Origin: Patescibacteria group bacterium
GTDB lineage: Bacteria; Patescibacteriota; Microgenomatia; Levybacterales; UBA12049
Assembly (NCBI GenBank): GCA_038062115.1
Contig: JBBTXS010000004.1
Location: 5,009 to 69,008, forward strand
Length of the DNA: 64,000 nucleotides
Reading direction: 5' to 3'
The position numbers were made by a program, and so were the translations under genes. The notes beneath the pieces were generated by a model. It saw only the letters and a program-made list of their open reading frames with translations. It did no database searches and was not told the DNA's origin. This document shows positions 1 to 64,000 of the stretch, in pieces (positions within the stretch are counted from its first letter, which is position 1; every line of letters starts with the position of its first letter).

Positions 1-297
1 CAGCATGAGAAGGGTGCAATAAAGAAATCATATTCAAATTCTCAAATAAAAACCATTGCATATAGGAATCAATTCATTTTTGTTTGGAAAAATACTACCG
101 ATCTTGATTTGAAGTTTTTACATCTTTTATGGCTCCCATATCATTTTTTCAAAACAGTGCTTAGGAAAGACATACCATTCTTTAAAGGCTTCTTTTGCGC
201 CCTTATAAGATTGTCAGAAATTATTGCTTTTAGATTAAAAGCGAAAAAGTATTATGTGAAAACAGATAAGGAAATTGTCAGTCAATTATCGGGATGA
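1..297 (+). CDS. C-terminal end of a CDS that starts left of the window; product unresolved (possibly a glycosyltransferase tail)
   Basis: Frame 1 is open from nt 1 (QHEKGAIKKSYSNSQIKTIAYRNQFIFVWKNTTDLD...) to TGA 295-297. The stop overlaps the next start as ATGA (294-297). No catalytic motif is visible in the fragment. Confidence 0.4.
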   Translation, partial: QHEKGAIKKSYSNSQIKTIAYRNQFIFVWKNTTDLDLKFLHLLWLPYHFFKTVLRKDIPFFKGFFCALIRLSEIIAFRLKAKKYYVKTDKEIVSQLSG

Positions 298-1730
298 TTA
301 AAATGGTTATAATTACATATCTGAAATTAATAAATAACTATAACAGAAATTCATTTTTAGATTATCTATCGTATATTTTTTGTTTTCTATTTATTATTTC
401 TGGATCTATTGTTTCGGTTGTAAGATACTGGCAGTATGAAGTATTTTATTATGATTTTGGCATTTTTGATCAAGCAATTTGGAACGTGTCGCGTTTAAAA
501 GCGCCTATTATTGATCATCTTGCAGTTGGAGGAAAATGGATTTTTGCAGACCATTTTAATCCAAGTATTTTTTTGCTTTCCCCACTCTATTGGCTTACAG
601 AAAGAAGTGAAATATTATTGGTTGCCCAATCACTGATTGTTGGATTAAGCGGGCTAATACTTTATAAAATAGGCTTAGAGATTACAAAAAATAGGATTGT
701 TTCCCTGAGCGTTTTGTCATGCTATTTATTATTTGTTGGAACGCAAAATGCAGTTATTACAGATTTCCATGAAGCAACAATATCGACTCTTCCTTTTTTA
801 CTTACCTTTTGGGCTGCAATTAGAAATAAGCCGTTATGGTATTTTATATTTCTTATAATTACCCTTGGGTTTAAAGAAAGTAATTTTTTATTAGGAATCG
901 GTATTGGTATAGCTCTTTTTTTTATCAAAAAAGATTGGTTTAAAATCTCAATTATTACCCTACTTATTTCTTCTTTGTGGGGATTTTTAAGTATAAAACT
1001 TATAATACCATACTTTTCAGGAGGTATATATCAATATTCCACAGAATTTCCCAACAGAATCTCACAATTATTTTTTTTATTTGATGCGGAAGTAAAAAGA
1101 AGAACGATTTTTTTTAGTTTCTTAAGTTTTGGATTCCTTTCTCTTCTTTCACCTGCATTTTATTTTTTGATCCTTCAAGATTTATTTGTTAGATTTTATC
1201 CAATTGCAACAACCCGATGGGATTTAGGACTACACTATAGTATCCAGTTAGCGGCAATTTTTGGCACATCAGCATTATATGGCTATAGATTTATTACAAA
1301 GTACATTAAATTTAAAAATATAGATATTATTATTAGCTTAGCACTTTTTATAAACATAATTTTCCTGCATAGATTCATTCTGCATGGTCCTTTTGGTCTT
1401 TCGTATAACGGATCGTTTTATAAGCATACAAGCGATTTTAGTTTTTTGGACGAACTTATAAAAAAAATTCCAAAAAACGCATCAATCATGACACAGAATA
1501 ATTTGGCGGTAAGATTTGATCACCAAAAAGTATGGATATTAAGACCAAACTATAGTAGCTATAAGCCTAATTATATTTTGATAGATAATAGAAAAGGCCA
1601 AAGTCCAAATAATTTTTTTGGATCACAAAATGTAGAAACGATAATAGCAAGTCTTTTACGCGATTCGGATTATAAGTTAGTTTATAGTACGGGAGAGCAA
1701 TATGTTTTTAAAGAAATAAACCTGAAATAG
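294..1730 (+). CDS. DUF2079-type polytopic membrane protein (GT-C-like)
   Basis: 478-aa multi-pass hydrophobic ORF. The first-loop motif YYDFGIFDQAIWN...FADHFNPSIFLLSPLYW matches the DUF2079 signature as I recall it. ATGA coupling to the upstream CDS. Confidence 0.7.
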   Translation: MIKMVIITYLKLINNYNRNSFLDYLSYIFCFLFIISGSIVSVVRYWQYEVFYYDFGIFDQAIWNVSRLKAPIIDHLAVGGKWIFADHFNPSIFLLSPLYWLTERSEILLVAQSLIVGLSGLILYKIGLEITKNRIVSLSVLSCYLLFVGTQNAVITDFHEATISTLPFLLTFWAAIRNKPLWYFIFLIITLGFKESNFLLGIGIGIALFFIKKDWFKISIITLLISSLWGFLSIKLIIPYFSGGIYQYSTEFPNRISQLFFLFDAEVKRRTIFFSFLSFGFLSLLSPAFYFLILQDLFVRFYPIATTRWDLGLHYSIQLAAIFGTSALYGYRFITKYIKFKNIDIIISLALFINIIFLHRFILHGPFGLSYNGSFYKHTSDFSFLDELIKKIPKNASIMTQNNLAVRFDHQKVWILRPNYSSYKPNYILIDNRKGQSPNNFFGSQNVETIIASLLRDSDYKLVYSTGEQYVFKEINLK

Positions 1731-1741
1731 CTAGAATTTCT

Positions 1742-2458
1742 ATGAAATTATCTATTATTATCCCTGTTTTTAACGAAGAAAAAACAGTTGCTAAAATAGT
1801 TAAAAAAGTATCTCAAGTAGAAATTCCAGGTACTACAAAAGAGATTATTGTTGTTGATGATGGATCAACCGATGCGACAGCATCGGTAATTTCCAATTTC
1901 CAATTTCCAATTTCCAATTTCAAAAAGATTAGACATAAGAAAAATAAGGGTAAAGGAGCGGCGGTTAAAACAGGAATTGAAAACTCAACAGGCGACTATA
2001 TTGTTGTTCAGGATGCGGATTTGGAGTACAATCCAAAATACATAGAAAAACTCGTAAGACCTGTTTTGGAGGGAAAAAGCAAGGTTGTTTATGGTACTCG
2101 TCTTAAGCGTTTACCAAGTTTTTCTAAAGATGAAAGGACTCCTCGTTTTTTGCTTCATTATATTGGCAATAAGTTTTTAAGTCTTATCACAAGCCTTTTG
2201 TACGGGCAATGGATTACAGATATGGAGACTTGCTATAAAGTATTTCCGAAGATTGCTGTTGAGAATATTATTCTCAAGTCAAAAAGATTTGATTTTGAAC
2301 CAGAGATTACCGCAAAGTTATTAAAAAAAGGATACAAGATACACGAGATTCCAATAACGACAAATCCGAGAGGTTATAATGAAGGCAAGAAACTGAATAC
2401 ATTTAAAGATGGAACAATTGCCCTTTTTACATTACTAAAATTTCGATTTATAGATTGA
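1742..2458 (+). CDS. Family 2 glycosyltransferase, polyprenyl-phosphate sugar synthase-like (DPM1/GtrB/ArnC class)
   Basis: 238 aa. LSIIIPVFNEE, VVDDGSTD and VVQDADLEY (DXD) are GT-A/GT2 hallmarks. Its small size and position beside GT-C membrane proteins fit a lipid-carrier charging enzyme. Confidence 0.75.
   Translation: MKLSIIIPVFNEEKTVAKIVKKVSQVEIPGTTKEIIVVDDGSTDATASVISNFQFPISNFKKIRHKKNKGKGAAVKTGIENSTGDYIVVQDADLEYNPKYIEKLVRPVLEGKSKVVYGTRLKRLPSFSKDERTPRFLLHYIGNKFLSLITSLLYGQWITDMETCYKVFPKIAVENIILKSKRFDFEPEITAKLLKKGYKIHEIPITTNPRGYNEGKKLNTFKDGTIALFTLLKFRFID
1888..1922 (+). repeat. Heptanucleotide tandem repeat (AATTTCC)x4 plus one variant unit (AATTTCA) inside the GT2 CDS
   Basis: Read directly: aatttcc aatttcc aatttcc aatttcc aatttca. 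It is translated as ISNFQFPISNFKK in a variable loop between the DGSTD and NKGKG motifs. Confidence 0.9.
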
Positions 2459-2460
2459 TC

Positions 2461-3999
2461 ATGCATCTTAAAAAAATACCTCGTTATCTAGTTATCTTAT
2501 ACACAATTGTATTCATTCTCTCTGTTATTTTTGCAATTTTTGGTTTATCAAAACAACTTACTTTCGGATTTGATCAGGCAAGAGATGCCTACGAAGCATA
2601 CGCTATTTGGCATAATCATGATTTTAAGATACTTGGACCGTCTTCAGATCTTCCAGGGGTACATCACGGTGTATTATGGTACTACCTTCTAGTCCTGCCT
2701 TATGTAATAGGATCTGGAAACCCGGCAGTTGTTGCTGCTATTTTTTTTATTCTTTCATTTCTTACAATACCTCTATGCGTTTATTTTACATATAAACTCT
2801 TTCATAATTTCCACGTTGCTTTGTTGGCATCTGTGTTATACGCTTCATCTCCTCTTTTTCAAACATTTACTCGATGGTTAGCAAATCCTCTTATCGTACT
2901 ATATATTGTTCCTTTTTTATTGTTTTTTTTGTGGAGGTATATTGATAGACAGAAAAAGACAAGCTTAATGGGTCTTTTTTTTGGGCTTCTTATACAGGCA
3001 GATTTTGCATTTGGTCTGTTCTTGATTACTTTACCTGTATACTGGTTTATTTACAAAATAAAGTCTAAATTACAGGATTTTGTATTTTTTGGCACAGGTT
3101 TTTTACTGGGAATAAGTACATACATACTTGCCGAGATACGATTTAATGGGAAAGGTATTTTAGCAATGATACATTTTTTTAACTCCAGCTTGTCTTCACC
3201 TAGATCTCCAATCGAAACGATTTTATTAATTGTTGAAAGAGTTAACGAGCTTTTATCGATAAGTATCCTGCCATTTTCTTACGCAATACTTTTTTTTATT
3301 GTCATGGTTGGCACATTTCTTTTAAAAGGTTCTAAAAATAAGCATGATAAAAATGCAATAATTTTCCTGGTGGTGTGGTTAAGTACATTTGTTCTATTCT
3401 ATCTGTTTAAGTCTGGCTTTTTACACAGCGGGTTTATGTTCGGTCCATTTCTTTTGCCAATAACAATAATTGGCAGTTATTTATTAGTGAGTACTGTTAC
3501 AAATTTTAAACTCCTCGCTGTTCTATTGGTATGCATCTTTTTGGGTCAATTCTATACTTCATATTTGTGGCTTAAAACAGAATATAGTCCTTTGTCGGTA
3601 CAGTATGGTATAAGTCTTAATCTTGAAAAAGAAATAGTTAATTATACTTATGAGCAATCATTTGGCGAACGGTTTATAATAATAACAATAACAAACCCAT
3701 TACACATAAATACTCTGTGGGCTTATCTTTATGAGATTTATGGAGAAAAGAAATATGGGTATCTTCCTTACCATGGCGGAAAAGATCAAAAAGGTTATTT
3801 AGGTAATCTTTCTCATCAGCCATTTGGAACAAAATATCGGTACATTATTATTGAGCCAACAACAGGAATCCCTGATTATTTTATACAGCAAATAATACTG
3901 GAGGAGAATAAAACGTCAGATATTATAGAAGAAAAGAAGTTTGGCCAATTTCTTGTGCAAAAACGAATGTTTAGGAAAAATAAGCATAATATAGAATGA
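2461..3999 (+). CDS. Polytopic GT-C-like membrane protein, FGFDQ family (paralog 1 of 6)
   Basis: The ORF track starts at TTG 2455. The ATG at 2461 follows the upstream TGA (2456-2458). First-loop motif FGFDQARDAYEAYAIWHNHDFKILGP...WYYLL. C-terminal soluble module with YGEKKYGYLPYHGG is shared with 13289, 14868 and 16401. Confidence 0.65.
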   Translation: MHLKKIPRYLVILYTIVFILSVIFAIFGLSKQLTFGFDQARDAYEAYAIWHNHDFKILGPSSDLPGVHHGVLWYYLLVLPYVIGSGNPAVVAAIFFILSFLTIPLCVYFTYKLFHNFHVALLASVLYASSPLFQTFTRWLANPLIVLYIVPFLLFFLWRYIDRQKKTSLMGLFFGLLIQADFAFGLFLITLPVYWFIYKIKSKLQDFVFFGTGFLLGISTYILAEIRFNGKGILAMIHFFNSSLSSPRSPIETILLIVERVNELLSISILPFSYAILFFIVMVGTFLLKGSKNKHDKNAIIFLVVWLSTFVLFYLFKSGFLHSGFMFGPFLLPITIIGSYLLVSTVTNFKLLAVLLVCIFLGQFYTSYLWLKTEYSPLSVQYGISLNLEKEIVNYTYEQSFGERFIIITITNPLHINTLWAYLYEIYGEKKYGYLPYHGGKDQKGYLGNLSHQPFGTKYRYIIIEPTTGIPDYFIQQIILEENKTSDIIEEKKFGQFLVQKRMFRKNKHNIE

Positions 4000-5981
4000 A
4001 TATTCTACAATCTTTCTTAGAAATTATATTTTTTATCATTGCTATTGTTATCTGTTTTTATCTTCCAGGAAAATTTCTGTTGGTAAAGTTAAGACTTCGC
4101 TTGAATTCCCCAGGAGATTTATTCCCTCCTTTTATTATAGGCATAATGTTGTTTACGTTAATTTCCTATATTTTTTCTTGGTTAAAATTAGAGATTATAA
4201 TTTTACCTTTACTTCTAGTGACTGACATTTTTGTTATTAAGAGTAAGAAATGGTTTCCACACAGCATAGAAAAGCGCCATCTAATTCCTATTTTTATTGT
4301 ATTTATTTTGGCATTTATTTTTAGTCTTAGCATGCTAACGTCTGGTATCTATGGTGATACGATTAAATATGGAAGGGATGATTTATGGCATCTTGCATTA
4401 ATCAATGAACTAAAAGCCAATTTCCCTCCTGATAACCCTGGATTTGCCGGAGTTCCGTTAAGAGGCTACCACTTTTTTTATAATTTTATACTGGCTAAGA
4501 TTAGTAATATTTTTTCCGTTTCTCCTCTTTCATTGTATTTTCACTTCTTTCCATTATTCATAGCTATTTTATGGGGGTTGGGTGTGTACGAGCTTATGTA
4601 TACATGGAGCAAGAAAATATCAATTGCTCTTTGGGCTGTTTTTTTGACAATGTTTGGGGGCAGCTTTGCTTTTATCTTATTCTTGCGAGGTCATGGTGGT
4701 TTAAGTTTGGATAGTGCGTTTGGAATACAACAACCAGCAACTGCGCTTATTAATCCACCCTTTGCAATATCGATTATTATTGTTATTTCTGCACTTTTTA
4801 TAATGCATCAATATATAGAATCCAAAAAGAGTGCTTGGCTTGTTCCTTTGTCTATATTTATTGGTTTAGCAACAATGTTTAAGGTTTATGCTGGTATTAT
4901 TCTTGTTGGTGGCTTTATTTTGTTTAGTGCTATTGAGGTTATTCATAAAAGGAACTACTTAATACTCGTATCGCTATTTGTTTCAGGAATTTTCTTCGTT
5001 GTCACATACGGAATCTTTAGGGATCCGTCATCTACTCTTATTTTTGCGCCTCTTTGGGCACCTCACAGCGTGCTTACAGATAATATGCCATGGTACGGAT
5101 ATGCAGAAAAAATGTATACATACACAAAGCTTTCTGTCATAAAGGGAATAGTGGAGACGGAATTATACGCTTTATATGTATTTTTGTTTGGCAATTTAGG
5201 TACAAGATTAATAGGATTGTTATTATTGCCAGTACTTATTTTAAAAGAACATAAAACTCCTTCCTTTTTTGCTCTTACTGTTTTAATAATGACTTTGATT
5301 TCTATTTTGACACCATTGTTTTTTATTCAATCTGGAAAAGTGTTTGAAATTATACAGATGGCGTGGTATTTTTTGTTTTTTATTTCTTTGTTTGCCGCAT
5401 TTGGATTTCATGCGTTGTTTAATTTTGGCTATAGTAAGATATTAAAAATCGTTTTATTTGCCATAGTTTTAATACTAACATTGCCATCAGCTTATGAGAA
5501 CTACAAAGGTTACTTTGCTTACTTTCGTTCTCAAGGCGCTCAATTATCGGATCCTTACTTCAAAGCAATGCAATTTTTAAGTTCAGAAAGAAACTATAAG
5601 GATACTGTTTTAGAAATTCCCGATAAAAATATCTCTGCAACGAAAAGAGACCTAATGAGTTGGTACGGGTGGTCGTCGCCGGCAATTGTGGCGTTTGGGA
5701 ACAAAAGAGGTTATTTAAATAATGAATATATTGATTTTGCAGGGGTAGATATTGCCCCCAGAATTGACTTTGTCCGCAAAATTATTTTACTTAATAAGAT
5801 GTTCACAAGTAATGCTTTGGAATATACAGACCTTCAAAAAGAAGTAAAGCGGGGACTAAAAGAATATAAAATTTCATTTATTTATAGTCCTTATCCCTTA
5901 TCAGCTCTTGATGCTATAAGCAACGTTGATAAGGTATTTGAGAATCAAGTTGCTACAATATATAAAGTGGATGTTAAATAA
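3996..5981 (+). CDS. Polytopic membrane protein, FPPxNP family (GT-C-like, function unknown)
   Basis: 661 aa with many hydrophobic segments. Loop motif WHLALINELKANFPPDNPGFAGVPLRGYHFFYNF is paralogous to HLSLVRSFSWGDNFPVESPFFPGTPLAYHYYFDLL in ORF 26440-28041. ATGA overlap at 3996-3999. Confidence 0.55.
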   Translation: MNILQSFLEIIFFIIAIVICFYLPGKFLLVKLRLRLNSPGDLFPPFIIGIMLFTLISYIFSWLKLEIIILPLLLVTDIFVIKSKKWFPHSIEKRHLIPIFIVFILAFIFSLSMLTSGIYGDTIKYGRDDLWHLALINELKANFPPDNPGFAGVPLRGYHFFYNFILAKISNIFSVSPLSLYFHFFPLFIAILWGLGVYELMYTWSKKISIALWAVFLTMFGGSFAFILFLRGHGGLSLDSAFGIQQPATALINPPFAISIIIVISALFIMHQYIESKKSAWLVPLSIFIGLATMFKVYAGIILVGGFILFSAIEVIHKRNYLILVSLFVSGIFFVVTYGIFRDPSSTLIFAPLWAPHSVLTDNMPWYGYAEKMYTYTKLSVIKGIVETELYALYVFLFGNLGTRLIGLLLLPVLILKEHKTPSFFALTVLIMTLISILTPLFFIQSGKVFEIIQMAWYFLFFISLFAAFGFHALFNFGYSKILKIVLFAIVLILTLPSAYENYKGYFAYFRSQGAQLSDPYFKAMQFLSSERNYKDTVLEIPDKNISATKRDLMSWYGWSSPAIVAFGNKRGYLNNEYIDFAGVDIAPRIDFVRKIILLNKMFTSNALEYTDLQKEVKRGLKEYKISFIYSPYPLSALDAISNVDKVFENQVATIYKVDVK

Positions 5982-8451
5982 TGCGCATTTTGTTTCTTTT
6001 TAAAAAAATGAATGCCAATATTGCGATAACTGATAATATGGAGACGGTAGAGCCAATCTTAAAAGAAATTGGTTCATATTTGAATGTTACTTCGTGATTT
6101 CCCTTAGGTAAATATATGCTTCTAAACGTATAGTCTGCGCGATAGATTTTGGTTTCTTTATTGTCGACATATGCTTTCCACCCTGGATAATAGTTGTCAG
6201 AAAGAAAAAGCATTTGTGGCATGTTAGTTTTTGTTATTATTTCAATTTTCTGAGGTTCATATTGGGTAATTTTTACTAATGAATCAGGAGAGACTTCTTG
6301 TAAGTCAATCATGTTTTGTGGAAACAAAAATAACTCAGAGGGTTTTTCTTCTAAAACAATATTTGATGAAAGATCAAAATTCGCGTCAAACAGCAAGTCT
6401 GCAATTTTTTGGGGATTATTTTGAATGTGTATTCTGCTTGTTAAAAAAGCTCTGGGAAACGCTTTGGAATATTCAATGCCAGTCCAATTATTATGTTGCC
6501 AAACGGGATGAAAAAGATTTCGAGGAAATTTATTTGCACCACTATTTTTTGGATTATGATCATCAAAGTAAAGTATATATTTTATTCCAAGAAGTGAAAG
6601 TAAACGAATTTTTCTATTATCCTCAAAGGGATTCTCTTTATCTCCTAACTCTGATAGTCTTGCCTCAACTCGAGGTATGTCGTTTGCGATCTTTCCGTTA
6701 TTTTTAACAGCAAAGATAAGCTCTCCGTATCGTCTTGGGAAAACTGGATTTACTCCTTCGGCAGAGTAAATCCGGCCATATGTTGATATGTTTTCTTGCA
6801 TGGGTTGACGCAGGGAGAGAAATCTGTCTAAAGAATTTCTTGATTGTAAAAAAGAGATTACAGGGTTTTTTGGATAGAGAAATTGAGGGTCGCCAATTAC
6901 GATATATTTATTAAGAAAATAAAATTGTCCGAATAGCGTCAGAATAATAATTACGATGAAAGACAGATTGGTTATCTTTTTGGTTCGTAAAAAAATAAAG
7001 AGAAAAGAAAGCATAATAAAGGGCAAGACGAGGTTTTTTAGAAGGACAAGAATATTCATTTTTGTTGGAGAGGATCCATGTCTAATTACATAATTATTCA
7101 AGTCTCTAAAAAATGTAGCATGGCTATAGTTCAATAACAGAAATCCGTAGAGAGCGATCAATAATAGAGTTATGACTAAAACAAAAATAATTAACAGCAT
7201 AAGCCTTAGGTCTTTTTCTCTTTTTTGTTTTATTAGTGTAGATATGCCAAATGCGGAAAGTGTGGCAACTGAAAAAGTTGTTAGAAAAAGAATTCTACTT
7301 GGTAAGAATGTCGGAAGTAAAGGAAGTGGAAGTTGAAAAAACCATCTTGTAAACGGTGAATCGAGCGTTAGAAAAAAAGATAGAAGGAGAGCTCCAATAA
7401 AAAAACGGATAACAGGATTTATTTTTGCTTTAATGCCTGCATATATGGCAAAGACAGATGGAATAAGTCCCGCATAAAGTATAGTTTCTCGATAGAATCC
7501 ACGGCCAAAAAAATTATATGCTCCTGGATTGCCAAAGATATCTGGTACAAAAGCATTAAACAAATGCGTGACGGGAAGAAGGTAGCCTTCAAATAAATAC
7601 CAAACCGACGATGTACTCCTTGGAGATTCTAAAAAAGCTTCTATAGATGGGAGCAATTGTATAGCAGATAGGCAAAGAGAGAAAACATAGATGCCAATAA
7701 TTTTAATTAAATAGGTTGGAGGAAGAGATAGACTTCTAATTCGAAAAATACTATAGAAGAAGGAAAATATGAATATATAAAAAGTTACTTGGAAGAATCC
7801 GGCAAGAAAAGAACATGTAAGGGCAATAATTGCTACAAGATAGTAGAGGTTTTTTTTGGTATTGAGATATCCTTCAATGCCAAAAAGGCAAAGCGGAAGC
7901 CATAAGGCGGCTTGACCGACAACGACATTTTCTTGGCTCCATATAATCATGAATCCAGAAAATCCGAAAGCTATTGCGCCAAGCCAAACAGCAGGTCTTG
8001 CCAAGCGAAAAAGGCTTAAAAAAAGGTACATAAAAAATGTTGCCATAATTGGCTGAATAAATAGAAGAAGTTGCCATGCATAAGTTTGTGGCAGGAAAAA
8101 ATAAAGAATGTTTAGTGGATAAAATATGGCAGACTGAAAATCTGCAAGAAAAGGAGTGCCTGCAAAAACATAAGGATTCCAAAGTGGAATGATTTTTTTT
8201 GCCAGCATCTCGTTTGTAAATGTTCTTTCTGGGTAAAATATTCGGATCTGATCATCTCCTATTGGCTTATGGGGTATACCGGCTTCCCAGCCTGGAAATT
8301 TCTCTGTTTTCCAAGGAGAATAAAATTGAGCAAGGAAATTTGATGGAAAAAGAATTTTTCCGTTGAAAACGACCTGTCTATATATGATTAGTATGCCAAT
8401 AGCTATAGAGAGCAATATAAAAAAATCTGTATAATGCCAATTGCGCTTCAT
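5974..8451 (-). CDS. YfhO-family membrane glycosyltransferase-like protein
   Basis: 825 aa. N-terminal region (IFYPERTF...WNPYVFAGTPFLADFQSAIFYPLN) and C-terminal beta-rich tail (YYPGWKAYVDNKETKIYRADYTFRSIYLPKGNHEVTFKYEP) resemble YfhO proteins. It is one of the few minus-strand genes in the array and is convergent with 3996-5981, overlapping it by 8 nt. Confidence 0.7.
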   Translation of the reverse strand: MKRNWHYTDFFILLSIAIGILIIYRQVVFNGKILFPSNFLAQFYSPWKTEKFPGWEAGIPHKPIGDDQIRIFYPERTFTNEMLAKKIIPLWNPYVFAGTPFLADFQSAIFYPLNILYFFLPQTYAWQLLLFIQPIMATFFMYLFLSLFRLARPAVWLGAIAFGFSGFMIIWSQENVVVGQAALWLPLCLFGIEGYLNTKKNLYYLVAIIALTCSFLAGFFQVTFYIFIFSFFYSIFRIRSLSLPPTYLIKIIGIYVFSLCLSAIQLLPSIEAFLESPRSTSSVWYLFEGYLLPVTHLFNAFVPDIFGNPGAYNFFGRGFYRETILYAGLIPSVFAIYAGIKAKINPVIRFFIGALLLSFFLTLDSPFTRWFFQLPLPLLPTFLPSRILFLTTFSVATLSAFGISTLIKQKREKDLRLMLLIIFVLVITLLLIALYGFLLLNYSHATFFRDLNNYVIRHGSSPTKMNILVLLKNLVLPFIMLSFLFIFLRTKKITNLSFIVIIILTLFGQFYFLNKYIVIGDPQFLYPKNPVISFLQSRNSLDRFLSLRQPMQENISTYGRIYSAEGVNPVFPRRYGELIFAVKNNGKIANDIPRVEARLSELGDKENPFEDNRKIRLLSLLGIKYILYFDDHNPKNSGANKFPRNLFHPVWQHNNWTGIEYSKAFPRAFLTSRIHIQNNPQKIADLLFDANFDLSSNIVLEEKPSELFLFPQNMIDLQEVSPDSLVKITQYEPQKIEIITKTNMPQMLFLSDNYYPGWKAYVDNKETKIYRADYTFRSIYLPKGNHEVTFKYEPISFKIGSTVSILSVIAILAFIFLKRNKMRII

Positions 8452-8528
8452 AGCTTAAGATTATTCTAGAAAAGAATCTTCGATAAAAGCTGCATAACTT
8501 ATTTTAGTATTATATACTACGAGTAGTC

Positions 8529-10229
8529 ATGAACGTAACGAAACCAAAAATTATACTGGTAGTAATTATTATAATAGCTGCTTTTCTGCGTTTTTATCAA
8601 TTAGGTAATAATCCTTCTTCTCTTACTTGGGATGAGGCGGCATGGGGATATAATGCTTATTCTTTAGGGATTGATGGAAAAGATGAGTTTGGTAGATTTT
8701 TGCCTCTTGATTATTTAGAGTCCTTTGGCGATTTTAAGCCCCCCTTGTATGCATATTTAGATATTATTCCTATCAAAATTTTTGGTTTAAATGAGTTTGC
8801 TACTAGATTTCCTTCGGCATTCTTTGGAGTATTGACAGTTTTGGTAACTTATTTTTTGGTAAGGAGAATATTTTCTTTTTCTCGAAATTCACCCCCGAGG
8901 AGTCGCTTTGCAACATCTCGGGGGTGGCCGAATGGGCTCCCCCGAGGTGAAAGTGTTGCGTTATTGTCTGCTTTTTTACTGGTTATTTCTCCTTGGCATA
9001 TTAATTTATCTCGAGCTGCGTTTGAGGCTAATGTTGCATCTTTCTTTATTGTTGCTGGAGTGTGGTTATTTCTAGCCGCAATTCAAAATAAGAAATGGCT
9101 TCTTTTGCTTTCTGTTTCTTCTTTCGTTCTTTCTATATACACATTTAATACGGCAAGAATAGTATCTCCAATTCTTTTTATACTTTTATCGCTAATCTTT
9201 TGGAAAGCCTTATGGAGAATCAAATACCAAGTCGTGGGAGCAACAATTGTTGGAATAGTTTTAATCCTTCCAATTGCGAGATTTTTGGTTTCGCCTCAAG
9301 CAAGTCTTAGGTTTAAAGAAGTTAATATATTTTCAGATATCGAAGTTATTGAAAGGACAAATCAAGAAATTGAAAATGACAAAAATATTATGTGGTCTCG
9401 CATACTTCATAATCGTAGGTTTGCATACGCAGTTGAATATATTAAGCACTACCTTGATAACGTAAGCCCTTCTTTTTTATTCCTCAAAGGAGATGGTAAT
9501 CCAAAATTTTCTACCCAGGATGTAGGACAAATGTATTTATGGGAGTTGCCATTTTTTATAGGTGGGATTTTATTGCTTTTTAGAAGAAGAGAAGGTAATT
9601 GGTGGATTGTTCCGTTATGGTTACTGATTGGCATCGTTCCGGCGGCAACTGCACGCGAGACTCCGCATGCTTTACGTATTGAGACAACATTGCCAACTTT
9701 TCAAATTATCGTTGCTTATGGCATCTATCAAGCAGTATCAAGTATTAAGTATTATGTATTAAGTAAAAACAAAAGATACGTTATACTTAGCTCTTTTATC
9801 TTACTACTTTTTGTGAATTTTCTATATTACATACATGGATATTATGCTCACTACCCTCGTGAGTATTCAGGAGAATGGCAGTATGGCTATAAAGAATCAA
9901 TAGAATATGTCAAGATGGTTCAGGATAAATACGATCAGATACGAATCACTTCAGCAATGGGTAGACCATATGTCTATTACGCATTTTTTACTAAGACTTT
10001 TCCTGAATCCTTTAGAAAAACTGCGATTGTTAAACGAGACGCATTTGGATTTGTTACGGTTTCAGGATTTTTAAAATATCGTTTTGCTGACAATCTAAAC
10101 TTCATTAAGGAAAAGACAAAAAAGGCACTGTACATAGATATTCCAGGAAGAGTTCACCCAAAAGGAGATATATTAAAAAGATTTTATTTGTTAAATGGGG
10201 CAGAGGTGCTTGTTGCTTATAGACTCTAA
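8529..10229 (+). CDS. GT39/PMT_2 (ArnT-like) lipid-carrier-dependent glycosyltransferase, paralog 1
   Basis: 566 aa. SLTWDEAAWGYNAYSLGIDGKDEFGRFLPL...FGDFKPPLYAY is the typical first-loop DE motif region of GT39/ArnT-like enzymes. Also ISPWHINLSRAAFEAN. Confidence 0.75.
   Translation: MNVTKPKIILVVIIIIAAFLRFYQLGNNPSSLTWDEAAWGYNAYSLGIDGKDEFGRFLPLDYLESFGDFKPPLYAYLDIIPIKIFGLNEFATRFPSAFFGVLTVLVTYFLVRRIFSFSRNSPPRSRFATSRGWPNGLPRGESVALLSAFLLVISPWHINLSRAAFEANVASFFIVAGVWLFLAAIQNKKWLLLLSVSSFVLSIYTFNTARIVSPILFILLSLIFWKALWRIKYQVVGATIVGIVLILPIARFLVSPQASLRFKEVNIFSDIEVIERTNQEIENDKNIMWSRILHNRRFAYAVEYIKHYLDNVSPSFLFLKGDGNPKFSTQDVGQMYLWELPFFIGGILLLFRRREGNWWIVPLWLLIGIVPAATARETPHALRIETTLPTFQIIVAYGIYQAVSSIKYYVLSKNKRYVILSSFILLLFVNFLYYIHGYYAHYPREYSGEWQYGYKESIEYVKMVQDKYDQIRITSAMGRPYVYYAFFTKTFPESFRKTAIVKRDAFGFVTVSGFLKYRFADNLNFIKEKTKKALYIDIPGRVHPKGDILKRFYLLNGAEVLVAYRL
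8884..8956 (+). repeat. GC-rich palindromic insertion, in-frame inside the GT39 CDS
   Basis: cacccccgag (8890-8899) pairs perfectly with ctcgggggtg (8917-8926). A third arm, ctcccccgagg (8937-8947), repeats the first. Strongly GC-rich against an AT-rich background. Translated as SRNSPPRSRFATSRGWPNGLPRGESV in a loop where GT39 homologs, as I recall them, run almost directly from ...LV.RIF to .ALLSAFLL. Confidence 0.8.
9733..9765 (+). repeat. Heptanucleotide repeat block (AAGTATT units) inside CDS
   Basis: cagtatc aagtatt aagtatt atgtatt aagta, translated SSIKYYVLS. Reverse complement of the AATACTT units at 18557 and 29936. Confidence 0.9.
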
Positions 10230-10230
10230 A

Positions 10231-12024
10231 ATGAAAAGAAAAATTGTGTATCCTGTTTTGTTCGTAATTATTGTTATAGCTTCGGTATTAAGACTGTGGA
10301 AGTTAGGAGATGTGCCAATTTCCCCTAACTGGGACGAAGTTGCTCTTGGGTACAACGCATATTCTATTATGCAGACGGGCAGAGATGAATATGGCGAATT
10401 TTTGCCAATTATTTTACGATCATTCGATGACTATAAGCCTGCCTTATATGCTTATTTTGCAATACCATTTATTAAGCTATTTGGCTTAACTGTTTTTGCT
10501 GTTAGGTTGCCCTCTGCTATTTTTGGGATATTAACAGTTCTAGCTACTTATTTTTTGGTTAAAGAAATATTTGGGATAAACCACAAATTCAAAATCACAA
10601 ATTCCAAACAAATTCAAAATTCTCCGCCAAAGGCGGATCAACCTCTGGCTAAAAATGATCAAAATTCAAAATGTGCATTGGAAAATGGAAAATGGAAAAT
10701 GGAAAATACGATTCCTTTACTTTCTACATTCTTACTTGCTATTTTTCCATGGCATGTTCAGTTTTCAAGGATTGCCTTTGAATCCAATGTTGGACTTGCT
10801 TTTAATATATTTGCTGTGTTGTTTTTTCTGTGGGGATTACGACGTCCATGGCTTCTATTGCTATCTGCGCTAACTATGGGTATAAATTTATATGTTTATC
10901 AAAGCGAGAAAGTTTTTACTCCGTTACTGCTTCTTACTTTAATTATAATTTTTAGAAAATCACTTTTTTTGCTCCCAAAAAAATATATAGTAATGGCTGG
11001 AGCCTTAGGTCTTATTATCTCTTTGCCAATAATTCATTATACATTTACTAACAGAGAGGCATTATCTAGAGCTCAAGATGTAAGCATACTTGCCAATACA
11101 ACGCCACTTCTTGAAGAAAATGTCCAAAGACTTGTTAGAGATAAAGAAAAACAGGACTATCTTGGTCTTATTTTAGACAACAGACGAGTCACGTATCTAA
11201 AAAACATTGCTTCAGGATATTTGTCTCATTTTGATCTCAACTGGCTGTTTATAAAAGGAGATATAGCACGTCATCATGCTCCAAACATGGGGATTTTGTA
11301 TCTCTGGGAATTACCATTTTTAATGATTGGAATATATAAGCTATTGTTCGGTTCGTCAGTTGACGGATTTACTAAAAAAATAAAAGCGTTTATATTCATC
11401 TGGTTTTTAATAGCTCCCATTCCTGCTTCTGTAACCAGTGATGTGCCTCATGCTGTACGTACTTTAAACTTTCTGCCGACTTTTCAGATATTTATATCAA
11501 TAGGGTTAATAACAGCTATAGGGTTGGTATCAAGTATTAAGTATCAAGTATTAAGTATAAGGATAAAATATATATCCTTTGTTTTTTTCTTTTTCTTTTT
11601 TGCCTTTAATTTCTCATATTATGTTAATCAATACTTTGTTCAGCAGAATTATTTTCATGCTCAATACTGGCAATATGGATATAAGGAAATTGTTGAATAT
11701 CTTATGCCTATTCACAATAAATATAATAAAATAATAGTTTCCAATACGCAACCTTTAGATCAGTCCTATATATTTTTCCTATTCTACTCAAAATATGATC
11801 CAGTAAAGTATTTAGCAACAGGCGGAACTAGATCAGGTATTCAAGAGGAAGACGGAAATAAATTTTTAAATTTTGAATTTAGGAAATTCAATTATTATGA
11901 AGAAAAAGGGCATAATATTCTTTTGGTTGGAAGCGGGTCAGACTTTAAAGAAATCTTTAAAACTATAAAAAGAGTTGATTATCCAAATGGGGAAGTAGCT
12001 ATTAGAGTTGTTGAGAAAGATTGA
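10231..12024 (+). CDS. GT39/PMT_2 (ArnT-like) lipid-carrier-dependent glycosyltransferase, paralog 2
   Basis: The track ORF starts at 10195, inside the upstream gene. The ATG at 10231 directly follows the upstream TAA (10227-10229). ISPNWDEVALGYNAYSIMQTGRDEYGEFLPI...FDDYKPALYAY and IFPWHVQFSRIAFESN are colinear with 8529-10229. Confidence 0.75.
   Translation: MKRKIVYPVLFVIIVIASVLRLWKLGDVPISPNWDEVALGYNAYSIMQTGRDEYGEFLPIILRSFDDYKPALYAYFAIPFIKLFGLTVFAVRLPSAIFGILTVLATYFLVKEIFGINHKFKITNSKQIQNSPPKADQPLAKNDQNSKCALENGKWKMENTIPLLSTFLLAIFPWHVQFSRIAFESNVGLAFNIFAVLFFLWGLRRPWLLLLSALTMGINLYVYQSEKVFTPLLLLTLIIIFRKSLFLLPKKYIVMAGALGLIISLPIIHYTFTNREALSRAQDVSILANTTPLLEENVQRLVRDKEKQDYLGLILDNRRVTYLKNIASGYLSHFDLNWLFIKGDIARHHAPNMGILYLWELPFLMIGIYKLLFGSSVDGFTKKIKAFIFIWFLIAPIPASVTSDVPHAVRTLNFLPTFQIFISIGLITAIGLVSSIKYQVLSIRIKYISFVFFFFFFAFNFSYYVNQYFVQQNYFHAQYWQYGYKEIVEYLMPIHNKYNKIIVSNTQPLDQSYIFFLFYSKYDPVKYLATGGTRSGIQEEDGNKFLNFEFRKFNYYEEKGHNILLVGSGSDFKEIFKTIKRVDYPNGEVAIRVVEKD
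10578..10709 (+). repeat. Composite low-complexity insertion in CDS: degenerate heptamer arms, a small GC hairpin, and (TGGAAAA)x4
   Basis: cacaaat tcaaaat cacaaat tccaaac aaattca..., then tccgcc-aaa-ggcgga (10623-10637), then tggaaaa x4 (10679-10706). Translated NHKFKITNSKQIQNSPPKADQPLAKNDQNSKCALENGKWKMENT. Same loop position as the insert at 8884-8956 in the paralog. Confidence 0.85.
11527..11559 (+). repeat. Heptanucleotide repeat block (AAGTATT/AAGTATC units) inside CDS
   Basis: gtatc aagtatt aagtatc aagtatt aagtata, translated SSIKYQVLSIR. 29 of 31 nt identical to 9735-9765. Confidence 0.9.
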
Positions 12025-12025
12025 T

Positions 12026-13279
12026 ATGAATAGAAGCCTAATACTATTTATTCTTATTTTTGTCTTATTAGTGCTTCTAAGATTTTACGACCTTGATACA
12101 AGAACTCCGTTTGGATTTGATCAGGTAAACAATGCGTGGGCTGCAAAAAATATTATTGTAAACCACGAATTCCCCATTCTCGGATTTCAAGCAAAGGTCA
12201 ATAGTGGAATATATATTGGACCTTACTATTATTATCTTATTGCAATTGTTTATTTTTTAACAAATCTAAATCCAATAGCTTCTGGAGTTATAGCTGGTAT
12301 AACAAGTATATTTACATTTTTTACCCTTTTTTATATCTCAAAGAAATTGTTCTTTGTAAATGCGGCGCTTATTGCAGTTTTTTTAAATAGCGTATCGTTT
12401 TTTGCGATAAATTTTGATAGAGTGCAGGGTGCAGTTAATTTTATTCCATCGATAGCGCTCACTATTTTTTTTAGTCTTTATAAAATAATAACAGGAAATC
12501 CAAAATTTATTCTATTGTTAGCGTTTGCATTTGGTTTTTCTCTTCATATACACGTTACAGCTATTTACTTCCCAATTATCATATTACTTTGTTTGCCTTT
12601 TTTTCCAAGGACAAAAGAAATGCTTAAATATATATTTCTAAGTATTCCTATATTTTTGTTTTTTCTTTTTCCAATGGTTATTGCATTTTTACAAAATGCA
12701 GGGCATGCTTCAGATGCTATTAATTATGGCAATACATACTTCCATGGCTTTCATCTAAAAAGAGTAATGCAACTAACAAATGATGCATTTATTCAATTTG
12801 AACCCTATTTCAATTATTCAAATATCATTAAGTATTTAAAGTTTATTCTGATTCCCTTATTTATACTTATGTATCTTTATAAAAATATATCCAAAGATAA
12901 ATTACTATTTTGTTATTTAGTCTTACTTTGGTTTATGATACCTTGGTTAGTGCTTTCTGCTTACAGTGGGGAAATAAGTGATTATTATTATTCTGCGAAT
13001 AGGTTTATTGCGTTGTTGATCATAGCTTATTTAGTATCAAAAACATTTCAATTTAGAAATATTGCAACAAAAGTGACAATAATAAGTCTTTTAATTTTTT
13101 ATATGGCATTTAATTTACAAAAATTTTTCTTGTCAAGAGTTGTTGATAATTTGAAGGACAAAGCAGATTCTGTTCAGCGAGCAATCAAAGAGGAAAGAGA
13201 AGTTGGATTTTATGAAGGAGCTCCTGAACCATATTTATACTATTATTATATGAGAAAAAAAGGAAAAGAAGTCTATTAA
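12026..13279 (+). CDS. Polytopic GT-C-like membrane protein, FGFDQ family (paralog 2; short C-terminus)
   Basis: The track start is TTG 12008. The ATG at 12026 follows the upstream TGA (12022-12024). FGFDQVNNAWAAKNIIVNHEFPILGF...GPYYYYLI. It ends at ...PYLYYYYMRKKGKEVY, which is inside the module that reads PYDYLISWYGKKKYGYVP in the longer paralogs. Confidence 0.6.
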   Translation: MNRSLILFILIFVLLVLLRFYDLDTRTPFGFDQVNNAWAAKNIIVNHEFPILGFQAKVNSGIYIGPYYYYLIAIVYFLTNLNPIASGVIAGITSIFTFFTLFYISKKLFFVNAALIAVFLNSVSFFAINFDRVQGAVNFIPSIALTIFFSLYKIITGNPKFILLLAFAFGFSLHIHVTAIYFPIIILLCLPFFPRTKEMLKYIFLSIPIFLFFLFPMVIAFLQNAGHASDAINYGNTYFHGFHLKRVMQLTNDAFIQFEPYFNYSNIIKYLKFILIPLFILMYLYKNISKDKLLFCYLVLLWFMIPWLVLSAYSGEISDYYYSANRFIALLIIAYLVSKTFQFRNIATKVTIISLLIFYMAFNLQKFFLSRVVDNLKDKADSVQRAIKEEREVGFYEGAPEPYLYYYYMRKKGKEVY

Positions 13280-13288
13280 ATAACAAAC

Positions 13289-14824
13289 ATGAAATATAAC
13301 ATATTCTATAAAACAATAGATTTTAAGTTTATTGCCTACATACTACTTTTTGTTGCACTTGCCAGTGGTGTAATTTTGAGGTCGGTAGAGGTTGTGAATG
13401 GAAATTTTCTTTTTGGATTTGATCAGGGAAGAGATTATCTTGCGGTAAAAAATATTGTCGTAGATCACAAGTTAACTCTCATTGGATCAGAAATAGGAGC
13501 TGGTGTTGCTGGATTTAGCGGTATTTTCCATGGACCTTTTTATTATTATTTACTAGCATTGCCCTTCATAATTTTTAAGGGAAATCCTTATGGAGGAATG
13601 ATATTAATGTTTGTATTAGGAATTGCAACGATTCTCCTTTGTTATATCATTGGAAGGAGGCTCTTTGGGACAAAAGTTGGATTGTTGGTAGCCGCCATAG
13701 TTGCTGTCTCTCCGCCTTTTATTGCATATTCAAGGTTTGTTTGGAACTCTAACCCTTCGCCATTATTTATTTTGCTTGCTTTTTATTTCGTATTCCTCTT
13801 TACTAAAGAAGGAAAAACGAAATACCTTTTTTGGGCTTCCTTTTTCTCAAGTTTTGTATATAATTTTCAATTGGCCATGGCAATTCCTCTGTCTATAGCT
13901 CTTATTATATATTGCGTATTAGTAGTTAGCCTTAAACAAATTAAGCAGTATGCAGTATTGTTTCTAGGAACAATACTTGCTTTTTCACCTATGTTGTTGT
14001 TCGAAATTCGTCATGGATTTCAAGCGATAAAAGGACTATTAATTTATATGTTTAATCATCCAGAAACTGCAACGACGCAAACATTTTGGGTATTGCTTTT
14101 ACGTGATCATCTGTTGATGTTCTTTGATAATTTTTTGTCTACATTTCCTTCGCAAACCATTAGTTCCTCAATAGCAGTTATTACGATTCTTCCTGTGGTT
14201 TTTTATTTTGTCCTGAAAGAGAAGGATAAACAAAGAAAGAAATTTATTTTGTATCTTTTGATTCTCATGCCCGTTACATTTATTGTTTTAGGATTCTTGA
14301 GAAACTTTGTATACAATTATTATCTCATTCATCTTAATCTTGCCTACATATTTTTAGTCGTTTTTGCCATTGTGTCTACTTTCAAAGCACGACATAAGAT
14401 AGTAAATGGCATAGTTATAGGATATGTAGCAATATTGTTGTTTTCTGGGATCTTTTCTAATATTCGAACGTTTTATTACGATATTACCGACTATGGCGGA
14501 ACCCATAAAATTAGAGGAAAGCTCGATGCGATAGATCATGTCTATAAAAACGCTGATGGAAAACGATTTGGGCTACTGGTATTTAGTCCCCCTATATATA
14601 TCTACCCCTATGATTATCTTATTTCTTGGTATGGAAAGAAAAAATATGGATATGTTCCACATCAGGAGAAAAAAGGACTTGTGTATCTTTTGATTGAAAA
14701 AGACACATCAAAACCATGGAGCTATCAGGGTTGGCTCGAAACAGTAATAAAAGGAGGCGATGTTATAAATACAGAACAACTTACAAATGGTTTTATTATA
14801 GAGAAACGTTTATTTAAAGAATAA
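13289..14824 (+). CDS. Polytopic GT-C-like membrane protein, FGFDQ family (paralog 3)
   Basis: 511 aa. FGFDQGRDYLAVKNIVVDHKLTLIGSE...GPFYYYLL. C-terminal module DYGGTHKIRGKLDAIDHVYKNADGKRFGLLVFSPP...WYGKKKYGYVP...GWLETVIKGG. Confidence 0.65.
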   Translation: MKYNIFYKTIDFKFIAYILLFVALASGVILRSVEVVNGNFLFGFDQGRDYLAVKNIVVDHKLTLIGSEIGAGVAGFSGIFHGPFYYYLLALPFIIFKGNPYGGMILMFVLGIATILLCYIIGRRLFGTKVGLLVAAIVAVSPPFIAYSRFVWNSNPSPLFILLAFYFVFLFTKEGKTKYLFWASFFSSFVYNFQLAMAIPLSIALIIYCVLVVSLKQIKQYAVLFLGTILAFSPMLLFEIRHGFQAIKGLLIYMFNHPETATTQTFWVLLLRDHLLMFFDNFLSTFPSQTISSSIAVITILPVVFYFVLKEKDKQRKKFILYLLILMPVTFIVLGFLRNFVYNYYLIHLNLAYIFLVVFAIVSTFKARHKIVNGIVIGYVAILLFSGIFSNIRTFYYDITDYGGTHKIRGKLDAIDHVYKNADGKRFGLLVFSPPIYIYPYDYLISWYGKKKYGYVPHQEKKGLVYLLIEKDTSKPWSYQGWLETVIKGGDVINTEQLTNGFIIEKRLFKE

Positions 14825-14852
14825 ATCCAGCACCGAATCGGTGCTGGATAAA
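14822..14852. repeat. 23-nt palindromic element flanked by TAAA direct repeats (intergenic copy)
   Basis: TAAA tccagcacc-gaatc-ggtgctgga TAAA. With the flanking a/t the perfect stem is 10 bp (14825-14834 pairs with 14840-14849). The left TAAA contains the stop codon of 13289-14824. No U-tract follows. Confidence 0.85.
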
Positions 14853-14867
14853 GCGCAATCCAAATCT

Positions 14868-16400
14868 ATGAAAAAATTGTTTATTTTTTTTGGGTTATTG
14901 ATTATATTAGCAATTGGTTCTTGGCTTAGGTTAAGCGGAATTATAAGTAATTCTTTTGCATTTACTTACGATGTAGGGCGAGATATGCTTGCTGTTGAAA
15001 ATATAGTGGTTAATCATAAAATTACTCTTATTGGGCAAACAACAGGAGTAGAGGGTATTTTCTATGGGCCTTGGTGGTACTTTATATTAAGTATTCCATT
15101 TTTTATCTTTTCCGGTAACCCGCAGGGAATTGCATTTTTTATGGCGTTTATTGGAATTATCACTATTTTCCTGAGTTACATTGTTGGGGAAAAGATAGGT
15201 GGAGTTTTTTTAGGAATAATTTTTTCTGCTTTTATTAGCATTTCTTCTATAATGGTTTTGTCTTCTTCCCAAATATGGAACCCAAATCCAATACCCTTTT
15301 TTGTCTTACTTGTCTTTCTGATGCTTTATATGCTCTCTTTTGACAGTAAACCCCGCACCCACGGGGTGCGGGGTAAACCTAAAACTTCTAAAGCAAAATA
15401 TCTTTTCCTACTTGGTTTGCTCTTGGGCATTACCATAGATATGGAAATAGTATTTGGAATTCTGCTTTTTTTGGGTACTTGCATATCTTTAATTCTTATT
15501 TTTAGAAAAAGATTGAGAATAAAAGAAGTACCTTTTTTTGCCTTAGGATTATTATTTATTTTTTCTCCACGGATTATTTTTGAGGTTCGGCATGATTTTT
15601 TGATGACCAAGACATTTATTAACGCTTTTAGCAATGGATTCATGTCGCCTAAGCACTTTTCTATTTTTGACGCACTTTTTAGCAAACTAGGCTCTTTATT
15701 TAACGTATGGAATGCTACATTAGCAGGACAAAACAGCACAGTTGGTTTTATTTTGATAGCCTTCGTTTCTTTATGCTTGCTATTTTTCTATAAAAAGATA
15801 GAGGATACACAGAAACAATTTATGCAGACTATTTTTATTGTAATTGTAATTTTTTTAATAGGCTTTATTTTTTTAAATCAGGCTATTTGGCCTCATTATC
15901 TTGTTGGTATTCCAGTTTTTTATATTCTTCTTGTAAGCTTAATCATTAATACAACAAAGATTGTCTTAAAAAAATCTTGGGTTATTTTCTTTATATTGCT
16001 TGTTTTATTTTGGATTAATCTAAACCCTATGCAGGTTTTAGACAATATTAGGAAGCCTATATGGGAGGGAAATGCCGCAGTATATCGTAATCAAGTTGCT
16101 GTTATTGATTATGTTTTTAATGATGCAAAAGGCAAAGATTTTAAATACATTGTTTATACCCCAGCCGTACATGATTATACTTACAGGTACTTGTTTTCTT
16201 GGTATGGAAAGAAAAAATATAGCTACATCCCTGGCCAAAAAAACACTGGATTATTTTATGTAATACTGGAGCCTGACTATGATTTGCCGTTTCGATTAAA
16301 AGATTGGTTAAACGATAGAGAGGACGATGGAACAATACAAAAAGAAAAGATAGTAAAAGGAGGGATAACAGTTCAGACAAGGATATTGAACATTGAATAA
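14868..16400 (+). CDS. Polytopic GT-C-like membrane protein, FGFDQ family (paralog 4)
   Basis: The track start GTG 14841 lies inside the hairpin, so the ATG at 14868 (MKKLFIFFGLL) is preferred. FTYDVGRDMLAVENIVVNHKITLIGQ...GPWWYFIL. C-terminal ...YLFSWYGKKKYSYIP. Confidence 0.65.
   Translation: MKKLFIFFGLLIILAIGSWLRLSGIISNSFAFTYDVGRDMLAVENIVVNHKITLIGQTTGVEGIFYGPWWYFILSIPFFIFSGNPQGIAFFMAFIGIITIFLSYIVGEKIGGVFLGIIFSAFISISSIMVLSSSQIWNPNPIPFFVLLVFLMLYMLSFDSKPRTHGVRGKPKTSKAKYLFLLGLLLGITIDMEIVFGILLFLGTCISLILIFRKRLRIKEVPFFALGLLFIFSPRIIFEVRHDFLMTKTFINAFSNGFMSPKHFSIFDALFSKLGSLFNVWNATLAGQNSTVGFILIAFVSLCLLFFYKKIEDTQKQFMQTIFIVIVIFLIGFIFLNQAIWPHYLVGIPVFYILLVSLIINTTKIVLKKSWVIFFILLVLFWINLNPMQVLDNIRKPIWEGNAAVYRNQVAVIDYVFNDAKGKDFKYIVYTPAVHDYTYRYLFSWYGKKKYSYIPGQKNTGLFYVILEPDYDLPFRLKDWLNDREDDGTIQKEKIVKGGITVQTRILNIE
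15347..15377 (+). repeat. 23-nt GC-rich palindromic element flanked by TAAA direct repeats, in-frame inside CDS
   Basis: TAAA ccccgcaccc-acg-gggtgcgggg TAAA (arms 15351-15360 and 15364-15373). 23 + 4 = 27 nt = 9 codons, translated within DSKPRTHGVRGKPKT. Paralogs have a much shorter loop here (TKEGKTKYLF, LQGSGKFFLL). Confidence 0.85.
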
Positions 16401-17924
16401 ATGAAAAAAATATTTAATAAATTTATAAAAAAGAAGAATTTTACATTTTTCCTATTGGCTATTGTAATTTTGGGGTCTATTCCGCGATCAATAGAGATAA
16501 TTAGTGGAAATTTTCTTTTTGGGTATGATCAGGGAGTTTTTTTCCAAGCAGTTAAGGAGATTATTGTTAATCATAAGCTTACTCTTATTGGTACGGAAGT
16601 AGGGGGTGGAGGTTTTTTTCAAGGTCCAGGATGGTACTATCTATTGTCAATATCTTTTTATCTATGGAGGGGAGATCCTTATGGAGGAATGATGCTCATG
16701 CTTATAGTAGGGGTTTTGACCATAGCGCTAAGTGTAGTTTTTGGAAGAAAAATATTTGATGGCAAAACTGCGTTAACAATTGGATTTTTTGTAGCCGTAT
16801 CTCCAGCAATTATAGCTCAATCTAGATTTATTTGGCCTCCTTTTGTGATATCTTTACTTTCTGTTTTCTTTGTTTTTTTTCTCTATAAAATTTTGCAAGG
16901 GTCGGGTAAATTTTTTCTTTTACTCACATTTATAGTTGGGCTCATGTTTCACTTTGAGACTGCTACGGGAGCAACTCTTCTTATTCAATTATTAATTATC
17001 TCGCTCTTATTTTTTATAAAGAAAATGGTTTCCTTGAAGTTTTATACTCTTGGCTTGTTGAGTTTTCTTTTTACGCAATTAAGTCTTTTTGTATTCGATA
17101 TCAGGCATGATTTTTTTAATATAAAGGGAATTATTAAAATGTTTACAAATAGCAATAAAGAAGATTCATTATTAAATAGAGTTGATTTGATAAGTAATCA
17201 TATTAGCGTTTTTAGGCAAAATTTCCTTTCTACTTTTCAGATGGCTGATTTGATTTGGCCACTTTTGCTTATAGTTTTATTTATTGGTCTAACATTTTAC
17301 TTTAAGGACAAAAAAAATAAAAAAGAAAAAAAATGGTTGGTTCTATATCTTGCAACTAGCCCTTTAACTTTATTTATTGTGTTTATTTTTTACCCATCAA
17401 CTATGTGGGAATGGTGGATTTTGGAATTAATGATTTTTTACTGTTTTTTATTTGGAGTTATTTTAACTTATTTATTAAAAAATAAATTAATGAGATTTTT
17501 AGTAGTGGCAGTATATATTATTTTCTTTTTATCTTTTGTAAATAAAACCATATTTTTTTATAACAATGACTTTAACGACTTTGGGGGTACGCAAAAAATA
17601 AAGGGAAAGATTGAGGCAATTGATTATATTTATAAAGACGCAAAGGGAAAGCAATTTGGGCTTTTGGTTTTTACTCCACCGGTTTACACTTATGCTTATG
17701 ATTATTTAGTATGGTGGCATGGAAAGAGAAAATATGGTTACATTCCTTTTCAAGAAAAGAAAGACACATTTTATCTACTTATTGAGCAGGATTATGCAAA
17801 GGCATGGAGTTATAAGGGGTGGCTCGAGACGGTTATAAAAACTGGTACAATACTTACGACAAAAGAACTGCCTAGTGGTTTTATTATTCAAAAACGTTTT
17901 AAAGATGAAAAAAGTAAGATATAA
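16401..17924 (+). CDS. Polytopic GT-C-like membrane protein, FGFDQ family (paralog 5)
   Basis: 507 aa. FGYDQGVFFQAVKEIIVNHKLTLIGTE...GPGWYYLL. The C-terminal module is nearly colinear with 13289-14824 (DFGGTQKIKGKIEAIDYIYKDAKGKQFGLLVFTPP...WHGKRKYGYIP...GWLETVIKTG). Confidence 0.65.
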   Translation: MKKIFNKFIKKKNFTFFLLAIVILGSIPRSIEIISGNFLFGYDQGVFFQAVKEIIVNHKLTLIGTEVGGGGFFQGPGWYYLLSISFYLWRGDPYGGMMLMLIVGVLTIALSVVFGRKIFDGKTALTIGFFVAVSPAIIAQSRFIWPPFVISLLSVFFVFFLYKILQGSGKFFLLLTFIVGLMFHFETATGATLLIQLLIISLLFFIKKMVSLKFYTLGLLSFLFTQLSLFVFDIRHDFFNIKGIIKMFTNSNKEDSLLNRVDLISNHISVFRQNFLSTFQMADLIWPLLLIVLFIGLTFYFKDKKNKKEKKWLVLYLATSPLTLFIVFIFYPSTMWEWWILELMIFYCFLFGVILTYLLKNKLMRFLVVAVYIIFFLSFVNKTIFFYNNDFNDFGGTQKIKGKIEAIDYIYKDAKGKQFGLLVFTPPVYTYAYDYLVWWHGKRKYGYIPFQEKKDTFYLLIEQDYAKAWSYKGWLETVIKTGTILTTKELPSGFIIQKRFKDEKSKI

Positions 17925-19578
17925 GAAATATTTATTTTTTATTGGCTTAATAGTTTTATCTTTTATTCCTCTTTTTGACTTACTTCATCCAGGGCTTCCA
18001 ATTACGCATGACGGTCAAGACCACGTGGCTCGTATTGCTAATTTTTACCAAAATCTAAAAGAAGGAAATATTATTCCAAGGTGGGCGCCGAATCTAAATT
18101 GGGGATACGGACATCCAATTTTGATGTTTTTGTATCCTCTGCCTTCGTATTTAGCTTCATTATTCCACTTTTTTGGATTCAGTCTGGTTGATAGCGTAAA
18201 ATTAGTTTTTGGCATATCTTTTATTTTGAGTGCTGTGGCAATGCATCTTTTTACTAAGGAATTACTAAATGATGAAAAAGCAGCATTTTTAGCAAGTTTA
18301 CTTTATGTGATTGCTCCATATAGATTCGTTGATTTATATGTGCGTGGTGCTGTTGGTGAACATGTTGCGTTTATTTTTCCACCCCTTATTTTTTATTTTC
18401 TCTTGAAGTTATCTAAGAAGTTTTCCAAGTGGTATCTTTTGGGAGGATCTTTGTCTTTGGCAGGACTGATTCTGTCACATAACGCAATAAGCTTAATGTT
18501 TTTTCCATTATTTTTTTTATACATTATATATCTTGTTTGGGGAAGCAAAGATAGAAAATACTTAATACTTAATACTTTCTACTTAATACTTTTGGGTTTA
18601 GGCTTATCTGCATTTTTCTTTATACCTGCATTTATGGAAGGAAAGTATACCTTGCGAGATATAGTTACAAGTGGTGGAGAATATAAGGCCAGTTTCGTAA
18701 TATGGAAAGACTTTTTCTACTCAACATGGAGTTATGGAGGTACGCTTGCCTTTAGTAAGCAAATAGGCATGATGCATTGGATTGGTATATTTAGTAGTGT
18801 TATTGCCACATATTATCTATATAAAAATAAAAATAAATTATGGATGGTGAGCTTAGGTGGCTTTCTTATTTTCTGGATAACGCTATTTTTAATGACATCT
18901 GCGTCTGCCACAATTTGGCAATCGATAACCCTACTTCAAAAGTTTCAATTTCCATGGAGATTTCTTTCCCTTACTGTTTTTTTAAGCGCATTGTTGGGCG
19001 CAATAGGATTGCAATTATTTAATGGTAAACATAAGACAGCTTTTCTATTAATACTTACCGTAGCCCTTTTGCTGGTAAATAAAGACTATTGGCATGCAAA
19101 TGGATTCTTGCAAAAACAAGAGAGTTTTTATAGCGGAATCTATAACGGTACTACAGATACCGGTGAGAGCGCGCCCATTTGGTCGGTAAGATTTATGGAA
19201 AAGAGGGCAAAAGCCAATATGGAGGTGATTGCAGGTGACGCAAGAATACGAGGAATAAAAAGAACCTCAACGAGTCATAAATACAAAATAATCGCAACGG
19301 AAAGATCAAGAATTAGGGAGAATACTTTATATTTCCCGGGTTGGGATGTTTTTGTAAACGGGAATAAGGCAGATGTTGAATTTCAGGATTCTCTCAATAG
19401 GGGTCTTATAACATTTTTTGTAGAAAAAGGAGAGAATGACGTTTATATTAAATTTAACGAGACAAAACTGCGGCTAGTTGCAGATATAATTACCGCCGCA
19501 ACATTGGCAGTTGTAGTATCCTATTTAGCATTTGGGCTCAAAAAGAAGTATAATCCCCGGGATGAAAAAGAAAAATAA
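17905..19578 (+). CDS. Polytopic membrane protein, THDG family (PTPS-related-domain / YfhO-like GT-C candidate), paralog 1
   Basis: Start at ATG 17905 (MKKVRYKKYLFF) by analogy with paralog 29290. HPGLPITHDGQDHVARI...PRWAPNLNWGYGHPILMFLYPLPSY. QFPWRFLSL. C-terminal YFPGWDVFVNGNKADVEF...ENDVYIKF is like YfhO tails. Confidence 0.55.
   Translation: MKKVRYKKYLFFIGLIVLSFIPLFDLLHPGLPITHDGQDHVARIANFYQNLKEGNIIPRWAPNLNWGYGHPILMFLYPLPSYLASLFHFFGFSLVDSVKLVFGISFILSAVAMHLFTKELLNDEKAAFLASLLYVIAPYRFVDLYVRGAVGEHVAFIFPPLIFYFLLKLSKKFSKWYLLGGSLSLAGLILSHNAISLMFFPLFFLYIIYLVWGSKDRKYLILNTFYLILLGLGLSAFFFIPAFMEGKYTLRDIVTSGGEYKASFVIWKDFFYSTWSYGGTLAFSKQIGMMHWIGIFSSVIATYYLYKNKNKLWMVSLGGFLIFWITLFLMTSASATIWQSITLLQKFQFPWRFLSLTVFLSALLGAIGLQLFNGKHKTAFLLILTVALLLVNKDYWHANGFLQKQESFYSGIYNGTTDTGESAPIWSVRFMEKRAKANMEVIAGDARIRGIKRTSTSHKYKIIATERSRIRENTLYFPGWDVFVNGNKADVEFQDSLNRGLITFFVEKGENDVYIKFNETKLRLVADIITAATLAVVVSYLAFGLKKKYNPRDEKEK
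18557..18591 (+). repeat. Heptanucleotide repeat block (AATACTT)x3 + TCTACTT + AATACTT inside CDS
   Basis: Read directly; translated KYLILNTFYLIL. 33 of 35 nt identical to 29936-29970 in the paralog. Confidence 0.9.
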
Positions 19579-19604
19579 ATTCCCATCGGCAGAAACTCTT
19601 GTAG

Positions 19605-20030
19605 CAACCAATTTCGGGAAATGTCGCAGAATCTTGCATAGAAATAAAACTAAGAGAGGCAGGATTAAAAAAAGATCTAAATTACAAACGAAGGTATAAG
19701 CGGAGCGATTTTACATTTTTTCATCCCGGTTTTAAAAGTTCTAGTGATATTCATAGGGTAGAAGTTAAGAATGTTGCCCTAAGAGAGAGGGGTGTTAGAG
19801 GATTATCATTTGACGGTGATAGTATGGTAGGGTTTTTTAATGAGGCTAAAGAATTTACTAAAGAGACTGTTAAAATTATAGATAAGTATTGTCGTAAAAC
19901 TGGAGGCTACTGTTATGTTCCGCCTGAAATCTTGAAAGAAATATTATCAAAACACAAAGCGAAAAGATTTAAATCAAACGACGAATTTGTAAGCGATATG
20001 AATCAATTTGTGAAATCAGGAATTATTTAA
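19605..20030 (+). pseudogene. Open frame without a credible start, convergent with the DNA methyltransferase; possible truncated restriction-endonuclease remnant (only the last 68 codons follow an ATG)
   Basis: The frame is open from 19605 (after TAG 19602-19604) to 20030: QPISGNVAESCIEIKLREAGLKK...HRVEVKNVAL...MVGFFNEAKEF... The first ATG is at 19824. An E-x-K-like string (ESCIEIK) sits at the extreme N-terminus with no upstream PD/D element. The 3' end overlaps the MTase 3' end by 15 nt. Confidence 0.3.
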
Positions 20031-20978
20031 GGGTGGTCTCCAAAAATCTAATATGTATTCAAACGTTGTTCCGAGTGTAATATAATTTGAAGGCCAACCA
20101 AAAATCCCGACGCCATTAACTAAATTCCTTCTGTCCCAAATTATAGTATTTCTAAGTTTGTATCCTGCTCTTTCGATCTCCTCGATTACATATATGTGAA
20201 GTGGAACCCTGTTATTTTCCCACCAAAGGTCAGTAATATTAATTACGCAATGGGCTTTGGGCTTGTGGAGCGGTAGCAATTTTTTGTAAATCTCTCCTAT
20301 TGCTTTTGCAAATTTTTTTGGCTCCATAGTCCCGAGATCTCTTGGATTACTTGAGTATTGTTGAACACTATCGTAATGTTCGTTTTTACGTTGATCTCCT
20401 CGTATGCTTTTGTTTTTTCTTTTTCTATTTAGCATGTTGGCATATGGAGGAGAAGTAACAGAGAGTGAAACAGTGTTTTTGTTGAGATAGTTAGAAATAT
20501 TGATGGCATCGTCACATATTGTTATTTGTTTGGTATCATCATAGATATCCAATTGTGATAGTCTTGTATTTGCATAATCAAGATATTTTTGACTTAGGTC
20601 AAAACCCACAGCGTTTCTTTGCAAGTCTTTTGCAGCGACCAAAGTTGTTCCAATGCCTACAAATGGATCCAGAACAAGCTCTCCCTTGTGAGTGAATATT
20701 TCTATACACTTGGTCGGAAGGTCTATAGGAAATACTGCTGGATGGATTTTTTTGTCTCGAACATCTCTTTTCTTGTACGCAAATTCCCATATAGCGACCT
20801 GATTTTTCATCCATTGTTTAGCGTCTAAACAGTTTATATGATTTGGTGGACAGGAACATGCTTTTTCGTGTCCTATGGAAAGTTTTAAAGAAGTTTTATC
20901 TTTTTTAGTTTTATATTTTTTAATATCACTTCCAAGTTCCATGTATGTTGGAACAGTTATAAGGTTAGGCATAGACAT
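20016..20978 (-). CDS. DNA methyltransferase, N4-cytosine/N6-adenine (N6_N4_Mtase type) with permuted motif order
   Basis: 320 aa. HPAVFPIDLPTKCIEIF...LVLDPFVGIGTTLVAAKDLQRNAVGFDLSQKYLDYANTRL (AdoMet motif I region) precedes VSLSVTSPPYANM (catalytic motif IV). A typical IIWDRRN-type block lies near the C-terminus. Confidence 0.8.
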   Translation of the reverse strand: MSMPNLITVPTYMELGSDIKKYKTKKDKTSLKLSIGHEKACSCPPNHINCLDAKQWMKNQVAIWEFAYKKRDVRDKKIHPAVFPIDLPTKCIEIFTHKGELVLDPFVGIGTTLVAAKDLQRNAVGFDLSQKYLDYANTRLSQLDIYDDTKQITICDDAINISNYLNKNTVSLSVTSPPYANMLNRKRKNKSIRGDQRKNEHYDSVQQYSSNPRDLGTMEPKKFAKAIGEIYKKLLPLHKPKAHCVINITDLWWENNRVPLHIYVIEEIERAGYKLRNTIIWDRRNLVNGVGIFGWPSNYITLGTTFEYILDFWRPPLNNS

Positions 20979-21243
20979 AGCATATCATATAATAGATAAG
21001 TCAATCAGTGCCCAGTATTAACACTTTGGGGGACGGTTCTGAGAAGGGTTGATAGGACAATCTAAGACGAAAGCTCTTTAATTTTATCCTCGATAAATCT
21101 CCGACTTAATCTTGATTTCGCCTGACAATCACAATCCAAGACATTGTCTCTACAGCTCCTCTTCTTTCGTTCCAACATTCTTCCTTCGGCGAGCTCAGGA
21201 CAAGTAATAACATTGGAATAAAAGATTATTGTATAATTAGCAT

Positions 21244-21355
21244 ATGACTGGGTCATAATTGTCATTTCGAGCTTGCCGAGAAATCTCCTTCAAAGAGATT
21301 CCTCGACTCGCTACACTCGCTCGGAATGACAAATGAGTATTTATGTCCCAGTCAC
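21244..21355 (+). mobile_element. MITE copy A (about 112 bp) with terminal and internal inverted repeats and a 9-bp target-site duplication AATTAGCAT
   Basis: Direct repeats aattagcat at 21235-21243 and 21356-21364. Termini are atgactgggtcataa and the reverse complement of gtgactgggacataa. Internal IR gtcatttcgagc/gctcggaatgac. About 90 percent identical to 37915-38027. The right TSD abuts ATG 21365. Confidence 0.85.
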
Positions 21356-21364
21356 AATTAGCAT

Positions 21365-22129
21365 ATGGCGACGGTTTCGGTGGTTTTAGCAACGTATAAC
21401 GAGGAAGAAAACTTACCATCGTGTTTGGAGTCGGTAAAAGACTTGGCAGATGAGATAGTAATAGTTGATGGATCATCAACGGACATAACTGTTCATGTTG
21501 CCAAAAAATATAAAGCAAAGATTTTAGTAACAGATAATCCGCCAATTTTTCATATTAATAAACAAAAAGCTATAAATATGGCGACAAAAGACTGGATTTT
21601 GCAACTTGATGCGGATGAAAGGGTTACGCCAGAACTTGCTAAAGAAATCAAATCACAAATCACAAATCACAAATCACAAATTCATGGTTATTGGATTCCT
21701 AGAAAAAATTGGTTTTTGGGAAGGTTTTTGATGAAAGGCGGACAGTATCCTGATTATACTCTAAGGCTTTACCGCAAAGGCAAAGGGAGGCTACCTCAAA
21801 AAAGCGTTCATGAGCAGGCTATTGTTGATGGAAAAACAGACTATCTTATACATCCTTTAATTCATATTGCGGATCCTAATTTTGCTAGGTATTTGAAGCG
21901 TTTTGATCGTTATACAGACTTAATAGCAAAAGAATTAAAAAGAAAAAAAATAGGATATAATCCAATGGTAGGAATAAAATATATGTTTGGTTTGCCTGTT
22001 TGGTGGTTTTTGTTCACATATATTCGTCATAAGGGTTTTATGGATTTTTGGCAAGGGTTTGTATTTTCATTTTTTTCGGCAATGAGATTTAGTGTTGGAT
22101 ATATAAAATATATAAAAATGCATGGTTAA
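21365..22129 (+). CDS. Family 2 glycosyltransferase
   Basis: 254 aa. VSVVLATYNEEENLPSCLESV...IVIVDGSSTD...LQLDADERV (DXD-type) are GT2 hallmarks. Confidence 0.75.
   Translation: MATVSVVLATYNEEENLPSCLESVKDLADEIVIVDGSSTDITVHVAKKYKAKILVTDNPPIFHINKQKAINMATKDWILQLDADERVTPELAKEIKSQITNHKSQIHGYWIPRKNWFLGRFLMKGGQYPDYTLRLYRKGKGRLPQKSVHEQAIVDGKTDYLIHPLIHIADPNFARYLKRFDRYTDLIAKELKRKKIGYNPMVGIKYMFGLPVWWFLFTYIRHKGFMDFWQGFVFSFFSAMRFSVGYIKYIKMHG
21645..21681 (+). repeat. Heptanucleotide tandem repeat (AAATCAC)x4 with partial flanking units inside GT2 CDS
   Basis: aaatca aaatcac aaatcac aaatcac aaatcac aaat (perfect units 21650-21677), translated KSQITNHKSQI in a loop after LDADERVTPELAKEI. Confidence 0.9.
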
Positions 22130-23654
22130 TAAAAATTTACATTTACCCAATAGCTATTTCTTTAAGAGGAAATGGTATCTTTGCTTACTGTTTTTTCTCA
22201 TCTTTTTTGCACTATTTCTTAGATTCTACAACTTTCCGTTACGATACGGTCTAGGTGATGAAACAGTTAGGGATGCGGTTGTCGGCATTCAAGGCGCAAG
22301 AGATCTACAACTTCCTCTGGTAGGCGCGTTTTCCTCCGCTGGGCCATTTACTTTTGGTCCCTGGTATTATTATCAATTAATAATATTTTCTCTTGTTTTT
22401 CCATCTCCCTACGCTTCTTGGATTTATCTAAGTTTAGGATCTGTGCTTTGCGTAGTTGTTCTTTATAAAATTGGAGAATTGGTAGAGAACAGAGCTTTTG
22501 GCTTGTTTCTTGCATTTCTTGGAACTTTATCTCCTGTTCTTATTATTGCTGGAACACATCTTACTACTCAAAACTTAACCAACATCTACGCATTATTAGC
22601 TGTATGGATATTTCTTAAGCTATCGCTTCAAAAGTTATCTAATTGGTGGGGTTTTATTTTTGGAATTGTTCTAGGGATCGGGGTCAATCTTCACTATCAA
22701 ATGGCTGGATTGCTCATCTTACCTATTATTCTTTTGGCGTACAAGCCTAAAAGGTTTTTGTATTTTTTTACTTCCCTTGTTGGTATAGGTGTTACATTTT
22801 TGCCCCTCCTGTTTTTTGATTTGAACAATCATTGGTTTACGTTTAGGAATCTCCTCTACTATTTTCAGTACGGAAAAAATGCCATTTATGTTCCAAATCG
22901 ATGGTTATTTTATCTTCGAGATTTCTGGCCATCATATTGGGGAGATGTTATTGGCATTTCGACAATTTTTGCATCTTTAATTATGCTGGTTTTCATTCTT
23001 ATTATTATTAGGCAAATTCAAAAAAAGAAATTGTCTATATATATGATTCTTTTGCTTCTTGCTTTTGCGGTTAATTTTATTCTCTTAAGATATTATTGGG
23101 GACCGCGTTTTTTTGGATATCTAAATTTCTTACGTCCCTTTGTTTTTCTGTTTACAGGATATGTTTTTTTTACAATATATAAAACAATAAATAAAAAATA
23201 TGCGCTTTTACTAATCGCGGCGTTTTTGGCTATCATTATATTGCCCAAAAGCATTAAACATCTTGATATTGATCCATTTTCTACAGAAATGATTAAAAGA
23301 GTTCAGGCTATAGAGGTAAACTATCCAGACAAAAAATTTAAGGTATATGGCTGTAAGGGTGTGTTTGGTGGTTGGCACACAGCGACAACAAAATCACTTG
23401 TTTTCCTGCTGGAGGGCAAAAATAAGTTTAGCGATTCGGGAGTGAAGCTGGGAGTACATGACTCCAGTTGTAAATATTCATCTTTAGAATCTTTAACAAT
23501 TAATGACGAGCAGTATCCCCTAATTTCCAATACGGGAATTATAGATTTTTCTCGCGCGACAGATAGTTGGCTTAAAGAAACTGGGTGGATTCCAATCTCT
23601 TTTCGGTCTATATCCGATGAGATTACGCGTTGGTGGTTCAAGGAGCAACCATAG
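22122..23654 (+). CDS. Polytopic GT-C-like membrane protein, FGFDQ family (divergent paralog 6)
   Basis: 510 aa. LGDETVRDAVVGIQGARDLQLPLVGA...FGPWYYYQL aligns with the FGFDQ.RD...GP.YYYLL loop of the other five. It has a different C-terminal domain. Overlaps the upstream stop by 8 nt. Confidence 0.55.
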   Translation: MVNKNLHLPNSYFFKRKWYLCLLFFLIFFALFLRFYNFPLRYGLGDETVRDAVVGIQGARDLQLPLVGAFSSAGPFTFGPWYYYQLIIFSLVFPSPYASWIYLSLGSVLCVVVLYKIGELVENRAFGLFLAFLGTLSPVLIIAGTHLTTQNLTNIYALLAVWIFLKLSLQKLSNWWGFIFGIVLGIGVNLHYQMAGLLILPIILLAYKPKRFLYFFTSLVGIGVTFLPLLFFDLNNHWFTFRNLLYYFQYGKNAIYVPNRWLFYLRDFWPSYWGDVIGISTIFASLIMLVFILIIIRQIQKKKLSIYMILLLLAFAVNFILLRYYWGPRFFGYLNFLRPFVFLFTGYVFFTIYKTINKKYALLLIAAFLAIIILPKSIKHLDIDPFSTEMIKRVQAIEVNYPDKKFKVYGCKGVFGGWHTATTKSLVFLLEGKNKFSDSGVKLGVHDSSCKYSSLESLTINDEQYPLISNTGIIDFSRATDSWLKETGWIPISFRSISDEITRWWFKEQP

Positions 23655-23660
23655 AATAAT

Positions 23661-24635
23661 ATGAGAATTTTAGTAACCGGTGGCGCTGGATACATTGGAA
23701 GTTTTATGACAAAAAGACTTCTTGATGGTAGGCATAAGGTGACTGTTATTGATAGTTTAGAAAGAGGAGACAGGGATGCAGTTGATAAAAGAGCACAGTT
23801 TAAGCAGGGGGATTTAAAAAACCTAAGTTTTCTTGAAAGCTTTTTCTCTAAAAATTCCTTTGACGCAGTCATGCATTTTGCAGGATATATATCTGTTGAA
23901 GAATCAACCAAGAATCCAAGCTTATATTACAAAAATAATGTAGTTGGTTCTAAAAACCTTTTTTTATCAGCAGTAAAGAAAGGCCACGTTAACAAGTTTA
24001 TCTTTTCATCTAGTGCTGCTGTTTATGGAAATCCTAAAGTTATTCCAATTCCGGAAAGCCACCCCAAAAATCCGACCAGCCCTTATGGAAAAGGTAAACT
24101 TGAAGTTGAAAAAATGCTTGAGTCTTTTCAGAAAGAGAAAGGATTAAACGTTGTAAGCCTTCGCTATTTTAATGCTGCAGGCGCAGCATTTAACGGTTCA
24201 ATGGGGGAAGAACACAATCCCGAAACCCATATTATTCCACTGGCAATAAATGCTGTACTTAAGGGTAAAGAATTTATCCTCTACGGAAACGATTATAAAA
24301 CTCCTGATGGAACTTGCATTCGAGATTATATTCATGTTGTTGATCTTGTGGATGCTCATATTTTGGCTCTTGATAAATTAAAGAAGGACAAGGGTGGATT
24401 TTTCTATAATGTAGGGACTGGAAAAGGATATTCCAATAAGGAAGTTATAGAAATGGTCAAGAAGATAAGTGGAGTTGACTTTAAGGTAAAAATTGAAAAC
24501 AGACGATCAGGCGATCCAGAACGACTAATCGCTGATCCGACGCTTATTCAAAAAGAATTAGGATTTAAACCACAGTATTCAGATATTGCAACTATAGTGG
24601 AAACTGCTTGGGAATGGCATAAAAAAAATTATTAA
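23661..24635 (+). CDS. galE: UDP-glucose 4-epimerase
   Basis: 324 aa. MRILVTGGAGYIGS, SSSAAVYG, YGKGKLEVEKML (YxxxK), LRYFNAAGA and IRDYIHVVDL are colinear with GalE. Confidence 0.8.
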   Translation: MRILVTGGAGYIGSFMTKRLLDGRHKVTVIDSLERGDRDAVDKRAQFKQGDLKNLSFLESFFSKNSFDAVMHFAGYISVEESTKNPSLYYKNNVVGSKNLFLSAVKKGHVNKFIFSSSAAVYGNPKVIPIPESHPKNPTSPYGKGKLEVEKMLESFQKEKGLNVVSLRYFNAAGAAFNGSMGEEHNPETHIIPLAINAVLKGKEFILYGNDYKTPDGTCIRDYIHVVDLVDAHILALDKLKKDKGGFFYNVGTGKGYSNKEVIEMVKKISGVDFKVKIENRRSGDPERLIADPTLIQKELGFKPQYSDIATIVETAWEWHKKNY

Positions 24636-24653
24636 TTCATGTTACGCATCTTT

Positions 24654-24797
24654 TGTCATTTCGAGCTTGACGGGTTACCGTACGGTAACCCGTCTTGTCG
24701 AGAAATCTTTATCACCGTAGTTGCGAGAGATCCCTCGGCTTCGGGAGGCACTGTCTGGTGTATCCCTTCGCTCGGGATGACAGGTTATAAGGCGAGC
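24654..24797 (+). mobile_element. MITE-family variant carrying a nested 24-26-nt perfect palindrome
   Basis: The 5' end tgtcatttcgagcttg matches MITE A/B. Then comes gacgggttaccg-ta-cggtaacccgtc (24669-24694) bracketed by cttg...cttg, then tcgagaaatc as in A/B. The 3' end gctcgggatgacaggttataaggcgagc resembles the 3' end of the CDS-embedded copy at 30306-30327. Confidence 0.7.
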
Positions 24798-24804
24798 TAT
24801 TTCA

Positions 24805-25350
24805 ATGAAAGTTAAAAATTTCAAATTGAAACCTATTCTGTGTTACCTTATTGCTACACTATACTTCATGTTTTTAACAACAGCAATATTTGCAGAATCA
24901 AGCTACGTTCTTCCTTATCCATCCGCAATGCAGGGAAGCAAGTTTTATACAATTAGCTTGATATGGGATGAAATTAGAAAATATTGGTATTTTGGTGATT
25001 TTGGGCAGTTTAAATATAATCTTGGTGAATCAGATAAGTATTTAGTTGAGGCCAAAACGCTTTTTGAATATAAGCAGTATTTTTTAGGACTTAATGCGCT
25101 TCGTAAGTCAAAAGACTATTATAATAAATCTCATCCATTTTTATTAAAAGCTCACTATAAAGGAAAAGATACGAGGAAGAATTTGATATTATTTGAATCT
25201 GCATCAGCAAAACATATAGAAATTCTACTAAAGATGAAGAGTGAGGTTCCAGAAGAATTTACTTGGGAGCCAGAAAAGTCACCTCCAACAAAGCTTTACT
25301 TACATAAAGAAATAGAAAACTCTATAAATGTTAGACAAAAAGAGGGATGA
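24805..25350 (+). CDS. Hypothetical exported/anchored protein (DUF5667-like N-terminal region)
   Basis: 181 aa. N-terminal hydrophobic helix, then SSYVLPYPSAMQGSKFY...GESDKYLVEAKTLF, reminiscent of small helical CPR exported proteins. ATGA coupling to the next gene. Confidence 0.4.
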   Translation: MKVKNFKLKPILCYLIATLYFMFLTTAIFAESSYVLPYPSAMQGSKFYTISLIWDEIRKYWYFGDFGQFKYNLGESDKYLVEAKTLFEYKQYFLGLNALRKSKDYYNKSHPFLLKAHYKGKDTRKNLILFESASAKHIEILLKMKSEVPEEFTWEPEKSPPTKLYLHKEIENSINVRQKEG

Positions 25351-26462
25351 AAAAAATTTTATATATTAGTTATTTTGTTTTTTTATGTTTTGTTTGTTTT
25401 TTCTCCTATTTATTTGTTGATAGAAATTTAAAATTTATCAGTTTATTCTTCTCTGGGTTTAGTTCCAGCAACAGGTTTTCTACCTCCATAATTTATACAG
25501 GTATTGTAATAATTTTTTTTCTATTTTACTTGCTTTTCATAAGATTTTTTTCCAAAAATAAGCTTGATGGCAAGGATATCAAAACACTCATTGTACTTAC
25601 CTGCGTTGTATTATTTTTTTCTTATCCTGCCATGTTATCCTATGATATTTTTAATTACATTCTTACTGCAAAAGTAACCTTTTTTTACCAGGAAAACCCA
25701 TATATAGTAATGCCAAATGAATTTGTAAACGATCCATTTTTGGCATTTACAAGAGCAACTAATAAAATTGCCCTGTATGGTCCGGTATGGCTTATTTTAA
25801 GCGGTTTTCCTCACTTTTTAGGTTTTGGAAACTTTGTCCTGACGCTTTTTGGCTTTAAACTTGTTGCTCTCGTATTTTATTTATTATTTTTATTAATTTT
25901 AAAAAAAATTTCTGGAAATGATAAAGCTGTTTTATTGTTTGGGCTAAACCCTTTGGTAATTTTAGAGACATTGGTAGGAGCGCATAATGATATTGTAATG
26001 ATTTTTTTGGTTTTATTTGCGATGTATCTTGCAAAAGCAAAAAAATTGTTTTATATGATCACATTTTTTGTTCTTTCGTTCTTGATAAAGTACTCAACTA
26101 TAGCTCTTCTTCCAATTTTTATTTTTATTTTTATAAAAATAGTTAGAAAAGAACAACTAAATTGGTCAAAAATTTATCTCGTAAGCTTAATCTTGATGTT
26201 TCTGATTTTTTTACTCTCTCCAATAAGAGAAGAAATGTATCCTTGGTATGCAATATGGTTTTTGCCATTTGTAGTATTGCAGTACAAAAATAAAATTTTT
26301 AAATATTTGTCAATATCTTTATGTTTTGGTTTGCTTCTAAGGTATATTCCATTTATTTATTTGGGGACATATCTCGAACCTACTCCAACTATTAGGCAAA
26401 TAGTGACTTTTGTTCCAACTGCTTTATTTTCTTTATTTTATGTTATTAAAAAGAAGATTTGA
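25347..26462 (+). CDS. Polytopic membrane protein, GT87/DUF2029-like mannosyltransferase candidate
   Basis: 371 aa. SYDIFNYILTAKVTFFYQENPY...ALYGPVW...GLNPLVILETLVGAHNDIVMIFL resembles the DUF2029/GT87 pattern (NP...HND). Confidence 0.55.
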   Translation: MKKILYISYFVFLCFVCFFSYLFVDRNLKFISLFFSGFSSSNRFSTSIIYTGIVIIFFLFYLLFIRFFSKNKLDGKDIKTLIVLTCVVLFFSYPAMLSYDIFNYILTAKVTFFYQENPYIVMPNEFVNDPFLAFTRATNKIALYGPVWLILSGFPHFLGFGNFVLTLFGFKLVALVFYLLFLLILKKISGNDKAVLLFGLNPLVILETLVGAHNDIVMIFLVLFAMYLAKAKKLFYMITFFVLSFLIKYSTIALLPIFIFIFIKIVRKEQLNWSKIYLVSLILMFLIFLLSPIREEMYPWYAIWFLPFVVLQYKNKIFKYLSISLCFGLLLRYIPFIYLGTYLEPTPTIRQIVTFVPTALFSLFYVIKKKI

Positions 26463-28041
26463 CATTTTTATCATTATATTGTTTTTTCTTTTTTCTTGGT
26501 GGTTAATGGATAAGTCTTTTCGATACGATAATATTAGCCATCAGTTCTTAATTGCCAGGCATCAGATTGGAGATTTTGGACTCCACTTGTCGCTTGTTCG
26601 TTCTTTTTCGTGGGGCGATAATTTTCCAGTAGAGTCTCCATTTTTTCCGGGCACACCGCTTGCGTATCATTATTATTTCGATTTGCTGGTCGGGTTATTG
26701 GAGAAGGTGGGTGTTCGCATAGACGTTGCATTTAATGGCTTAAGCATTTTGTTTTTTTCATTATTATTATATGTCATATATAGGTTACCTCAGATAATCT
26801 TTAAAAAAAGTAAGCTTTTAGGCATGTTATCTGTTATCTTATTCGTATTTCATAGCAATCTTACTTTCATTGATTTTTTAAAGGAGAAGGGATTATCTCT
26901 TTATGCTATTTCTGATCTTTGGCGTCTTCCTGACTACATAAACAAAGGCCCGTTTGACGGGTCGTTAATATCAATTTTTTTTACTATGAATGTTTATCTT
27001 AATCAGCGGCATTTAATTGCTGCTTTAGCGATAAGCTTAATAGCGTTTCTTATTTTGATACCTATGGTTACAAAACATCATAAGAGTCCATACAGAATTA
27101 TTATATTCTTAGGTTTGATTTTAGGCTTAGTATCCCGCGTACATACTCTAGTATTTTTTTCTGCGGCAATTAGCATACTGATCTTTCTTATTGTATTTAG
27201 ACGTTTTCGCTTTATTTTCTTATTCTTTGTTCCATTAACAGTTGTTTTTTTCTTTCATGCAAAAGATATCCTTACGCAAGATCTTAACCATGCATTATTT
27301 AATATTGGATTTTTATCTGAAAAACCTTTTTCTATTTTGAATTTCGCTTCTTTTTGGTTTGCAAATTTAGGACTGGCAATTTTTATGGCGCCTGTTGGAT
27401 TTTTTCTATCCAATAATAAACAGAAGAAAATTTTCTTATGTTTTTTCTCTCTTTTTATCCTAGCCAACATTCTCCAATTTAGTTATAGAATAGACCACAA
27501 TCACTCAATGCTTAATTTATTTATTATAATTGCTAATTTCTACATAGCTAATACTTTGCTAATGCTATGGAAAGGGAAAATAAAAAAGATTATTTTCTTC
27601 TTTTTGCTTTTTCTGTTAACTTTTTCAGGAATCATAGATCTTATGGCAGTTAAAAATGATTTTCATTATCCGCTTCTTGATGCTCCTTCCAATAAGTTTA
27701 TGCAGTGGGTTAAAAATAATACAAAAAAAAAGGATATTTTTTTAGCAAAACAGGAGATTCTTGATCCAATAACATTATCGGGAAGATATAATTACTTAGG
27801 CCACGATTACTATCTTTCTGTAATGGGATACGATACAACACAGAGGAAATTCCTTGCGAAAACATTTTTTGAGGCAGATAGTCTTGAAATAATAGATGAA
27901 ATGAAAAAAGATAATATTAAATATATTGTAATACCTCAAAAGCCCATTGCTGATTTTGCCTATAAGACAAATAAGGTTTTTTTGGATAGAAGTTTAAAAA
28001 AAGCGTATAAAGATGAAAATGTGATTGTCTATCAATTATGA
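26440..28041 (+). CDS. Polytopic membrane protein, FPPxNP family (paralog of 3996-5981)
   Basis: The start is ambiguous (ATG 26410 or 26440, both overlapping the upstream gene). Carries HLSLVRSFSWGDNFPVESPFFPGTPLAYHYYFDLL. Confidence 0.55.
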   Translation: MLLKRRFDIFIIILFFLFSWWLMDKSFRYDNISHQFLIARHQIGDFGLHLSLVRSFSWGDNFPVESPFFPGTPLAYHYYFDLLVGLLEKVGVRIDVAFNGLSILFFSLLLYVIYRLPQIIFKKSKLLGMLSVILFVFHSNLTFIDFLKEKGLSLYAISDLWRLPDYINKGPFDGSLISIFFTMNVYLNQRHLIAALAISLIAFLILIPMVTKHHKSPYRIIIFLGLILGLVSRVHTLVFFSAAISILIFLIVFRRFRFIFLFFVPLTVVFFFHAKDILTQDLNHALFNIGFLSEKPFSILNFASFWFANLGLAIFMAPVGFFLSNNKQKKIFLCFFSLFILANILQFSYRIDHNHSMLNLFIIIANFYIANTLLMLWKGKIKKIIFFFLLFLLTFSGIIDLMAVKNDFHYPLLDAPSNKFMQWVKNNTKKKDIFLAKQEILDPITLSGRYNYLGHDYYLSVMGYDTTQRKFLAKTFFEADSLEIIDEMKKDNIKYIVIPQKPIADFAYKTNKVFLDRSLKKAYKDENVIVYQL

Positions 28042-29285
28042 AACGTTTTTTGCCTCCTGTTATTATTTTTTTTATTGCATTTTTTGTTTATTTTGCAGTA
28101 GGAACACAATACAGGTTCAATCCCAAATGGACACTGGATTATCACAATTTATTGACGCAATCACTTATCAATTTTCGACTGGATATACCAAATCCTCCAA
28201 CAACATACGATCTTGCTTACTTTGGTGGAAAGTGGTATACGACATGGGGTATCATTCCTGCCTTAATCCTCATTCCATTACAGTATATTAGAGGACAATT
28301 TACTCCAACGTTTTACCTTTCTATCTTTTTTTCTAGCATGAACATCGTGCTTATGTATTTCCTATTGCTTCGTATTAAGCGAGAGTTCTTGCCACAAATG
28401 TCTTCTTTTAGGATATTCATTTTTCTTCTCCTTTTTGCATTTGGAACAACGCAGTTCTACGTTGGTACGCTAGGGAGTGTGTGGCATGTTGATCAGATAA
28501 CAACATCGTTTTTGGGAATGGTAGGTATTTACATTGTTTTTCGAAAGAAGCGAAGATTTATCCATTACCTAACTTCGATAATATTTTTTAGCGCAACACT
28601 TCTGGGAAGACCAACAAACGTACTTTTATGTCTTTTACCCATAACGCTTTATGTATGCGATCCTTCGGTAAGAACTATGCTTACTTTTGCAACTAAGACG
28701 AGAGCGGTTTTTGCAAGGCAGGTAATCCTTTTATGCCTGCCATTTTTCATTTTTTTATCTATGTTTTTCCTTTTCAATTACGTCAGATTTAACAACCCAC
28801 TTGAGTATGGATTTAATTACATTCATGAAACCGAGCATCTACAGCAGTTACGAGAAAAAAATGGACCGTTTTCGATTAGAAATGTTCCGCAAAATCTTTG
28901 GTATATGCTGCTTGAAATACCAAGCTTAAGCTTCGAAGAAAATATTGATCTTAATTTTAATCTTAAAGGTAATTCCATATTTTTCTTAACTCCGCCGCTT
29001 CTTGCTATATTTTTGGCGTCTCCAGTTATGAAAAGAGGAAAAAGAATCGTGTTTCATCCATACATAAGTTCTTTATGGATTACCTCAATTATTACAATTA
29101 TCCCAAGCTTGATGCATCACAGCAGTGGTTGGATGCAGTTTGGATACAGATACGCATTAGACGTTAACGTGCTATTAATGGTTCTTTCTGTTTTCGGGAT
29201 GAATGGCAAAGTAAATATTCTATATATTGCTGGTACCTTGTTTGCTATAGTGCTTTACATGGTAGGAATCACAAAATTGATGTAG
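28038..29285 (+). CDS. Polytopic membrane protein, GT-C-like (ArnT/PMT_2-like candidate)
   Basis: 415 aa with about 10 hydrophobic segments. First-loop DLAYFGGKWYTTWGIIPALILIPL resembles the D.(S/A)YY.GK.Y.Y.GP.P pattern of ArnT-like proteins. ATGA overlap at 28038-28041. Confidence 0.5.
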   Translation: MKRFLPPVIIFFIAFFVYFAVGTQYRFNPKWTLDYHNLLTQSLINFRLDIPNPPTTYDLAYFGGKWYTTWGIIPALILIPLQYIRGQFTPTFYLSIFFSSMNIVLMYFLLLRIKREFLPQMSSFRIFIFLLLFAFGTTQFYVGTLGSVWHVDQITTSFLGMVGIYIVFRKKRRFIHYLTSIIFFSATLLGRPTNVLLCLLPITLYVCDPSVRTMLTFATKTRAVFARQVILLCLPFFIFLSMFFLFNYVRFNNPLEYGFNYIHETEHLQQLREKNGPFSIRNVPQNLWYMLLEIPSLSFEENIDLNFNLKGNSIFFLTPPLLAIFLASPVMKRGKRIVFHPYISSLWITSIITIIPSLMHHSSGWMQFGYRYALDVNVLLMVLSVFGMNGKVNILYIAGTLFAIVLYMVGITKLM

Positions 29286-29289
29286 TAAT

Positions 29290-31032
29290 ATGAAAGGTAG
29301 ATTATATTCGTTCTTAGCAGTTGTCACAATTCTATTTTTTGCGTTTTTAGCAGGTTTTGCTCTTTTGCATCCTGGGCTGCCGCCTACTCATGATGGCGAG
29401 TATCATGTTATTAGGTTTTATGAATTTGACAAGACATTAAGAGATGATGATTGGTACCCTCGTTGGGCTCCAGACTTAAATAACGGTTTTGGGATTCCAC
29501 TTTTTAACTATGTCTATCCCTTGCCAAACTATTTTTCCTTCATATTGCATCTATTTGGAGTAAGTTTTATTGATGCTTTTAAGCTTAATATGTTTTTTGC
29601 CACAATAATTGGTTCAGCATTTTTTTATTTATGGGCAAGAGAGTTTTGGGGAACAATGGGCGGCGTTGTTTCTTCGGTTTTCTATACCTTTTCTCCATAT
29701 CATTTCGTAGAAATTTATATTAGGGGTTCTGTTGGAGAGGTGTGGGCATTAGCTTTTTTCCCTGCGTTTTTGTGGGCATTTACAAGATTTGTTAAAAATA
29801 AACAAAAAATATTTTTGGCATTTTCTTCTTTATTTTTGGCATTAATTATATTTTCTCACAATATTCTAGCCTTAATGTTTTTCTTTTTCGCTTTATCTTA
29901 CATTGTTTTTTTAATTGCTCAAGTAACGAATAAGAAATACTTAATACTTAATACTTTACACTTAATACTTATTAGTCTTGGCTTATCTTCTATATTTTGG
30001 TTACCTGCAATACTGGAGAGTAACCTTGTAAAAGGACTTGAGATTTTTGATTTAACCGCTCATTTTCCAGATTTATATCAATTGTTAATTCCTTCTTGGG
30101 GATCGGGATTTTCAGGCGAAAGCTTAAACAATCAACTTTCATTTCAAATAGGAATTGCGAATTTATTGGCAGTATTATTAAGTATATTGTTGGTTACTTT
30201 TAAAATATGTAATTTTCGCATTTTTCGTCATTCTGGGGAGCGTAGCGACTCCAGAATCAAAAACAGATTCTGGACAAGACGGGTACCAGACGGTAACCCG
30301 TCAAGCCAGAATGACGGTAAGGCGAGCGCCGTTATTTTCTTTCTGGTTTTCTTTTTCTTTACTTTCTTTTTGATGCTCAAAGCATCTCAACCCATCTGGA
30401 ATAATGCTCCACTAATGAATTACTTTCAATTCCCATGGCGTTTTTTAAGCCTTGAAATTATATTTTCCTCATTTTTGGCTGGAAGCATTATATATTTTTG
30501 TAAATCTAAGATTCTCGCAATTTTCTTGATACTTCTTACTTTTTCTTTAGGGATAGGATACACAAAACCAGCTTATTATCATTACAGAGATGATAATTAT
30601 TATCTCACCCGGTCAAATTTTATCGATGGAACAAATAGCCCTGGTAATGTTTTTAATACAATCTTTTTTAAAACAGATCTAAAAAAACAAAAAGAAAAAT
30701 TATTTTTTTTAGAGGGTAGTGGAAAAATTAATCAAGAGATAGTTAAAAGCACGCGGTATGCTTTTGATATAAAAGCAGAGAAGGATTCAGAAATAAGAGT
30801 AAATACAGCTTATTTTCCGGGATGGGTTATTAAATTAGATGGCAAAAGAATAAAACCTAAAATAGCGAGTAGTGGACTATTTTCATTTAGTATTCCAGAA
30901 GGCCAACACCTTGTTGAGATCAAGTTTACGGATACTCCTGCAAGGATTATAGGAGCATTTGGCTTTATTTTATCATCGTTTATTCTTATTGCTTTGTCTA
31001 TTAGGGTTGTGTTTGCTACAATTAGAAGATGA
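29290..31032 (+). CDS. Polytopic membrane protein, THDG family (PTPS-related-domain / YfhO-like GT-C candidate), paralog 2
   Basis: 580 aa. HPGLPPTHDGEYHVIRF...PRWAPDLNNGFGIPLFNYVYPLPNY, QFPWRFLSL and C-terminal YFPGWVIKLDGKRIKP...QHLVEIKF are colinear with 17905-19578. Confidence 0.55.
   Translation: MKGRLYSFLAVVTILFFAFLAGFALLHPGLPPTHDGEYHVIRFYEFDKTLRDDDWYPRWAPDLNNGFGIPLFNYVYPLPNYFSFILHLFGVSFIDAFKLNMFFATIIGSAFFYLWAREFWGTMGGVVSSVFYTFSPYHFVEIYIRGSVGEVWALAFFPAFLWAFTRFVKNKQKIFLAFSSLFLALIIFSHNILALMFFFFALSYIVFLIAQVTNKKYLILNTLHLILISLGLSSIFWLPAILESNLVKGLEIFDLTAHFPDLYQLLIPSWGSGFSGESLNNQLSFQIGIANLLAVLLSILLVTFKICNFRIFRHSGERSDSRIKNRFWTRRVPDGNPSSQNDGKASAVIFFLVFFFFTFFLMLKASQPIWNNAPLMNYFQFPWRFLSLEIIFSSFLAGSIIYFCKSKILAIFLILLTFSLGIGYTKPAYYHYRDDNYYLTRSNFIDGTNSPGNVFNTIFFKTDLKKQKEKLFFLEGSGKINQEIVKSTRYAFDIKAEKDSEIRVNTAYFPGWVIKLDGKRIKPKIASSGLFSFSIPEGQHLVEIKFTDTPARIIGAFGFILSSFILIALSIRVVFATIRR
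29936..29970 (+). repeat. Heptanucleotide repeat block (AATACTT)x3 + TACACTT + AATACTT inside CDS
   Basis: Read directly; translated KYLILNTLHLIL. Same architecture and codon phase as 18557-18591. Confidence 0.9.
30226..30327 (+). mobile_element. MITE-family element embedded in-frame in the THDG-family CDS (about 102 nt, 34 codons)
   Basis: Perfect 11-bp IR cgtcattctgg (30226-30236) / ccagaatgacg (30306-30316). Inner palindrome acgggtaccagacggtaacccgt is bracketed by caag...caag. Tail gtaaggcgagc is shared with 24654-24797. Translated FRHSGERSDSRIKNRFWTRRVPDGNPSSQNDGKAS. The paralog 17905-19578 has no counterpart (YKNKNKLW). Confidence 0.8.
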
Positions 31033-32093
31033 CTATAGCAATAGATATATCCCCATTAGAAGGTGGCCGTTTTCTCAAACATAGAGTGCGCGGAACCGGC
31101 TTTTACATAGAAAATTTGAAAAGCTCATTGCTAAAGTATTTTCCAGAAAATAAGTACATTTTTTTTACCCGAGGAGAAAAATTACCCAATAATATAGATT
31201 TAGTTCATTATCCTTACTTCGAACCATTTTTTTTATCTCTTCCTATTTTTAGTAAATGTAAAACAATCGTTACAATTCACGATCTAACTCCTCTTGTTTT
31301 CCCCAAAAAATTCCCCCCGGGAATAAGAGGGGCAATAAAGTGGCAGATTCAGAAACTTGCTTTAAGAAGGACAAGTCACATAATTACGGATTCCGAATCT
31401 TCGAAAAGTGATATTATCAAATTCACAGGCATTTTCAGAGATAATATTAGCGTTGTATTCCTTGCGGCATCGGAAATATTTAGGCCGGAGGCAAATACTC
31501 TATTACTGCGCCGTATGAGAGTAAAATATAAGCTTCCAGAAAAGTTTGTTTTGTATGTTGGGGACGTAACGTGGAATAAAAATTTACCAAGACTTATTAA
31601 AGCAGTTCAGAAGATAGACACTTCACTAGTGATGGTAGGCCAAGCATTATTCGAGAAAGACTTTGACAAAACAAATCCTTGGAATCAGGATTTAGTAGAG
31701 GTACAAAAACTCGCAGAATCTGATAAAAAAATTATTCGTTTAGGTTTTGTTCCGCAAGAGGATTTAGTTATGTTATATAACGCAGCAACGGTTTTTGCCA
31801 TGCCAAGTATTTATGAAGGATTTGGATTACCTGTTTTAGAGGCTATGGCTTGCGGATGTCCAGTAGTAACATCAAAAGAGGGCTCTCTTAAAGAAGTAGC
31901 AGGAGACGCAGCTTACTTTGTGGATGCTTATAGTATAGATAGTATTGCCGATGGAATTGGAGAAGTATTTTTTAGTTCAAAAGTTCAAAAAGATCTATCC
32001 GAGAATAGTTTGGTTCAAGCGAGAAAATTTGGCTGGAAAAAAACTGCAGAAAAAACGATTGAATCTTATAAGGGAGCAGTTAAACGACATTAA
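31029..32093 (+). CDS. GT4 (GT-B fold) glycosyltransferase
   Basis: 354 aa. EGFGLPVLEAMACGCPVVTSKEGSLKEV is the classic GT4 E-x7-E region. ATGA overlap with the upstream gene. Confidence 0.8.
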   Translation: MTIAIDISPLEGGRFLKHRVRGTGFYIENLKSSLLKYFPENKYIFFTRGEKLPNNIDLVHYPYFEPFFLSLPIFSKCKTIVTIHDLTPLVFPKKFPPGIRGAIKWQIQKLALRRTSHIITDSESSKSDIIKFTGIFRDNISVVFLAASEIFRPEANTLLLRRMRVKYKLPEKFVLYVGDVTWNKNLPRLIKAVQKIDTSLVMVGQALFEKDFDKTNPWNQDLVEVQKLAESDKKIIRLGFVPQEDLVMLYNAATVFAMPSIYEGFGLPVLEAMACGCPVVTSKEGSLKEVAGDAAYFVDAYSIDSIADGIGEVFFSSKVQKDLSENSLVQARKFGWKKTAEKTIESYKGAVKRH

Positions 32094-32147
32094 AAATATA
32101 GGTTTATTAAAATTATTCTTCGTACCTTATAGCGATTGTAGATCTTA

Positions 32148-32176
32148 TTGACAAGTGGACAAATACTGCCTAGAAT
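32148..32176 (+). promoter_or_regulatory. Sigma70-type promoter TTGACA-17 nt-TAGAAT
   Basis: ttgaca (32148-32153), a 17-nt spacer, then tagaat (32171-32176), in the 83-bp gap after the GT4 gene. ATG codons at 32177 and 32183 follow immediately. Confidence 0.5.
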
Positions 32177-32737
32177 ATGCTTATGGTAAAAGATCTTTCA
32201 TCCAATGATGTTGCTCCAAAAATCAAAGACAAAGTTTACTCCATGGATTACAAAACAAAGAACCAGATCGATGGAGTAAAGATACTTACATTAAAAACGT
32301 TTATTTCCGAAGAGGGAGATTTTGGCGAAATAATTAGGCTTAATTACAGGGGTGAATTTGAGGATATTCCTAATTTTTCAGTTGCTCAAGTAAACAGAAC
32401 CACGCTTCTTCCAGGATCTATAAAAGCATGGCATTTGCATTTCAGACAAGACGAGATGTGGTTTGTAATTCCATCCGGGCAAGTTCTGGTCGGATTGTGG
32501 GATGTTCGCAAAAATTCTCGAACTACTGACGCAATAATGAGGGTTGTGTTGGGAGGAGGACACTCGAAACTTCTTTTCATACCAAAAGGGGTAGCGCATG
32601 GTTCTCTGAATATCTCTTCCCAATCTACTGAACTATTCTATTTTGTAAACAAGCATTTTGATGCTAATGATTCAGATGAAAAAAGAATTCCATGGGATGC
32701 TAAAGGCAAAGAATTTTGGAAACCACAGGGTGACTAA
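32177..32737 (+). CDS. RmlC-like cupin (sugar-nucleotide 3,5-epimerase/ketoisomerase family)
   Basis: 186 aa (or 184 from ATG 32183). QVNRTTLLPGSIKAWHLHFRQDEMWFVIPSGQVLVGLWDVRKNSRT...LFIPKGVAHGSLN follows the RmlC pattern (N.S...G..RG.H.Q..Q.K...V..G...DV.VD.R..S.T...IP.G.AHG). Confidence 0.65.
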   Translation: MLMVKDLSSNDVAPKIKDKVYSMDYKTKNQIDGVKILTLKTFISEEGDFGEIIRLNYRGEFEDIPNFSVAQVNRTTLLPGSIKAWHLHFRQDEMWFVIPSGQVLVGLWDVRKNSRTTDAIMRVVLGGGHSKLLFIPKGVAHGSLNISSQSTELFYFVNKHFDANDSDEKRIPWDAKGKEFWKPQGD

Positions 32738-33885
32738 TGTTTAAAAAACGTTCTCTCAACTTCTTTTTTAATCACGCAAAACTTGCTGGAAACAAACATA
32801 AGGCAAGAAGAATTAGACTATTTTCGCGAATATTAAAAACTGGTGTTTTCTTTTCGGGCCACCAAACAGATAGGCTTATAAAGAACCTTCATTTCTATCT
32901 TCGTGAAGATGGTTTTATTACCACAGTTGCATCCGGTCACGATGCTATTTTATTATCACTTCAGGCTCTTGGTATAAAACCAAATAGTGAGGTTATATTT
33001 CCAGTTAATTCTTATCCAACTGCATTTCCAATTACGTTATCGGGCGCAAAAGCAATTCCTGTTGATGTAGATAAGAATGGTCAAATGGATATTACTGCTA
33101 TGAAAAAAAAGATTACAGAGAATACTAGAGCTGTTGTATTGGTACATTTATATGGAAATACAACAGACATAGAAGCTGTTACGTCTTACTTATCTAATAA
33201 AAATATCTTTTTTATAGAAGACGTAGCGCAGGCTTTTGGAACGCGCTTTAAGGGAAAACATGTTGGTACCTTTGGCGATATTTCTTGTTTTTCATTTTAT
33301 CCTACAAAAAATTTAGGAACAGTTGGTGATGGAGGAGCAATATGGACAAAACATAAATATCTATATGACTATATAGTAAAAGCAAAATCTTATGGAGAAG
33401 GGGTGCGCTATTTTAGTGAATTTATAGCTGGACATAGCAGAATGCCTGAACTGCAAGCTGGAATACTTAATTTATATTTTTCAAGTATTGAAAAGGATTT
33501 TGCAAGAAGAAAAAACGTACGATCTTATTATTTACAAGGAGTAAATGATGTTAATCTATCATCAGTTGCGAGACCTCTTGGGTCTAATGCAAATTCTGAT
33601 CCTGTTCCACACCTTTTTGTTTTGGACGTTCCAAACAGAGATTCTTTAAGAAAGTTTCTAAAAAAATATGGTGTTGAATCCCATATTCATTATCCTACAC
33701 CTATTCATCTTGTTCCAGCATTTTCTTTTTTAGGGTATAAAAAAGGAGACTTTCCTGTTGCTGAAAAATTGTCTGAGCGGATTCTCTCTTTACCTTTTCA
33801 TCAGGGCCTTTCACACAAGGCGATTGACTATATACTTTCTGCTGTTCGCGAATTTTACCGCTTACATACAAGAAGGATTAAATGA
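32737..33885 (+). CDS. DegT/DnrJ/EryC1/StrS-family PLP-dependent sugar aminotransferase
   Basis: 382 aa. DISCFSFYPTKNLGTVGDGGAI contains the Schiff-base lysine context. TAATG junction with the upstream cupin. Confidence 0.8.
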   Translation: MFKKRSLNFFFNHAKLAGNKHKARRIRLFSRILKTGVFFSGHQTDRLIKNLHFYLREDGFITTVASGHDAILLSLQALGIKPNSEVIFPVNSYPTAFPITLSGAKAIPVDVDKNGQMDITAMKKKITENTRAVVLVHLYGNTTDIEAVTSYLSNKNIFFIEDVAQAFGTRFKGKHVGTFGDISCFSFYPTKNLGTVGDGGAIWTKHKYLYDYIVKAKSYGEGVRYFSEFIAGHSRMPELQAGILNLYFSSIEKDFARRKNVRSYYLQGVNDVNLSSVARPLGSNANSDPVPHLFVLDVPNRDSLRKFLKKYGVESHIHYPTPIHLVPAFSFLGYKKGDFPVAEKLSERILSLPFHQGLSHKAIDYILSAVREFYRLHTRRIK

Positions 33886-35021
33886 TAAAAAAAACATTAT
33901 ATTTTTTACTTGAGTGGAAAGCGATCGTTCTTATTTTTGCAATTATCTCAATACTTATACTTCCTCTTAATTTTATTTTTACTCCTAATACACTATACAA
34001 ACTTAATTATCCATACCTTCTTTATATTTGGGGAAACTTTGATGGTATACATTATCTTAGTATTGCAAAAAGTGGATATTTTACTTATCAACAGGCATTT
34101 TTCCCATTTTATCCACTAATAATTCATTTTGCAGCAAGTCTTATTCACTACCAATACCTAATAGCAGGTCTAATTGTTTCCCACATAAGTTTTTTTCTTG
34201 CCATTCTTACGGTTTGGAAGCTTCTTGTTTTGGATAATTATAAAAAAATGTTTTTTTTCTTATTGTTAGTTTTACTTATGTTTCCTACATCTGCCTTTTA
34301 CGGAGCAGTTTATAATGATTCTTTATTCTTTTTTCTTGCAACACTTTGTATATACATGGGAAGACAAAATAAATGGATTCTAGGAGGTGTAGTTGGGGCA
34401 CTTGCAACATTAACGCGATTAAACGGGCTGGCGCTTTTTTTCTATCTTCTTTTTGAATACTTATATGCAAATAAATTCACTCTCACTTCTATTTCTTTTA
34501 CAAAGATTAGATATTTTTTTACGAAACACGTATATGCAATTTTATTGATTCCTTTTGCATTTTTGGGCTATCTGTTGTATGTACAGAGTACACAAGGAGA
34601 TTGGAACATGGTTTTTTCCTCAATGAAGATTTGGAATCAAGATAAGATTACTTTTCCTCTCCAAGTAGTATGGCGTTATTTAAAGATCATATTTTTGGAT
34701 AGAAGTTTTAACACTGTATATTGGGTAGCAATCATAGAATTACTATTTGTTGTTTGGTATAGCATTATTATTATATATTCATACAAAAAAATTAGATTTT
34801 CCTATTGGATATTTATGGTCTTGTCATTTCTTATACCGTCTTTGACGGGAACATTTTCTGGTATGCCAAGATATGGTTTACATCTCTATCCTTTCTTTTT
34901 GTCTTCAACAATGTTTATTTCAAATAAAAGATCTCTATTCAAAACTCTATATTTTTCTATCTCAATTATACTCATGTTTATTGTGGTTATGTTTTTTACA
35001 AGAGGTTACTTTATATCTTAA
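33882..35021 (+). CDS. Polytopic membrane protein, PIG-V-like mannosyltransferase (GT-C) candidate
   Basis: 379 aa. WGNFDGIHYLSIAKSGY...QQAFFPFYPLII matches the W..WD..WY..IA..GY...AFFP.YP pattern of bacterial PIG-V/GT76-like proteins. Confidence 0.6.
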   Translation: MIKKTLYFLLEWKAIVLIFAIISILILPLNFIFTPNTLYKLNYPYLLYIWGNFDGIHYLSIAKSGYFTYQQAFFPFYPLIIHFAASLIHYQYLIAGLIVSHISFFLAILTVWKLLVLDNYKKMFFFLLLVLLMFPTSAFYGAVYNDSLFFFLATLCIYMGRQNKWILGGVVGALATLTRLNGLALFFYLLFEYLYANKFTLTSISFTKIRYFFTKHVYAILLIPFAFLGYLLYVQSTQGDWNMVFSSMKIWNQDKITFPLQVVWRYLKIIFLDRSFNTVYWVAIIELLFVVWYSIIIIYSYKKIRFSYWIFMVLSFLIPSLTGTFSGMPRYGLHLYPFFLSSTMFISNKRSLFKTLYFSISIILMFIVVMFFTRGYFIS

Positions 35022-35022
35022 T

Positions 35023-35733
35023 ATGAAGATAAAAAGTCTTTCGATATTTTTCCCTGCATATAATGACGCGAAGAGCATTGAAGAGTTGATTAATAAAGCA
35101 AATATGGTTGCCCAAAAAATTACAAAAGATTACGAAATTATTGTGATAAATGACGGATCAAAAGATCATACAAAAAATATTCTTGAAAAGCTGCAGAAAA
35201 CCTATAAAAAATTAAAAGTTATTCATCACTCTGAAAATCTAGGCTACGGGGCAGCATTGTCAGCAGGTTTTAAAAACTCAAATAAAGAGTGGATATTTTA
35301 TACAGATGGCGATGGTCAGTACGATCCTAAAGATCTATCACTGTTGATAAAAAATATTAATCCCAATACAGATGTAGTAAATGGATATAAGTTGAGACGA
35401 GCAGACAATTTTATTAGAAAAATTCTTGGGTATCTCTATAATTCTTTTCTACACCTACTATATCCAATTCCAATTAAAGATGTAGATTGCGATTTTAGGC
35501 TTATTAGAAGATCAAAAATTAAAGATATAAAACTTAATAACAGCGGAGGATCTGTTTGTCTTGAGCTTATCTTGAAACTTCAAGAGAATAGAGCGAGGTT
35601 TATCGAAGTTGGAGTGCATCATTACGAAAGAATGCATGGACATTCAGAATTTTTCAATGTGAAAAACGTTTTCAACCTAGTTATTCAAACTTGCGTCTTA
35701 TATGTTAGATATCGGATTCTTAGAAAAATATAA
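35023..35733 (+). CDS. Family 2 glycosyltransferase, polyprenyl-phosphate sugar synthase-like
   Basis: The true start is ATG 35023 (MKIKSLSIFFPAYNDAKSI), right after the upstream TAA. VINDGSKDHT and FYTDGDGQYDP (DXD) are present. Confidence 0.75.
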   Translation: MKIKSLSIFFPAYNDAKSIEELINKANMVAQKITKDYEIIVINDGSKDHTKNILEKLQKTYKKLKVIHHSENLGYGAALSAGFKNSNKEWIFYTDGDGQYDPKDLSLLIKNINPNTDVVNGYKLRRADNFIRKILGYLYNSFLHLLYPIPIKDVDCDFRLIRRSKIKDIKLNNSGGSVCLELILKLQENRARFIEVGVHHYERMHGHSEFFNVKNVFNLVIQTCVLYVRYRILRKI

Positions 35734-36480
35734 CTTTTTTGCAACAAGAATAATAGAAGATCCAATAGGGAAATCTATAAATCGCAATAATCTATTTTCA
35801 ATAAGCTGAATAGAAAAGAAAGCTTGGTTTAAAATATATGGAGTTAAAGTTTGATCAGTATTGTCTCCAGCAATCTTCCAAAGAATTTTTTTTATAAGTT
35901 TTATTGAAGCAACAATTGGAAATAAGAAAAATACTCTATAACTACACTTTAAGATATTCCAATGGGAGTAAGAAACATATGATTTTAGTTTATCTTTTAA
36001 AAATCTTACTCGAAAATTTGTAACTGCATCGTGTGGAGAGCGAAGCCATGGAAGAGCGGCGCAATGGATTAGTAAAAGTCCGTTTGGTTTTAATACTCTA
36101 TAGAACTCTTCTAGGGCTTTTTGGATATTCTGATCCGAGGTCATGCTTCCCAGAACATCTATGCAAATAACCGTATCAAAATAATTCTTACAGAATGGAA
36201 TATTAAGGATAGATCCTTTTTTAGCGGTCTTTAAACGCCTTTTTTTACACAAAGCAACTGCATCGGTTGAGAGATCTATCCCATATGCCAAATGCCCTTT
36301 TGATAACAAAAATTTTATATTCATTCCTGTCCCGCATCCAGCATCTAATATGCGTAATTTTTGTCCTTTTTGTGAAAGATGATATTGGAGAAGATCTCGC
36401 AGTCCTTTATTCCACCACATATTCTTTTCTGTTTTATACATAGTATAGTATTCGTGTTTTTGCATAAGAGACGATTTCAT
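35698..36480 (-). CDS. Class I SAM-dependent methyltransferase
   Basis: RILDAGCGTGMNIKFLLSKGHLAYGIDLS (motif I). The track start 36507 is TTG; ATG candidates are at 36480 and 36465. The 3' end overlaps the convergent GT2 by 36 nt. Confidence 0.7.
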   Translation of the reverse strand: MKSSLMQKHEYYTMYKTEKNMWWNKGLRDLLQYHLSQKGQKLRILDAGCGTGMNIKFLLSKGHLAYGIDLSTDAVALCKKRRLKTAKKGSILNIPFCKNYFDTVICIDVLGSMTSDQNIQKALEEFYRVLKPNGLLLIHCAALPWLRSPHDAVTNFRVRFLKDKLKSYVSYSHWNILKCSYRVFFLFPIVASIKLIKKILWKIAGDNTDQTLTPYILNQAFFSIQLIENRLLRFIDFPIGSSIILVAKKLYFSKNPISNI

Positions 36481-36581
36481 ATCTAAAGTATACAGGAAAC
36501 TTTGCAAATATATTGAGTTTTTAATAGAATTGTTATATAGAATTTATTGTCCTTATAACCCTTATAAAATGTTTTATATTA

Positions 36582-37910
36582 ATGAAAGATAAATCTTTGT
36601 TGTTGGCGAAAAAAATTTTGAGGCAAGAATTAATAAGCGGAAGCGTATATATTTTTATCGGCTCCATTTTTGCCAATATATTCAATCTTTTTTTTAACTT
36701 ATTTATGAGTAGAAATCTGGCAGTGGAAGAGTATGGTATTTTTACGAGCTCTATATCTTTAGTTATGCTTATAGCGATTCCTGTGGGATCAATAACCCCT
36801 ACAGTAGTTAGCTTTGCAGGCTCGAGATTTGCAAAAGAAGATTACGGGTCTGTTAAGGCGCTTTTTCTAAAAATTACAAAACCCCTTCTTATTATAGGAG
36901 TTGTTATTTTTTTTTGTTTTGTCATCTTTGCAAGATACATAGGAGATTTTTTTCACATTGAGGATAAATCTATAATTGTTATTGCTGGGTTTATTGCGGC
37001 TATGGCTTATATCGGCGCAGTCAATAGTGGACTTCTCCAGGCAAGATTGGCGTTTAAATTTATTTCTTTCTCAAATTTTATTTCTACTCTTTCAAAATTA
37101 TTGATTGGAGTCGTCTTGGTTTTTTGGGGGCTTAGTGTAAAAGGAGCTATGCTCGCGGTATTTATTTCAGGAGTAATTCCACTTATTCTTAGTTTTATTT
37201 ATTTAAGGTTTGTTTTCTTAAGTAATGCCAATAATTCAAATAAATTACGTTTTAAGAATCTTCTTTCTTATGGTTTACCATCCTCTCTTGCTACTTTAGG
37301 CATGGCATCCTTGATCTCTACAGATATTCTTTTGGTAAAACATTTTTTTGATCCTCTCTCGGCAGGCATTTATGCTGGTTTGTCTCTGGTTGGAAAAGTA
37401 ATCTTCTTTTTTACCGCTCCCATAGGAAGCGTAATGTTTCCTTTAATCGTTAAAAAATACGCCAGAAATGAAAGTTATAATAATATTTTTAAGCTAGCGA
37501 TTGCTTTGGTTTTTGTTCCTTCTATTCTTATTTCCATATTTTACTTTTTGTATCCCGATATATCTATTAGTTTTTTTATAAAAAATGAAATTTATTTATC
37601 TGCTTCTGGCATTCTTGGATTATTTGGAATATTTATAGCAACTTATTCTTTAATTTCGCTTTTTGTGTACTATTTTTTATCGATTAAAAAAACCAAAGTT
37701 TACATTCCTGTTATTTTGGGAGCCATAAGTCAAATACTTCTTATTATTTTTTATCATGATCGTCTTTTTACAATTGTGGTTATTTCTCTTGTTATATCAT
37801 TAATTCTTCTTGCGATGCTTGTAATTTATTATCTAAAAATTTATAGAGAATATAAAAAGATTAATAAGGAAACTATTATTATTGGAAAGGAAGGAGGGAT
37901 TACTTACTAA
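36582..37910 (+). CDS. Wzx-type oligosaccharide flippase (MOP superfamily)
   Basis: 442 aa with about 12-14 TM segments. It has the typical flippase architecture and lies in a glycan cluster. Confidence 0.65.
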   Translation: MKDKSLLLAKKILRQELISGSVYIFIGSIFANIFNLFFNLFMSRNLAVEEYGIFTSSISLVMLIAIPVGSITPTVVSFAGSRFAKEDYGSVKALFLKITKPLLIIGVVIFFCFVIFARYIGDFFHIEDKSIIVIAGFIAAMAYIGAVNSGLLQARLAFKFISFSNFISTLSKLLIGVVLVFWGLSVKGAMLAVFISGVIPLILSFIYLRFVFLSNANNSNKLRFKNLLSYGLPSSLATLGMASLISTDILLVKHFFDPLSAGIYAGLSLVGKVIFFFTAPIGSVMFPLIVKKYARNESYNNIFKLAIALVFVPSILISIFYFLYPDISISFFIKNEIYLSASGILGLFGIFIATYSLISLFVYYFLSIKKTKVYIPVILGAISQILLIIFYHDRLFTIVVISLVISLILLAMLVIYYLKIYREYKKINKETIIIGKEGGITY

Positions 37911-37914
37911 TATT

Positions 37915-38027
37915 ATGACTGGGTCACAATTGTCATTTCGAGCTTGCCGAGAAATCTCCTTCAACGAGATTCCTCGACTCGCTCACGCTCGCTCGGAATG
38001 ACAAATGGGTATTTATGACCCAGCCAT
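37915..38027 (+). mobile_element. MITE copy B (about 113 bp) with a 9-bp target-site duplication ACTAATATT
   Basis: Direct repeats actaatatt at 37906-37914 (containing the flippase stop TAA 37908-37910) and 38028-38036. Termini are atgactgggtcacaa and the reverse complement of atggctgggtcataa. Same internal structure as copy A. Confidence 0.85.
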
Positions 38028-38075
38028 ACTAATATTATGGCAATAAAGCTTAGTATTTGATAATATGGGCTAGCT

Positions 38076-38648
38076 ATGGAGTTTATTACTCTTGCAAATA
38101 AAGATAAAGTAAAGCTTATTAAAGATGTCTTATTACATCCGCTCAAGATTAATAGCGATAAGACTGGAGTTTTGGTTGAGACACTTAGAACCGATTGGAA
38201 AGGAATTTATGGAAAAGATAGAGAATTTTTTATGCAATATTATTCTATTACGGCCCCTGGAATTGCACGAGACGAAAACATTTGGCATTATCATCCAACA
38301 ATCCAAGAGGATAGATTTTTGGTGGCAAAAGGGGAGATTGTCGTTGCAGTTTTTGACAATCGAAGTAAATCTTCAACAAAGGGCATTTTAAACTTATTTT
38401 ATATGCAGGCAGATAAAGATCCATATATATTATTGATTACCAAAAGAGTTCTTCATGGATTTTTGGTTGTCTCAAAAGAGCCCGCAGTTGTTCTTAATTC
38501 CCCAACGTCTATTTATGATCCCAAAGAAGAATCTCGCATTTCGTTTAGAGAGGCTCAAGTTAAGGTTGGGAATGGCTCTTTGTTCTCATGGGATCAAGTT
38601 CGTAAATTTTTCTCCCAAGAAAGCATTAGATCAAATGGAAAAGCTTGA
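38076..38648 (+). CDS. RmlC-like cupin protein
   Basis: 190 aa. NIWHYHPTIQEDRFLVAKGEIVVAVFDNRSKSSTKG...VLHGF follows the cupin epimerase pattern. Confidence 0.55.
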   Translation: MEFITLANKDKVKLIKDVLLHPLKINSDKTGVLVETLRTDWKGIYGKDREFFMQYYSITAPGIARDENIWHYHPTIQEDRFLVAKGEIVVAVFDNRSKSSTKGILNLFYMQADKDPYILLITKRVLHGFLVVSKEPAVVLNSPTSIYDPKEESRISFREAQVKVGNGSLFSWDQVRKFFSQESIRSNGKA

Positions 38649-39378
38649 TTTACTTTCTATTGTTATTCCTGCCTATAAGCAAGAGAAAACGATAGCCAAA
38701 GATATTAAAAGATTAAATAAGGTAATACAGGGCTTTGGTATTAAATACGAAATTATTGTTGTAGTTGATGGGTTCATGGATAGGACTTATAAAAAGCTTA
38801 AATCTATTAAGATTAATAATTTAAAGATATATGGATATAAGGATAATCGAGGCAAAGGTTATGCTGTAACTTATGGAATGTTAAAGGCAAAAGGAGACAT
38901 AATCGGTTTTATAGATGCGGGTATGGATATTGATCCTTCTGCAATTTCTATGCTTCTTGATTTTATGAAATTACATGATGCAGATATAGTTGTAGGAAGT
39001 AAGCTTCATCCGGATTCTATAGTGCGTTATCCTCTGAAAAGAAAAATTCTTTCCTGGGGATATAGAACTTTTACCCATTTATTGTTTGGTTTTAATATTA
39101 GAGACACTCAAGTTGGGCTTAAATTATTCAAAAAAGAAGTTGTGAGACGTGTATTTCCGAAGATTTTAGTAAAACAGTTTGCATTTGACGTTGAGGTTTT
39201 AGCTGTTTCGTATGCTTATGGATATACAAAAATCTATGAAGCACCGATCAAACTTACTTTTAAAGATAACAGCAGTATTACATCGGGAAGTTTTTGGAAA
39301 ATTATCTTGCTTATGCTCTGGGATACTACAGCAGTATTTTATAAATTAAAAGTTTTACATTACTATAACAAGCAATGA
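38635..39378 (+). CDS. Family 2 glycosyltransferase, polyprenyl-phosphate sugar synthase-like
   Basis: True start is ATG 38635 (MEKLDLLSIVIPAYKQEKTI). VVVDGFMDRT and FIDAGMDIDP are present. Confidence 0.7.
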   Translation: MEKLDLLSIVIPAYKQEKTIAKDIKRLNKVIQGFGIKYEIIVVVDGFMDRTYKKLKSIKINNLKIYGYKDNRGKGYAVTYGMLKAKGDIIGFIDAGMDIDPSAISMLLDFMKLHDADIVVGSKLHPDSIVRYPLKRKILSWGYRTFTHLLFGFNIRDTQVGLKLFKKEVVRRVFPKILVKQFAFDVEVLAVSYAYGYTKIYEAPIKLTFKDNSSITSGSFWKIILLMLWDTTAVFYKLKVLHYYNKQ

Positions 39379-40493
39379 AAATTCTTATTTTGAATTGGCG
39401 CGACATTAATCATCCATTGTCGGGAGGTGCAGAAATTTCCCTTTTTGAACATGCAAAATATTGGAAAAGCAAGGGAGCAGAAGTTTTATGGTTTACGTCA
39501 TGCTTTAAGAGGGCAAAGCTTGAAGAAGAAATAGAGGGGATAAAAATTATTAGAAGGGGTTCTTATTATACTGTTCATATTCATGCACTATTTTATTATT
39601 TATTAAAGATACGTAAAAATGTTGACATAATAGTTGACAACTTTCACTTTATACCATTTTTTACTCCTTTTTATGCTCCAAAAAAAAAGATTATTGCTTT
39701 CATCAATGAACCGGCAAAGAACAACTGGTTTAACAATATCTATTTTCCTATTAGTCTTCTGGGCTTTTTAATTGAGCCACTTTTTTTTATTTTTTATCGT
39801 GAAATTCAATTTATAACTGCTGCTTCATCTATAGCAAAAGAATTAAAAGATTACGGTATAAGTTCAAATAGCATTCATATTATCCATCATGGAGCGTCTG
39901 CTGTCAGACTAGAAAGAGATATAGATAAGAAGCAGCCTCCAGCAATTATATATCTTTCTCAACTTTCTCAGGATAAAGGAATAGAAGATGCTCTTAACGC
40001 ATTTGCTATTTTCTCAAAATATAATAAAGAATTAAGATTTTGGGTTGTTGGAAAAGCTAAAAATAAATCATACGAAAGAGAAGTTAAAAATCTTACCCAT
40101 AGACTTAATATAGCTGATAAGGTGAAGTTTTTTGGTTTTGTTTCTGAAGATAAAAAATTTCAGCTACTGTCTAAATCTTGGGTTTTAATTCATCCATCAG
40201 CGAGGGAAGGGTGGGGATTAAATGTTATTGAAGCAAACTCCGTTGGAGTTCCTACGGTTGGATATAATGTTACAGGTCTTAGAGATTCCATATTGCATAT
40301 GAAAACGGGTATACTAACAGAAAATAATACGCCTCAAGGTTTGGCGAAGTCTTTGGGTTTACTTATTGAAGACCCCAAACTATACGATAAACTCTCGAAA
40401 AACGCTTTAGATTGGTCTGAAAATTTCTCATGGAATAAAGCAGGAGAAATGAGTTGGAAATTAATAGGAGATGTTTATGCCAAAAAAAACTAA
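39375..40493 (+). CDS. GT4 (GT-B fold) glycosyltransferase
   Basis: 372 aa. REGWGLNVIEANSVGVPTVGYNVTGLRDSI (E-x7-E region). ATGA overlap. Confidence 0.75.
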   Translation: MKILILNWRDINHPLSGGAEISLFEHAKYWKSKGAEVLWFTSCFKRAKLEEEIEGIKIIRRGSYYTVHIHALFYYLLKIRKNVDIIVDNFHFIPFFTPFYAPKKKIIAFINEPAKNNWFNNIYFPISLLGFLIEPLFFIFYREIQFITAASSIAKELKDYGISSNSIHIIHHGASAVRLERDIDKKQPPAIIYLSQLSQDKGIEDALNAFAIFSKYNKELRFWVVGKAKNKSYEREVKNLTHRLNIADKVKFFGFVSEDKKFQLLSKSWVLIHPSAREGWGLNVIEANSVGVPTVGYNVTGLRDSILHMKTGILTENNTPQGLAKSLGLLIEDPKLYDKLSKNALDWSENFSWNKAGEMSWKLIGDVYAKKN

Positions 40494-41319
40494 TCCACCA
40501 ATGAGTCCCCCTTTAATTTCTGTTGTCATAGCCTCTTTTAATTCTAGAAGAACAATAGAAAAATGCCTTCTTTCTATAAAAAAGCAGACTTATCCAAATT
40601 TGGAAATTATAGTAGTCGATGGTTTAAATTATAACCCCTTAGAGCAAAAACAGTGCAAAGCTATAATTGGAAAATATGCAACATACTATCAGGATGGTCC
40701 AGAACGCAGTATTCAGAGAAATAAGGGAATTAATGAAGCTAAGGGAGAATTTATTTTGGTTATAGATCAGGATATGTATCTAACGGAAAATGTGATTAAG
40801 GATTGCTACGCAATGATTTTGAGCGGTAATTATATAGCCCTTACCATACCTGAAGTTTCCATAGGCGTTGGATATTGGACTCAATGCGTTGCTTTTGAAA
40901 GACATATAACGACCTTTTTAGAAGAGGGAATGAATGAGTGCTGTAGGTTTTTTAGGAAAAAAGATGCCCTAGCAATCAACGGATTTGATCCAGCAATTGT
41001 TGGAGTTGAAGATTCTGACTTTCACTATAGGATGAAGATGAAAGGGAAAATAGGTAAAATCAAAGAGTTTATATATCATGACGAAGGAAAAACGAGTTTT
41101 TTTGGCAGGATTAAAAAGAAATATTATTATAGCAAGGCATTTAGAATGTACTTAAGAAGGTATCCGGATATAGCTGCTGCGCAATTTTTTCCTATTAAAA
41201 AAGCTTATATAAAGCATTTTGGTTTATTATTAAAACACCCATTCCTAACAGCAGGTTTTATATTGTTGCGTACAGGAGAAGTTTTAGCTGGTTTTTTTGG
41301 TATAATATTTAAAATTTAA
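40477..41319 (+). CDS. Family 2 glycosyltransferase
   Basis: AGGAG at 40466-40470 sits 6 nt before ATG 40477. LISVVIASFNSRRTIEKCLLSIKKQTYPNLEIIVVDG and VIDQDM are present. Confidence 0.75.
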   Translation: MPKKTNPPMSPPLISVVIASFNSRRTIEKCLLSIKKQTYPNLEIIVVDGLNYNPLEQKQCKAIIGKYATYYQDGPERSIQRNKGINEAKGEFILVIDQDMYLTENVIKDCYAMILSGNYIALTIPEVSIGVGYWTQCVAFERHITTFLEEGMNECCRFFRKKDALAINGFDPAIVGVEDSDFHYRMKMKGKIGKIKEFIYHDEGKTSFFGRIKKKYYYSKAFRMYLRRYPDIAAAQFFPIKKAYIKHFGLLLKHPFLTAGFILLRTGEVLAGFFGIIFKI

Positions 41320-41322
41320 TTT

Positions 41323-42261
41323 ATGCAAGCTGATAGCATTGAAGGGAAACGGGTACTGATAACAGGGGTAACGGGTTTTGTCGGAAAGGCGCTTGAGAAA
41401 CGTCTTGGGGAATTAGGCGCTAAAGTTTTTGGAATTTCAAGATCTATTAATAATGATAAGAAAAATTTAAGAGCAAATATATTGGATTATTCGACAATCA
41501 ACAATTTTATAATAGATTCAAAAATACAAATATGCTTTCATTTGGCGTCAGAGTCTTTGGTAGAGGCTGGACAGAAAGATCCTTACCTCACATTCAAAAT
41601 TAACATTGAAGGTACACTAAATATTCTTGAGAGCGCAAGGAAGAATAACTTAGAAAAGATAATAATTGCTTCCACATCTCATGTATATGGCAAAAATAAG
41701 GTTCCTTATCTTGAAAGTTATATGCCAAGACCAACAAGACCATATGAAACCTCAAAAGCGTGTACAGATATAATGGCTCAATCTTATGCTGAAAGTTTTT
41801 ATCTTCCTGTTTTGATACCAAGATTCGTAAATATTTATGGCCCAGGAGATTTGAATTTCCAAAGACTGATTCCCAAAACAATAAAAAGCGTTCTTGGTGG
41901 GCTATCGCCCACAATGTGGGGAGGAGAAGCAATAAGAGATTACTTGTTTATTGACGATGCGATAGACGCATATTTATTACTTGCTAAAATCAATATAAGC
42001 AAAGTTGGAGACAATAGAGTCTTTAACTTTGGAAGTTCAAATATGATTAGCGTTGAGGACTTAATAAAAAAAATTATCAAGATATCAGGTAAAAATCTCA
42101 TAATTAAAAAAGAAAGCATTGAAAGAGAAGGTGAAATAGTATCCCAATATGTTTCCTTTAATAAGGCAATTCGGGTGCTTGGTTGGAATCCTAAAATTTC
42201 ACTTGATGAAGGCTTGAAGAGAACTGTTGCTTGGTATTCAAAATTTCTATATAATAAATAA
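41323..42261 (+). CDS. NAD-dependent sugar-nucleotide dehydratase/epimerase (extended SDR; CDP-glucose 4,6-dehydratase-like)
   Basis: 312 aa. VLITGVTGFVGKAL, YETSKACTD (YxxxK) and RFVNIYGPGDLNFQRLIP. Paralogous to 51627-52559. Confidence 0.65.
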   Translation: MQADSIEGKRVLITGVTGFVGKALEKRLGELGAKVFGISRSINNDKKNLRANILDYSTINNFIIDSKIQICFHLASESLVEAGQKDPYLTFKINIEGTLNILESARKNNLEKIIIASTSHVYGKNKVPYLESYMPRPTRPYETSKACTDIMAQSYAESFYLPVLIPRFVNIYGPGDLNFQRLIPKTIKSVLGGLSPTMWGGEAIRDYLFIDDAIDAYLLLAKINISKVGDNRVFNFGSSNMISVEDLIKKIIKISGKNLIIKKESIEREGEIVSQYVSFNKAIRVLGWNPKISLDEGLKRTVAWYSKFLYNK

Positions 42262-42284
42262 TAGTTTGTATTAGGAAACGAATA

Positions 42285-43238
42285 ATGAATTTAAAGAATA
42301 AAAAAATCCTTGTGACTGGGGGAAGTGGTTTTTTAGGTAGACATGTTATTGAAAAATTGAAAGATTTTGATGTTGAGATATTGTTTCCTAGTCACAAAGA
42401 ATTAGATCTGACAAAAGACGAGAATTGTCAAGATTATTTTTTTAAACAACGACCCCATCTGGTGATTCATTGTGCCGGTTCAATTAGTGGTCTCTTGAAT
42501 ATATTAAAAAATCCTGCAAATATCTTTGATAATAATCTAAGAATTAACCTAAATGTTTTGAAATTTTCCCAGATTTTTGGAGCTGAAAAGCTGGTAAATA
42601 TTGGTTCGACATGTGCTTATCCGGGCGAATTGCCAACAGGGTATTTTCGAGAAAAGGAATTTCTAAACGGACCAATGCATGAAAGTGTTGAGTCTTATGG
42701 TTTTTCAAAGCGGGCAATGTATATTGGCGGTAAAGCTTACAGACAACAATTTAGTTTCAACTCGATAACTTTACTTTTAACAAATATGTATGGACCAAGG
42801 GATGTTTTTACTATAGAGCGGGCTCATGTCGTTTCGGCGTTGATTAAGAAATTTGTTGATGCAAAATTAAAAAGCGAACCCGAGGTTGAAGTCTTAGGCA
42901 CAGGACGAGCTATTCGCGAGTTTTTATACGTGGAAGATGCGGCTGATGCTATTATTAAAGCTGCCGAGATTTACAACGAAGACATGCCGCTAAATGTGGG
43001 TACAGGTATGGAAACGCCTATATCAGAATTAGCTAAGTTAATAAAAGAAATTTCTAATTATTCTGGCCAAATAAAATGGAATCCCGGAGGTCCTGACGGA
43101 GCGTTAAGAAAAGTCTCAGATATATCGCGAATAAAAAATAAACTTAACTGGGAACCTAAATATAGTCTCAAAGAGGGTTTACGTAAAACCATTAGGTGGT
43201 TTGAGGATAATTATGAGTCTGCAATTTCAAAAATATAA
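42285..43238 (+). CDS. GDP-L-fucose synthase-like 4-keto-6-deoxy sugar epimerase/reductase (Fcl/ColC class SDR)
   Basis: 317 aa. ILVTGGSGFLG, SHKELDLTKDENCQDYF..RPHLVIHCAG, NIGSTCAYP, YGFSKRA and LLLTNMYGPRD are colinear with Fcl-type enzymes. Confidence 0.65.
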   Translation: MNLKNKKILVTGGSGFLGRHVIEKLKDFDVEILFPSHKELDLTKDENCQDYFFKQRPHLVIHCAGSISGLLNILKNPANIFDNNLRINLNVLKFSQIFGAEKLVNIGSTCAYPGELPTGYFREKEFLNGPMHESVESYGFSKRAMYIGGKAYRQQFSFNSITLLLTNMYGPRDVFTIERAHVVSALIKKFVDAKLKSEPEVEVLGTGRAIREFLYVEDAADAIIKAAEIYNEDMPLNVGTGMETPISELAKLIKEISNYSGQIKWNPGGPDGALRKVSDISRIKNKLNWEPKYSLKEGLRKTIRWFEDNYESAISKI

Positions 43239-43249
43239 AACTTTTATTC

Positions 43250-44131
43250 ATGAGTCAAACAGTACTATTTGGTGGCAGCGGCTTCCTAGGGTCTATAATT
43301 CTTGAAAAGTATCCTGATATTATATCGATTGGTCGTAGTCCGTTACCAACTCAGCTTAAAAATAAACATATAACACTGAGCAGTCTTGATGATTTAACAG
43401 TTCTTGATTCCGTGGACTTTGACAAGGTCATTTTTTTAATTGGCAGCTCCAATCACCATGTGATTAATACAAAGCCGAGCATGGGCATTGAGTATAATGT
43501 TTTGCCACTTAAAAAAATACTTTTTTATCTTAAGAAGAGAAAAATTAAAAAATTTATTTGTTTTACAACAATCCTGCTTTATGATGTTAACAAAATGAAA
43601 TTACCAGTGGGCGAAACTCAGCCGATCAATCCTTATATCAACGACTATGTATTTAGCAAATATTTGTCTGAAGAATTGATTAAATTTTATTCTGATAAGA
43701 TTCCTTCGATTATTGTTCGCTTTAGTAATATTTATGGACCAACCAAATTAATCAGGCCTGATTTGGTGCCAACCTTGATTCGAAAGGCGCTGTCTCTAGA
43801 TGAAATTACAGTCTGGAATACAAAACCAGTTCGCGATTTTTTATATACTTATGATGCAGCAGATGCGATTATAAAGTTGCTTGATAACGATTATATTGGG
43901 CCGATTAATTTGGGAACGGGAAAATCAGTTAGTGTTGGACGTATTGCGGAGATTATAGGAGATTTATCAGGGAAAAAGATTAAGGACTTAGATCAACCAG
44001 TATCTGGTCCTATGAATTTTGTTTGTAATATATCTCGCGTGAAAAATCTTACTGGTTGGGAGCCTAAATATTCCATTGAAGAGGGGCTCAGGGAAACATA
44101 TGAGATTATGAAACAATATGCAAAAGGATAA
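43250..44131 (+). CDS. NAD(P)-dependent sugar-nucleotide reductase/epimerase (SDR)
   Basis: 293 aa. VLFGGSGFLGS, YVFSKYLSE (YxxxK) and RFSNIYGP. Confidence 0.6.
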   Translation: MSQTVLFGGSGFLGSIILEKYPDIISIGRSPLPTQLKNKHITLSSLDDLTVLDSVDFDKVIFLIGSSNHHVINTKPSMGIEYNVLPLKKILFYLKKRKIKKFICFTTILLYDVNKMKLPVGETQPINPYINDYVFSKYLSEELIKFYSDKIPSIIVRFSNIYGPTKLIRPDLVPTLIRKALSLDEITVWNTKPVRDFLYTYDAADAIIKLLDNDYIGPINLGTGKSVSVGRIAEIIGDLSGKKIKDLDQPVSGPMNFVCNISRVKNLTGWEPKYSIEEGLRETYEIMKQYAKG

Positions 44132-44143
44132 TTTATTAGTTTT

Positions 44144-45319
44144 ATGATAAAGCTTATAAAATCAACTTTTTATAAGGAGCAAGAGACAAAAAATGCTCTT
44201 TGTAAGTTTATACAAAAATCCCAATATTTGAGTATTGGAAAAGAATGTAAAAAATTTGAAAATAAATTTGCTTCCTGGCAGGGAAGAAAGTATTGTGTTA
44301 TGGTAAACAGCGGTAGTTCTGCGAACCTCGCTGTAGTTCAGGCGCTTCTAAATTTGGGAAATTTAAAAAAAGGAGACTATGTAGGATTTTCAGCAGTAAC
44401 ATGGTCTACCAACGTTATGCCCCTAATCCAACTCGGATTAAAAGCTGTTCCTATAGATATTGAGCTTGATACGTTAAATGTTTCAAGTAAAAAATTAATT
44501 GAAAAACTTAAAAAATTTCCAATAAAAATGCTTTTTCTTACTAATTTGCTTGGATTTTGTGATGATATAGATGAGATAAAAAAAGTATGCGATAAAAAAG
44601 AGATAATATTAATTGAGGATAACTGTGAATCTTTAGGGACAGTATATAAAGGTCGTAAGCTTGGGAATTTTGGACTTGCTTCTACAGTCTCTTTTTATGT
44701 AGGCCATCATCTTTCAACTATTGAGGGTGGAGCAATTTGTACAGACAATGTAGAGTTTGAAACAATGCTTCAAATGGTCAGGGCTCATGGTTGGGATAGG
44801 AATTTGACAGAACGTAAACAACTAAAAATAAGAGTTGAGCATAATGTTAATTCTACATTTTATTCCCGCTATACTTTTTATGATCTGGGATACAATTTTA
44901 GAACAACAGAAATAAACGGATTCATAGGGAATACCCAAATGAAATACATAGATGAAATTATAAATAAAAGAAAAAATAATTTTTTAAAGATTGCAACGTC
45001 TATTTATAAAAATATAAACAGGTATTACCCGATTAAATATGATCACATCGATTTTATTTCTAATTTTGCTGTGCCTGTGATTTGCAAGTCTCGGAAGATT
45101 CGAAACGAATTGGTAGAAAAATGCAAAGATAAGATAGAAATTAGGCCTATTGTGGGAGGAGATATGGTTATGCAGCCATTTTTCAAAAAATATGTCAATG
45201 ACTTTATGGGAGATAACTTAAACGCTAAAATTGTACACGAACAAGGTTTGTATTTTGGAAATAATCCTGAGCTTACGGAAGAAGAAATAAACAAAATAGT
45301 TAAAATATTTACGGCTTAA
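44144..45319 (+). CDS. DegT-fold PLP/PMP-dependent sugar 3-dehydratase (ColD/E1 class) rather than an aminotransferase
   Basis: 391 aa. In [19 protein letters not shown] a His occupies the position of the Schiff-base Lys (compare FSFYPTKNLGTVGDGGAI in 32737-33885). This is the hallmark of ColD/E1-type 3-dehydratases. Confidence 0.6.
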
Positions 45320-45324
45320 ATTTT

Positions 45325-46395
45325 ATGGGAAGTTCTCAGCACAATAAAAAAGTTTTAATTACAGGATCTGCAGGATTAATTGGGTCCGAATCTGCTAAGT
45401 TTTTTGCAGCATTGGGGTTTGAGATCCATGGAATAGATAATGATATGAGGAAATATTTCTTTGGAAAAGAAGCAAGTACAAAATGGTCATTAAGAAATCT
45501 CAAAGAACAGTTAAGGAATAAATATATTCATCACAATATTGACATTAGGGATAGTAAGAAGCTAACAGAAATATTTAAGAAGAACAAATTTGATCTTATT
45601 ATCCACACAGCAGCGCAACCATCTCATGATTGGGCAGCGAAAGAGCCAATAACAGATTTTACAATAAATGCACTTGGCACATTATATCTTTTGGAAAATT
45701 TTAGAAAATATTCACAAGAAGCCGTATTTATATTTACCTCTACCAACAAAGTTTATGGTGATCTTCCAAATAATCTTCCTTTAATAGAACTTGAAACCAG
45801 GTTTGAACTTCCTAAAGATCATAAATATTACAAAGGCATAGATGAGTCAATGAGTATTGATAATTCTATGCATAGCATATTTGGTGCCTCAAAGGTAGCA
45901 GCAGATGTAATGGTACAGGAATACGGAAAATATTTTGGTTTAAAGACAGCTATATTCAGAGGCGGTTGCTTGACAGGGCCAGCTCATAGCGGAGCAAAGC
46001 TTCACGGATTCTTGGCTTTTCTAATAAAATGCATTGCAAAGGGTGAAAAATACACAATTTTTGGCTATAAAGGGAAACAGGTTAGGGACAATATTCATTC
46101 TTATGATCTTGTAAATGCATTTTATCATTTTTACAAAAAACCAAGAAAGGGGGAAGTATACAACATTGGCGGCTCAAGACATTCGAATACGTCAATTCTT
46201 GAAGCTATCGAAAAAATAGAACAAGTCTTAAATAAAAACGCAAAAATAGAATACAGTGATAAAAATAGAAGCGGAGATCATCAGTGGTATATTTCAGATG
46301 TGTCTAAGTTTAAAACTCATTACCCTGATTGGGACTTCATGTATAATAACGACATGATAATTAAGGAGATATGTAAAAGCGGTCACTTTCAATAA
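45325..46395 (+). CDS. CDP-paratose/tyvelose 2-epimerase-like SDR
   Basis: 356 aa. [63 protein letters not shown] and [14 protein letters not shown] track the RfbE (tyvelose epimerase) sequence as I recall it. Confidence 0.65.
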
Positions 46396-46400
46396 GCCTC

Positions 46401-47552
46401 ATGAATTTTGAAGAACAAAAATTTATTGTTGCAACCCACCAAATGGTCTATGGTGCCCCACAAGCTCTGAAAGATTATTTAATACAGAAAAACACCAAAG
46501 AGCTGGTATTTATTGGTTTGCCTTTTCATGAACAGCGAACGACCTTTTTTGAAGTATATGAAAAAAATAAAAAAATTTTTAGCAAATTATTTTCACGAAA
46601 ATTTTCTTTTGGATTTCTTGATTATATTCTGGATTTTCTAACGGTATTCTACTTAATACTTAAACAAAACCATAAGTACGACTTTTTTTTTGGTGTTGAT
46701 GGGCTTAATTGTTTAGCAGGCTTACTGCTTAAAAAAATGAAGAAGGTCAATCACGTCGTGTTTTATTCAATAGATTTTGCGCCAATTAGGTTTAAGAATA
46801 AAATTCTCAATTATATATTTCACGCAATTGAAAAAATATGCGTCAATAAATCTGATTTAGTTTGGAACGTTTCGCCTCGGATTGCAGAAGGCAGGGAGCA
46901 GTTTCTTCAGATAAAAAACGATCCTACGCATCAGGTTGTAGTGCCAATAGGTATTTGGAATAAAAATATTAAAAAAAGAGATTTTAAAGATGTAAAAAAA
47001 CACCAATTATTGTTTGTTGGACATTTACTTGAGAAGCAAGGAGTACAACTTGTCCTTGATGCAATTCCGGATATCGCGAAAAGAATTTCTGATTTTAAAT
47101 TTGTTATTGTAGGCGGAGGAGAATATGAGAATGCATTAAAAGAAAAAATAAAAAAGCTTCAAATTGAAAAATATGTTTATATTACAGGTTGGATACGAGA
47201 GAGGGAAAAGCTTGATGATATGATGAGCGAGAGTGCCTGTGCGATTGCGGTTTATAAGCCTGAGAAAGAAAAACTGTATAATTTTACTTACTATTCAGAT
47301 CCCACAAAGTTAAAAGATTATCTTGGAGCCGGACTTCCCATAATTCTAACAGATGTTTCGTACAACGCTTCGGAAATTCAGGAACAAAAGTGTGGCATAA
47401 TTGTCGACTACGAAAGGAAAAGCGTAGTAGAAACAATATTAAAATTGATGGGAGATTCAAGGAAACTTCAAAAATATAGAGAAAATGCAATTAGTATGGC
47501 AAATAGGTATGAATGGAGTAATATCCTTGATAAAGCGTTCAAACATGAGTAA
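46401..47552 (+). CDS. GT-B-like glycosyltransferase candidate (paralog of 48305-49411)
   Basis: 383 aa. LLFVGHLLEKQGVQLVLDAI...FKFVIVGGGEYE has the GT-B C-terminal domain layout. KLYNFTYYSDPTKLKDYLGAGLPIILTD is shared with the paralog. Confidence 0.5.
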   Translation: MNFEEQKFIVATHQMVYGAPQALKDYLIQKNTKELVFIGLPFHEQRTTFFEVYEKNKKIFSKLFSRKFSFGFLDYILDFLTVFYLILKQNHKYDFFFGVDGLNCLAGLLLKKMKKVNHVVFYSIDFAPIRFKNKILNYIFHAIEKICVNKSDLVWNVSPRIAEGREQFLQIKNDPTHQVVVPIGIWNKNIKKRDFKDVKKHQLLFVGHLLEKQGVQLVLDAIPDIAKRISDFKFVIVGGGEYENALKEKIKKLQIEKYVYITGWIREREKLDDMMSESACAIAVYKPEKEKLYNFTYYSDPTKLKDYLGAGLPIILTDVSYNASEIQEQKCGIIVDYERKSVVETILKLMGDSRKLQKYRENAISMANRYEWSNILDKAFKHE

Positions 47553-48291
47553 AAATAATAACAGTGACCATTATAAAAAGCAACTTGATTATTTTAGCAG
47601 TGAGTTTGGGGAAAATAATCAATATAAATTGTTTTCTTGGCAAAAAACTTATATTGATAGGATTAAAAAAGAACTTCTTGGCAGAAACTACAAGGGGAAA
47701 ACGTTGATCGACATAGCCTCGGGATCTGGTTACGTGGCAGTTGAGATAGCGAGGCTTGGACTAGATGTAGTAGCGACTGATTTAACTCCTGAAGCAATAA
47801 AAAATCTGAATAAATACAAAAAACAATTTTCTCTTTTTAATTTAAGAGTGGTCAAGTGTTATGCGGAAATAATTCCACTACCAGATAAAAGTGTTGATTT
47901 TGTCGTTGCAAATGCTATCCTAGAGCATATTCCTAATGAAAAAAAGGCAATTGATGAATGGAAACGATTATTAAAAAAAAATGGAAAAATCTTTATAACA
48001 GTGCCATTGCGTTTTCGTTATATATGGCCATTTCTCTGGCCGATAAATTACTTTCACGATAAGCGCATTGGCCATTTGCGAAGATATGACTTGCAAAATC
48101 TGCAAGAAAAGTTCAATCTAAGAGTCTTAAAAGTTTTCTATACAGGACATTTACTTAAAGTTATTAGCGCTATAGCATCCTTACTTATAAAGAGTGAAAG
48201 ATTTAGTGAATTTTTTGAAAAAATTGATACTAAGCAAGAAAGTAAACGGTATGGAGCAAGTAATATAATTGTATTGTTTGAAAATAAATAG
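47545..48291 (+). CDS. Class I SAM-dependent methyltransferase
   Basis: True start is ATG 47545 (ATGAGTAA overlap with the upstream stop). LIDIASGSGYVAVEIARLGLDVVATDLT (motif I). Confidence 0.75.
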   Translation: MSKNNNSDHYKKQLDYFSSEFGENNQYKLFSWQKTYIDRIKKELLGRNYKGKTLIDIASGSGYVAVEIARLGLDVVATDLTPEAIKNLNKYKKQFSLFNLRVVKCYAEIIPLPDKSVDFVVANAILEHIPNEKKAIDEWKRLLKKNGKIFITVPLRFRYIWPFLWPINYFHDKRIGHLRRYDLQNLQEKFNLRVLKVFYTGHLLKVISAIASLLIKSERFSEFFEKIDTKQESKRYGASNIIVLFENK

Positions 48292-48304
48292 ACCCACATG
48301 ATTT

Positions 48305-49411
48305 ATGAAAAAAAAATACCGTTACAAAAATCTCTTTTTATACTCAAGTCTGCAATTTATAGGAAACATTGAAGAATACTTTGCAGATAGTACAGAGAAG
48401 CTAGTAGCCTTTATTATAATGCCAAGGCTAAAGCATACATATAATCTTATAAGACTATACAAAAGAGGTGAATTAATTGAAGAAAAAAAAATAAGATTTT
48501 CTGAGAATATTATTTTGTATTATCTCTTATGGTATATCTATCAAATATTCTTTTTAATTAAGTATTTTTCAAGACAGGAGAAGGTTTTTGTAATAACTTT
48601 TCATCCTCTTTCATTTTTAGGCATGAGTATTCAAAAAATGGTACGGAATATAGAATATGTATATTGGATGGGCGATTATTTTCCTCCTGTAAATTTATCT
48701 CTTCGGCTATTCGAGAAATTAAAAAAACATTATCATGATAAAATGCTTTATTGTTGTTACTTAAGTAATAGAATTAACGAAAAACTTAATGGGAAAATTC
48801 TTGATACCCCTTATCGAAAAACTATAATGTGGGGAGTAGACGCGAAGCCTATAAAGAGGGAGTCTAATAAATATAATTTTTCCTTTCTTTTTGTTGGTCA
48901 GGTAACAGATTCTCAGGGGTTAGATTTTTTTTATAAATTTCTTAAGTCTCATAAAAGATATTCAATAAAAATTATTGGTATCTGCGATGAGATGTTATAT
49001 GAAAAACATCAGAGGTTAATTAAGGATTATAGCATTGACAATCAAGTATATTTTCCAAATAAATTTTTTTCCAATGAAGAATTGGAGGATATCTCAAGGA
49101 GTTGTCATGTTGGGGTAGCTTTGTATAAAGTTGGTAAGCTAAACGCGACTTACTATACTGATCCAGGAAAAATAAAAACCTATGTACAATTAGGGTTACC
49201 CATTCTTATGTCTGATATCTCAGCAATAGCAAGCTATATAAAAAATTTTAACGCAGGAGAAGTAGTTGCATTAAATAAGAAGTCAATCTATGAGGGAATT
49301 ATAAAAATTAGAAATAACTATGAAAGTTATACTAGGGGTATTGCAAAGCTTAACCAGTTCTTTTATTATAAAAGCTATTATAAGGGATTATTTACCTTTT
49401 TAGAGAATTAA
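48305..49411 (+). CDS. GT-B-like glycosyltransferase candidate (paralog of 46401-47552)
   Basis: 368 aa. FSFLFVGQVTDSQGLDFFYKFL and KLNATYYTDPGKIKTYVQLGLPILMSD. Confidence 0.45.
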   Translation: MKKKYRYKNLFLYSSLQFIGNIEEYFADSTEKLVAFIIMPRLKHTYNLIRLYKRGELIEEKKIRFSENIILYYLLWYIYQIFFLIKYFSRQEKVFVITFHPLSFLGMSIQKMVRNIEYVYWMGDYFPPVNLSLRLFEKLKKHYHDKMLYCCYLSNRINEKLNGKILDTPYRKTIMWGVDAKPIKRESNKYNFSFLFVGQVTDSQGLDFFYKFLKSHKRYSIKIIGICDEMLYEKHQRLIKDYSIDNQVYFPNKFFSNEELEDISRSCHVGVALYKVGKLNATYYTDPGKIKTYVQLGLPILMSDISAIASYIKNFNAGEVVALNKKSIYEGIIKIRNNYESYTRGIAKLNQFFYYKSYYKGLFTFLEN

Positions 49412-49421
49412 TTAATATCCT

Positions 49422-50414
49422 ATGGAAAAGATAGAAAAAATTGAAATATCTGTGGTTATGCTTGTTTATAATTCGGAAACTACAGTATTAGAGTCACTAG
49501 AGAGTATAAAAAAGCAAGACTATAAAGTAAAAGAAATTATTGTTATCGATAATCATTCAACGGATAATTCTATTAAAATTGTCGAAGATTTTAAAAAAAA
49601 GAATAAAAATTTAGAAATAATAATAATAAAACGAGAGAAAACGCATGCTGTTTCAGCAAGTTACAATCTTGGAGCAAAGCTTGCGAGAGGAAATTACTTA
49701 GTAACATATCATTCAGATTCAAGTCTTCCAACGAATCAAGAACTTCGAAAACTCCTAATGCCATTCCTAGAAGATCCGACAGTTGTTGCGAGTGGCTCTA
49801 TTACGATACTTCCCGAAGATATCTGGAATAAATATGGATTTTGGCAAAAGTATGTATACGCTGGTGCAGCAGGAAGAGAAGTTGCATCAGGAAATTGTAA
49901 ATTTGATTGTTATAAAAAAGATGTTTTTTTAAGAATTGGCGGATGCGATGAGATAAATTTTGGAGGCAAAGACCATGTAGGAGGTGAAGATGCGGATCTT
50001 CATATAAGATTGCGACAAGTAGGAAAAGTAGCGTTAAGCAAGGGAAAAGTAATTCACCTTCATTACATGGGAACTAATTATTCATTACGTGACGTTATAA
50101 AAAATAAATGGAGACTTTCACGCGCCTATGGAAGGGTTCTGAGAATTAGAGGCAAGCAGCTTACTATAAAGTCAATCTCACTTTTGTTAGCAAAACCTGC
50201 TTTGGGAATTTTACCCTTAATTCCATATTTTCATGCACTTGGAATAGTATTACTGATTCTTTACTCTTTTGCTTACTCACAAAAAATGTTTTTAACTCGC
50301 TCAACACATATGGATTTTCGCATACTGGTAGTCCCTTTGCTCAATATTTTTTTAATTTACTATGAAACTTTTTGTATGATGCGAACGTTTTTTATTATTA
50401 ATAAAGACAAATAA
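49422..50414 (+). CDS. Family 2 glycosyltransferase with C-terminal membrane helices
   Basis: 330 aa. ISVVMLVYNSETTVLESLESIKKQDYKVKEIIVIDNHSTD and GGEDADLHIRL. Confidence 0.75.
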   Translation: MEKIEKIEISVVMLVYNSETTVLESLESIKKQDYKVKEIIVIDNHSTDNSIKIVEDFKKKNKNLEIIIIKREKTHAVSASYNLGAKLARGNYLVTYHSDSSLPTNQELRKLLMPFLEDPTVVASGSITILPEDIWNKYGFWQKYVYAGAAGREVASGNCKFDCYKKDVFLRIGGCDEINFGGKDHVGGEDADLHIRLRQVGKVALSKGKVIHLHYMGTNYSLRDVIKNKWRLSRAYGRVLRIRGKQLTIKSISLLLAKPALGILPLIPYFHALGIVLLILYSFAYSQKMFLTRSTHMDFRILVVPLLNIFLIYYETFCMMRTFFIINKDK

Positions 50415-50421
50415 GATCTTT

Positions 50422-51195
50422 ATGAAAGTTATAATTTTGTGCGGAGGAATTGGATATAGATTAAAAGAGGAAACAGAGTTTAAACCCAAACCCATGGTTC
50501 TTATTGGCGGAAAGCCTATTTTGTGGCATATTATGAAAATATATGCACACTATGGTTTTAATGATTTCATTATAGCGTTAGGATATAAAGGGGATTATAT
50601 AAAACAATATTTTCTTAATGAAAAAAACATGACTCATGATTTTACTCTTAATACCTTAACCGGCGATACAAAAATACATGAAAATAATATCGGTTCTGAT
50701 AATTTTACAATAACTTTTGTTAATACAGGAGAAGGAACCCTTCCCGGAGAAAGAATACTAAGAGTTAAGGACTACATTCCAAAGGAAGATAAAAATTTCA
50801 TGGTTACTTATGGCGATGGATTATCTGATATTAATATTAAAGAATTAATAAAATTTCATGAAAAACAGAGAACAATAGGAACTGTGACAGGCGTTCATCC
50901 GCGCAGTAAATATGGATTGCTTGGTACCGACAAAAATAAAATAGTAACTTCGTTTATCGAAAAACCCGTTCTAAAAGAATGGGTAAATGGAGGATTCATG
51001 ATTTTTAAAAAAGATTTTTTTAATTTTTTAAGAGAAGGTGAAATGGAGCACGAAGCGTTAAAACGCCTTTTAGGAAAAAAACAACTTTCTCTCTATATAC
51101 ATGATGGATTTTGGCATTCAATGGATACATATCCTGATGTAGATAGCCTCAATCGCTATTGGAAAGAAGATCCAAGATGGAAAGTGTGGCGATAA
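50422..51195 (+). CDS. rfbF: Glucose-1-phosphate cytidylyltransferase
   Basis: 257 aa. MKVIILCGGIGYRLKEETEFKPKPMVLIGGKPILWHIMKIYAHYGFNDFIIALGYKG is nearly the canonical RfbF N-terminus. Confidence 0.85.
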   Translation: MKVIILCGGIGYRLKEETEFKPKPMVLIGGKPILWHIMKIYAHYGFNDFIIALGYKGDYIKQYFLNEKNMTHDFTLNTLTGDTKIHENNIGSDNFTITFVNTGEGTLPGERILRVKDYIPKEDKNFMVTYGDGLSDINIKELIKFHEKQRTIGTVTGVHPRSKYGLLGTDKNKIVTSFIEKPVLKEWVNGGFMIFKKDFFNFLREGEMEHEALKRLLGKKQLSLYIHDGFWHSMDTYPDVDSLNRYWKEDPRWKVWR

Positions 51196-51206
51196 ATGAA
51201 TTTCAA

Positions 51207-51592
51207 ATGAACGAGAAAAGTTACGATATTCACGAGAGGATTTTTAACTTTGTAATAAGTGTTATTGAGTTTTTGAATAAAATTCCAAAAACTTCTACGA
51301 ACCTAATCTTTATCGGTCAGTGTACACGTTCGGTTACTTCTATGGGGGCAAATGACCAAGAAGCGGATGAGCACTAACTAAAAAAGATTTCGTTCATAAA
51401 TTTACGGATGTTCGAAAAGAAGGTAAAGAAACAATTTTCTGGTTAAGAGTTATAATTCGAACAAACGATAAGAACTATTCACCAGAAGGAGAAAGACTGA
51501 CTTCTGAGGGAAACGAAATAGTTGGAATCGTTAGTACAATTATCAAAAATGCTTCAAAGAACGAAAAAGCGCGAAAACAATTTGATATTTGA
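51207..51592 (+). pseudogene. Frameshifted four-helix-bundle protein (23S rRNA intervening-sequence protein / Avd-like family)
   Basis: The N-terminal half (MNEKSYDIHERIFNFVISVIEFLNKIPKT...SMGANDQEADEH*) stops at 51375-51377. The family continuation ALTKKDFVHKFTDVRKEGKETIFWLRVI... runs in the -1 frame from 51371 to TGA 51590-51592. A 1-nt loss near 51369-51371 explains it. Confidence 0.7.
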
Positions 51593-51626
51593 AATTTGAA
51601 ATTGGTATTATTTGAAATTAAATGAT

Positions 51627-52559
51627 ATGAAAGTATTGGTGACGGGTGGTGCTGGATTTATCGGAGGGCATTTAGTTTTTGAATTAATAAAACATGGCGC
51701 ACAAGTTTTCGTCATAGATATAGAAGTTAACCCCAAGTCATTTTTTGCCTTACAGAATTTATCGTCACATGCTTCGCTTGATATCGTGGATATTAGAGAT
51801 AAGGAAAAAGTATCTAGGTACTTTGATAAATCCAGTTTTGATTATGTTTTTCATTTGGCGGCGGAGCCTATTGTTGAAGAGGCGTTTATAGATCCTTATT
51901 CTGCATTTGAAACAAATATAATGGGAGCTGTTAATATTCTTGAGGCGGTTAGGAAACACAAAGAAATAAAAGGAATTATTGTTGCATCTTCGGACAAGGC
52001 ATACGGGAAAACAAAAAAAGCATATACAGAAGAATCACCTCTTAGGGGAGATCATCCATATGACGTTTCGAAGTCGTCTATGGATCTTATTTGTCAGTCA
52101 TATTTTACAACGTATAACCTTCCCATTGTAATTACTCGTTTTGGAAATGTATATGGGGAAGGAGATTTGCATTTTAATAGAATTATCCCCGGTATTTGCA
52201 AGGCGGTGATAAAAAATGAAGTATTAGACATAAGAAGCGACGGGACTTATATTAGGGATTATTTATATGTAAAAGACGTAATAAATGGTTATATATTTTT
52301 ATTAAAGAATTTTGAAAAAATAAAAGGAGAAGCTTTTAACTTTTCATCAAGTGATACGCTTTCAGTTGTTGATGTTGTTAAAAAAGCAGAACAAATATTA
52401 AGAGTAAAAATCCCTTATAAAATACTAGATATTGCCCAAAACGAGATTCCATACCAACATTTAAATGATGCTAAGATCAGAAAACTTGGCTGGAAATCAG
52501 AATACGATTTGGATGCAACTTTAAAATCTACTGTTCAGCGGTATAAACTCGTATTATGA
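51627..52559 (+). CDS. CDP-glucose 4,6-dehydratase-like extended SDR
   Basis: The track start is TTG 51612; ATG 51627 gives MKVLVTGGAGFIGGHL. YDVSKSSMD (YxxxK) and RFGNVYGEGDLHFNRIIPG. It lies next to rfbF. Confidence 0.65.
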   Translation: MKVLVTGGAGFIGGHLVFELIKHGAQVFVIDIEVNPKSFFALQNLSSHASLDIVDIRDKEKVSRYFDKSSFDYVFHLAAEPIVEEAFIDPYSAFETNIMGAVNILEAVRKHKEIKGIIVASSDKAYGKTKKAYTEESPLRGDHPYDVSKSSMDLICQSYFTTYNLPIVITRFGNVYGEGDLHFNRIIPGICKAVIKNEVLDIRSDGTYIRDYLYVKDVINGYIFLLKNFEKIKGEAFNFSSSDTLSVVDVVKKAEQILRVKIPYKILDIAQNEIPYQHLNDAKIRKLGWKSEYDLDATLKSTVQRYKLVL

Positions 52560-53080
52560 TTTTTACAAAAACTAAAATTGAGGGAATCTACATAGTTGAG
52601 CCGGAGCCAAAAACAGATGGGAGAGGATACTTTCAGCGTGTTTATGATATTAAGGAATTTAAAGACCATGGTATTGACTTTAAGATAGTTCAGGTTAATA
52701 ACGCTATGTCTTTGCGTAAGGGAACAATTCGGGGTCCTCATATGCAAAAAGCTCCCAACTCCGAGGATAAATTAATGCAATGCGTCAAAGGTTCTATATT
52801 TGACGTATCAATTGATTTTCGGAAAGAATCACCGACTTTTGGTCAATGGATTAACAATTTATTAACAGACAAAAATAAGAAAATGGTATTTATACCAAAA
52901 GGAATTATGCACGGCTATCAAGTGTTAGAAGATAATACTGTCGTTCAGTATCCCGTCTCGCAATTTTATTCACCTTACGATGTAATAGGAATAAGATGGA
53001 ATGATCCTTTTTTTAAAATAGAATGGCCAATAAGAGATGTTATTGTTTCTAAGATAGATAAAAGTTGGCCTTTGTTTTAA
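52556..53080 (+). CDS. dTDP-4-dehydrorhamnose 3,5-epimerase-family (RmlC-type) sugar epimerase
   Basis: 174 aa. IEGIYIVEPEPKTDGRGYFQRVY, IRGPHMQKAPNSEDKLMQCVKGSIFDVSIDFRKESPTFGQW, FIPKGIMHGYQVL. ATGA overlap. Confidence 0.8.
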   Translation: MIFTKTKIEGIYIVEPEPKTDGRGYFQRVYDIKEFKDHGIDFKIVQVNNAMSLRKGTIRGPHMQKAPNSEDKLMQCVKGSIFDVSIDFRKESPTFGQWINNLLTDKNKKMVFIPKGIMHGYQVLEDNTVVQYPVSQFYSPYDVIGIRWNDPFFKIEWPIRDVIVSKIDKSWPLF

Positions 53081-53083
53081 CTT

Positions 53084-54094
53084 ATGAAAAAATATCCATC
53101 TATTTCTATAGTTACGCCAACTTGGAATTCGCCGCTTCCTCTTTTTGAGCGGGTTTTAAGAACCTTAAAAAATCAAGAATACCCAAAAAACTTGCTAGAA
53201 CACATTGTTATAGATGCAGGATCAGTAAACAACACTATAGAATTAGCGAAGAAGTATGGATGTGATATAACCGTACGTAGCGATCTAAAAATTCAAGAAC
53301 AAGTTCGCGCAAGTCTTGGAATAAAAAAAGCAAAGAATGATATTATATTAATGCTTCAGTCGGATAACATTCCAACATCAAAAAATTGGCTTAAGGAAAT
53401 GGTACAGCCATTTATAGACAATAAAAAAGTTTTTTGCACATTCAGCGCTTACAATGATTATGAAAAAAACATGTCAATAACTACTCGTTATGGGGCGTTT
53501 TTTGGCGCTGGAGATCCAACTCTGTATTATTTAGGTAAATCAGAAAAAATTCCACTTCTGCAAAAAAGATACAATAAGGGGAATATAATTGACGAAACAT
53601 TGGCTTACTGGCTTGTTAGGTTTACAAAAAATACTTTGCCAACATTGGGAGACAATGGGCATATGTTTCTAAGGAGTGCTATGAATAAGGTAAATAAGGA
53701 CCCAAACTTATATGTTCATCTGGACGCATTTGTTGACATGCTAAATCAAGGATATGATACTTGTGGAGTTATAAAGAACTCAGTTATTCATGTTATAACA
53801 CCAAGTATTTTTACTTATGCAAAAAGAAGAGTCCAAGTTAAGCAAACATTTTATGATGGAAGACGGGGAAAGAGAAAATATCTTGTTTTTAGTTGGCGGT
53901 CTGGAAAGGATGTATTGAATCTCATAAAATTTACAATTTTTTCATTAACTTTTATTTTTCCGCTATATGAAAGTATTAAAGGGTATATAAGAATTAGAGA
54001 TAAGGCATGGTTTTTGCATCCGATAATTTGTTTTTTGATAATACTTTCGTATGGACAATCAGAAATTGTGTGGTTTTTTAGAAAGAGATCTTAG
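53084..54094 (+). CDS. Family 2 glycosyltransferase
   Basis: 336 aa. ISIVTPTWNSPLPLFERVLRTLKNQEYP...HIVIDAGSVNNT. Confidence 0.7.
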   Translation: MKKYPSISIVTPTWNSPLPLFERVLRTLKNQEYPKNLLEHIVIDAGSVNNTIELAKKYGCDITVRSDLKIQEQVRASLGIKKAKNDIILMLQSDNIPTSKNWLKEMVQPFIDNKKVFCTFSAYNDYEKNMSITTRYGAFFGAGDPTLYYLGKSEKIPLLQKRYNKGNIIDETLAYWLVRFTKNTLPTLGDNGHMFLRSAMNKVNKDPNLYVHLDAFVDMLNQGYDTCGVIKNSVIHVITPSIFTYAKRRVQVKQTFYDGRRGKRKYLVFSWRSGKDVLNLIKFTIFSLTFIFPLYESIKGYIRIRDKAWFLHPIICFLIILSYGQSEIVWFFRKRS

Positions 54095-54888
54095 AATGTT
54101 TTCTTCTGCCCAATAAATATGACGGATGGACTAAAAAAGTCAGTTTCAAATCCTTTACTTCCAAATAGTAATCTAAACATAGGATTTAAGACGTAATCCA
54201 AACTACAGATGCCTTTTAACAAATAATATTTTAAATTTTTTTTATCCATAGGAAGTCTTAATTTGAATGTTCCATAATTTCCGCAATATATTTTTTTAAC
54301 GTTAGACCTATTGCATAACTTTTCTAATACATCCTCATTCATAATATCAAGATTGTGGTTTTTTAATAGGTCAGGTCTGAAGAATCTAAGCCTTAGAAAA
54401 TTAAATCCTCTGAATCGCGGAATTTGAATTATAAAGTACCCTCCGGGTTTTGTTAAATCCAAATGCAGCTTAATTGCTTTTTCCGGTGGAATTATATGCT
54501 CTACGAATCCATAGGAAAAAACTGCGTCAAAGTGATTTTTAAATTTATTAAGTACTTTTTTATCAAAAGCATCACTCACAAAGACATCTACGCCATTCTT
54601 CCTAGAAATTTTTGCAGCTTCTTTTGAGTATTCTATTCCATAAGGTTTGTATCCAAGCAAGTCAGCTATTTTCTTCACTAACTTTCCGTTTCCACTACCT
54701 ATTTCACAAATAGTGGGTTGAGCTTTTAATTGTTTAGTATATTTTGGTATATATTTTTCCAATATTGAATCGCAAAGAAAAATATCGTAAGAAGTAAATA
54801 TTCCAGCCTTTAGTTTTACCTGAAGAGGGATGTTCTCGTTGTAATAGTTTTCCCAATCTTGTAGTTTATGCAGATTTTTAACTTTCAC
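54091..54888 (-). CDS. Class I SAM-dependent methyltransferase
   Basis: 265 aa with a GTG start. ICEIGSGNGKLVKKIADLLGYKPYGIEYS (motif I). Convergent 4-nt overlap with the GT2. Confidence 0.7.
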   Translation of the reverse strand: MKVKNLHKLQDWENYYNENIPLQVKLKAGIFTSYDIFLCDSILEKYIPKYTKQLKAQPTICEIGSGNGKLVKKIADLLGYKPYGIEYSKEAAKISRKNGVDVFVSDAFDKKVLNKFKNHFDAVFSYGFVEHIIPPEKAIKLHLDLTKPGGYFIIQIPRFRGFNFLRLRFFRPDLLKNHNLDIMNEDVLEKLCNRSNVKKIYCGNYGTFKLRLPMDKKNLKYYLLKGICSLDYVLNPMFRLLFGSKGFETDFFSPSVIFIGQKKTF

Positions 54889-54993
54889 ATATCGATTCTA
54901 ATAAAAAATTACCCATATGGCAATATGTAGTAATATGACACATTTCCAAAGTTTTATAATATTCAGTAAGATATATATAGTTGTTGTTTTTAT

Positions 54994-56475
54994 ATGTTAT
55001 TTAACTCAATTTCTTTTTTAATATTTTTTCCTGTTGTAATATTTCTCTACTTTCTCTTACCACACAAATTTAGTTGGGTTATTTTGCTTATTGCTAGTTG
55101 CATTTTTTATATGGCATTTATTCCTATCTATATTTTCATTTTGTTTGTTTTAATAATCATTGATTATATTGCGGGAATTAAAATACAACAATCCAAGGGT
55201 AAATTGAGAAAAGCGTATCTATTGTTGAGTATTTTTTCTACTATTGCATTCTTATTTATTTTTAAATATTTTAATTTTTTCAATGCTAATTTTGAAGTAA
55301 TCGCACATTTTTTACATCTCAATTACCCTCTTCCCGTATTAGAACTTATCTTGCCGATTGGATTATCATTCCATACGTTTCAGAGCCTAAGTTATGTGAT
55401 AGAAGTCTATAAAAGAAAGCAAAAAGCGGAACGCCATTTCGGTATATATGCATTGTATGTTATGTTTTATCCACAGCTTGTTTCTGGGCCAATTGAGCGT
55501 CCACAACATCTATTGCCTCAATTACATAAACATCATATATTCTCAAATGCTGATACAACAGAAGGATTAAAACGAATGATTTTTGGTTTTTTTAAAAAAA
55601 TAGTTATTGCCGATAGGTTATCGCTTGTTGTTAACCAGGTGTATGCAAGTCCTCAGGATTACACGGGTATACCCCTTATTATTGCAACCGTTGCGTTTGC
55701 TTTCCAAATATATTGCGATTTCTCTGGCTACAGCGATATTGCTATTGGATCTGCTCGCGTGATGGGAATTACTCTGGTAGAAAACTTTAACTATCCATAT
55801 GTTGCATCTTCAATACCGGAGTTTTGGCGTCGTTGGCATATGTCTCTCTATTCCTGGTTTCGTGATTATATTTATATTCCATTAGGTGGCAACCGAGGCA
55901 ATTCCATTTTCCATTTTAGAAATATCCTTATAGTTTTTACGATAAGTGGATTATGGCATGGTGCACAATGGACATATGTTTTATGGGGGTTTTTACATGG
56001 TTTATATATGGTAATCTCTACGATTCTGAAAGGATATTTAGTGACTTTTAAGAATCTTTTTAAAACTAAGAATTTACAATCTTTCTGGCGTATGCTTTGT
56101 GTTGCTGCGACATTTTTTCTTGTTTGTGTTGCATGGGTATTCTTTCGAGCGAGTACCATAACTGATGCATGGTATATCTTGACACATGGGTTTATTGATT
56201 TAGAAAAAGTATCGCTGGCTATTTTTATAAATGACACCTTGACTCTTGATAAGTTAATTTTTGGTCAAGGAAAAGGTTTGGGGCTACTTCCAGAAGAGCT
56301 TTTGATCGCCGTAGTAAGCATAGGCGCAATGGGAATATATGAATGGATGCATGTAACAAAAAAAATAACGATGATTCCACAAGTAATACGATATGCAATT
56401 TACATCTTACTTATTCTAGCAATACTAAATCTTGGCATAACAAAAAAAATCCCTTTTGTATATTTTCAATTTTAA
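54994..56475 (+). CDS. MBOAT-family membrane O-acyltransferase (AlgI/DltB/PatA-like)
   Basis: 493 aa. FHTFQSLSYVIEVY, WRRWHMSLYSWFRDYIYIPLGGNRG and SGLWHGAQWTYVLWG (conserved His). Confidence 0.85.
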   Translation: MLFNSISFLIFFPVVIFLYFLLPHKFSWVILLIASCIFYMAFIPIYIFILFVLIIIDYIAGIKIQQSKGKLRKAYLLLSIFSTIAFLFIFKYFNFFNANFEVIAHFLHLNYPLPVLELILPIGLSFHTFQSLSYVIEVYKRKQKAERHFGIYALYVMFYPQLVSGPIERPQHLLPQLHKHHIFSNADTTEGLKRMIFGFFKKIVIADRLSLVVNQVYASPQDYTGIPLIIATVAFAFQIYCDFSGYSDIAIGSARVMGITLVENFNYPYVASSIPEFWRRWHMSLYSWFRDYIYIPLGGNRGNSIFHFRNILIVFTISGLWHGAQWTYVLWGFLHGLYMVISTILKGYLVTFKNLFKTKNLQSFWRMLCVAATFFLVCVAWVFFRASTITDAWYILTHGFIDLEKVSLAIFINDTLTLDKLIFGQGKGLGLLPEELLIAVVSIGAMGIYEWMHVTKKITMIPQVIRYAIYILLILAILNLGITKKIPFVYFQF

Positions 56476-56486
56476 TTTATGAATTT

Positions 56487-57518
56487 ATGAAGTATTTTTT
56501 TATTAAGTTGTGCGTATTCTTATTTATTATTTATCTGTGCCAATTGCTTATTTCGAATGTGTTTCCTGCCAAAATTCCAACAACCGCAATAAACTTCAAT
56601 CTCGCTAAGAAACAGGGGAAAATAGATATTGTTTATTTCGTAGACAGTGTCAATGACACAGTAGATAAATCAGACAAGGATGGTAGTGCGATTAGTACGT
56701 TTTTGGAACATTTGTTAGTTCGTAAAAGAATTGGGCTGCTTGGACAGCCTGCATCTCAACCGGATGTTTACGCAGCATATGCAGCATATGTTTCCCGTCT
56801 TAAGCTACTCCCAGATTATCTCATTATTGCAATCAATATGCGTGCTTTCGGTTCTATATGGGATAAAGAGTCTTCGTATCAATTTGAAGAGCAAAAACTT
56901 TTTTTTAATACATTTGCAGGTACACTGCTCATGCCTTTTTGGCCATTTTTTTCCAATAGTGGATTTTTGAATCTAGAGCCGATTTCCAATCAATCAGATT
57001 TAGACCCTATTTCTAATAAAGTTAAAAATATATCTTTTAAGGCATTACGTAAAATTGGTTTTATAAGCGATCCAAAAAATAAAAGTAACGATGATTACAA
57101 TACTTATTCAGAAGATCGTATACGGAACTTAATTCATGCTAATTATATGTATAATTTGACAAAAGATCACAGAAAGGTACAGTCACTTCTTCAAATCGTT
57201 AACACCTTTGAATCTAAAAAAACGAAGCTTATTTTTTATTTTACCCCAATTGATTACAAATTAAAAAAAGCCTACATGGGTAATGACTTCGAAGCTCATC
57301 TGAAGAAAAATATAAATCTCGTTAAATCACTACTTATAAAAAAACACGTAGCTGTATTAGATCTATCGATGAGTCTTCTTACGGAAACATTTACTTCGCT
57401 TTCCATAACAAGTCCAGATGTAAATATAGAGAATTTTTATAATAATGAGCATTTGACAGAGCAGGGAAGACGATTTGTCGCACAATCCCTAGCAATTGAG
57501 ATACAGAAAGAAAATTAA
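56487..57518 (+). CDS. Membrane-anchored partner of the MBOAT (AlgX/AlgJ/DltD-like role inferred)
   Basis: The in-frame ATG 56487 (MKYFFIKLCVFLF) follows the MBOAT stop. One N-terminal TM helix plus a soluble domain. The call rests on gene order only. Confidence 0.35.
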   Translation: MKYFFIKLCVFLFIIYLCQLLISNVFPAKIPTTAINFNLAKKQGKIDIVYFVDSVNDTVDKSDKDGSAISTFLEHLLVRKRIGLLGQPASQPDVYAAYAAYVSRLKLLPDYLIIAINMRAFGSIWDKESSYQFEEQKLFFNTFAGTLLMPFWPFFSNSGFLNLEPISNQSDLDPISNKVKNISFKALRKIGFISDPKNKSNDDYNTYSEDRIRNLIHANYMYNLTKDHRKVQSLLQIVNTFESKKTKLIFYFTPIDYKLKKAYMGNDFEAHLKKNINLVKSLLIKKHVAVLDLSMSLLTETFTSLSITSPDVNIENFYNNEHLTEQGRRFVAQSLAIEIQKEN

Positions 57519-57560
57519 AGAAGAGATGCCTAATCAACGCTTTTTTCTTCGTATAATTAA

Positions 57561-57589
57561 TTGTCTTCTCAGCATGTAAGTGATATACT
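57561..57589 (+). promoter_or_regulatory. Sigma70-type promoter candidate TTGTCT-17 nt-TATACT
   Basis: ttgtct (57561-57566), a 17-nt spacer, then tatact (57584-57589), in the 190-bp gap upstream of the epimerase/heptose operon. Confidence 0.4.
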
Positions 57590-57606
57590 CATTTTCGTAA
57601 TTTAAA

Positions 57607-57717
57607 ATGAAAAATGCACAAGAAAAAAAATAGTAGTGACAGGAGGAGCAGGATTTATCCAGCACCAGCCTTATAGTTTGGTTTTAAAACAAAAATTAAT
57701 ATTAAAGTATGGATAAA
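57607..57717 (+). pseudogene. Remnant of an SDR epimerase 5' end (first ~18 codons), frameshifted in an A8 run
   Basis: atgaaaaatgcacaagaaaaaaaaTAG. Shifting by one nt reads ...KKIVVTGGAGFI, followed by unrelated sequence. It parallels MDKRRKKILVTGGAGFIG of the intact gene 100 nt downstream. Confidence 0.55.
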
Positions 57718-58650
57718 AGAAGAAAAAAAATTCTAGTTACAGGTGGTGCTGGATTTATTGGCTCGCATATTACAGAGCTTCTTTGCGACAAAGGATATAC
57801 GGTTGCTGTTGTTGACGATTTGCGTTTTGGCTATAGATCCTTTGTAGATAAACGCGCCAAGTTTTTTCGGATTGCCATTGAAGATTCAGAAGCTATAGAA
57901 AAGGCACTTGCGGGAGTAGATGTTGTAATGCACCTTGCCTCATCAAGCATTATTACTTTCTCCTATGAGCACCCGATTGAATACTTTGAAAATAACCTTC
58001 TCAATGGCATAAAACTGCTTGAGGCAATGAGAAAAAAGGGTGTTGGGAAAATAATTTATTCCTCAACTTCATCTGTCTATGGAGAACCCAAAAAAGTTCC
58101 AATTAAAGAAGATAATCCTACAAATCCATTGAATGCATACGCTGCATCTAAACTTGCTTTTGAACAGGCATTAATTTCTTATTACCATTCATTTGGCATA
58201 GAAAGCGTTTCATTACGTTACTATAATGCTTATGGCCCAAGGGATGAGCAAAAGCCAAGAACTCGTGCTGTACCTATGTGGATTGAGGCTATTCTAGAAA
58301 ATAAACCCATTCCGTGGCATTGGCAGGGAAGACAAGTTAGAGATTATATATACGTCAAAGATGTAGCTCAGGCACATTTTGATGTCCTAAATCTTAAAGG
58401 AATTTACTGTTTTAATATTGGTTCAGGTAAAGGAGTTGTGATGAAAGACGTATTGAAAACACTTGAAAAGATTGTAGGAAGAAAACTCAAGACGCAAGAT
58501 TTAGGAGAAAGAAAAGGAGATCCAATGAAATCTTTTGCTGATATTTCAAAAATTAAAACAGCTGTGGGTTGGATTCCCAAAGTAACGCTAGAGGATGGAT
58601 TAAGGGAAACATTTGAATATTACAAAAATAAGAAACATGAAAACGATTAA
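57709..58650 (+). CDS. NAD-dependent sugar-nucleotide 4-epimerase (GalE-like SDR)
   Basis: 313 aa. ILVTGGAGFIGSH, SSTSSVYG, YAASKLAFE (YxxxK) and LRYYNAYGP. Confidence 0.7.
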   Translation: MDKRRKKILVTGGAGFIGSHITELLCDKGYTVAVVDDLRFGYRSFVDKRAKFFRIAIEDSEAIEKALAGVDVVMHLASSSIITFSYEHPIEYFENNLLNGIKLLEAMRKKGVGKIIYSSTSSVYGEPKKVPIKEDNPTNPLNAYAASKLAFEQALISYYHSFGIESVSLRYYNAYGPRDEQKPRTRAVPMWIEAILENKPIPWHWQGRQVRDYIYVKDVAQAHFDVLNLKGIYCFNIGSGKGVVMKDVLKTLEKIVGRKLKTQDLGERKGDPMKSFADISKIKTAVGWIPKVTLEDGLRETFEYYKNKKHEND

Positions 58651-59818
58651 ACAGGCAGTTATTCTAGCAGGAGGAAAAGGAGTAAGGCTTAGACCTCTTA
58701 CGTTAAAAACTCCAAAACCGATGATCAAAATTCACGGAAAGCCTTTTTTGGAATATATAATTGAACTTCTTAAAAACAATAGAATTGAAAAAGTTTTGAT
58801 ACTAACTGGATATTTACACGAGCAAATAGAAAATTATTTTAGAGACGGAAGAGAATTTGGTTTATCAATTTCTTATTTGTATAGTCCGATTGAAGACGAC
58901 ACTGGGACAAGGGTTCAAAAAGCGAAAGATTTGATTGAAGGTACATTCCTCCTTTTATATTCAGATAATTATTGGCCGCTTAGATTGGGCAAACTATATT
59001 CATTTTATAAAAAAAAGAAGAAGGAAGCATTAGTTACAGTATATTCAAATTTAGATAATTATACAAAAAACAATATCCTTGTTAGCGATAAAGGATTCGT
59101 TGAGGTTTACGATGAAAGCAGACAAGCACCAGGACTAAATGGTGTAGATATAGGATTTTTTATTTTGAATAAAGACATTTTGAAAAATCTTCCAAAAGAA
59201 AATTTCTCGTTTGAAAAAATAGTAATCCCAGAGTTAATTGCAAAAAAAGAGCTCGCCGGATTTTTGACTCATCATAAGTATTATGGATTAAGTAATCCCG
59301 AGCGCATTCCTGCTATTGAGGATTTTTTTATTCCTAAGAAAGTGGTGTTTTTAGACAGAGACGGTGTTATCAATAAGCGGCCGCCAAAAGCAAAATATAT
59401 TACATCATGGGACGAGTTTGAATTTTTACCAAAAGTAAAAGATGCGTTAAGGTTGTTGAAGAAAAAAGCATATATAATTTTTATTGCTACAAACCAGCCT
59501 GGAATTGCCAGGAAAATGCTTACAGAAAATCAGTTAAACAATATTCACAAAAAATTAATAAAAGAGTTAGAAAAAATAGAAGTTGAAATAAAAGATATAT
59601 TTGTTTGTATGCACGGATGGGATGAGGGATGTTTTTGCAGGAAACCGAAGCCGGGCATATTCTTTGAGGCTGCAGCAAAATACAATATCAACTTATTCAA
59701 GAGTTATTACATTGGAGATGATACCCGTGATATTATTGCTGGCAATATGGCAGGGTGTAAAACATTCTTAGCTAACTCAAGGAATAGCCTATACTCAATA
59801 GTTAGTAAATATTTATGA
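58637..59818 (+). CDS. Bifunctional heptose-1-phosphate nucleotidyltransferase (HddC-like) / D,D-heptose-1,7-bisphosphate phosphatase (GmhB-like) fusion
   Basis: N-terminal KQAVILAGGKGVRLRPLTLKTPKPMIKIHGKPFLEYII (nucleotidyltransferase). C-terminal VVFLDRDGVINK...IATNQPGIARK...VCMHGWDEGCFCRKPKPGIF...IGDDTRDIIAG (HAD GmhB motifs). Start ATG 58637 is preferred over 58613. Confidence 0.75.
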   Translation: MKTIKQAVILAGGKGVRLRPLTLKTPKPMIKIHGKPFLEYIIELLKNNRIEKVLILTGYLHEQIENYFRDGREFGLSISYLYSPIEDDTGTRVQKAKDLIEGTFLLLYSDNYWPLRLGKLYSFYKKKKKEALVTVYSNLDNYTKNNILVSDKGFVEVYDESRQAPGLNGVDIGFFILNKDILKNLPKENFSFEKIVIPELIAKKELAGFLTHHKYYGLSNPERIPAIEDFFIPKKVVFLDRDGVINKRPPKAKYITSWDEFEFLPKVKDALRLLKKKAYIIFIATNQPGIARKMLTENQLNNIHKKLIKELEKIEVEIKDIFVCMHGWDEGCFCRKPKPGIFFEAAAKYNINLFKSYYIGDDTRDIIAGNMAGCKTFLANSRNSLYSIVSKYL

Positions 59819-60795
59819 TTATTTCAAGAACGCCGCTTAGAATTAGTTTTGTTGGCGGAGGAAGCGATATTGCTTCTTTCTATCGTAATACTCCCGGCGC
59901 TGTTGTTTCAACTGCAATTAATAAATATATCTATATTGCGGTAAACAAGCAGTTTGATGGAAGAATAGTCCTTTATTATTCAAAAACGGAAATTGTTAAG
60001 AAACTTACCGATATTGAAAACAACTTAATTAGAGAGGCGCTTCGATTAACAGGTATTGAAGGAGGAATTCATATTACATCAATTGCCGATATTCCCTCTG
60101 AGGGTACAGGAATGGGTTCTTCGAGCTCTTATATTGTAGGACTTCTAAACGCATTGTATGCGTATCAAGGTAAGCATGTAAATGCTGAAAAGTTAGCAAG
60201 AGAAGCATGCCAAATTGAAATAGATATATTAAAAAAACCTATTGGGAAACAAGATCAATACATTGCAGCATACGGTGGATTTCAGTACGTCAAGTTTAAT
60301 TCCGATGATTCTGTTTATGTTGATCCAATTGTTTGTAAAATAGAAACAAAAAAAATGCTTGAAAAAAGATTATTGCTTTTTTATACTGGAATCACGCGAT
60401 CATCAGCTCCAATTCTGGCAAAACAGACAAAAAATATGGCAACACAAACTGGGAAAAGAAAATTTATGATTAATATGGTACATCTGGCAAAAGAAATGCA
60501 CAACGCGTTAAATAAAAATAAGCTTGATAATTTTGGTAAAATACTTCATGAGAATTGGCTTTTGAAAAAGCAAATGGCGGAAGGAATAACAAATTCACAA
60601 GTTGATAAATGGTATAAAGCTGCATTAAAAAATGGGGCAACCGGAGGAAAGCTTTTGGGAGCGGGTGGGGGAGGTTTTCTTCTTTTTTATGCGCCTGAGG
60701 AGAAACATGAAAAAATTAAAAATAGCTTGTCTAATCTTACCTATCAAAAATTTACATTCGAGCCGCAAGGAAGCAAAATTATTTTTGTTGATTAA
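59815..60795 (+). CDS. hddA: GHMP kinase, D-glycero-D-manno-heptose-7-phosphate kinase-like
   Basis: 326 aa. ISRTPLRISFVGGGSDIASFY, PSEGTGMGSSSSY and GGKLLGAGGGGFLLFY. ATGA overlap. Confidence 0.7.
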   Translation: MIISRTPLRISFVGGGSDIASFYRNTPGAVVSTAINKYIYIAVNKQFDGRIVLYYSKTEIVKKLTDIENNLIREALRLTGIEGGIHITSIADIPSEGTGMGSSSSYIVGLLNALYAYQGKHVNAEKLAREACQIEIDILKKPIGKQDQYIAAYGGFQYVKFNSDDSVYVDPIVCKIETKKMLEKRLLLFYTGITRSSAPILAKQTKNMATQTGKRKFMINMVHLAKEMHNALNKNKLDNFGKILHENWLLKKQMAEGITNSQVDKWYKAALKNGATGGKLLGAGGGGFLLFYAPEEKHEKIKNSLSNLTYQKFTFEPQGSKIIFVD

Positions 60796-60798
60796 GTT

Positions 60799-61452
60799 AT
60801 GAAAAAAAACACACTTCTTGATCCAAAAGATTTTATAAACGAATACTTGTTTGAGTTGAAGCGTTGTCTTTCGTCTTTAGACAAAACAAAGATAGAGCTT
60901 GTCATAGACTTATTGGTTGAAACATACAAAAAAGACAGAAAAGCATTTATTTTAGGTAACGGTGGGGCCGCGACAACAGCTTCTCATATGGCTTGCGATT
61001 TAGGAAAAGGAACCCTACAGCGAGTTTATGATAATTCAGAAAAGCGCTTCAGGGTTATTTCGCTTACGGATAATGTAGCTATTATGACAGCTTTTGCGAA
61101 TGATTTAAGTTTTGATGATATTTTTGTTCAACAGTTACGCAATTTGCTTGAGACAGGAGATGTTGTTATAGCGCTTTCTGGGAGTGGAAATAGTCCAAAT
61201 ATTGTTAAGGCAATTGAATATGCTAAATCATGTGGTGCAGTAACAATTGGTATATTAGGATTTAAAATAGGGGGTAAGCTTGGAAAGATGGTCGATTACT
61301 CAATTGTAGTTGACAGTAATCATTATGGTCCAATTGAAGACATTCAACTCGTATTGAATCACATGATTGCTGCATGGATTGCAAAAGTTAAAAATATTCA
61401 TGATGGAAAGGAAGAGTTAGTGAACGAAAACAAAGCAGTGCCTTTCAAATAA
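60799..61452 (+). CDS. gmhA: SIS-domain sedoheptulose-7-phosphate isomerase
   Basis: 217 aa. ILGNGGAATTASHMACDLGKG, TDNVAIMTAFANDLSFDDIF and VVIALSGSGNSPNIVKAIEYAK. Confidence 0.75.
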   Translation: MKKNTLLDPKDFINEYLFELKRCLSSLDKTKIELVIDLLVETYKKDRKAFILGNGGAATTASHMACDLGKGTLQRVYDNSEKRFRVISLTDNVAIMTAFANDLSFDDIFVQQLRNLLETGDVVIALSGSGNSPNIVKAIEYAKSCGAVTIGILGFKIGGKLGKMVDYSIVVDSNHYGPIEDIQLVLNHMIAAWIAKVKNIHDGKEELVNENKAVPFK

Positions 61453-61476
61453 ATCTAATGAAAGCAAAATAGCTAC

Positions 61477-62556
61477 ATGCAAAAAAGACCTTTTTTTTCA
61501 ATCGTAGTTCCAACGTATAATAGAGCATCAGATTTACAATTTGCCCTATATTGCATTTTTCAACAGAGCTTTTCGGATTATGAAGTAGTTATTTCTGATA
61601 ATTGCTCAACAGACAATACTGAAAATATTTTTAATAAGCTAAAAAACAAAAAAATACGTTACTTTAGAAATAGAAAAAATATTGGGATGATCCTAAACCA
61701 AAAAAAAGCAATAGAGTATGCAAGGGGAGAATACGTATTCCTTCATGGTGATGACGATTTTCTTTTATACGATAATTCTCTTGGAGAAGTACACGAGCAG
61801 ATTATTGGGCGTAGACCAGGATATGTTCGACTTAATTATGTTAGTTTAGCTTTTGATAGGAAACATATATTTTCCTACAAAGTTAATAAACCGTTTGAAA
61901 AAAATTACTACTTACGCCCTCATGCAAAAAGCGAAGATGTATTGTCATTTATTGTGGATTCAGACAATTATTTTTTTACGGGAATAATTTTCAGAAATGA
62001 CTTACCAAAATCTATTACTATGATCGATACAGATCCATCTCCATGGATAGATATCCTTTTTTATATGACTAAAAATTATGGTGCTTATTTTATTCCTAAA
62101 CAACATCTTGTCGCCTCTTGGTCTCGAAGAACGAAAAAAAATGAGGACCATGGTTTCTACGATCCAGTAGAAGGAAAATTAAAAGCTGAAAATTATTTTG
62201 AAATAGTTAGGGGGAAAATAAGCAAAGAAGTATATCAGAGATTTTTACATAAGGAACTTATGACAATTTATGTTAACTTATTTCCAGCGATCAAAGTAAG
62301 TGTGGGAAATAAAAAGATGCTACAGATTTCCAAAAGAATATACTCATTAGATCCGACAATAACAAAAAATATTAGTTATTGGATATATTTTATTGCGACA
62401 TTAGTTCTTCCAAGGAGTGTGCTAAGGATTGTTAAAGACATATATCTCTATTTATATATGAGGTTTTCAAAAGTAGATGACGAAAAACAGATTGTTAATA
62501 GATTAAACGAGCTGGAAAGCAAATATGCTTATGCAAGGGAGAATGTTTTAAAATGA
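61477..62556 (+). CDS. Family 2 glycosyltransferase
   Basis: 359 aa. FSIVVPTYNRASDLQFALYCIFQQSFSDYEVVISDNCSTD and LHGDDDF. Confidence 0.75.
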   Translation: MQKRPFFSIVVPTYNRASDLQFALYCIFQQSFSDYEVVISDNCSTDNTENIFNKLKNKKIRYFRNRKNIGMILNQKKAIEYARGEYVFLHGDDDFLLYDNSLGEVHEQIIGRRPGYVRLNYVSLAFDRKHIFSYKVNKPFEKNYYLRPHAKSEDVLSFIVDSDNYFFTGIIFRNDLPKSITMIDTDPSPWIDILFYMTKNYGAYFIPKQHLVASWSRRTKKNEDHGFYDPVEGKLKAENYFEIVRGKISKEVYQRFLHKELMTIYVNLFPAIKVSVGNKKMLQISKRIYSLDPTITKNISYWIYFIATLVLPRSVLRIVKDIYLYLYMRFSKVDDEKQIVNRLNELESKYAYARENVLK

Positions 62557-63425
62557 TAGAGTTTAATTACGATGTAGAATTCATGAATGCTAGGGGTGCA
62601 AAGCCGAAAACGTATCGTATATCTTTTAATCAAGATTATAGGCTTTGGTCTTTGGCGAAAACAATTAAGCTCAATAAAGGACAAATGTTGGATATTGGAT
62701 GCGGTGGAGGGATATTTACAGAAAGCCTTCCTTATTACTTTCCAAACGCGAAAATATTTGGCTGTGATATAAGCAGTACTGCTATAGACTATGCTAAAAA
62801 GTTTGGTAGCGGGAAAATAAAGTATTCCGCATATATAAAAACAAAAAGACTTCCCTATAAAGATAATTTCTTTGATGTTTGTGTCTGTTTAGATGTTCTT
62901 GAGCATGTATCTGATGTGAATTTTTTTTTGAAGGAAGTAAAAAGGGTGCTCAAAAAAAATGGCAAATTTTTCTTAATTGTACCGTGTGAAGGACAACCAT
63001 TCACCCATACGTGGCTATTCCAAAGAATACGTATTGGTCAGAATCTAACTAATCGATGGTTTGGACACATTCATCCCGAGTATACTCACCAATATGTCAT
63101 AGCGCTTCTCAAAAAGTACAGGTTTGATATTAAAGAAACAGCCTACAGCGAACATTTTTTTTATCAGTTTATACACTTATTAATCTTATTTTTGCCAAAG
63201 CGTATATTAGAGATTTTCATTGGGGAAGAAAAGGTACATGAATATAATGCTGCTAGCACTATTAGATCGCCAAAAAGCAAGTTTGACCCTGTTTTTATTG
63301 TTCGAAAATACTGGCTTGCATCTTACAACTTTATGATGAAGTATCCATTGTTTTGGGAAACGGTGCTTTTCAGAAGGATTTCTCAGACAGCATGGAAATT
63401 ACATGTGCTTACAAGTAGAAAATAG
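62553..63425 (+). CDS. Class I SAM-dependent methyltransferase
   Basis: 290 aa. MLDIGCGGGIFTESL...IFGCDIS and FDVCVCLDVLEHV. ATGA overlap. Confidence 0.75.
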   Translation: MIEFNYDVEFMNARGAKPKTYRISFNQDYRLWSLAKTIKLNKGQMLDIGCGGGIFTESLPYYFPNAKIFGCDISSTAIDYAKKFGSGKIKYSAYIKTKRLPYKDNFFDVCVCLDVLEHVSDVNFFLKEVKRVLKKNGKFFLIVPCEGQPFTHTWLFQRIRIGQNLTNRWFGHIHPEYTHQYVIALLKKYRFDIKETAYSEHFFYQFIHLLILFLPKRILEIFIGEEKVHEYNAASTIRSPKSKFDPVFIVRKYWLASYNFMMKYPLFWETVLFRRISQTAWKLHVLTSRK

Positions 63426-63445
63426 AAGTAGAGCAATCGCTGAGG

Positions 63446-64000
63446 CTATAACTTTTTTCCTACGATAATAATGTTAGAAGCAAGCGAGACGATCTGAGAG
63501 AATACCCTATCTATAAATAATAAAAGAGGCGGAAAGGCAAGAAATTCCGCGCCGGCAGTCTTAATAATCTTAAATCCATACAGTCCCAAAAGATCTTTAA
63601 GGGAGCCATGAGTAAAAATTCGTAAATGGCCAAGCGGACTTCTAAGCGAAGTGAATTTTCTTGTAAACTTTAATCCGAGTGTTTTATCAACAGTACTCAC
63701 TTCGGTAAAAAAAGGCTGAAACCCTACCAATAGCAAAATTCGGTTAAACCATGCTGCGAGATTTGGAGTAGCAACAATAAATAATCCGTTTTTTTTTAAT
63801 ACTCGTTTTGCTTCTAAAATAAGGTAATCAGGACTAACAACATGTTCAATAATATGTGAAGCGACAACGATATCAAAATATCCATCAGGATATTCCCATT
63901 TTTTTTCGACATCTCCAAGTCTTGCTTTGACACCGTTTTTTTGAGCAACTTTTACTGCTTCCGGGTTCATATCGAATCCATATACATTATTACCAAATGT
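63446..64000 (-). CDS. Class I SAM-dependent methyltransferase (N-terminus beyond the right edge of the window)
   Basis: The minus-strand frame stays open to nt 64000 (...GNNVYGFDMNPEAVKVAQKNG...FDIVVASHIIEHV). Motif I is presumably outside the window. Confidence 0.65.
   Translation of the reverse strand, partial: TFGNNVYGFDMNPEAVKVAQKNGVKARLGDVEKKWEYPDGYFDIVVASHIIEHVVSPDYLILEAKRVLKKNGLFIVATPNLAAWFNRILLLVGFQPFFTEVSTVDKTLGLKFTRKFTSLRSPLGHLRIFTHGSLKDLLGLYGFKIIKTAGAEFLAFPPLLLFIDRVFSQIVSLASNIIIVGKKL

Follow-up and report, generated by a model that had tools for sequence, protein, structure and literature searches.

In-frame heptanucleotide repeats in glycosyltransferase genes of a Candidatus Levybacteria genome and its relatives

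Two nearly identical heptamer blocks in paralogous genes of a groundwater Candidatus Levybacteria genome are copies of one coding heptanucleotide microsatellite, situated at the homologous site of both genes. They are not a special pair; they are members of a class of in-frame period-7 arrays found across the lineage. The pattern, 7-base repeats read in frame in genes for the sugar coat of this group of bacteria, is apparently new, and a literature search found no report of such arrays in this CPR lineage. The explanation that accounts best for them, which we consider probable, is that they are microsatellites born by slippage and kept uniform by homogenization, and not a rearrangement switch. 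The window analyzed is a stretch of 64,000 nucleotides, in which the two host genes, T1 and T2, and their blocks lie as follows.

17905-19578, forward strand: T1 gene, putative GT-C-fold membrane glycosyltransferase (Pfam PF10131, PTPS_related; P0001, 557 aa, 100% identical)
29290-31032, forward strand: T2 gene, T1 paralog, 34% identical to T1 (Pfam PF10131 with a C-terminal YfhO match)
18557-18591, forward strand: T1 heptamer block, AATACTT x3, TCTACTT, AATACTT, encoding (K)YLILNTFYLIL
29936-29970, forward strand: T2 heptamer block, AATACTT x3, TACACTT, AATACTT, encoding (K)YLILNTLHLIL

Pfam, predicted fold and Foldseek comparison all point to putative membrane glycosyltransferases of the GT-C fold. 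PF10131 scores are 39.7 bits for T1 and 53.3 bits for T2 (cut-off 26.4), and the YfhO (PF09586) match of T2 has 28.8 bits against a cut-off of 28.5. An AlphaFold2 model of the T1-type protein has a pTM of 0.85, and the best Foldseek matches are STT3, PglB, Pmt4, ArnT and AftA/AftD, with E-values down to 2e-5. The two genes are old duplicates; of the estimate by eye that their proteins are about 40% identical, the low identity stands and the value becomes 34% of residues, with 50% of bases. In the model, the T1 block supplies the first 12 residues of a helix spanning residues 227-244 (pLDDT >90), so that the block site is the predicted start of a transmembrane helix, directly past a short basic loop (KDRK). 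As the closest T1 ortholog carries an unrelated insert at this point, the site appears to be permissive.

Direct comparison bears out the original prediction that the two 35-nt blocks are near-identical (33/35), that both are in codon phase 1 (offset 652 from the T1 ATG at 17905 and 646 from the T2 ATG at 29290), and that they encode KYLILNTFYLIL in T1 and KYLILNTLHLIL in T2. The longest perfect run in common is 23 nt (AAATACTTAATACTTAATACTTT), and the window contains the 14-mer AATACTTAATACTT 5 times, where 0.01 occurrences would be expected. The 7-nt copies lie head to tail, as those of a microsatellite do, with TRF giving a period of 7, 5.0 and 5.1 copies and 85-86% matches; each block consists of three perfect units (21-23 nt), then a variant unit, then one more unit. 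As 7 = 1 mod 3, a heptamer array runs through every codon phase in turn and specifies a repeat of 7 residues. For AATACTT, this reading gives YLILNT followed by a stop, and a perfect array has TAA in every frame; inside a gene the array is thus capped at about 22 bases, because an in-frame TAA arises in any phase. Unit 4 is broken in both T1 and T2 because an intact unit would give this stop, and it is mutated exactly at the TAA position, differently in each paralog (TTC in T1, TTA in T2).

The same stop-avoidance rule is obeyed by the AAGTATT arrays of a second pair of paralogs, G1 and G2, which belong to the PMT families and lie upstream.

8529-10229, forward strand: G1 gene, GT-C glycosyltransferase of the PMT / PMT_2 family (Pfam)
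10195-12024, forward strand: G2 gene, PMT_2 family, tandem paralog of G1 (38.5% identical), with three array regions (Pfam, alignment)
9734-9765, forward strand: G1 array of AAGTATT/AAGTATC type, encoding VSSIKYYVLS, the in-frame TAA changed to TAT
11527-11558, forward strand: G2 array, GTATCAAGTATTAA x2.3, encoding VSSIKYQVLSI, the in-frame TAA changed to CAA
10578-10622, forward strand: degenerate array of AAATCAC/AAATTCA units within a variable loop of G2
10679-10707, forward strand: TGGAAAA x4.1, a perfect array read in frame within G2, encoding ENGKWKMEN

As predicted, the reverse-complement arrays of AAGTATT type are found at homologous positions of G1 and G2 and are in phase. The array is the top 36-nt window of this gene pair (31/36), and in a second genome (L008) it is likewise the top window of the G pair. 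Heptamer arrays of other units are also present in the window.

1888-1921, forward strand: AATTTCC x4.9, a perfect array read in frame within a GT2 gene (1742-2458), encoding ISNFQFPISNF
21649-21681, forward strand: CAAATCA x4.7, a perfect array read in frame within a GT2 gene (21365-22129), encoding IKSQITNHKSQI
51579-51603, no strand assigned: AATTTGA x3.6 array, intergenic, just upstream of an epimerase gene starting at 51612

Perfect period-7 arrays number 5 in the 64-kb window against 0.02 expected. The claim that four arrays of one heptamer exceed chance survives by a wide margin as to number; it does not survive as to independence, the four AATACTT/AAGTATT arrays amounting to two array sites, one for each paralog pair, with the site either inherited by the pair or shared within it.

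These local patterns recur on a much broader scale. Among 81 Microgenomates sequences (1.5 Mb of T1-centred loci), 117 period-7 arrays were observed against 0.7 in Markov shuffles, an over-representation of about 170-fold in the glycan clusters, with smaller excesses at period 14 (69 against 20 expected) and period 21 (16 against 2.7). The 117 arrays fall into 57 unit classes, and 183 of 202 arrays (~90%) lie in open frames. Within the T1-centred loci, array density agrees with the suggestion that heptamer arrays are concentrated in glycosyltransferase genes: 12.2 per 100 kb in GT-C genes and 15.4 in GT2/GT4 genes, compared with 1.7 in non-cluster genes, a 7-9 times higher density. Each family has a few conserved array sites, and the unit differs between species. 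At the T site, other species carry CTATACG x4.7, TTATTGG x5, TATTCAC x4.7, CTACATA x4.7, CTATTAG and more; at the site of the 21649-21681 array, 14 arrays of other units are found in other species; and the GT2 site of the 1888-1921 array also has arrays in L019, L039 and L063. Period-7 autocorrelation of at least 0.7 is seen in 14 of 159 family members, a level that no other period attains. This wider context of period-7 arrays with many units did not figure in the original prediction.

Similarity between the paralogs at the DNA level is focused on the blocks. The T1/T2 block is the most similar stretch of the two genes, its top 36-nt window matching at 34 positions and the next non-overlapping windows at no more than 27. 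Codons in the block follow the heptamer register (with the peptide fixed, such a set of codons has P = 1.2e-5). At positions with matching T1 and T2 residues, both genes use one codon in 10/10 cases in the block versus 64/149 elsewhere for the pair in the window, and in 84% versus 44% over 49 paralog pairs from 9 genomes. The blocks thus form a patch far above its flanks, synonymous sites included, as gene conversion would leave. Units also co-vary within genomes, with T1 and T2 both of CTATACG type in one (L010) and G1 and G2 both AAGACTT in another (L033); a permutation test of such sharing gives p = 0.0075, a value confounded by base composition and drawn from few independent lineages. This sharing of units by the paralogs of one genome, even where other genomes have a different unit, suggests short-tract exchange between them. 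At 35 nt, the tract is too short for a tree test of conversion.

In the preferred explanation, arrays would be born by replication slippage, which is thought to favor 7-nt units, and would persist where almost any hydrophobic or loop sequence is tolerated. Homogenization within an array would wipe out single-unit variants, while selection would retain the one variant unit that avoids the stop; the synonymous sites of the block would be nearly frozen because variants are removed in this manner. Occasional short-tract conversion between paralogous arrays would account for the presence of the same unit in T1 and T2 of one genome. Both homogenization and conversion are inferred from sequence patterns. 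Copy number across species ranges from 3.7 to 7.1 units at G site 450 and is nearly constant (4.6-5.6) at the T site, a constancy that is awkward for pure slippage because only 3-unit changes keep the frame.

A contingency locus, in which hypermutable repeats switch glycosyltransferase genes ON and OFF and so vary the envelope glycans within a population, is a possible but unlikely account. Switching would proceed by gain or loss of one unit through slipped strands, shifting the frame, or by homogenization of the variant unit back to TAA, and the resulting glycan variety would perhaps aid in phage evasion or in dealing with hosts. The unit length is no multiple of 3 and lies in the coding region of a surface-structure gene, as in phase-variable genes, for which the CAAACAC repeats (5-34 copies) inside Neisseria pglE provide a precedent (PMC5953494). 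The model also predicts the observed concentration of arrays in envelope-glycan genes, at gene 5' ends and at intergenic junctions, and the same sites have stayed repetitive through long periods of evolution, with turnover of the unit. However, 0 of ~180 coding arrays in the 81 genomes split their gene by frameshift (7 flagged cases are gene junctions), and all examinable T1/T2 orthologs are intact, with no OFF alleles. The arrays are short, at 3-9 units, and the T1/T2 blocks lack the long uninterrupted tract of phase-variable genes, having just 3 perfect units, beyond which a stop arises. No array indels were found among 10 strain-level assemblies of one species (99.4-100% identical), a weak test given the degenerate arrays there, or among 5 Hainich assemblies of the source population, again a weak test in near-clonal genomes. 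High-frequency ON/OFF switching by these arrays is improbable.

The strong conservation of synonymous sites between species could alternatively come from function at the DNA or RNA level, a reading to which we give a rather low probability. The element would be specific for sequence or for repetition. Its heptamers might each bind one molecule of a single-strand-binding protein of cold-shock type; its non-preferred codons might make translation pause where the membrane helix begins; or the complementary G (AAGUAUU) and T (AAUACUU) arrays might pair as RNA within one polycistronic mRNA. Across species, synonymous sites in the block hardly vary (top-codon fraction ~0.95 versus 0.59 in control conserved columns), non-preferred codons occur there (TAC 25%, ATA 37%, ACT 29%), RNA fold predictions leave the arrays free of structure, so that they would be accessible, and binding of CspB to heptamer direct repeats has been reported (cited in PMC4679880). 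In addition, when a T-site and a G-site array are paired at random, the two fall into one rotation/reverse-complement class in only 1.3% of pairs. Nevertheless, no specific sequence can be required, because the unit at the same site differs completely between lineages, and the G/T complementarity is not conserved, L010 combining CTATACG (T site) with AAATATC/AAGTATT (G site). There is no match to an Rfam family, and AATACTT arrays are no commoner in viral contigs (62) than composition-matched control heptamers (33, 66 and 29).

The idea from which the analysis began, that the copies recombine, whether homologously or site-specifically, is very improbable. In it, the direct T1/T2 copies would delete 11.4 kb and leave an in-frame chimera, and the inverted G/T copies would invert segments of 7-20 kb. 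With 23 perfect bases in direct orientation and the same codon phase, a crossover between T1 and T2 would indeed be in frame, and the co-variation of units by paralog points to exchange of sequence between copies. Deletion finds no counterpart in the data, however, as T1/T2 chimeras number 0 among 240 homologs and 45/46 cases have T2 downstream and on the same strand; nor does inversion, as 142/143 cases have the G genes upstream and on the same strand, gene order and strand being kept in 80 related genomes, and as the inverted copies have perfect runs of just 13-15 bases in common. Moreover, the arrays are of ancient origin, and the many species that carry them show no rearrangement. The expected nearby recombinase did not emerge, Pfam finding no recombinase, integrase, invertase or transposase family in the ORFs of at least 170 aa in the 64-kb window; ten such ORFs have no Pfam match and look like membrane proteins. 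Of the proposal that paired copies interact, short-tract conversion fits and deletion or inversion is not supported. At the level of consensus genomes, gene order, strand and chimera counts largely refute a programmed inversion/deletion switch. Finally, the view that a transmembrane motif is simply conserved as protein, with the DNA similarity owed to codon bias and chance, has next to no probability: T2 orthologs do have KKYLILNT[FL]YLILLGLGLS as their consensus peptide, and many T1 orthologs have it too, but protein conservation alone is refuted by the codon test given above, conflicts with the excess of synonymous identity in the block, offers no reason for a 7-nt periodicity, and fails where other lineages have unrelated peptides and period-7 DNA persists.

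Slippage-born, homogenized coding arrays have several partial counterparts. As in concerted evolution or short-tract gene conversion, a short patch stands far above its flanks and paralogs within a genome share derived states; unlike the usual conversion, the T1/T2 tract is just ~35 nt and coincides with a microsatellite, so that homogenization within an array and exchange between arrays are inseparable here. Borg elements reportedly carry perfect tandem repeats in ORFs, with unit lengths divisible by 3, and these repeats give rise to disordered regions. The present arrays resemble them as perfect tandem repeats inside ORFs that yield low-complexity peptide segments, and differ in having 7-nt units, read in all three phases and often as membrane-helix sequence.

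A close parallel in placement is Neisseria pglE (CAAACAC x5-34), where a heptamer indivisible by 3 also lies inside a surface-glycosylation gene; its tracts, however, are long, uninterrupted and highly strain-variable, with many OFF alleles (PMC5953494), whereas the arrays here have 3-9 units, an interrupted T1/T2 block, 0 OFF alleles at ~180 arrays and no strain length differences. Heptamer repeats just upstream of a surface-glycosylation gene have their parallel in H. influenzae, where the hmw1A/hmw2A promoters contain 7-bp repeats (PMC8262952). In published survey work, heptamers are the commonest long simple repeats in many bacteria, a polymerase-linked slippage is proposed (Mrazek 2007, as summarized in PMC4692102 and PMC4679880), and the examples include the cyanobacterial STRR heptamers, GGGAATC in Xanthomonas and Nostoc, and TAACTGA in Beggiatoaceae. 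The present arrays agree with bacterial heptanucleotide repeats in that 7-nt units far exceed expectation with other periods near it, and in that unit and array length vary at one locus between related genomes; TAACTGA, too, gives stops when read in the forward direction and can overlap genes only to a limited extent. The same survey describes coding repeats as tending to units that are multiples of 3, and the published heptamer repeats are overwhelmingly intergenic and often of one favored unit per genome. Here, by contrast, ~90% are in frame inside genes, 57 unit classes occur among 117 arrays, and the arrays occupy conserved sites of glycosyltransferase families.

The two heptamer blocks are coding heptanucleotide microsatellites that occupy the homologous site of two paralogous GT-C genes, T1 and T2, in a metagenome-assembled genome of Candidatus Levybacteria (Microgenomates, CPR). 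The database copies of both proteins, encoded on a 375-kb contig, are 100% identical to those of the window, and their orthologs carry Levybacteria names in the database. The AlphaFold2 model of T1 shows a GT-C fold (pTM 0.85), with STT3, PglB, Pmt4, and ArnT as its best structural matches. A second paralog pair upstream, G1 and G2, holds arrays of the reverse-complement unit AAGTATT, as the original prediction had claimed.

8529-10229 (G1) and 10195-12024 (G2): upstream pair, PMT/PMT_2 family (Pfam)
9734-9765 and 11527-11558: reverse-complement arrays in the G pair
17905-19578, + strand: T1, Pfam PF10131 match
18557-18591: T1 block, AATACTT x3, TCTACTT, AATACTT
29290-31032, + strand: T2, Pfam PF10131 match, plus a YfhO match
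29936-29970: T2 block, AATACTT x3, TACACTT, AATACTT

All 64 kb form an envelope-glycan cluster, with GT-C and GT2 genes filling positions 1-31 kb and sugar-nucleotide enzymes, GT2/GT4 genes, a flippase, and methyltransferases found at 32-64 kb. Nearly all 2-kb bins of 1-64000 show positive GC skew, and the + strand holds 56 of the 62 listed ORFs, a pattern suggesting that the cluster as a whole is leading-strand DNA of a single replichore. A gene for an N4/N6 DNA methyltransferase (PF01555; 20016-20978, minus strand) separates T1 from the next GT2 gene and was probably acquired by insertion, either as an orphan or as a restriction-modification methylase; it is missing from the syntenic locus L083 of a relative, where the GT2 gene directly follows T1.

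On re-reading, the sequences of the T1 and T2 blocks, their 33/35 identity, and their common codon phase 1 in + strand ORFs are exactly as originally stated. They have a perfect run of 23 nt in common and encode KYLILNTFYLIL and KYLILNTLHLIL, and TRF assigns them 5.0 and 5.1 copies of a period-7 unit; the 14-mer AATACTTAATACTT occurs 5 times in the window against 0.01 expected. Since 7 = 1 mod 3, successive units of a heptamer array pass through all three phases, and whatever the frame, the product is one cyclic 7-codon peptide. The cyclic codons of AATACTT, and likewise those of its complement AAGTATT, include TAA, so that a perfect intragenic array is limited to about 22 nt. In all four arrays a variant unit falls exactly at the would-be TAA (TTC in T1, TTA in T2, TAT in G1, and CAA in G2), and the stop is avoided by different changes in the two paralogs of each pair. 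In the T1 model the block opens a helix, predicted with confidence, that follows a basic loop; the closest T1 ortholog has an unrelated insert here, and the site is permissive.

Elements of another kind are also read in frame in these genes. GC-rich nested palindromes occur at 30226-30316 in T2 (outer arms CGTCATTCTGG/CCAGAATGACG, inner arms TCCAGAATC/GATTCTGGA, translation RHSGERSDSRIKNRFWTRRVPDGNPSSQNDG) and at 8888-8951 in G1 (arms TTCACCCCCGAGGAG...CTCCCCCGAGGTGAA, translation SPPRSRFATSRGWPNGLPRGE). They look like elements of the MITE or REP type read through as protein, and the palindromic elements of Rickettsia are likewise translated within proteins. Nothing comparable is present in T1, and the T2 of the window exceeds most of its orthologs in length by 25-40 aa. 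The T1 orthologs P0002 (77% identical) and P0075 have SEESRSLPRHLRGVISK (in P0075, SEEPKSLLRHLRGGTKSLLGGVS) in place of the heptamer-encoded segment, probably a further palindromic-element insertion at the permissive site of the block.

The likeness of the blocks exceeds what is expected from the relationship of their host genes. T1 and T2 are 34% identical in residues and 50% in bases, and their most similar 36-nt window is the block (34/36), which ranks above the catalytic motifs; in G1/G2 the array is likewise the top window (31/36). Given the peptide and the codon usage of the genome, the codon set of the block, which uses the non-preferred codons TAC, ATA, and ACT, has P = 1.2e-5. When T1 and T2 are compared at same-residue positions only, across the nine genomes carrying the motif, 84% of codons are identical in the block versus 44% elsewhere; for the pair in the window the figures are 10/10 versus 64/149. 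The shuffles and codon tests thus rule out both chance, as originally held, and protein-level conservation as the source of the block.

At this site heptamer arrays recur across species while the unit changes. A survey covered 80 loci, each consisting of a T1 ortholog and its flanks (up to 10 kb) in a GTDB species-representative genome. AATACTT is kept codon for codon in close relatives, and several further species have heptamer arrays with other units at the block site, in addition to those tabulated here.

Table. Units at the block site in related loci (locus and gene; unit; copies).
L010 T2; CTATACG; 4.7
L043 T1; TTATTGG; 5
L055 T1; TATTCAC; 4.7
L006 T1; CTACATA; 4.7
L025 T1; CTATTAG; 4.6

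Autocorrelation at period 7 reaches at least 0.7 at the block site in 14 of 159 family members, and no other period reaches 0.7 there in any of them. The same preference is evident over the 1.5 Mb surveyed when arrays detected by TRF are compared with Markov shuffles; periods other than those tabulated are at most about 4-fold over expectation (30 versus 14 for period 12, for example). Most arrays (183/202) lie within open frames, and the majority belong to genes homologous to the glycosyltransferase genes of the window, where each family has a small number of conserved array sites. The window itself has three perfect in-frame arrays of other units, at 1888, 10679, and 21649. The blocks belong to a lineage-wide class of arrays associated with glycan genes, one that seems not to have been described.

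Table. Arrays by period (observed; expected) and by gene class (arrays per 100 kb).
Period 7: 117; 0.7
Period 14: 69; 20
Period 21: 16; 2.7
GT-C genes: 12.2
GT2/GT4 genes: 15.4
Other cluster genes: 7.8
Genes outside the cluster: 1.7

A single unit may also recur at unrelated sites. GCTATTT (LFAICYLLFAI) is found near aa 464 of the G2 family in L030, L039, L042, L052, and L069 and near aa 261 of a YfhO-family protein in L058. Both are helix sites, in distinct GT-C families and distinct genomes; possible reasons are convergence on membrane-compatible units and movement of arrays from site to site.

AATACTT itself is not special, being a generic repeat elsewhere. Three-unit AATACTT is common in JGI metagenomes from unrelated organisms among the matches listed, where 72 of 80 have no spanning open frame and none of the 80, all from unrelated contexts, overlaps a GT-C homolog. 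Viral-contig stretches, with 62 AATACTT occurrences against 33, 66, and 29 in composition-matched controls, rule it out as a favored unit. Three JGI contigs do have in-frame AATACTT arrays encoding KYLILNT (L150, 3808-3828; L105, 739-759; L130, 666-686) in long ORFs with no match to ten GT-C query proteins from the window; these may be more membrane proteins bearing the array, and one example, TNKYLILNTCYLILN, comes from a frame open for about 716 codons with 33% GC. No Rfam family matches the arrays of the window, and they form no stable local RNA structure (fold z-scores +1.1, +0.6, +1.4, and -1.3).

Within one genome, paralogs tend to have a common unit even where other genomes differ: T1 and T2 of L010 are both of the CTATACG type, the block tying as the most similar window of that pair, AAGACTT is present in both G1 and G2 of L033, and the array is the top window of the G pair of L008. 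The T1/T2 and G1/G2 pairs are about 35-45% identical in each genome examined, which dates both duplications, as judged from sequence, before the divergence of these species. As the duplications predate the species and yet the unit is common within a genome, short-tract exchange between paralogous arrays would be the simplest reading, one that draws on few independent lineages. A within- versus between-genome permutation test of T1/T2 block identity (p = 0.0075) is not relied on because base composition varies among the genomes. Homogenization combined with selection against the hidden stop is most likely what keeps the blocks alike, and occasional conversion between paralogs probably contributes.

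For the class as a whole, the preferred explanation is that the arrays are a tolerated product of mutational bias. A second explanation, an unlikely one, is that in-frame arrays at fixed positions in the envelope-glycan genes of Microgenomates are maintained as a dedicated system, in which selection acts on repetitiveness rather than on sequence. The arrays could then act as low-frequency reversible switches, either by frameshift or by intra-array conversion that brings back the hidden TAA, or could serve as a platform for a heptamer-periodic nucleic-acid-binding factor, and ectopic conversion would keep paralog arrays in step. Among some 180 coding arrays none splits its gene, and no frameshifted OFF allele was found. 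No array indels occur in ten assemblies with the T2 ortholog P0128 (one species, 99.4-100% identical), a weak test because the arrays are degenerate, or in five independent assemblies from the source population in Hainich groundwater (wells H41 and H51), whose arrays are identical, a weak test because the array-bearing segments are clonal. Gene junctions, notably that between galE and the next gene, account for all 7 flagged arrays and for most of the 19 outside open frames.

The arrays at the galE junction (L001, 13364; L069, 13424; L005, 14878; L011, 3199; L002, 14881; L033, 13802; L037, 13429; L018, 13358; L004, 14880) have a different unit in each species and are placed at the galE 3' end, between the two genes, or within the initial codons of the uncharacterized downstream gene of 172-181 aa, a position that could affect translation initiation; the window's own galE spacer (24636-24804) is free of arrays. 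A 26-nt tandem duplication (TTATACGTGGAAGATGCGGTTGATTT; L084, 20198-20223) breaks an epimerase gene in one strain of the species carrying P0128, leaving products of 244 and 84 aa.

The original proposal, that the blocks act as rearrangement switches, is not supported: for the 11.4-kb deletion between direct T1/T2 copies no chimera exists among 240 homologs, and for the 7-20-kb inversions between G and T copies, which have only 13-15 perfect bases in common, gene order and strand are kept across 80 genomes (G genes upstream on the same strand in 142/143 cases, T2 downstream on the same strand in 45/46). Nor did a Pfam scan of window ORFs of at least 170 aa reveal the nearby recombinase that had been sought. 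The spacing between the T1 and T2 blocks is 11.4 kb in the window versus 5-9.4 kb in relatives, the excess over L083 (9.4 kb) being about 1.8 kb that includes the minus-strand methyltransferase gene. Elsewhere in the window, L215 (Hainich well H51) is identical at 725-2636 and has all 42 mismatches of the aligned 725-2886 within 2637-2881, inside an unannotated membrane-protein gene (2455-3999) and outside the array-bearing segment; the abrupt change resembles a boundary left by recombination or by a mosaic of strains.

The life of CPR/Patescibacteria is believed to require contact with other cells, and the leading candidates for mediating it lie in their glycosylation clusters, which are large and evolve fast. 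That such genes, in the loci sampled, are studded with in-frame 7-base microsatellites, whose position is held for very long while the unit changes, provides a testable handle on envelope diversification, for which mutational bias, gene conversion, and switching are all candidates. Were repetitiveness itself selected, ultra-small, host-dependent bacteria would have a contingency or regulatory architecture of a new kind. The arrays also account for odd low-complexity CPR peptides such as ISNFKFQISNF, KLEIGNWKLEI, and YLILNTFYLIL, and they caution annotators against taking nucleotide-identical patches in paralogs for recombination switches.

A literature search found no report of heptanucleotide repeats in Patescibacteria. 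Among long simple repeats, heptamers are reported to be the most abundant class in many bacteria, and slippage linked to the polymerase has been proposed as the cause; the cases described are intergenic, and the same survey noted a tendency of coding repeats toward unit lengths divisible by 3 (PMC4692102, PMC4679880). The present arrays extend this unexplained excess from intergenic DNA to coding sequence. A known parallel is pglE of Neisseria, in which a heptamer tract of 5-34 variable copies can drive phase variation (PMC5953494). Whereas pglE copies vary, the strain-level comparisons made here, weak as tests, gave no array indels; what the two systems share is a heptamer tract placed inside a glycosyltransferase gene.

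Follow-up and report, generated by a model that had tools for sequence, protein, structure and literature searches.

In the gene at 29290-31032, a non-coding, GC-rich double-hairpin repeat has very probably inserted in frame into a short basic loop between two membrane helices; translation through the insert, purging of frame-breaking copies and spread on recombined gene segments are proposed for its history. The window, which is the whole stretch of 64,000 nucleotides analysed, comes from an ultra-small groundwater bacterium of the Levybacteria (Patescibacteria). The repeat belongs to a multi-copy family found mostly in the Candidate Phyla Radiation (CPR), and its site is empty in most homologues of the host gene.

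The insert and its host gene

The preliminary description placed a segment of 34 codons within this gene, and its coordinates, sequence and frame are as it gave them. The features are listed below.

29290..31032, plus strand: host gene for a polytopic membrane protein of 580 residues, an intact open reading frame that carries the insert in frame
30226..30327, plus strand: whole insert, 102 nt or 34 codons including the tail, translated as RHSGERSDSRIKNRFWTRRVPDGNPSSQNDGKAS
30226..30258, plus strand: arm 1, with a CGTCAT head, stem TCTGG(GGAG), loop CGTAGCGA, stem (CTCC)AGA and ATC tail
30259..30265, strand not applicable: central spacer AAAAACA between the two inverted arms, different in every copy
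30266..30316, minus strand: arm 2, read on the minus strand as CGTCATTCTGG - CTTG[ACGGGTTACCGTCTGGTACCCGT]CTTGT - CCAGAATC, from a relaxed head-hairpin-tail scan
30278..30302, strand not applicable: nested inner palindrome GACGGGTACC-AGAC-GGTAACCCGTC, with a relative at 24670-24695
30317..30327, plus strand: tail GTAAGGCGAGC, within which the 10-mer TAAGGCGAGC is common only to the element at 24.7 kb
17875..19578, plus strand: paralogue with an empty site and the loop YKNKNKLW, 32% identical to the host

The terminal inverted repeat CGTCATTCTGG/CCAGAATGACG is perfect over 11 bp and occurs in the window only at these two places; it and the inner palindrome are present as first described. The tail had been said to recur in the 24.7-kb variant. 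The 10-mer TAAGGCGAGC is present in both, with exactly 2 occurrences in the window (24788 and 30318) against about 0.03 expected by chance, as estimated from base composition, and both copies lie a few bases past the terminal ATGAC of such an element. The exact 12-mer tail, however, is unique, with no second occurrence in the window when one mismatch is allowed.

The insert folds at -50.4 kcal/mol (z = -7.3), and none of 200 shuffled sequences is equally stable. Its 91-nt core has a folding z of -8.2. The GC content of the element is 0.53, compared with 0.32 in the rest of the gene. No Rfam family matches anywhere in the window at gathering thresholds, and no terminator or promoter created by the element was found inside the gene.

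The host protein is of the PTPS_related/YfhO type (Pfam PF10131 at 2.2e-14, with a C-terminal YfhO match) and has 1098 homologues at E<=1e-20. Its AF2 model (pLDDT 83, pTM 0.86) is matched by Foldseek to PglB, AglB, AftD, ArnT and Pmt4 with a probability of 1.00. The acidic motif H34-D35-G36 in the first external loop is invariant. By sequence and predicted GT-C fold, the host is a GT-C-type membrane glycosyltransferase-like protein with putative catalytic activity. All 56 family-invariant residues on both sides of the insert are kept, as are most of the near-invariant ones, and the downstream QFPWRFLSL motif is intact. Independent assemblies from wells H51 and H41 agree over the whole gene, with 0 mismatches in 1743 nt, and the insert is therefore not an assembly artefact.

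Many further GT-C paralogues lie in tandem close to the host gene. Given such redundancy, and an insert made of selfish DNA, the gene could be a dispensable pseudogene in decay and the insert a form of damage. This is extremely improbable for a frame that is intact over 580 codons, keeps 56 of 56 invariant residues on both sides of the insert, yields a confident AF2 model and has the same sequence in two wells, with similar in-frame inserts kept in four other lineages.

The insert lies between hydrophobic helices at about residues 283-313 and 344-362, a position that agrees with the earlier account, and the paralogue does have YKNKNKLW at this point. In the AF2 model, residues 316-341 are coil with pLDDT below 50 and are flanked by confident helices. 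In the host topology, long acidic loops alternate with short basic loops, and the inserted loop contains 8 K+R residues compared with 4 D+E. Charge and topology thus place it in the cytoplasm, and given the predicted disorder the translated loop is most likely floppy there. Tryptic peptides expected across the insert include FWTR and VPDGNPSSQNDGK, and junction peptides such as IFR/HSGER.

The gene would be translated straight through the insert, which would give a disordered cytoplasmic loop of roughly 34 residues with a net positive charge (+4); the open frame and the conserved downstream residues point to this. Such a loop may be tolerated because it is positively charged on the inside, as was the ancestral K-KKN-KK loop, and is distant from the extracytoplasmic, catalytic face. 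Copies with a stop or a disrupted frame would presumably be purged, so that open-frame copies remain.

The repeat family in the window and in public genomes

The window contains three copies that are related to the insert.

24654..24797, plus strand: intergenic relative, a double hairpin TGTCATTTCGAGC...GCTCGGGATGACA that shares its nested palindrome module and its TAAGGCGAGC tail with the insert
21243..21369, plus strand: intergenic relative of the GTCATTTCGAGC subfamily, nested in the outer inverted repeat GACTGGGTCATAA/TTATGTCCCAGTC
37914..38041, plus strand: second copy of the 21.2-kb element, with halves 97% and 82% identical, upstream of gene 38076-38648

The element at 21243-21369 abuts the start of gene 21365-22129.

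The census of the family comprises at least 117 stretches, among which 96-97 are complete elements. At least 97 copies with the same architecture are present in public genomes, mostly of the CPR. Several copies occur per genome, on multiple contigs of single MAGs (for example JACPZF01, PEZH01 and JBBTXK01). One family match (L061) belongs to a MAG with a Rickettsiales label. Viral contigs contain 0 matches to the architecture pattern and therefore provide no evidence for phage carriage.

The members share one design, in which two inverted arms, each made up of CGTCAT, the stem ATTCTGG, a variable loop, the stem CCAGAAT and C, are separated by a variable spacer. The loops often contain further nested palindromes. 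Arm 1 of the insert is of the common 'GGAGCG.AGCGACT' type, which recurs in loci L016, L017, L031, L036, L048, L052, L064 and others. Arm 2 is of the 'CTTGT' type with a nested palindrome, and its loop module is also found at 24.66 kb, there with different stems. Nested palindromes between CAAG brackets are present in L064, L075, L078, L089 and L090 as well.

Among the matches listed, 36-37 of the 96-97 copies (~37%) are in frame. An element is counted as intragenic when its frame stays open over 50 codons or more to either side, and the ~37% is not an unbiased insertion spectrum because this definition counts gene-disrupting copies as 'other'. The length is a multiple of three in 19 of 36 intragenic copies versus 19 of 60 others, a difference that is suggestive but depends on how the ends are defined.

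Pfam domains are found in 16 of the 20 hosts tested. The hosts with this support include RecF, TrmD, FemAB, a class-I aaRS, PheT, ArgRS, UvrB, UvrD and GuaA, together with peptidase A24, PMT_2 (three hosts), Wzy_C and DUF2298. In many hosts the element sits at the boundary between a helix end and a basic loop, and the same element-derived peptides turn up in unrelated proteins that carry it. The flanks are rich in T, which makes up 50% of the letters at positions -1 and -2 in a logo of 192 ends. This flank logo contains no repeated di- to octanucleotide that would mark a target-site duplication.

Filled and empty sites among homologues

Of 121 aligned homologues, about 114 (~94%) have an empty site, where only a short loop of basic character (K-KKN-KK) is present. 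Inserts bounded by RHSG...QND are present at the same codon only in P0001, P0002, P0007, P0010 and P0018. This predominance of empty sites and the multi-copy family bear out the proposed origin of the insert from repeated, selfish DNA. In all five inserts the motifs CGTCATTCTGG, CCAGAATC, GATTCTGG and CCAGAATGACG are nearly invariant; across the five copies there are only 2 deviations from the four consensus stem words, which are conserved even at synonymous positions. Between the motifs the five inserts are unrelated in sequence, and their length ranges from about 21 to about 48 residues. The flanks of the five insert alleles are only about 65-80% identical.

The preliminary description proposed that the host protein tolerates, or uses, the loop. 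Tolerance agrees with the family-invariant residues kept on both sides. Use by the host, for example as a cytoplasmic docking or regulatory segment, is very unlikely. In favour of use, five lineages and two wells retain the reading frame, the net positive charge suits a cytoplasmic loop, and the residues RHSG, RI, RFW and QND recur. However, the recurring residues are merely translated stem words, the peptide between the stems is not conserved among carriers in sequence or length, and the loop is predicted to be disordered. The same peptides are also found in unrelated proteins where the element lands. The suggestion of use is thus not borne out.

The carriers are not monophyletic, and their nearest relatives, P0041 (88%) and P0012/P0003 (80-83%), are empty. 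At the DNA level, the carrier L005 and the empty L009 have an identity of 0.97-1.00 on both sides and of 0.44-0.70 around the insert. Between L005 and the carrier L003, the identity is 0.79-0.84 just upstream of the insert and 0.73-0.76 just downstream. In sliding windows, carrier-empty pairs dip in identity, whereas the empty-empty pairs used as a control do not. The alleles with an insert are set in a flanking haplotype of their own, and homologous recombination has exchanged at least one of them, since L005 and L009 are near-identical except for the divergent patch at the insert. Mosaicism is strong throughout the host gene, and the pattern of filled and empty sites, mostly empty with five carriers, has been shaped by homologous recombination of an insert-bearing cassette. 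Non-monophyly had been taken as proof of independent insertion; this argument was withdrawn when the sliding-window analysis showed recombined patches.

The databases contain no near-identical empty allele of the same species, the next homologue being 63% identical, and the alignments of filled and empty DNA are too diverged to define exact junctions. A metagenome scan for junctions returned already known alleles and 4 chance matches, with no new carrier types.

The five elements lie both ways, with the arm order of the window copy and L003 swapped relative to L004, L005 and L006. Opposite orientations and different arm types at an identical codon are what repeated independent insertion at a hotspot would produce, in contrast to a single old insertion with later shuffling. 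At the hotspot, the element would favour T-run/A-run junctions, such as arise between a Phe-rich helix end and a Lys-rich loop (TTT TTT / AGG AAG AAT AAA). The nested palindrome and tail of the window copy match a copy in its own genome and not the orthologous inserts, and T-rich flanks and helix-end/basic-loop boundaries recur across the family and its many hosts. Repeated insertion is a possibility to be taken seriously, though not a probable one. The flanking haplotype is common to the carriers, and a recombined patch distinguishes the two members of at least one carrier/empty pair; this explains the patchy distribution of carriers without new insertions. In-situ inversion or gene conversion could yield the differences in orientation and arm type, and the carriers number only five, with no new types from the metagenome scan.

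The extreme constancy of the stem words between alleles with about 35-40% divergence could reflect a selected nucleic-acid function and not pure selfishness. In Neisseria, the NTS/dRS3 Ssn-related motifs (SRM) are cleaved by small GIY-YIG ssDNA nucleases, Ssn; these motifs cluster near variable surface genes and modulate transformation (PMC11893778). By comparison with the NTS, the double hairpin might be kept in the gene as an Ssn-cleavable DNA site that shapes uptake or recombination of incoming ssDNA, and the surface-glycosylation locus would then consist of exchangeable cassettes. It might also be kept as an RNA signal, an mRNA structure modulating translation or stability. Stem words that are almost invariant at synonymous sites too, between flanks about 65-80% identical, are consistent with such a role, as are the very stable hairpin (z about -7 to -8), the divergent haplotype patches centred on the insert and the gene-wide mosaicism. 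Even so, it is an unlikely explanation. About 94% of homologues function without the insert, and stem conservation equally fits recent or independent copies or gene conversion from other copies. The element lies in the centre of the divergent patch and not at its end, and it creates no terminator or promoter signal and has no Rfam match.

In the preferred reading, that of a double-hairpin repeat inserted in frame, the element would spread and be homogenised as single-stranded DNA hairpins. The most plausible agent would be an Ssn-type single-domain GIY-YIG nuclease, as for the Neisseria NTS, and/or gene conversion between copies. Recombined gene segments would then carry the element between lineages.

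Comparison with known repeat systems

The arms resemble the NTS of Neisseria. The unit in both is CGTCAT, a stem starting TTC.., a loop, the complementary stem and ATC; the NTS reads CGTCATTCCCGCG..CGCGGGAATC and the window copy CGTCATTCTGG..CCAGAATC. The SRM layout of a (C/T)GTCAT head, a hairpin and an ATC tail is found in both arms, on the plus strand at 30226-30258 and on the minus strand at 30266-30316. The published degenerate SRM string, HGTCWYN(0-2)YYVSBRHN(0-5)WNVSBRGN(0-2)RNCYNB, has 0 matches in the window, because the stems and loops of the window copy are longer. In 840 kb of element-bearing loci it has 28 matches, with 12 canonical GTCATTCCCGC heads and only 4 CGTCATTCTGGC heads. 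SRM/NTS occur in hundreds of hairpin-forming copies, are enriched in symbionts and are tied to variable surface-related genes; the same paper makes no mention of Patescibacteria or of intragenic in-frame copies (PMC11893778).

SRM/NTS are associated with a small single-domain GIY-YIG gene (cd10448), which the motif often flanks. No GIY-YIG gene is present within the 64-kb window. Three PF01541 ORFs of 82-103 aa are found in the element-bearing loci L028, L033 and L067 (by Pfam, with sub-threshold NCBIfam matches only). The L067 ORF, of 95 aa, has a GTCATTTC-type element directly downstream, and GTCAT hairpins flank the L028 ORF on either side. Small GIY-YIG ORFs are found in the same CPR loci as canonical GTCATTCCCGC heads.

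The RPEs are palindromic elements of Rickettsia (Ogata et al. 2000, Science 290:347; summarised in PMC10969869). Like them, the repeats of the insert family are palindromic and non-autonomous, measure only about 100-150 bp and reside in a host-dependent bacterium with a reduced genome. A large proportion of the copies is in frame in many unrelated genes, including housekeeping genes, and the inserts would be translated as extra segments compatible with the protein fold. The insert comes from a different phylum (CPR/Patescibacteria, as against Rickettsia), and the likeness drawn here is one of behaviour. It also differs in being built of two inverted NTS/SRM-like hairpins with hypervariable, nestable loops, so that it encodes no single conserved peptide beyond the stem words, and in that the insert travels on recombined gene segments.

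The Ssn-target layout of the units links the literature on RPE-type 'protein-coding palindromes' with that on NTS/dRS3/SRM, and it suggests a testable enzyme for the movement of such elements. The literature yielded nothing on MITEs or palindromic elements of the CPR, nor on a link between RPEs and GIY-YIG nucleases. Tentatively, double hairpins of the ATTCTGG type may correspond in the CPR to the RPEs, with both belonging to the Ssn/SRM world, in which small GIY-YIG single-strand nucleases would mobilise or homogenise ssDNA hairpins that insert preferentially at T-run/A-run junctions. In AT-rich genomes such junctions would fall at domain-linker boundaries and where a helix end borders on a Lys-rich loop. 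Should this reading hold, it would fill a gap by providing a mobilisation mechanism for palindromic elements that lie in frame. Essential proteins across the phylum would then carry a layer of translated selfish peptides, and surface-glycosylation genes would contain portable recombination cassettes.

To our knowledge, palindromic selfish DNA that colonises genes in frame had been regarded as peculiar to Rickettsia; the same behaviour is now seen in the CPR. The inserts inflate and distort CPR protein families with spurious low-complexity loops (for example the RHSG.../VILG...ARMT peptides) and mark recombination-prone segments. They also serve as natural experiments that reveal which loops of a protein can accommodate about 25-50 additional residues.

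Neisserial intergenic mosaic elements (NIMEs) and REP/BIME arrays consist of variable segments enclosed by short, conserved palindromes (dRS3 or REP) whose orientation alternates, and REPs are tied to RAYT (TnpA_REP, HUH) transposases. The insert family is likewise mosaic, modular and linked to recombination. NIMEs, REPs and BIMEs are extragenic by definition, whereas the insert is intragenic and in frame, as is ~37% of its family.

Intragenic MITEs of other bacteria include ERIC, Correia/NEMIS, Nezha and the Anabaena MITEs, with occasional in-frame ORF fusion (PMC10969869). The preliminary description named the insert a MITE, and it is small and multi-copy, has terminal inverted repeats and has as its longest peptide only the read-through of the host frame. 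MITEs, however, have recognisable target-site duplications and cognate IS transposases, and no duplication was found here; the insert instead consists of two CGTCAT-hairpin-ATC units that are inverted relative to each other and belong to the NTS/dRS3/SRM type. In-frame cases are exceptions among MITEs, whereas about a third of the copies in this family are in ORFs. In its behaviour, and by analogy, the insert can be regarded as the CPR counterpart of the RPE.

The insert and its host protein

Hairpin elements in the window
30226-30327, + strand: insert inside the intact 580-codon ORF 29290-31032
30226-30258, + strand: arm 1 of the insert, CGTCAT-TCTGG...CCAGA-ATC layout
30266-30316, - strand: arm 2 of the insert, same layout
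21243-21369 and 37914-38041: 127-nt element in two copies, with 97% and 82% identity in its halves
24654-24797: intergenic element of the GTCATTTCGAG subfamily, tail TAAGGCGAGC as in the insert

The insert, including its tail, is 102 nt (34 codons) long and reads, in the frame of the intact host gene, RHSGERSDSRIKNRFWTRRVPDGNPSSQNDGKAS, as the preliminary description had it. Its terminal 11-mers, CGTCATTCTGG and CCAGAATGACG, are the perfect inverted repeat described earlier and have no other occurrence within the window. The folding energy is -50.4 kcal/mol (z = -7.3), and none of 200 shuffles is equally stable. The G+C content is 53% in the insert and 32% in the host gene. The tail was said to recur in the element at 24.7 kb. 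This holds for the 10-mer TAAGGCGAGC, which occurs exactly twice in 64 kb (24788 and 30318), both times starting a few bases past an element's terminal ATGAC, and fails for the 12-mer, which occurs once in the window. The window is from a Levybacteria-like bacterium of the Patescibacteria, and the host gene has 0 mismatches between assemblies from two wells (Hainich groundwater). An Rfam search of the whole window gives no family. No terminator or promoter signal created by the insert was found, nor any target-site duplication around it or the family copies.

The host protein matches the Pfam family PTPS_related (PF10131) and has a YfhO C-terminal match. Its AlphaFold2 model, which uses 47 homologues, is confident (pLDDT 83, pTM 0.86), and this predicted structure matches the GT-C glycosyltransferases PglB, AglB, AftD, ArnT, and Pmt4. 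The insert (residues 316-341 of the protein) is coil with the lowest confidence in the model (pLDDT <50) and lies between helices 283-313 and 344-362, in agreement with the earlier placement between two hydrophobic helices. The loops of the host are by turns long and acidic or short and basic. Because the insert is basic (K+R 8, D+E 4) and follows an acidic, external loop, the topology prediction proposed earlier would, by the positive-inside rule, make it a cytoplasmic loop. All 56 family-invariant residues are kept, on both sides of the insert, and the gene does not have the look of a pseudogene.

Filled and empty sites among orthologues

The presence or absence of the insert, a check suggested in the preliminary description, is read from an alignment of the best 120 of 1098 homologues and the paralogue 17875-19578 (121 sequences). 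Approximately 114 of these contain only 7-14 residues in place of the 44 of the query, and the usual loop at the empty site is K/R-KKN-KK. Inserts that start with RHSG and end with QND(G) are present at the identical codon in five sequences (the query, P0002, P0007, P0010, and P0018). Two further homologues, P0030 (RTNLADLRLHIFLGSLGMKQ) and P0101 (NRSLSSEIKNQRSNIKNAVKGQ), have unrelated insertions of ~15-17 residues in the same loop, which therefore tolerates indels generally.

The five carriers have a common DNA layout, CGTCATTCTGG - loop1 - CCAGAATC - spacer - GATTCTGG - loop3 - CCAGAATGACG. The four stem words deviate from the consensus at only two positions over all five copies, and the stretches between them are unrelated and 5 to 76 nt long. 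In each element, a 'CTTGT'-type arm is paired with a long-loop arm. The arm order in the window and locus L003 is opposite to that in L004, L005, and L006, and the elements therefore occur in both orientations.

The carriers are not monophyletic. Carrier P0010 is most similar to P0041 (88%), and carriers P0002 and P0007 to P0012 and P0003 (80-83%); all of these relatives have empty sites. Repeated insertion at a hotspot, at the same codon, may explain this pattern. Non-monophyly is not accepted as proof of it because of a recombined patch between L005 (carrier) and L009 (empty). In a codon alignment, their DNA is 97-100% identical over columns 170-270 and 390-510, and identity drops to 0.44-0.70 in a patch of ~100 codons with the insert at its centre. 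Within the patch, identity between L005 and the carrier L003 is 0.79-0.84 directly upstream of the insert and 0.73-0.76 directly downstream. Carrier-empty pairs dip near the loop (0.64-0.75 vs 0.83-0.90 elsewhere), but control empty-empty pairs do not (0.87 and 0.90 around the loop vs 0.77 and 0.86 elsewhere). The insert-bearing alleles therefore make up a cassette that has flanks of its own and is moved by homologous recombination.

A single insertion followed by recombination and conversion may instead be the source of the patchy carriers. The nested palindrome and tail of the window copy are common to the copy at 24654-24797 in its own genome and not to the orthologous inserts. This likeness and the opposite orientations speak against one insertion inherited unchanged, and suggest either at least two events or conversion by other copies in the genome.

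Mosaicism extends over the whole locus. Between the window and L007, which have 246 31-mers in common, identity is 97% in the first 30 codons and ~55% further on. About ten large genes for polytopic membrane proteins, several of which are mutual paralogues (direct repeats D4 and D7), stand in tandem at ~8500-31000. GT4, dTDP-sugar, and aminotransferase genes come after this array, and its orthologous loci are strongly mosaic.

The family and its in-frame copies

A scan of a species-representative genome collection, with a pattern in which three of the four stem words must be present, finds at least 117 matching stretches. Among the matches listed, the hosts are mostly Microgenomates (Roizman-, Gottesman-, Curtiss-, Levy-, Davies-, and Shapirobacteria) and other members of the Candidate Phyla Radiation (CPR), there are several copies per genome, and 96-97 elements are complete, with lengths of 65-150 nt. 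The recurring arm types are CTTGT/ACAAG, GGAGCGAAGCGACT, TAAGCGAAGCGCAT, CAAGCGAAGCGCGT, and GGACGAAC..GAGGACT. No copies were found in the viral contigs scanned, and a metagenome scan found no further carrier types. A few MAGs with the exact four-word architecture of the ATTCTGG type, the window copy's subfamily, are labelled Beta- or Gammaproteobacteria, Ignavibacteriaceae, Rickettsiales, or Kordiimonadaceae, and the architecture is also on a 5.0-Mb Arenicellales chromosome. These loci outside CPR labels (L013, L028, L034, L037-L039, L045, L052, L059, L061, L066, L071, L080, L084, and L088; GC 0.36 to 0.63) would be explained either by horizontal spread over a very wide range or by bins with wrong labels.

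Arm loops often hold extra palindromes bracketed CAAG...CAAG, and arm 2 of the window insert is built in just this way. Examples (CTTG on the other strand) are in L064, L075, L078, L089, L090, L117, and the window at 30274-30305. The repeated CAAG looks like a 4-nt duplication left when a smaller hairpin inserted into a larger hairpin's single-stranded loop. The arm 1 loop module of 24654-24797 (CTTGACGGGTTACCGT..ACCCGTCTTGT) is that of the insert's arm 2, on a different stem, which suggests that subfamilies exchange loop modules. The two 127-nt copies are GTCATTTCGAGC...GCTCGGAATGAC double hairpins within an outer 13-bp inverted repeat (GACTGGGTCATAA/TTATGNCCCAGTC). Because genes start directly downstream of both (21365 and 38076), they could be mobile 5' regulatory modules. 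A CGTCAT-TCTCTC...GAGAGA-ATC head-hairpin-tail segment inside the paralogue (19390-19441, - strand) is probably a chance match: its loop is AT-rich, and the segment falls in a conserved region of the C-terminal domain.

Among the matches listed, 36-37 of the 96-97 complete elements (~37%) are intragenic, with a frame free of stops for at least 50 codons to either side; this definition leaves any gene-disrupting copies among the other 60. Pfam domains are present in 16 of the 20 host ORFs scanned.

Examples of hosts of intragenic copies identified by Pfam
RecF, TrmD, FemAB, class-I aminoacyl-tRNA synthetase, PheT, ArgRS, UvrB, UvrD, GuaA
Prepilin peptidase, PMT_2 glycosyltransferases (n = 3), Wzy_C ligase, DUF2298

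Two of the three phases are commonly used, starting with RHSG/CHSG (21 copies) or VIL(G) (13 copies) and ending with either ..QND or ..ARMT. The third (SFW..) is nearly absent among intragenic copies (2). Intragenic copies mostly have 3-4 of six frames open, and other copies mostly 1-2. For many intragenic copies, the site is the end of a hydrophobic helix or a stretch between two domains. The L087 host ORF (Wzy_C and TPR domains) contains two inserts in frame, each of a different subfamily: VILGRSESDDSRIKTKIDSGQARMT belongs to the ATTCTGG type, and VIPAQAGIH...HGNDK, further downstream, to the NTS-like GTCATTCCCGC type.

Relation to known repeats

The Neisseria repeat NTS (CGTCATTCCCGCGMAVGCGGGAATCYRG) contains the 20-bp dRS3 and is a hairpin oriented by its CGTCAT head; it is bound and cut, only as single-stranded DNA, by the single-domain GIY-YIG protein SsnA (PMC11893778, 2025). 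Ssn-related motifs (SRM) are found on the flanks of ssn genes across many phyla, and symbionts, e.g. Rickettsia and Wolbachia, have them in abundance; neither Patescibacteria nor intragenic copies are mentioned there (PMC11893778). Both arms of the window element have the CGTCAT-TCTGG...CCAGA-ATC layout, and its sequence thus reads as two SRM-like hairpins in inverted orientation. The window element is a putative member of the SRM group; the degenerate string published for SRM has no match in the window. In element-bearing loci, the string matches 12 canonical GTCATTCCCGC heads and four CGTCATTCTGGC heads.

The 64-kb window contains no GIY-YIG gene. Element-bearing loci contain three small PF01541 ORFs, two of which adjoin GTCAT hairpins. 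In L033, an 82-aa GIY-YIG ORF (105-350) is flanked by two tRNA-like segments that are partly duplicated (..GGACTCGAACCCAGGACAC..CTCTAACCAACTGAGCTA and, on the opposite flank, ..GGCTCGAACCCAGGACAC..ATAACCAACTGAGCTAACGACCC), as if inserted into a tRNA gene.

Rickettsia palindromic elements (RPE) occupy many unrelated genes in frame and, in the account of them cited here, were judged compatible with the fold (Ogata et al. 2000, via PMC10969869). They are the closest precedent of the CPR element in behaviour, and the NTS, dRS3, and SRM hairpins are closest in structure. BIME and the dRS3-bracketed mosaic elements of Neisseria are comparable to the inverted hairpin pair. A literature search found no publication on such elements in CPR and none tying the behaviour of RPE to Ssn motifs. 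Taken alone, the locus exemplifies a known phenomenon in an ordinary way. What appears to be undescribed is the picture for the family as a whole: a CPR-wide range, approximately one third of copies translated (as predicted from open frames), some of them in essential genes, units of the SRM type, loops that can be nested, and transport on recombined cassettes.
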